The notes beneath the pieces were generated by a model. The model saw only the letters and a program-made list of their open reading frames with translations. It did not search any database and was not told the origin of the DNA. From Fonticula alba ATCC 38817 (lineage: Eukaryota; Protista; Nucleariida), in the NCBI GenBank assembly GCA_000388065.2, contig KB932212.1: a DNA stretch of 24,460 bases; one strand, 5' to 3'. Shown here one piece after another: positions 1 through 24,460 of the stretch; within the stretch, counting starts at the first letter, position 1; the number at the start of each line of letters is the position of its first letter. Position numbers and translations under genes: made by a program.

Positions 1-292
1 TCTCTCGCTCTCTCGCTCTCCCGGTGCGCTTATCCAACTTTTTTTTCTCGGCCCCTCCCAGACATCTCCCTGGGGTAAGCATATGATAATGTATTTCCCC
101 CGGCACCGGCAAATGCGTGCGCCGTGGTGTTATTCCGCCCCCTCGCCCGGCTCTTCCGCCCTTCATCCATGCCGAGGAATGTACAGGAGAGCAAGGCGAG
201 GATGGGGCAAGATGGAGGAGCAAATCCAGGAGAAGGGCAGCCCCTCGCGGCCGGACACAGCGCCAACATGGCGAGCGCCCCGGTAGCGAGGC

Positions 293-2388
293 CTACCCTT
301 CGTCCTCATCGGCACTCAGCACAAGGGTGCTGCTGTGGTCGGAGCCCGGGGAGGAGTGGCTCATCGGCCGAAAGCTCGCCAGGAAGTAGGTTTTCATGTC
401 ACCCTTCCCCTTGATGGAGATCTTGCCCCGGGGTTCGAAGGTCCATTCGCCGCCACCACATTCGGCCGGCGTGTCAATCAGCCCCCTGCGCACGGCCTCT
501 GTGCAATGCACTCGCCCTGGGAGACTGTACGACTCCATGCGACTGGCCGTGTTCACGGTGTCGCCCCAGACATCGAAGATGTGAAAGCGGCCGGGAATAA
601 CCCCGCACACCACCTCGCCCCGGTGCATGCCGATGCGAAAGGTTAGCTGGCGTGTTTGCTGCGAGAAATCGGCCTCCCTGACGCTCGGGCGATGGCCCGC
701 TCGTGGGGACCGCCCGGCGGTTCTGCCCTGCGATCCTTGGGGCTGCTTGTCACGGCGGAGGTGCGCCACGCGGAAGATGAACGGCTGCTCCACCATGGAC
801 AGGGCCAAGCGAGCCAGATCGCACAAGCCACGATCGGAGTTGGCCCGGTCCTCCGGGCAGATGGCTTCATGCTGGTGCTGCTGCTGCTGCTGCTGCAGGA
901 GGTCCGGCGAGTCGTCGACCGACATGAAGGAGCTCTCCCAGGTGGAGGCACCCTGTCGCTGGTGCTGCTGCTGGTGCTGCTGTTGCGGCCGCAGGTCCGC
1001 CGGCGCCGAGTCCTGTGTCGGGCCGCGGGTCGGTCCAAATGCCTCTGGTGGCGATGCCTGGAAGGGGGTCGCACGGACCGAAACTTGATGGTCGCTGTCC
1101 AGCGAGAAGGCCACAAACTTCGTGTGACTATCGGCCGCCCCGCCCGCGGGAGGGCCAGCTTTTGCCATGCTGCCAGCTGCCAGCGGCGTCGAGTGCGATG
1201 TCGCGACAAACACCTTACTGGCAGCCTTCTGGAGCGGGGCTTCCGGGGCCGAGGCCATTACTGGCACCCGGTCGGCGACGGTGGCATCGCCGCCGCCATG
1301 GCCATCAGCGACCATGGCCGGGAAAGCAGGGGGGCCATCCACCGCGAGGCCAGTGTCCGACGGGAGACCCTGCGGCGGCGGCGGCGGCGGCGGCGACGAC
1401 GGCGGCGATGCCTCCAGCGACGAGGTAGACGACATTGTGGCCATATTGGAGAGAGGGGAGGGGAAGTGCGGCCGGCGCCTGGCCGGCCGAGCCCCAGCCT
1501 GAAGTCGAACAACGGTTGGATGCTGCTCGCAGCCGGGCGTGTACGCGGATGCCCGAGCCCATTCACAGCAGGCGTGGGGATGTCAGTGTCGCCGAGTGGC
1601 CCAGACCCGGGGGAGATGACTCCGGCTCGCGCGACAAACCGCAGCACGGGAGCCTCATCCTGTGTCTGCGCCTACATATACATATATGTGCATGTGTGTG
1701 CGTGTGTGTGTGTGTTGCCAAATGCTGGCATTCAATTGTTTTGAAAGGGAGGGACTCTTGTTGCGGTGCAGCCGCACACGCGACAGCCAGGATGGCCACC
1801 ACCGGCAAAAGGAGCAAAGCTCAGGGGCAAGGGAGAGAGCGGGAAAGCCCGGGGAAAGCCGCGAGCGAAAAGGCCAGAAAGAGGGTGTAGAGCCACGGAC
1901 AAGATGTGGCATTGCCCGCCCCCCCGTGCACCCCCCCCACCGGGCTGCTGCGAGAAAGAGGCACTCCTACACATGCACGCATCGCAAATGGCAAGGGAGA
2001 CAATGGACATGCGGATGGCGGAAAGTGGGAAGGGAAGAGGAAAAGAAAGAGCACGAAGAAGAAGAAGACACGAACCATGGGTGATGCCGATGCGTGGGGC
2101 TGGGCTGGCTGCGAGCCATCGTAACCCTGGGCCGGCTGACCAGCGCCAAGGGGTGCCCCTAGCAGGGAAGACTCCCCCAGCTCCGAGGAAGCCCGCTGCC
2201 GTGGACCGCCGGCGCCTTCGGTGGTGACATTCACCGAGGGGTCCGACCCGGAAGTCAGCACCTGGGAGTCATTCATCATGTGGCAGGATTCCGAGGAGGC
2301 AAGCCACCCGGCTCCGGCCAGCGAGTGGGTGCTACCTGCTTGGCCGGGGGCCATGGAGATGGCGGCATTCCCGGTCTCCGGGGGGGCT

Positions 2389-2444
<56 letters not shown>

Positions 2445-5400
2445 TGCTGCTGCTGCTGCTGCTGTTGTTGACGCCCCCGTCGTCAGTCCTCGCACATGCT
2501 CTGGCAAGTTCGCCGGGTGCACCTGGCCGGCCTGCAGCCCGCGCGCTGGCGACCCGAGAGACGGCGAGGAAAGGGTCCTTGCTGGGACCGGAGGGGGGGG
2601 CACGACGCCGGTGCTGGCCTGACGAAGGTGCGACGCCGAGAAGGGGACACTGCGAGTCCAGAAGTTCGACACGGCGGGCGACCCCGACGCGGCCGGGTCC
2701 AAAGCCGGACGGGAAGGCACGGTCGCGGCCCGCAGCGATGGCCGGGGCCGCACCGCAGCCAGCAACTCCACCGACCCGGTGGATGAGAAGGACGACAAGG
2801 AGGAGGACGGCAGTGAAGACAGGGCCGGCATCGGGCCGACAGCGGCCGAGGCCTGGCCAGGCTCCCCGGCGAACAGGTCGACCACCACATCCAGGATGCC
2901 ACTGACCGAATGGGATTCGGTGGTGCTCGGGTGGAAGGTGGCCGTGCTCGAGTTGGTCGACAGGTACGGCGAATCCGAGGAGGGATTGCGGCTGGTCGAG
3001 GAGAAGTCCGACGAGGAGGATGGTGTCCCGGAGGAGGGGAGGTCCGAGGAGAAGGAGGCCGATCGCGAGGTGGGGCCGGCATTCTCCGCCACAAGGCCGG
3101 CTGGTGTGCCGGCAGGGGACCCGGGAAAGGAAGGGGCACCGGGCAGGTCAGGGAGATCCGCCGGATATGGGGGCGGGGTGGTGGAGAGGAACAAAGGAAA
3201 AAAAAATGAAGGGAGAAAAAAATCAACACCCCCCGCGCACATTGCACGATAATCGGCGTGGTGGCCGAGACGGCATCCCCGCCGCCCAAGCGCGAGGTGG
3301 GGCGTCCCGGCGGATGTCCCAGTGTCGGTATGAGCGTCACCTCCTCCTCGCTGGTCCGGTCGTCCAGGGCCGAGGTGCTGTCGCTGGTCGGCGGGGGCTC
3401 CAAAGCCCGCGAGGGGGAGATGGTCATGGAGGAGGTCCGCGACAGGGGGCTCGACGAGGTGTAATGCACCAGAATGTAGTCCGTGCTCTCGGTGCCATCT
3501 GGCCGCACCCGGCCGATCTTCTGCCGATGGGCAACCTGCGACGACCGCGAAGGGGGGCCGCCACTGGCGGCCGCCTGCCGGCCGCCAGTGGCCGATCCTC
3601 GCCGGTGCCGGGGGGAACTCGCACCGGGGCCCAGCACGGCCGCCGAAGTGAGCCCCCGAGCGGACCGGACAGTGCGCGAAAGGAGTGGCACCCCGGCCAC
3701 CAGCATGAAGGCATCGCCGATGGCCTTGACCTTCTCCACCTCGTTCATGTCCTTCATGCGGCGCTCAATCTCATCGCTCAGGGCACGAAGGACCGCCACC
3801 ACGGCCACCGGGGTCATGGTGCTGGAGATCTCCACAAAGCCCACCACATCCATGAAGAGCACCGTCACCAGGGGCACACGGTCGATCAGGGCCCGGTCGC
3901 TGCCGGCGCCGATCTTCAGGCGCCGGCCCAGGATCGATGGCGGGATCATCTCCGTCAGGATGGCCCGGGTGCGCTTGTTGGCGCGGACCAAATCCCGGCC
4001 ATAGGAAATGGTGGTCACCCGCAGCGAGTGCACATACATCATGAGGGCGATGATGGAGATGGCCACCATGCCCGGGGCCAGGAGGATGGTCGTCACATCG
4101 ATGTGCGGATTGACGACTTGCACCAGCCACCGCGGCAGCAGCCCAAACCAGGGGGTATGTTGCAGCTGGAGCTGCGGCATGATGGGCAGCGATCGCTCAG
4201 CCGGCGTGGTCGCTGGGGGCGCGAGCCGCGCCAGCGGCACCGCCGGCCGTAATCCATCGAAGTAGATGCTCGGCCAGCACCGGGCCACGGGTTTGGCCGG
4301 GTCATCGGCCCCGCCGAAGTCCCCGCAGGATGACCGGCCAAAGTGCATCCCGAGCTCCGTGCTGGGGCATTGCCCCAGGGACAGGTCCATCTCCAAAGCA
4401 AGGGCCGCCTTGTCATCCTGGTATTGGTCGGCCGTGCGCGGGCGCATGTCCAGCCGGGTGGCCCGGTACAGAGTGGCCGCCAGGAGGTTGGTCATCGGGC
4501 AGAGGGCGCGCTGGCGAAGGGCCACATAGGCCAGCAAATTCAGGAGCAGGATCAGCACCACCGGCAGCCGCGATGCCACTCGCCGGGCCGGAACCAGCGA
4601 CAGGGCGAAGCAAGACAGCGGGAAGAGGTAGGCCGTCATGAAGCCCGGGTAAATGTCGATCTCCGGCGAGCCGGTGTCAGCAACGGCCCCGGTCCCGCGC
4701 AGGGGGCAGGAGAAAATCTGCAACACCACATGCTGCGACAGGACATACACCGTGCCCAGCCACCGGAGGAGACGCCGAGTTGGGCGCTCGATGCGCACGC
4801 GCAGGGTCGTCAGCAGGGCCAAATTCCCGAGGGCCACAAGCGCATGCGGCCACTTGCCACACACCATCAGCAGGACGATGATGGCCAGGCAGCAAAGGAT
4901 GGTGGTATTCAGGTGCAGGCGAATGAGCGGCAAATTCCGCCGCGACAGAGCCGCCAAGCCGAGCGACTCGGCCGTGGCCAATGCCAGCCGCCGACAGAGG
5001 CGCCATGTGCGCCGGAGCACGCGCCGAGCCCGACGCCGAAGCACCATCATCACCGACCGTGGCCGGTGGGTGTGCCGGTGCTGGTGCCGGTGGAAGCGCC
5101 GGTGCCGGAGGCACATCAGCAGCGGAACCAGCGTCCGATACTGCGGGGAAAGACGCTCGAACAGCAGCCACCCGAGCAGGGCCACCCGCGACCCGAGCTC
5201 CAGCACCTCCTGCAGCCACATCAGCGCGCACATGGCTGCCAGATGGCCAAGCAGCAGGCCCACCACCAGCGGCGCGAGGGCCAGCTGCACGGGCGGCAGC
5301 CCGCTGGCCGGGTGGGCCCACCACCAGCTGCTCACAAGCTGGAATACCTGCCACAGGGAGAGCTCCATGTGGGCCGCCGCCGCCGCCGCCGCCGCCGCCG

Positions 5401-8311
5401 GAGAGGACGGCCCCGGAGATGCTGCGCCAGGGCCCGGCGGCAGGGGAGCCCCTTGGTCGGTGCCGGCGCCCGCGCGAGGCACCTCATCGACCAAGGCACA
5501 GTCCACGCCCGGCAAGCAAAAGGGACAGAAGAAGCCGACGCAATGCCGGTGCATGGTGGCCCCGGCGGCCGATGGCCAAGTCAACAGCCGCGCCATCACC
5601 GACACATGCCCGAGCAATGCGCGCCACGCCAGCCACCGCAGCAGGACCCACAGCCAGTCTCGTGCATCGGTGGACACCGACCGGAACAGGCGAAAGTCGA
5701 AGGGCGCCGGCGAGCCATCCGCATTGAGGGGCAGCAGTCGGCCATCCAGGCCGATGGTCGGCAGCAATGTCCTCGAAGCGGCCGACAGCCTGCACATCGA
5801 CCCCGGCACAGGGCCCAGCCCATGCCGGGCGCCGGGCAAAGCCGGCAGGCTACTGGTGGATGAGGTGCGCGAGGGAGCCGATGCCGAGGCCACCGAGGGG
5901 GGCGCTGCGCCAGGGCGGCCCCCCCGCGCGAGGCGGGCCAGCCGGGCCAGCGAGCCGGTCGATCGGGCGCCGACGATGCCGAACGTTGCCGGGGCCGACC
6001 GGGGCCGCGCCGCCAGCAACTCGACCGGGCTGCTCGGGCCGGGCCTGCCACCCCTGCCAGTGCCAAGGCTGGATGCCTGCCATGAAGACATGCGCCTCAG
6101 GGGGTCGCGCGCATGGCGGCCGCCCGCCGAGCGACCGAAGGGCAGCCCCCCCGGCGCCGCCAAGCCGTCGAGACTCTGGCTGGCGCTGCTGCTGGCGCTG
6201 CTGCTACTGCTGCTGCTGCTGCTGCTTCCCACATGCGCACTCGAGCCATAGAGGGAGGTGTCCTCCTCGGACCCGCAGTCGACCCCGGTGGAGGACTGGA
6301 GCTCGGGCCAGGTGTTCAGGTAGTCCATGCCCCGGTGGAAGAACAGGCGATTGCCGAGGACCGTTGACCGGGGGGGATGGCGCAGGCAGCGAGACAGACA
6401 GGCCTCCGAGCAGGAGGAGTGGTGTGGGAGCTGGCTCCCCACAACGACAGACCGCCGCCGCATGGTCGGGTGCTTCATGCAGGGGGCATACCGGTCAAAG
6501 TGGGCAGCCGGAGCCACCATGGCCGGGGTACGGGGGTGCCGGCCAGCGGCCGCCTGGCGGGGAGCCAGCCTCCGAACCGAATCGGAATCGCTGTTGCTGG
6601 TGGCACTCGAGTGCGACATGAAGCTGGCATCCGACGAGGAGTCCAGCCCGACCGACATGTCGGACCCGGAATCCATGGTCCAGCCGCTGTCGGAATCGGA
6701 AAGATGCCTGGCCGGTCCGGCCGGGCAGGCCAGCTTGCTGGCTCGGGTCAGGGCCAGGGCAATGGTGTAATCCGGGTCGATGACAAACTGGTGGCGTGTG
6801 GGGCCCGGTGTTGCGACTCCCCGGCTGTCGCCTGTGGCCGGGGCGGGCCGCGCTGGCAGATTGCCCCCGAGCCGGTCCATCAGGCTGAGCTGCATGAAGT
6901 GCAAGGCCTTCGGACAGGAGAGGGCACTCTCCGAGAAGGAGGATTTCTGTCTCCGTGGCCGAAACCCGGCGGCCGGGGGATTGGACAGGCCGGCGTCCGA
7001 GGTGGCGCCGGGGCCGGGCGGCTCCGGGGCCGGAGGCGCTGAAGGGGCCTGGTCCAGGACCAAATCCGAGGCCGGGCCCGAGGCCGCGACGGGCACTTGG
7101 CACGCGGCTGCACACGGGGCAGGGGAGGGAAGGAAAGCACGACAGATGAGAAGCCGGCAGACGAGGGAAGGGACACGCGCGCGAGGGAAGACCGTACACG
7201 AGGGCTGAGGATCGATCGGGAGGGCCGTTGGCCGGCAGTCCGGAGCGCGGGGACAGGCGCAGGAGGCGGAGCTACTCCGAGCCGCCGGGGTCGCCGGGAG
7301 GCCCGACGAGAGGGAGGAGCTGCTCGACTGGACATATATGGACGGGCAATTGCGCGACAGGCGCAGGTAGCCGGTGCTGAAGGAGCAGGCCCCCGGGGTG
7401 TTGGCCGGCGATCCGGGAGACTGACCACCGGGGCCGAGAGCCGACCCCGGCAGCGGCGGCAGGATCGGCTCGCGGTTGGGCGAATGGAGGATGGCCGCGC
7501 GTGCGGCCTGGGCCCGCTCATGCTGGCGTTGCTGGCGGAGAGCAGCCGAGGCAGATGTGGCCTCCCCTGCCCAGATCCCCCCGCGGCCGAGAGGGCGTCT
7601 ATGGGTGGTTCGCATGGATGCTGCTGCGGGGGAGACCCCCACTCCGGGATCCCGGGGCCGAGCCGTGAGCAGGGCGGGCGGGGGCTGGGCAGTGGTCCCA
7701 TCCGCGGGGCGCTCCTCGTCCGAGCTATCGGCCGGGCGCGGCGCGGGGTCATCCAATGTGGCCACCATGGCATCGCCCGGGGCCTGGTGCCGGGCTAGGT
7801 CCGTGGGCGAGTCCAATGCCAGTGGCGGTCGCGGCCGAGGCAATGCCAGCCTTCCCGACGGCGAGGCGTCGGGCTGTGCATTGAAGTGCATCTGCTTGGA
7901 CCGGTAGTTGCGCTTGATGGCGAAGCGCCGCAACGAAGGCGACTTGCTGATGCTGCGCGATGGCGAGGCAAGAACCCCCGGGGAGGTGCTGGGCTCCAGG
8001 CCGGGGGGAGACCCGACCACCGGCGGGCGGACCACCCTGCTGGAGGTCGGGCGTGGGGCAACGGCCGCCGGAGAGCCCGGCTGCCGGGTTGCCGCCTGGC
8101 GAATGTCATCGGCAGGGGAGAGCGGCGGCGGGGGCGGCGTGACGAGCGACGAGAAGGGCGGCGGGGGTGGGGCATTTGCGCGCCGCTGGGAGGCAGTTGG
8201 CGCCTTGCCCGCGTCAAGTCCAGACTTGTCCTCCGCCTGCTGGGGGGTGCCATCCTTGGTGCACGGCTGCCGGGGGAGGGTGAAGCCTTGGTGGCCGGGT
8301 CGTTTGGACAT
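293..8311 (-). CDS. Membrane-bound class III nucleotidyl cyclase, predicted adenylyl cyclase, ~2,430-2,470 aa, at least 3 exons
   Basis: Exon 8311..3241 (from MSKRPGHQ), intron 3240..3101 (GTGCGC...CTGAC...CAG, phase 1, frame restored), exon 3100..2076, then a junction near 2075 to 1499-1660 that I cannot resolve, and a last exon ending at TAG 295..293. Motifs: helical linker RANKRTRAILTEMIPPS, VTVLFMDVVGF (Asp 3850-3848), EKVKAIGDAFMLVAGVP (Lys 3727-3725, Asp 3715-3713), LCDLARLALSM, FRIGMHRGEVVCGVI, FDVWGDTVNTASRMES (Asp 574-572, Asn 553-551, Arg 541-539), GKISIKGKGDMKTYFL. Several hydrophobic segments lie between ~5660 and 4030. The start is uncertain: a phase-0 upstream exon 8695..8627 spliced to an AG acceptor before 8386 is possible. 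Confidence 0.9.
380..835 (-). other. C-terminal half of the cyclase catalytic domain (alpha3 to the last strands)
   Basis: LCDLARLALSM...FRIGMHRGEVVCGVIPGRFHIFDVWGDTVNTASRMESYSLPGRVHCTE...GKISIKGKGDMKTYFL in ORF 293..1444. Confidence 0.93.
2385..2462 (-). repeat. Trinucleotide repeat encoding a 26-residue poly-Ala run inside the cyclase insert
   Basis: The minus strand reads (GCA)6(GCG)18 GCA GCC in the frame of exon 3100..2076. Confidence 0.9.
3686..3880 (-). other. N-terminal half of the cyclase catalytic domain (beta1 to beta3, both metal-binding Asp and the substrate Lys)
   Basis: DRVPLVTVLFMDVVGFVEISSTMTPVAVVAVLRALSDEIERRMKDMNEVEKVKAIGDAFMLVAGVP matches the class III cyclase pattern. 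Confidence 0.92.
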
Positions 8312-8741
8312 TCTCGCCGGCGCGCGGGGGTATCGGCTTTTCCCCCCTTGAGGAGGCGACGCAGGGGAGGAGGGGGGGATGTGTATCTGCGAGCGGGTGT
8401 GTATGTGGAGAAGGAACAAGAGAGAGAGAGAGGAAAGGGGAGGGGGGCGGAAGGGGCAGGTGCGCGAGTGTCTGGCTATGTGTGTGTGCGTGCGTGCGTG
8501 CGTGCAAAATGGAGAGGCAAGTGAGAGGGTGCAGGCGATAGGGAGGGGGAGAGGCTATCATGTGCAGGGGAACCGGCGGGGTTCCCGGGGGTACGGGGGC
8601 CACAGAAAAGTGCCCAGCACACGCACGCCACGCATGGGCCCCCTCCCCTCCGCCCCCTCTCGCCTTCCCCCGCCACGCGGCACCCAGGCGAGCATGGCAT
8701 GGGGCGCCCCAGAGAGGGAGAGATGGCCGACAGGGGGGCGG

Positions 8742-8743
<2 letters not shown>

Positions 8744-8811
<68 letters not shown>
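8744..8811. repeat. Poly-G tract (G36 A G31)
   Basis: Read directly. It lies in the divergent intergenic region between the cyclase and the HExxH gene. The exact length may be an assembly artefact. Confidence 0.85.
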
Positions 8812-8813
<2 letters not shown>

Positions 8814-9852
8814 GGGGAGGAAAAGGCAGCGGTCGCCCCGGCGCTAGTGGCCAGCTCTCTGCGTGGGCGAGGGACGCCCCCTTCCCCCCCCTCCCCCCTC
8901 GCAACATGGCGGCCAGATCTTGGGGCGATCGGTCGCCGCGGGGCCGGGGAGGGGTTGATCCACGATCCGCGCGAGGCTCCGGGAGGGGATTTATCCCCGG
9001 GCCAGTTCCCAAGCCCCCGGGCTGGGGGGCAAAGTTTGGGGCGATCGGCCGGGCCCCCCGAAGGCCTCGGGGAATAACAGTGGCTTCTTCTTTCCTGCCA
9101 GACGGCCACACGCGCCTGGGAGGGGGGGGGGGGGCGGGAGAACTTCACGTGTGGACCGGCCCTCGCCTGCACACCGGGGGCCCTGGCAGTGCGCCTCGCG
9201 CCGCACGACGTCGCCGTGCGGGCCACTCGACGCGCGCTGCGTGCAGACACGATACCGGCCTCGGCGGGGCCTGAACGTCCCGCCCCCACCCCCCCCCCCG
9301 CCGACGGCGCGAGAGGCTGGCTTGTGTCCATGCTGAGAGAATGGTTCTCATGGGGGGGGGGAAGAAAGCCCGTGTGGGCTGCTCCGCCTCGGTCCTTTTT
9401 TTTTTCGCCCTCCCTTGGCACGCCGCAGGCCGGGGCAGGAATGGGTCACTTTCGGCCCCGGTCCCCTCCCCGCGGCTTCCCCACGGGGAGACGGCCGGCA
9501 TGCCGCCCCGCCGCGCGCAGCTCATGGCGTCCCGGACTCCTCCAACGGACCAGTCGGCGCCGGCGTGATGTGGAAGCACGTGGGCGCCGGCGTGACACCC
9601 TATGCCGCTGCATGGTGCCCCCGGTCCGCCCGGGAGGGGGCGGGGGGCAGCCCTCGGCGTCGCAGGCATCCCCCCCGGTATTTGCGCCAGCCAGCCCCGG
9701 CGGTCTCCGCCCGCGGAGCGACTGCCAGCGCACACCCCGCTCCTTGCCTGCCCGCCCGTCCCCTCGCTCCCACCCCCCCCCCCCCCACAACCCCACACCC
9801 CCCGCCCCCCGCCCCACATCCACACCCCCTCCCCTGGCTCCGGACACGAAAC

Positions 9853-10605
9853 ATGCCACCCCGGAAGAAGGCCCCCGAGCAGCACTCCCAGCCGGGCAAG
9901 GCCCGGCAGGGCGGCACTCCCACCGGAGGCCCGCCCTTCGTCGTGCGCCAGGAAAAGAGCTACACCCTGCTGCTCTTTGACACCGAGTCCCAGCTGAATG
10001 CGGCCCTCTGCCGGCCGGCGGCCTTCTACGAGCACTTCCAACTGATGGGCCAGTACACCTCGCGCGCGGACTGGCCCAATGCCTGCCGGCCGCCGCCGCG
10101 CTATTGCGGCTTCAATGCCCCGCTGGCGGACCTGATCGAGTGGGCCCGCTGCGCCCGGCAGGATCTGGCCCCGGAGGAGGCCCAAGTCCTGGATGCCCTG
10201 CTCCATCCGGCGCCCTTCGTGCCGGACAGCGCGCCCGAGCACCTCCACGAGTGGACCCCCCCGCGGCAGCCGCGTCCCGGGATCCGGTCATACGTCATCG
10301 CCCTGGTGGCCGGCGACCGGGTGGCCCTGGCGCACGAGCTCCGCCATGTGGTTTTCTTCCTGGACCCCGAGTACCGGGAGCTGTCCGAGCGTGCGTGGCG
10401 CGAACTGACCCCGGAGGAGCGCGCCGCCGTGGAAGTGGACTTCCTCAACCGGCGGTACCACCCCCGGCATCACATTGATGAATTCCAGGCATACATCGCC
10501 ACCGAGCCCTTCACCTTCCCGGCCAAGGGGCGAAACTTCCCCCCGGCCAAGATGCGCACTCTGCAGCTGCTCCTGACGCAGCGCGATGTCTCGGCCCTCT
10601 TCTAG
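9853..10605 (+). CDS. Uncharacterised 250 aa protein with an HExxH motif, putative zinc metallopeptidase (gluzincin-like)
   Basis: ATG 9853 (context AACATGC) to TAG 10603-10605, open with no intron needed. Third positions are GC-rich and the composition is globular, unlike the antisense ORFs. AHELRH sits at 10330-10347, and DEFQAY with Glu 10480-10482 lies 45 codons after the second His. Confidence 0.8.
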   Translation: MPPRKKAPEQHSQPGKARQGGTPTGGPPFVVRQEKSYTLLLFDTESQLNAALCRPAAFYEHFQLMGQYTSRADWPNACRPPPRYCGFNAPLADLIEWARCARQDLAPEEAQVLDALLHPAPFVPDSAPEHLHEWTPPRQPRPGIRSYVIALVAGDRVALAHELRHVVFFLDPEYRELSERAWRELTPEERAAVEVDFLNRRYHPRHHIDEFQAYIATEPFTFPAKGRNFPPAKMRTLQLLLTQRDVSALF

Positions 10606-11100
10606 GGCAAATAGATGCGCCCCCTCCCCCCGCCCCCTTCTTTGTGCCGAGCGGGAGGGGCGGCGAGCGGCGAGCGGTGAGCGGGGAGGGGGGAGCCCCG
10701 GGCCGTGGGGGTGGCGGTCAGCAGGCGCATGGGCATGTGCGCGTGCGTGCGAGGTAGTCCCGGGGATCATGGGTGGTGCTCTGTGAGGGGGAAGACCGGG
10801 GATTGATGAGGCTGTCCCCCCCCTCCCCCCCTCTCTGCGCCCCCCTCTCCTTGCTCTACCTGGCCCCTCTCTCTCTCTCTCTCTCCGTCTCCTGCTGGTG
10901 TGGCGCACTCTCCATCAAAAGGGGGCTGTATTGTGGGGTGTTGTCAGGGAGGGGGGGGGGGGGGGGGGCTCGCGCGCGCGCGCTCAATATGCCCGGTCCA
11001 GGGGAGGAGACACGGGAACGCGGCGGCGTGTGTGAGGGCGCCTGCGCGCGCGACGGTGCGCAAGCGGGGGCGGAAAGGGGGCAGACGACGACAAGCAGCC

Positions 11101-12006
11101 TTAGACCTTGTAGCCGATGAGGTTGCCGCGGCCAATCATCTCGCCGATGGTGAAGAGACCCAGGACCTGGAAGGTCTTGAAGGTGAAGTTCAGGGCCTGG
11201 CGAACGGTGGCCTGGGGGATGTTCTGTGTGTATGTGTGTGCGTGCGCAGGCGCAGGTGGGCAATATTCGGTGAGTGGACGACCACGGGAGGAGAGCAGCA
11301 TGCGGCGAGGGAGGGGGGGGGGGGGCGCGCGCGTACCTTCAGGTTGATGGCAGCAAGGTCCTTGGTGAAGTTCATCAGGTCCTTGGGGCCAACAATGAGG
11401 GCCTCACGGCGGGCAACCTCGGTGGCAACGGCACCAACGCAGCGAGAGGCGTGGATGACCGGGGCGAGCTTGGTAACTGCATGGGAGAGAGCCAGAGGCG
11501 CGGGAGAGGGCGGAGCGGGGTCAGCAAAGGGCAACGATGCACGAAGGGAAGGGGATCGCGGAGGAACCCCCCGCCCGCGGGCCTTTCAGGCGCGCCGGCG
11601 GTGCGGGAGACCGCCGGCCCCACAACCAACAGAGGCGGGGGAAGGACAATGGGGAGACCGCAGGGGACCCGACCGCCCCTAGGCGACAAGACATCGACCG
11701 ACGGCGCGCATGTGCCGCAAACGCAGCACGCAGCCACACGACATGCGACTGGCGGGCGGTGTGCGTGTGCGTGTGTTTGGGAGGGCGCAGCCATCGGCCG
11801 ACAGCCGCCGCTCTAGGGGGGCTTCAGTGTGCCAGTTGGCCCGCGCGGACGTGGGCACACTGGAAAGCACACTTGCGGAGGGGACGCCCGAGAGGGCCCG
11901 CCACGTCGGCCGAGAGAGAGAGAGGGAGAGAGCACGAGGGGCGACAAGGTGTGGCAGGAGGGAGGCGAGCGGGGTGAAACTCACGGAAGGTGTTGGCGAA
12001 AGACAT
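11101..12006 (-). CDS. ATP20: Mitochondrial F1Fo ATP synthase subunit g, 94 aa, 3 exons
   Basis: Exons 12006..11985, 11476..11337, 11223..11101 (285 nt, in frame). Donors GTGAGT and GTACGC, acceptors CAG, CTGAC branch site in intron 1. Product MSFANTFLTKLAPVIHASRCVGAVATEVARREAL...FQVLGLFTIGEMIGRGNLIGYKV carries the subunit g C-terminal GE(I/M)IGR..L.GY GxxxG signature (ATP5MG in animals). Confidence 0.9.
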
Positions 12007-12640
12007 CTTGAGAGGAGGGAAGAAGAATGACGGGAGGGGGGAAGGGGGCGACAAGTCTTCTGTTGATCCGCGGGCTGGCGCGGGGGCGCCCCGGGCCGGG
12101 GGCGCAAAAAGCCCCGGCCAAAGGCGCCGCCGTGCCGGGCCCTCCCCCCGCCCGGGCACATGCGCGCCGGCATGAGGCCCCCCCCCTCCCCCCGGTGTCT
12201 ACTGTGTCCACTCCACCCGTGCAGCTGCTAGAGCCCCGGCAACAAGAGGAGCGCGTGCGCGCGCAACCCGAACACAGTGTCCCGCCCCCCTCCCCCCGAG
12301 GACCTGCCACACTCGAGGGGCTGCCGGGGAGGGGGGGATACGCGACACCTCTCCCCGCTCGGCCCCACGCATGCACGCACGCACGCCAGCCGGAAGCCGG
12401 GCCGGGCGGCGCGGCGCACACCACGCCCCAACCGGACAACCCGGGCCCCAGCGAAAGCACCCCCGCCAGCAGCAGAGAAGGCGCAGACCAAGTCCGGCGG
12501 GGGAAGGGGCCGGGCACCGGGCGTGTTCCCCCCCCCCCCCCAGCGCCCGGCTGTGCCTTGAAACGCTTGTCGAAAGTTGGCGGGAAGAGAATTACATTCC
12601 GGCGGTCATGTGACGCCCCGGCGGAACACAATTCCACGTT

Positions 12641-15600
12641 CTAGACTCCAGAGTCGCCGCGCTGCTGCAGCGCCGCCTGCAGCGCCGCCAGCTGGGACTC
12701 CAGCTGTGCGATCAGATGCGGGTCCGACGCCTCCAGCAGGAGCCCGGCGTCGTGTGTCAGCGAGAGCGGGCCCTCCTGCTCCGGCTGTGCCCGGGCCTCC
12801 TCGGCCGGCCGGTGGCCCTGCCCAGGCGGGCTGGGGGCCGTGCCAAGGCCGGACTGGCTGCCCTCCCTGCCGGGCCCGAAGGACCAGCCGAGCTCCGGCA
12901 CGTCGCCTGGCGCGTCCTCCCCCTCGAGCACCAGCAGCTGGGCCGGCGGCGCGAAGATGGCAATCACCTCGCCGGCCTGTGTGATGGAAATGAGGACGTC
13001 CTTGCCGCCGATGCGGCCTGCACAGCCCCGCGTCCCGGTCGGCCGAGGCGCACCCCGGGCCAGCATGAGAGGGCGGGAGGGGTCAGAGTGAGGCAGGGAA
13101 GGCACACCCGAAGGAGGCCCGGCAGAACGCGGCCGATGGGAGGGGAGGGGGCGGGGGCAGAGACGCACCACAGGTTGCCAGAGCCACGCCGGCGCCCAGC
13201 TCGAAGCGCACGGCCAGCACGCGGCTGGAGATCGGGTCCAGCGGCGGGGGCACAGAGCCGGAGGTGCGCTCGGTGGGGCTGCTGCTGCCGCCGGTGGCCG
13301 TGGTGCCCATCGGCAGAGCAGGCCCCGGCGACCGCGGCAGGATGTACAGGAAGAAGATGGTCCCATCACGGGCGACCGCCGTGCAGAGGAGCTGCGACAG
13401 GCGGGATGGCCGCCGAGCGCGGCCCAGCGGCGGCCGGTCCATCCCGGGGCCCGGGGATGCCGAGCGTCGAGGGTCCCCGGGGCCGGCCCCGGCCACCGAG
13501 TCCCGCCGGGTCGGCCGCGCCGAGATGTGGATCGGCTCCGACCGCGGGGGCGGCCGGCCCACGAAGAAGATCGGCCGTTTGGAGAAGTAGCACCAGGCCG
13601 CCGGCCACTGGGCCGGCATGGCCGGCGGGCCCGGGCCCGGGCCCAGGGCCGGGAGAGCACCGCCGGCCGGCGTCATACCAGGGACCCCGGCCGCGGTGGT
13701 GGCCGCCGGCATCTCCCGACGGGGCCTCGGGGCGGTGGCGGCCGCCGGAACGTGGACCGCCAGCGAGCCATCCAGCGACGCGCTGACCACAGCCCCGATC
13801 AGACGCTCGGCCGGCAGACTGTCATCCGTGGCCATGGAGGGGGAATTCAACATGTCGGCCTTCGACCGGCAGGAGAGAACCCACGGGGGGATGATGCACA
13901 CCCGCTGGGTGGTGTCCGGCAGGACGGCGTCCGCCTGGTCCGGGTCCATGTCGTCTGGGCCGAGCCCGTAGCTCGACAGGCCGAGGCCGCTGCTGCCGTC
14001 GGCGCCGGCGGCGGCGTCGTTGTTGTTGTTGTTGCTGCGGCTGTTGCTGCTGCTGCTGCTGGTGCGGCTGCCGTCCGCCAGACCCGCCTCGGTGTCCTGC
14101 CCGGGCTCGGTCGTCTCGTATCCCAGTAGCTGGTCCGAGGCACCCCCGTCCGGGGTCCAGGCCCGGGCCCCGGCGCGCGGGCTCCCGGGCAGACTGTCCT
14201 CAAAGTCGCCTGGCAGGCCGGACCCGGCCGAGGTGGCCGGCGAGCAGGGCGCCGACGTGGCCACCGACGAACTGGAGGACGTGCTCCCGGGGGAGGGGAA
14301 TTCCCGGCCCACACCAGGCCCCCCGAGCCCGGGCGAGCCGCCGAAGCTGGCCCCAGTTCGGGGAGTGGTCGCGTGCGACAGGATCTCCGGCGAGAAAGGG
14401 ACCGGCAGCAGTGGGGCCAGCTCCACCACCATCGGCGCATCGGTGTAGTGCTGCTTCAGGTGCTCCTGCATGAAGGTTGTCTGTTCCGGCGCCCCGCGGG
14501 AGGATGGCGAGCTGTCCCCCGGCGGGCCATCCTCCCGGCCGAGGTACCGCCGGTTCCGGCTGACCAGGACCACACGCTCGCGCGCCAGGGCAACCTGCGC
14601 GCGGCCACCGCATGCAAAGGGGCGACAAAGGAGGGAGCGAGAGGCAGGGAGGCAGGGAGACAGCCAGTTAGGGTCGTGGCTGGCTGGAGGAGCACAGACC
14701 GAGGTGCATGCCCAGCACGCTGGGCGACAGGCATGTCGTGCCGTCGTCGGGAGGCAACCCCCCTCCCGCCGGAGGATGGGCGAGAGAGAGAGAGAGAGAG
14801 AGGGAGTGGACGGAGAGGGGAAGAGACAAGAAGGGCTTGGGGCCGCACCGAAAAGTGCGAGGTGTTCACTCCGGACAGGGTCTCGAAGATGGCGGACACG
14901 GGCGGGGCGCTGCCGGCCAATGCCGAGGCCGAGGCGTTCCGGGAGAACTTCATCCGGATGACCGACCCATCGGAGGTGACTGCCACCAGGACCGTGGACA
15001 AGGTGGCTGTCACGGGCAGCAAGTCCACCGAGACGCTGGCCTCAAGGAGACTCGCAGGGTCGACGGGGCCTGGCGGACCGTCGGCCTCGGCACCGCCGGG
15101 GCCCACATCAGCCGGCGGCGCATAGTGCCGTTGAGCATGCACCCGGATGATGTTCAGCGGCACGGCCACCGACGAGGCGGGGACCAGCAGGCGCAAGTGG
15201 CCGGCAGGCAGGCGTGCCGCATCGTCCAGTTCGTAGTACGACAGGGGGAAAACATAGAGGCGCCCCTCGGCCGAGATGGCCAGCATGGAGCGCTGCTCAG
15301 AGTCAGGCAGGAGCGCGTGCAAGATGGCGGCGGGGAGCACAGGGGGGAGGAGGTCAGGGGGGATGGCGCCGAAGGAGGGCCACAGGAGGAGCGGAAACAC
15401 GAGAGAAAGCCCGCGCATGTGCGAGACACGAACACACCGGGTACGAGGCGAAGGCCGCCACCTCGCCGATCCACATCACCTGCGTGCGGCGGCCGGCGAG
15501 GTGAGGCAGGAGGCGCCAGAGCGGGCACCGATGTCGGTGGTGAGCAACGAGAAAGGAAGGCAGAAGGAGAAAGGACCGGGATGGCAGAGGCACGAAAGCG

Positions 15601-15665
15601 GGCGAACAAACACACTGATCGGTGGACATGCGAAAAGGGGAGCATGGGTGGCAAGAGCACGAGGT

Positions 15666-15705
<40 letters not shown>

Positions 15706-16359
15706 ACACACGTACACTACCGAGGCCACGGGCAATACACACAAGCTCAGCGCCGGCGGTCTCACGCGCCGGTGGGACACCGGGCTCCTGGCCGGCCGCC
15801 AGGCGAATGAACAGAAGCAGTCCTCCCAGAGTGCCGATGCACACGAGCCCCTGGTGCGAGCGCAAGCGAACCGGATCGGAGGACACGGGCGACAGCGGTA
15901 AGGAAAGGAGCCCGCACACATACATGGCTGCAGGAGGGAAAGACAGCGGGAGGCCCAGCGCACCGATGAAAGCACCAGCACCGAGGTCACCGGGCCGTAT
16001 TCCAAAATGGAGGCTGGCTGGCCATCGGCCGAGGCCCCGGGCTCGGCGGCCGGGGGGCCGGCATCGCGCGCCGGGTCCAGCCCACCATCCGGCGGGCTGC
16101 CAAGTGCCACCGGCGGACCGATGGACCGGTCGGTGTACAGGGCAGCCGAGCCGGCGGGGGTCGCCGAGGCGACTGCCGGCGGCTGCAGAAGAGCCGCCCC
16201 GGCGCTCACCGTCAACGCCGAGGTGAGATCCACACGCTCGACGATTTGCACCGTGCGCAGGGCCGAGGGCATGCGGAGGTGCCCGGACGGCGAGTCGCTC
16301 GCCGGGAGCCACGGGTCGGCCTGGGCGGCGGCGGCGGCGGCGGCGGCGGGGCACTGCAT
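12641..16359 (-). CDS. ITFG2: ITFG2-like (KICSTOR subunit) beta-propeller protein, 939 aa, 6 exons
   Basis: Exons 16359..15964, 15850..15716, 15479..15438, 15292..14849, 14594..13169, 13017..12641 total 2820 nt, all GT-AG and in phase. Blocks are colinear with human ITFG2 as I recall it: LRTVQIVERVDL/MRSVSYVQRVAL, GLVCIGTLGG/ELVVGDTSGK, GLGSVMWIGEV/GMLTCVGVGDV, MLAISAEGRLYVF/LVAVSAEGWFHLF, VSASLDGSL/LCTLDGTL, TAVARDGTIFFL/ACAWDGQTYII, VRFELGAGV/VRFQVDENI. An alternative start at 16272 matches the human N-terminus better. There is a C-terminal coiled-coil-like segment LIAQLESQLAALQAALQQR. Confidence 0.72.
15675..15711. repeat. (CA)n microsatellite at the 5' end of ITFG2-like intron 2
   Basis: (CA)13 TA (CA)4 C, read directly. 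It is GT-rich in the sense strand, just after the GTACGT donor at 15715. Confidence 0.9.
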
Positions 16360-16400
16360 GGCGGCTGTCTGCGAGGGGGGCGAGGGGGGCGAGGGGCCTG

Positions 16401-16465
16401 GAGGCGGGGCGAGGCGGGGCGAGGCGAGGCGGGGCGGGGCGGGGCGGGGCGGGGCGGGGCGGGGC
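16401..16465. repeat. (GRGGC)13 pentamer array of tandem GC-box-like units upstream of the ITFG2-like start
   Basis: 13 consecutive GAGGC/GGGGC units, the last 7 perfect GGGGC, 42-106 nt upstream of ATG 16359. Confidence 0.85.
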
Positions 16466-18228
16466 AGCGAGGAAGCCACGGAGGGCCTGCTTAAAAGGGG
16501 GCCGAGCGGGAAGACTGACAAGAGAAGCACGGAGAGGGCAGGAGTGGCGGTGTGACTACGAGCAGGGCGGGATGTCCAGTAGCGGAGGGTGGCGCCGGTG
16601 GCGGCAACAGCCCTCAGGGAGGGCGTCCCTTTTTTTTTTCCCCTCCTCCCACTGTGTTTGTGCGGGGCTTCCCCGGGTCGACTTGGCTAGATCGACCTTT
16701 TTGAATTCGGATCACGGCCCAAGGCGGCCACCCCGAGCACGCGTGTCGCGTGATCCACCTCCCTCGATCTAGTCCACGATGATCCCCTTGGAAGACCCAA
16801 TTTCCCGCTGCGATTTGTTGACCAGATGCTGTGGGGTAAGGGGCCCCGTCTGCTGTCCCCCTCCTCGCAGTCTGTGGAGGCGGCGGGGGGACTTGCGAGC
16901 ACACATGCACTGTGTGTGTATATATATATATGTGTGTGTGTGTGTGTTTGGGGGGGGGGGGCGGCGGATTGGCTGCTCTAGGCCCGGGTGCGCTTCCCTG
17001 CTCCGAACCGCCGCCGGCGCGTGGTACAGCCCTCCGGGTCTCGGGGCTCTCTGGCGTGTGTGACGCCCATTGGTCCGGTGCTATCTGCCACCGATATTTG
17101 TTTCGCCCCTGCCCGCGCCCCGCAGCCGTGCGATGTGTGCATCGGCCGGCCGGGCCGTGGTGGGGCGGGGGCAACGATCGGGGGGTGGGGGTAATCCCCG
17201 GGTCAGGCGACCTGGTTTTTTTTGTGCTACGGAAGCCGGCCCCGGCCCATTGTCCCACAGGGGTGCCGAAAGTAGGGGCACAGTGCAGGCCGACGAGGGG
17301 AACATTTCGCTGGGCTCCTGGTTTGCATATCGCTCCTGCGCCCCAGTTGCTGGGGGGGGGGGAGTGCGAGTGTGGATGCATCTTCGCAAGCGGGGCTCAT
17401 TCCTGCCACAGCCACGGCAGCCGCACGGCCTCCCTCGCGTGTCACCCCCACATCCCCGGAAACACATGGGTGCAGGGGGGGGGGGAGGCGGGGACTTAGT
17501 TGGCAAAACAAATCGCCCGGCCTTGGCATTTAGGGCGTATGTCCCGGGCTGTTCGGACTGGCCATCGTCCAAAGCTCCAAGCCGCACATGTCGCACCCGG
17601 GCCGGTGGCCGATCAGCCGCCAGGCGAAGGGCAACCGCCACCGGGCTGGCGCAGTCGGGAGACGGGAGGGGAGGGGGGGGGGGACCGAGCGAAGTGGAGC
17701 TCTCGTTGACGCACGTCCCCCCTCCCCCCCCAGCAGCGTATGTCTCTCCGCGTGCACATTCGGGCGCGAGCCGCGGCGCTCGAGCACCGGCGCGCGCGTC
17801 CATCCAGGCGATTGTCTCCTGGATTCATTAATTCTCTCGGGCGCCTCGAGGCGTTTTGGGTTTTGGGCGGAGGAGCGGGGGGGGGGGGGCGGCGAGGGAC
17901 GGCGAGGGGGGTGTCTGCTGGCAGGGGGCGGCGAGGGGCGAGGGGGCATGAGTCAAGGGCAAGGCCGGGCAGAGGCCCTGCGCCGATGCTGGCGAGCAAC
18001 CACTCCAGCAACTGCCGCCTGACGATGTGGCCCGTCGGCACTCGGGCCATGGTCCGCCCGGGCCGGAGTCGAGGAAAGACCTTCGGCGCCACCGCGTCTG
18101 GGAGGCGGGTGAGGCGTGTTGCTCGGGAGGCGCATGCTTTTGAGCCTCCTCCCCCGCCCCCCTCCCCTCCCCCCTTGCCGAAAAACCAAAAAAAAAAAGT
18201 CCCCAAACAGACAAAAACCAAAAACCCC

Positions 18229-18229
<1 letters not shown>

Positions 18230-18302
<73 letters not shown>
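18230..18302. repeat. Poly-C tract (73 nt) preceded by an A-rich tract
   Basis: Read directly, with an A/C-rich run at 18181-18224 immediately upstream. The length may be artefactual. Confidence 0.85.
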
Positions 18303-19913
18303 ACCCCGGTTTCCGGCCTGGCGCCCGGGGGCCGAGGGGCCGAGGTATTTTCCTCTCCCCGCCCCCGGCAGCGCCTTCCCCCCCCCCCCCCCTCCGCGGG
18401 GCGCTGGCGAAATTTGCGGCCGGAGAAATATCATCATGTGTGTTCCCCCGCGCAACTGAGCCGGCGCTCCGCCCCAAGTCCACGCTGGGCGCCGCCCGGG
18501 GGCGCGGGAACAGCAGGCGCCGAAGATCGGCCCACGCCGGCCGCCGGGGGAGGGCGAGGAAAGAAAGCGAGAGCGAGGGAGAATCACACTGCGCCCCGGG
18601 GAATGTTTCATTTCTTTTTATTTCCACCCCAACAAAATTGGCCCCGCCTCCCGCGCGCGTGCGCGCGCGCGCGGGCCTCGCCCGGGGGACGCCACCAGCA
18701 ATGTGCCCGGCCCAAGACCCGGGGTACAATGGGCCGTGCCCCCCCCCCCCGCCGCCCCATGCTCCACAGATCGCGATCCCTCCCGGCGCATCACCCACAA
18801 TTTGACTGCGACCGATCAACAGACACACGCGGCCGAGATATGGATGGCCCCCGGGTCTGTCCGCTTGGCTGGGTGCGCGTGCATCTGCTTGCCGTCCCGG
18901 CCCCGCGCGCCCACGCCCGTGCCTGGCCCCTCCCCCGGTGCTCGGGAGACGGTTGATATAATAATCCCCGCGCATGCCATGCTCCTCGGCGCGCCTCGCA
19001 CCCGCCTCGGACGCCGGGTGTGTCCCGCCCCCTTGCCCCTCGGCCCCGGCCCCGGCCCCGGCCCCTATGATTGCCGCCGGGCCGAGAGCCAGCAAGGACA
19101 CCCCGATGATCGTGAATCCCGGGCTTGAGGGAGGGATCCACAGCCCCACGCAGGGGAAGGGGCGCCGGGGCGATACTATTCGATCTCGGCGCGCTCCTTC
19201 GCCAGCTGTGCTCACCCAGGTCCGGGGTATCTCACGGTCGAGGGGCACGATCGCGGCCGCCGTCGCGAAGGCTTGATCTCACCTTGGCCACCATTGCCCG
19301 GGTGATGTCACGGCCATCATGCCCACAGACGTGCATATGTGTGCCAGTTGGTGCAGGGCCTGCGCACACACAGGCATGCATGCATGCATGCATCCGGTTG
19401 CGTGGCTCGCCCCGGCGGACCAGCTCCCGGTATCCTTGCGCCCGCCGGGCCCAAGGGCGGATCAGCGCCGACGCCTGGACCAGCCTCCGGTGCCCGTACC
19501 CCGGCCCTCGCGCAGCGTGCTGTGTCTGCTCGTGGGAAAAGTTGCCTGTGAGCATGCTCGCAACCACTCCGGCGCCGGGGGGGGGGGGGGGGGGGAGGGG
19601 CGGCCCTTTCGGCAATCCCCCTCGCCCGGCTCCCGGCCCCGCACCAGGCCCCACTGCTCCGGGAGTTGCTGGCTGGCGGTTACTGTGGACCTTGACGCCC
19701 ATTATCCCGATCTCCCGCCAGGCCAATGAAGCCCCAGCGGCACCTTCATTCCCCAGCGGATGGCCGCCCGGCCGGACCGGAGGAAATCCCATCTATGGTT
19801 GGTGTGGTCGGGTGCCGGCCAGGCGGCACTTGGAGGCGAGGCAGAGGCCAGCCAGCCAAGGGGAGCAGTGTGTGGGCCAGCGAGGGGCCGGGCGGCGGGC
19901 GGGGGGGGGGGGG

Positions 19914-20075
19914 NNNNNNNNNNNNNNNNNNNNNNNNNNNNNNNNNNNNNNNNNNNNNNNNNNNNNNNNNNNNNNNNNNNNNNNNNNNNNNNNNNNNNNN
20001 NNNNNNNNNNNNNNNNNNNNNNNNNNNNNNNNNNNNNNNNNNNNNNNNNNNNNNNNNNNNNNNNNNNNNNNNNNN
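19914..20075. other. Assembly gap (162 N)
   Basis: Run of N flanked by a G-run on the left and a C-run on the right. Confidence 0.99.
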
Positions 20076-20105
20076 CCCCCCCCCCCCCCCCTCCCCTCCC
20101 AAAGT

Positions 20106-20283
20106 GTATGCTCGCCTTTCTCTCACCTCCGCTCACCTCCGCTCACCTCCGCTCACCTCCTCGACGCCGCCCCCCCGCACACTGCATCCCGATCCCTCTG
20201 ACACACGCACGAACACACGCACGAACACACGCACGCCCTCCCTCCCCCCCACCCCACCCCACCCCACTGCCCGGCCCTCGCAG
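20106..20283 (+). other. Probable intron immediately upstream of the microprotein ATG (5' UTR or first coding intron)
   Basis: GTATGC donor at 20106, CTGAC near 20197, CAG acceptor at 20281-20283 four nt before the ATG. Most of the upstream exon may lie in the gap. Confidence 0.55.
20121..20235 (+). repeat. Two short tandem repeats within the putative intron
   Basis: (t/g)CTCACCTCC x4 at 20121-20160 and ACACACGCACGA x~3 at 20201-20235. Confidence 0.85.
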
Positions 20284-20287
20284 AATC

Positions 20288-20500
20288 ATGTCTTCCCACA
20301 ACAACCCCATGCACAAGGCCGACGCCCAGAAGGGTGCCCGCCCCGCTGCCAACGCCCAGACCCAGTCCCAGAAGGGTGCCGCTGGCAAGGACTGCAACAC
20401 CAAGGACCAGGCCTGCAACACCCGCTCTGCCAAGGCCAACGCCGCTTGCCCCACCTCCAAGCAGCAGGGTGCCCACAACACTCGCTCTCAGCGCGATTAA
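20288..20500 (+). CDS. 70 aa hydrophilic microprotein of unknown function (hydrophilin-like)
   Basis: ATG 20288 to TAA 20498-20500: MSSHNNPMHKADAQKGARPAANAQTQSQKGAAGKDCNTKDQACNTRSAKANAACPTSKQQGAHNTRSQRD. No sense codon ends in A, and the preferred codons (AAC, AAG, GCC, CAG, CGC, GGT) resemble those of the ATP synthase g exons. A splice acceptor precedes the ATG. Confidence 0.75.
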   Translation: MSSHNNPMHKADAQKGARPAANAQTQSQKGAAGKDCNTKDQACNTRSAKANAACPTSKQQGAHNTRSQRD

Positions 20501-21438
20501 ATCGCCTGCCTGAGTGCGGGCCCTCTCTCCGCCCATTGCCGTGGAGCTGTCGGGCCCCGTTGCAAATAGGCGCGCAACCCAGGCCACATGTGACGTCCTT
20601 TGCCCTCTCTTCCGTCCGCCCGTGTATATCATCTCAGGGGCCGGATTGGCGAGCGAGGACACGGGGAGCGCCCATGTGTGTGCATGTGGAGGAGTGCCAA
20701 TGGCAGCGTGTGACCACAGTCCCACACCCCGCGGACGGGGGGAGGCCGGGTGCAAGCTTCGGACATCTGTGAGCGTCCAATGGCCGTTCCCAGGAGCGCC
20801 CGAGGCCCTGGCCCTGCTCCTCCCCCCCGTCAGTCGGGCAGTGGAGAGACAAGGTTGTCGTCTCGCTGCGACCGAGAGAGAGAGAGAGGGAGACCGAAAG
20901 AGGTCCCCCCCCCTCCCTCCCTCTCGGCCGCATCCCTCCCTCCGGAGGAGATCCCGGTGTGACGCGCGGCGCATCCCATTCGCGCTGCGCGCGCTGCTCC
21001 TCTCTCCCCCTATTTTGGCCGGGGAAGGGGGGGGCGCGCCGGTCTGGGACACACCACGCACGTGCTGCATGCAAAAATGCGCCCGTGTGTGGCCCCCAGG
21101 TCTGGGCTCCCCCCTCCCGTCAAAATAATAAAACTGACACAACCCAGAAAAAAGCGCACACCAGAGATGGCGTCTGTGCGTGTGTCTCCCAGGGGGGATG
21201 TGTGGGAGAGGGTCCCTGAGCGCGCCAGAGAGAGAGAGAGAGGTGTGCGGTAAGGTGGAAGTGGGGGGGGGGAGAACACCAGGGGGGTGCAGGAGAAACA
21301 AGAGGAGGGGGGAGAACACATCCAGGCCCTGTTCTCGGTCGGTTGACAGGGGGGCGGGGGGGGCAAGGCATGTGAAGGAAAGTGCATTGTGCCTCAGCAG
21401 GAAAAGCATGGGGGCGGGAGGGAGGGGAGAGATGAGGC

Positions 21439-21469
<31 letters not shown>

Positions 21470-21576
21470 TGACGATGTAGCTGCTCGTGCGAGAGCAGCG
21501 CGCGCCACAAAGCTCATGGGCCCTCTCCCCTCCGCAAGAAAGGAGAAAAAGGAGAGAAAGGAGCAAGTACAGGGGA

Positions 21577-21831
21577 NNNNNNNNNNNNNNNNNNNNNNNN
21601 NNNNNNNNNNNNNNNNNNNNNNNNNNNNNNNNNNNNNNNNNNNNNNNNNNNNNNNNNNNNNNNNNNNNNNNNNNNNNNNNNNNNNNNNNNNNNNNNNNNN
21701 NNNNNNNNNNNNNNNNNNNNNNNNNNNNNNNNNNNNNNNNNNNNNNNNNNNNNNNNNNNNNNNNNNNNNNNNNNNNNNNNNNNNNNNNNNNNNNNNNNNN
21801 NNNNNNNNNNNNNNNNNNNNNNNNNNNNNNN
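21577..21831. other. Assembly gap (255 N)
   Basis: Run of N followed by a G-run, ending 17 nt from the AGMO stop codon. Confidence 0.99.
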
Positions 21832-21847
21832 GGGGGGGGGGGGATGG

Positions 21848-24386
21848 TCACTTGCGCTTGGAAAGCCCGCCGGCGCCGGTTGCAGTGGCGACCGAAGAGG
21901 AAGCGCTGGAGCTGGCCGCCTCAGCGCTGGCACCCTCCTCGGTGGTGGCCCTGGCAGTGGCTGCCTTGGCCGGGCCACCGGATGCCGGCTTGTAGAGGCT
22001 GTTCCGATGGGTGACAAGCCAAATGAAGAGGAGGAATTGCACCAGAGCCGCCAGGCGCAGGTACACCCGGTAGTCCGACAGGCGGATGGCCGAGGAGAAG
22101 AGATCGCGCTCGGCCAGGCTGCGTGCGCACATGCACCGGAGCCGGAGCCGGAGCCGGAGCAGCGAGGGCGAGGGCGAGAAAGCAAAGGAGAGAGGAAAAA
22201 AAGCAGACACAGAGAGACAGCACGTAAAACGCCCATGTCAGTGACGGACACAATCGACCGGCTGGCACGGCAGCCGCGGGACAAGCGAGTGAGAAAGACC
22301 TTGCCCCCCCCCCCCCCCCCCCCGCTCGGACACGCACAGGAGGTAGCCGATCGACAGGAGCAGACGCGCGCACTCCAGCGGCACGGCCCATGAGTGGCCG
22401 CTGTACAGGGCGCCCACCGTGGTCAGGGTCAGCAGGACAAAGGCAATGACCGCCCCATGAACCATGAGCGTCGGGGTGCCGCCCGGACCGAGAGCCGGCC
22501 CGGCCAACGAGTGGGCGCCCTGCGCCAGGAAGAACCCCAGCAGGCAGTAGACATTTAGGCTGCCGGTGGCCGGGGGCGGCCGGTGGCGCATCTTCCCCGA
22601 CTCGGAGTGGGCATCCACCTTGGGAATGTCCTCGAAGTGCCCGAGACGCGGGCAAGGCCCCCGGTCGTCCACCACGAAGGTCCACCCCGGGCCGTAGAAC
22701 AGGGTGCGCAGGGCATCGCCGAAGGACGGCGCGCGGAAGGCCCGCGCCACCAGCCGGGCCAGGTGCTCAAACTGCACGCGCCACGGGTCGAAGGTGGGCT
22801 GGACGTGAGTCAGCCCGTAAGAGACGGGCTCCTCATCCCGGCGCTCCGCCTCGAAGGTGCCGAACATGCGATCCCAGATGATGAGGGTGCCGGCTATGGG
22901 TGTGTATGTGTGTGCGTGCGCGCGCGATGATTGCATGCATGCGTGCAGACACAAAGAGAGAGAGGGGGAGAAGGAGAGAGGGAGAGGGAGAGGGAGAAGG
23001 AGAGAAAGAGAGAGGGAGAGGGAGAAGGAGAGAGGGAGAGGGAGAGGGAGAGGGAGAGGGAGAAGGAGAGAGAGAGAGAGGCACACGCATGCACCCGCGC
23101 GAACGCGGTTGCCAAGGCGACGGGGTAGATGCAGGCTGTTAGTTGGGCAGGAGTGCGACGCGGGAACAGCACCTGTGGAGGTAGATCACAACGCCGGCGG
23201 CGTGGGACTACACGCACCGTAGTTCTTGTCGATGCAGTAGGGGTTGCGGCCGTGATGCACGCGGTGATGGCTCGGGGTGTTGAGGATCCACTCAAGCGGC
23301 CCGATGTTGTCGATCAGCTCGGTGTGAATCCAAAACTGGAAGAGCGTCTGCAGGCGGGGGGGGCCGGGAGCCAGGTCAGAACACAGCACACCCAGCAGCG
23401 AAGAAAGGGCGGGCAGGGCGAGACACGGGAACCGGCGATGCGGCGTACGTTGAGCATCCGATGTGCGTGGAAAGCCGGCGGCGGGAGAACCAGCGCCAGT
23501 GGCAGATAGAACATCCAGCTGGTGTACAGCTGCAGGGCCGACTGCCGGACGGCCACCGTGGCATTGTATGCGTCGCTGCTGTGGTGCACCACATGCCCGG
23601 CCGACCAGAAGAGGTTGATCTCGTGCGCCATCCGGTGGAACCAATAGTACCCCAGATCCACCCCGAGGAAGCCCACCACCCAGACCACCAGCGAGTCGCT
23701 CGGCAGGGTCACCAGGCGGAAGCGCTCGAAGACGTAGGCATAGGCACGGAGCTAGGCGGGGGCGAGAGGCAGGACCGGGGGGGGGGGGGGGGGGGGGGGG
23801 TCAGATGCCCGGGGAGGGAGAGAGAGAGAGAGAGAGAGGAAAAGAGCAGCTGCCAGCAAGTGACCAGGGTCGGCACAGGATACAGCAAGAGGGGCGACCG
23901 GGAGGGGGACAACGCGCGCACGCCGCGCACAGGGCCCCAAGCATGGACACGGCGAAGGCGAAAGAAGTGAGACCGACACACCTCGAAGCCATTCAGAACC
24001 AGCTGGTTGAAGACCAGCATGAAGAGGCCGGAGCTCATGGATGTCACGGCATCGAAGAAGTCGAAGCCGACCAGCTTGTACTTGCGGGTGGGCTTGCGCC
24101 CGGAAGCGGGCTTGGCCTTTGGGTTGCTGCTGCTGGTATCGGCGGCCTCCTGCTGCTCGCGCTCCTCCTGCCGGCGGAGCCACACCAGGATCACGGCCTC
24201 CACCAGGATGCTCCCGATGAAGAAGGGCACCGCGCCCTGGATGTAGTCCGGCACATCGGCCAACGACCGGAAGGACATCTCCCATGGGAAGACCGTGTAG
24301 AACATCCGCCGGAGAGGGGCAATATAGTCGACCACCCGGCCGAGAGAGGTCTCCGCCGAGAGCCAGTATGGCGCCTCCATGGTCAT
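21848..24386 (-). CDS. AGMO: Alkylglycerol monooxygenase (fatty acid hydroxylase superfamily, TMEM195), ~554 aa, 5 exons
   Basis: Exons 24386..23982, 23751..23449, 23347..23218, 22893..22338, 22118..21848 (1665 nt, in frame). Near-identical to recalled human AGMO blocks: RMFYT...[99 protein letters not shown]. The start is ATG 24386 or 24380. Confidence 0.95.
22953..23081. repeat. 129-nt pure polypurine/polypyrimidine tract, (GGGAGA)n-like, in AGMO intron 3
   Basis: Only A and G on the plus strand from 22953 to 23081, which is a continuous pyrimidine tract in the AGMO pre-mRNA. Confidence 0.92.
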
Positions 24387-24460
24387 GCGTGTGTGCGGCG
24401 GCGGGGGGAAAAGCGGGAGGGGTGCGGCTATTTACTGCTGAGGGGGCCAGAGAGGGGGGG

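Follow-up and report, generated by a model that had tools for sequence, protein, structure and literature searches.

Class III adenylyl cyclases usually have a contiguous catalytic domain of ~190 aa, in which base specificity is set by a Lys/Asp pair known from Rv1625c and the mammalian C2 domains. Plasmodium proteins commonly carry low-complexity inserts in folded domains, and the receptor cyclases of trypanosomes have a ~36-aa 'delta-subdomain' between α3 and β4. The closest described architecture is that of the mycobacterial cyclases Rv1625c/Cya (PDB 7yzi/7yzk, 5o5k, 4p2x), proteins of ~440 aa in which a polytopic anchor and a transducer helix precede one contiguous class IIIa domain with all canonical residues. 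Mammalian membrane cyclases have two unlike domains per chain, which form a pseudo-heterodimer with one active site. Among protist signalling proteins, in Dictyostelium ACR the first β-sheet of the HisC domain is interrupted by 51 aa of low-complexity sequence (PMC3009899) and receiver domain R2 contains an insertion of 112 aa (PMC3009899), and removing the low-complexity region at the C-terminus of a Dictyostelium cyclase raised activity by 60% (PMC3009899). Our literature search returned nothing specific on large inserts in cyclase domains or on Fonticula cyclases.

Analysis of a 24,460-nt stretch of Fonticula alba contig KB932212.1 (the window) suggests that a single three-exon gene on the minus strand probably encodes a ~2,440-aa single-domain membrane class IIIa adenylyl cyclase with a disordered 723-aa β3-α3 loop, grown by slippage and tolerated. 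Like Rv1625c/Cya, the predicted protein combines a polytopic anchor, a transducer helix and one class IIIa domain with all canonical residues, but it is far longer, with a 920-aa N-terminus and inserts of 723 aa and 40 aa in the domain. It shares class IIIa membership and a FDVWGDTVNTASRME-type motif with AC9, AC5 and AC8 (7pd4, 8sl3, 8buz), the best PDB matches of its C-terminal half; unlike the two-domain mammalian enzymes, it has one domain with a complete residue set. Protist signalling inserts measure tens to about a hundred residues, and those of Dictyostelium lie outside the cyclase fold, whereas here 723 aa lie inside it.

Domain architecture

The features of the proposed gene are listed below in window coordinates.

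3241..8311, minus strand: exon 1, putative start ATG at 8311; one open frame, GC3 0.78-0.93 from ~8300 to 3250
Within exon 1, minus strand: N-terminal low-complexity region, Ser/Ala/Pro-rich, ~920 aa
~5545-4030, minus strand: polytopic membrane region, from hydropathy peaks
~3990-3890, minus strand: cyclase-transducer helix, from alignment to 5o5k and 7yzi
3686..3886, minus strand: N-terminal half of the cyclase domain, β1-α1-α2-β2-β3, from PF00211 positions 7-68 and alignments
3241..3685, minus strand: insert part 1, 445 nt: 148 codons and the leading base of the Ser codon that intron 1 splits; stop-free, in frame with the N-terminal half
3240-3101, minus strand: intron 1, 140 nt; donor GTGCGC, branch-like CTGAC at 3151-3147, first AG at 3102-3101
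2076..3100, minus strand: exon 2 (insert part 2), Ser/Pro/Ala-rich; 1025 nt, 341 codons, open frame
2075-1526, minus strand: intron 2, 550 nt; donor GTTCGT, branch-like CTGAC at 1586-1582, first AG at 1527-1526
827..1525, minus strand: insert part 3, 699 nt, 233 codons, open frame; GC3 strong at 1057-869, weak at 1498-1058
377..829, minus strand: C-terminal half of the cyclase domain, α3 to β8, from PF00211 positions 74-182, PDB matches and alignment A1
~772-659, minus strand: second insert, ~40 aa, between α3 and FRIGMH, from alignment A1
293..376, minus strand: C-terminal tail and stop codon (295-293), at the ORF end

A Pfam search ORF by ORF returned two complementary partial matches to PF00211 (Guanylate_cyc), both on the minus strand and in the same orientation and order, on separate exon ORFs and above the curated cut-off of 21.9 bits. 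The N-side match (profile 7-68, 45.4 bits) spans 3874-3686 and ends in MLVAGVP, the C-side match (profile 74-182, 86.8 bits) spans 829-377 and starts with GLCDLARLALSM, and ~5 profile positions are absent between them. These results confirm that the domain is split and that the split lies where it was first proposed: a sequence-only reading of this DNA had the domain stop after MLVAGVP and resume near LCDLARL, anticipated two complementary partial matches in a profile search, and took the halves for one class III domain broken in the β3-α3 connection, in agreement with matches that end at 3686 and start at 829. In the best gene model the contiguous layout is replaced by one with 723 aa after β3 and ~40 aa after α3, a departure that has no bearing on the residues of the cyclase fold.

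Both halves matched known cyclases in the PDB. The C-terminal half matched AC9 (7pd4; 2.5e-25) and also AC5, AC8 and Cya, and the transducer helix together with the N-terminal half aligned to the mycobacterial Cya/Rv1625c structures 5o5k and 7yzi (E 3e-13). Hydropathy peaks occur at exon 1 residues ~923-1427, the last of them 50 residues ahead of the domain; a simple scan gave five clear peaks and several weaker ones, the expectation from Rv1625c/Cya being six helices, and the helix KRTRAILTEMIPPSIL aligns with 5o5k residues 42-57. The gene has only one cyclase domain, and the anchor leads directly to the transducer helix and then to the domain, as in Rv1625c/Cya.

All six canonical catalytic residues (the metal-binding Asp pair, the adenine-recognizing Lys and Asp, and Asn and Arg in VNTASRM) are retained, as the same reading had stated. 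The N-terminal half contributes the metal-binding Asp pair, in FMDVVGF and IGDAF, which align with invariant D columns, and the substrate Lys in EKVKAIGD (β2); the adenine-specifying Asp, in FDVWGD (β5), is in the C-terminal half, where the segment DTVNTASRMES also supplies the transition-state Asn and Arg, aligned to N134 and R138, two columns that hardly vary. The base-recognizing Lys/Asp pair predicts an adenylyl rather than a guanylyl cyclase, and judged by its sequence the enzyme itself would be an ordinary single-domain membrane adenylyl cyclase and no new signalling system.

Coding signature and gene model

Between the two halves lie 2,859 nt, in which three segments stay open, in two registers (3685-3242, 148 codons; 3098-2076, 341 codons; 1525-827, 233 codons), with one Ser codon split by intron 1. 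GC content differs by codon position in the proposed frames of 3685-3241 (GC1/2/3 0.64/0.68/0.82; chi-square p 1e-3), 3098-2500 (GC3 0.84; p 2e-7) and 1057-869 (p 1e-5), and the two intron-like stretches lack such a difference (p 0.5 and 0.8, the latter for intron 2, with GC1/2/3 of 0.58/0.61/0.59). Significant codon periodicity extends over ~1.5 kb of the interval. It is weak and not significant for 2379-2076 (GC3 0.74) and 1498-1058, so that ~250 of the 723 insert residues rest mainly on the open frame and splice logic; in these two stretches the structure may be another, or as many as ~250 residues intronic.

Synonymous codon preferences in the insert (TCG/TCC, GCC, ACC, GTG, CTG, CGG) are those of the catalytic and membrane parts, and GC3 would be low in the antisense frames, so a gene on the opposite strand is not the source of the periodicity. 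A log-odds codon model built from the globular parts gave the insert a low score, owing to its different amino-acid composition; the coding call was therefore based on GC3 periodicity and within-amino-acid synonymous usage in place of that model.

Intron boundaries were set by frame changes alone, and the donors GTGCGC and GTTCGT were found there afterwards. In the two introns a CTGAC motif lies 47 or 57 nt ahead of the first downstream AG, and the correct frame is restored each time. Intron 1 is a phase 1 intron (C+T 0.71) with an AG-free zone after its branch-like motif; it shifts the register from frame A to frame B, and the frame change and the loss of periodicity fall exactly there. Intron 2 is in phase 0 at both ends and has stops in all frames; between 1660 and 1720 it contains a CA microsatellite, and the AG that first follows its CTGAC is in frame with the C-terminal half. 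Its exact 3' end is uncertain, since AGs at 1500-1499 and 1413-1412 likewise keep the frame, and mini-exons inside it (1966-1901 and others) are possible. With its 1025 nt, exon 2 could not be skipped without loss of the frame.

Contigs from sequencing run X1 (RNA or DNA) were aligned to positions 1-4500, where four contigs showed no splice joints. Three RNA-seq runs (X12, X13 and X17) yielded no read on these positions, a zero that counts neither for nor against the gene model. Coverage was found at 358-509, 769-1401 and 1519-1696, with none upstream of 1720; the part at 1526-1696 falls inside modelled intron 2. A non-coding RNA in intron 2 was rejected as the source of this coverage (no Rfam match; fold z-score -1.1). 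An additional in-frame intron at 1261-1058 (GTAATG...CAG) was also rejected, as an X1 contig runs through 769-1401 without a joint. In total, the X1 contigs sum to 11.4 Mb.

Composition of the inserts

In this model the main insert is 723 aa long (2,169 exonic nt), just under four times as large as the interrupted domain. Ser, Ala, Pro and Gly account for 16.3, 15.4, 11.6 and 8.4% of its residues, the first three in proportions close to those of the low-complexity N-terminus (14, 13 and 13%), and it contains a run of 29 Ala at ~2389-2475, PPPPPPP at ~1390-1370 and Q/H runs at ~1000-870. Tandem repeat analysis (TRF) identified triplet microsatellites of the GCC, GCG and CAG type within it, including a GCC repeat in exon 2. 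The second insert is evident both from alignment A1 and from the C-terminal PF00211 match, which spends 151 residues on 109 profile positions. The sequence-only reading had described an interval made mostly of coding-like exon rather than one long intron, an insert of 2.1-2.25 kb or 700-750 aa rich in Ser, Pro and Ala with homopolymer runs, and a further ~40-aa insert between α3 and FRIGMH; the periodicity and open frames, the measured size, the mapped Ala, Pro and Q/H runs and the excess length of the C-terminal half agree with this description.

No Pfam family matched the insert in the exon ORFs, and its exon 2 part was not recognized by a protein-language-model atlas. AlphaFold2 gave that part a mean pLDDT of 40.7, with the poly-Ala run alone helical, and the insert is probably disordered. 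Its composition, its microsatellites, the lack of a Pfam match, of atlas recognition or of a homologue sharing it, and the low pLDDT point to a low-complexity expansion that is generic, in keeping with the usual low-complexity sequence of this genome, and most likely tolerated rather than required. It would be an extreme case of a habit known for such GC-rich genomes.

Comparison with relatives

Loop lengths were compared across 152 proteins, the nearest 150 representatives in the database plus two further matches, which gave 164 paired domain copies. None of these 164 copies had more than ~75 extra residues at the β3-α3 loop; relative to the spacing in this protein itself, the largest excess was 34 residues and the median -30. 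Both domains of a Chromosphaera perkinsii protein (P0005) and a Pythium insidiosum protein (P0001) have 45-75 extra residues right after the G-L/V-P end of β3, and two other homologues (P0130 and P0110) have 55-65 extra residues in the α3-β4 loop, indicating that both sites accept insertions. Inserts of the Chromosphaera/Pythium type occupy the same loops but are about ten times shorter than the 723-aa insert.

An exhaustive HMMER search with the C-terminal half found no orthologue and no protein of this genome, the best identity being 61%; unnamed database proteins of 340-480 aa with a contiguous domain were 52-61% identical over this half. A search with the membrane region and the N-terminal half returned only two distant matches, from Pythium and an unnamed ENA protein, and exact database look-up of four ORF products gave no match.

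Proposed assembly of the enzyme

We propose that the gene is transcribed into a single mRNA from which the whole insert is translated. Exon 1 carries the ~920-aa N-terminal low-complexity region, the membrane region, the transducer helix, the N-terminal domain half and the beginning of the insert. The encoded protein would be arranged as a polytopic membrane anchor, a cyclase-transducer helix and one catalytic domain. Because the complete residue set is in a single domain, the active enzyme is predicted to be a homodimer, pairing being needed to form two active sites, as in Rv1625c/Cya of mycobacteria. The main insert and the further loop of ~40 aa between α3 and β4 would both lie in surface loops, where other eukaryotic cyclases accept extra residues; since such sites tolerate insertions, the two halves could pack into the normal fold with the insert looping out. 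Replication slippage enlarging GC-rich low-complexity sequence most likely gave rise to the insert, as it would have done to the N-terminal 920-aa region, and any regulatory use, such as phosphorylation at the 17 S/T-P sites, would be secondary.

Should this model hold, an enzyme fold of 190 aa would form around an insert nearly four times as large as itself, providing a natural test case for the limits of loop expansion in a catalytic domain. For annotation, domain searches give two half-matches, and such cyclases can be missed or split in catalogues of GC-rich protists.

Alternative explanations

One alternative is that most of the interval is spliced out, as one long or several introns, leaving a contiguous domain or a short loop, with the coding-like stretches as alternative or vestigial exons. 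The weak periodicity of 2379-2076 and 1498-1058 would fit this explanation, as would a donor hexamer, GTCCGC, at 3665, 21 nt past GVP. However, that donor is in phase 2, and between 1304 and 646 no branch-like motif is followed by a first AG of the matching phase; the hexamer recurs in conserved domain codons (3988 and 493) and stands at seven more places (including 3665) in coding-like sequence, suggesting that it is common by chance. The introns here measure 140 and 550 nt, not 2.8 kb, and ~1.5 kb of the interval is periodic, with host-like synonymous codons and frames joined exactly by the 140-nt intron, making removal of the interval unlikely.

Another explanation accepts the insert as coding and regards it as a selected regulatory module in the catalytic core (a phosphorylation platform, tether or condensate) that controls dimerization or activity. 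It is consistent with an open frame held over 723 codons, with the 17 S/T-P and 13 RxxS/T motifs of the insert, and with the precedent of the Dictyostelium cyclase that gained 60% in activity on loss of its C-terminal low-complexity region (PMC3009899). Motif counts of this size are nevertheless expected in any Ser/Pro-rich sequence, the composition is that of the generic N-terminal low-complexity region, the microsatellite content points to slippage, and neither a conserved block nor a domain or relative came to light, so that we consider selection for such a role quite unlikely. A broader version, in which the β3-α3 loop of Fonticula cyclases is a docking site for long disordered modules that recur in paralogues and regulate from within the fold, by phosphorylation-dependent dimerization or clustering, is equally doubtful; if true, it would represent a form of class III cyclase regulation not described elsewhere.

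Finally, the halves could lie on different transcripts of a split, decaying or trans-complementing gene, the upstream gene ending after exon 2 and a second one starting in 2075-1526 and using ATG 1444 to give a 383-aa C-terminal-half protein. We regard this as very improbable: although X1 contigs cover 358-1401 and 1519-1696 at a depth of 4-7 with none upstream of 1720, their 11.4-Mb total would suit a transcriptome, and ATG 1444 has a good context (aatATGg) after a pyrimidine-rich stretch, X1 may be DNA, its identity as RNA being a guess; no function is known for half a cyclase fold, and yet every catalytic residue and a strong codon bias persist in the two halves; a donor lies exactly where periodicity stops (2075), and a branch motif and first AG restore the frame of the C-terminal half in phase 0; and frame B, if continued as far as its stop (1821), runs into a nonsense tail rich in C/T.

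The cyclase catalytic domain is encoded in two pieces

GC content is 0.64-0.75 over most of the window, and the minus strand carries three consecutive long open stretches (8419-2483, 3242-1821 and 1444-293). A Pfam search, stretch by stretch, found the class III cyclase family PF00211 as two pieces, the N-half of the catalytic domain in the first open stretch and the C-half in the third, and matched no family in the middle stretch (3242-1821). The split domain proposed by the sequence-only reading was thus borne out at its coordinates, and the two complementary partial profile matches that it predicted were obtained (profile positions 7-68 and 74-182), with searches and folds run exon by exon rather than on the joined spliced protein. 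The Pfam span and an alignment of cyclase homologues (A1) also located the second, ~40-aa insert that had been described, between alpha3 and FRIGMH: 151 residues cover 109 profile positions, and A1 agrees. Signals in the sequence give good support to the predicted structure, a single catalytic domain interrupted by a very long stretch of low complexity.

Segments of the split domain, 5' to 3' on the gene strand (p, per-segment codon-position GC test)
3874-3686, minus: N-half, PF00211 positions 7-68, first open stretch, last residues MLVAGVP
3685-3241, minus: insert part 1, p 1e-3
3240-3101, minus: intron 1, 140 nt, donor GTGCGC, acceptor CAG, phase 1, splitting a Ser codon, p 0.5
3098-2500, minus: insert part 2a, p 2e-7
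2379-2076, minus: insert part 2c, not significant
2075-1526, minus: intron 2, donor GTTCGT at 2075, first AG after a branch-like motif at 1527-1526, p 0.8 (tested segment 2075-1499)
1498-1058, minus: start of insert part 3, not significant
1057-869, minus: end of insert part 3, p 1e-5
829-377, minus: C-half, PF00211 positions 74-182, third open stretch, first residues GLCDLARLALSM

Splice signals and the single-mRNA question

The two introns were first positioned by frame changes alone. In each, a CTGAC motif precedes a stretch free of AG and then a first AG, at 3151-3147 and 3102-3101 (47 nt apart) for intron 1 and at 1586-1582 and 1527-1526 (57 nt apart) for intron 2, which places the start of exon 3 at 1525, in phase 0 and in the C-half frame. 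Three independent signals, the donors, the branch motif with first AG, and the reading frame, agree on one predicted in-frame model with two introns. The least certain point of this model is the 3' end of intron 2, because the AGs at 1500-1499 and 1413-1412 likewise keep the frame. Intron 2 also contains a CA/TG microsatellite (1660-1720), and a weak Rfam miRNA match there is at chance level (E 0.21).

A comparison covering 4,500 nt of the window placed contigs of X1, a 2012 sequencing run whose kind (RNA or DNA) is a guess, on 358-509, 769-1401 and 1519-1696, with no joints and none upstream of 1720. Three 2026 RNA runs, which bear another organism label, gave no read on these 4,500 nt, an uninformative result. 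Depth over the 3' part of intron 2 (1519-1696) equalled that of exon 3, and the CA repeat formed the upstream limit. If X1 is DNA, this coverage is uninformative on transcription; if it is RNA, exon 3 is shown to be transcribed, with no splicing across 769-1401, and intron 2 also yields RNA in its 3' part. The latter could reflect intron retention or a transcript begun in the intron and using the ATG at 1444; neither an Rfam family nor an unusual fold accounts for coverage of the intron. The coverage pattern, together with the good start context of ATG 1444, hints that the two halves might lie on two transcripts. Against this, half a cyclase fold has no known function, and both halves are well preserved and are joined in frame by the splice signals. 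We therefore regard a single mRNA carrying both halves as quite probable from the sequence, our confidence being limited to that level by the X1 coverage of intron 2.

Coding signal across the insert

Third-position GC is 0.8-0.9 in the N-half frame from ~8300 down to ~3250, shifts at ~3100 into the middle stretch's frame and keeps to it down to ~2080, is gone from 2075 to ~1500, and returns in the C-half frame, weakly over 1475-1030 and strongly below 1025. Among synonymous codons, the insert favours TCG/TCC, GCC, ACC, GTG, CTG and CGG, as do the membrane and catalytic parts. In the codon-aligned antisense frame, third-position GC is just 0.34-0.6, which excludes a plus-strand gene as the source of the signal. 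These data bear on the rival explanation that most of the interval is removed by splicing, for which a donor-type hexamer is available at 3665; however, the phase of this donor finds no matching branch motif and first-AG acceptor near the C-half, the same donor hexamers are common in coding sequence here, and ~1.5 kb of the interval bears a clear coding signature.

Length and character of the insert

Translated one exon at a time, the insert lies between GVP and GLCDL, contains no stop codon and comprises 148 codons, one split codon, and a further 341 and 233 codons, giving 723 residues. It is rich in Ser (16.3%), Ala (15.4%), Pro (11.6%), Gly (8.4%) and Thr (6.9%), with runs of 29 Ala, of Pro and of Gln/His encoded by GCC, GCG and CAG-type repeats. 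No Pfam family matched the insert, and exon 2 was unrecognised by a protein-language-model atlas (recognition 960). AlphaFold2 on exon 2 alone gave a mean pLDDT of 40.7 with a helix in the poly-Ala run only, consistent with disorder, a single-sequence model being weak evidence. That the insert is a selected regulatory or condensate module is speculation with nothing specific in its favour.

The protein's own N-terminal 920 residues are nearly the same in composition as the insert (S 14.0, A 13.4 and P 13.3%). This region (5550-8311, minus strand; ~920 residues) is Ser/Ala/Pro/Arg-rich and of low complexity, with clear codon periodicity and no domain recognisable by Pfam.

Predicted enzyme and its relatives

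Judged from its sequence, the gene is an ordinary single-domain membrane adenylyl cyclase with an extreme case of the low-complexity growth in loops that is typical of this genome. Exon 1 encodes a polytopic membrane region, with hydropathy peaks at residues ~923-1427, followed by the helix KRTRAILTEMIPPSIL... and then the N-half. The best alignment of helix plus N-half was to the membrane cyclase Cya/Rv1625c of mycobacteria (5o5k, 2.9e-13; also 7yzi); that of the C-half was to mammalian AC9, AC5 and AC8 (2.5e-25). Both metal-binding Asp residues are present, as are the Lys and Asp that recognise the base and, within VNTASRME, the Asn and Arg. Because each chain carries one complete domain, the enzyme should be a homodimer with two active sites, making cAMP, a step that we infer from family knowledge.

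An exhaustive search with the C-half returned 18,087 relatives, none from the Fonticula alba genome itself; the best were from a euglenid, a myxobacterium, an ichthyosporean and a tick, along with short unnamed proteins (52-61% identity). Spacing was surveyed in the best 150 representatives plus two earlier matches by pairing every N-half match with the C-half match that follows it. Among the resulting 164 pairs, median spacing was 30 residues below that of the studied protein without its large insert, because the latter carries the second insert, and the largest excess was 34 residues. Chromosphaera perkinsii (in both domains) and Pythium insidiosum have 45-75 extra residues in the beta3-alpha3 loop, and two other homologues have 55-65 in the alpha3-beta4 loop; each of these loops is thus a natural place for insertions. 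The insert studied here is ~10 times longer than any among the proteins surveyed.

Other features of the window

No tRNA or Rfam family was found in the whole window. Ten long ORFs (255-496 aa, both strands) in 9148-21517 matched no Pfam family at E up to 0.01, and many of the long ORFs in this GC-rich window are probably antisense or out-of-frame artefacts. GC drops to 0.48-0.50 at 21000-22500, the rest of the window being at 0.59-0.75. On the plus strand, a run of ~79-88 G (8733-8820; poly-C on the gene strand) lies ~420 nt upstream of the inferred cyclase start codon and may be either a homopolymer of the promoter region or a tract prone to misassembly.
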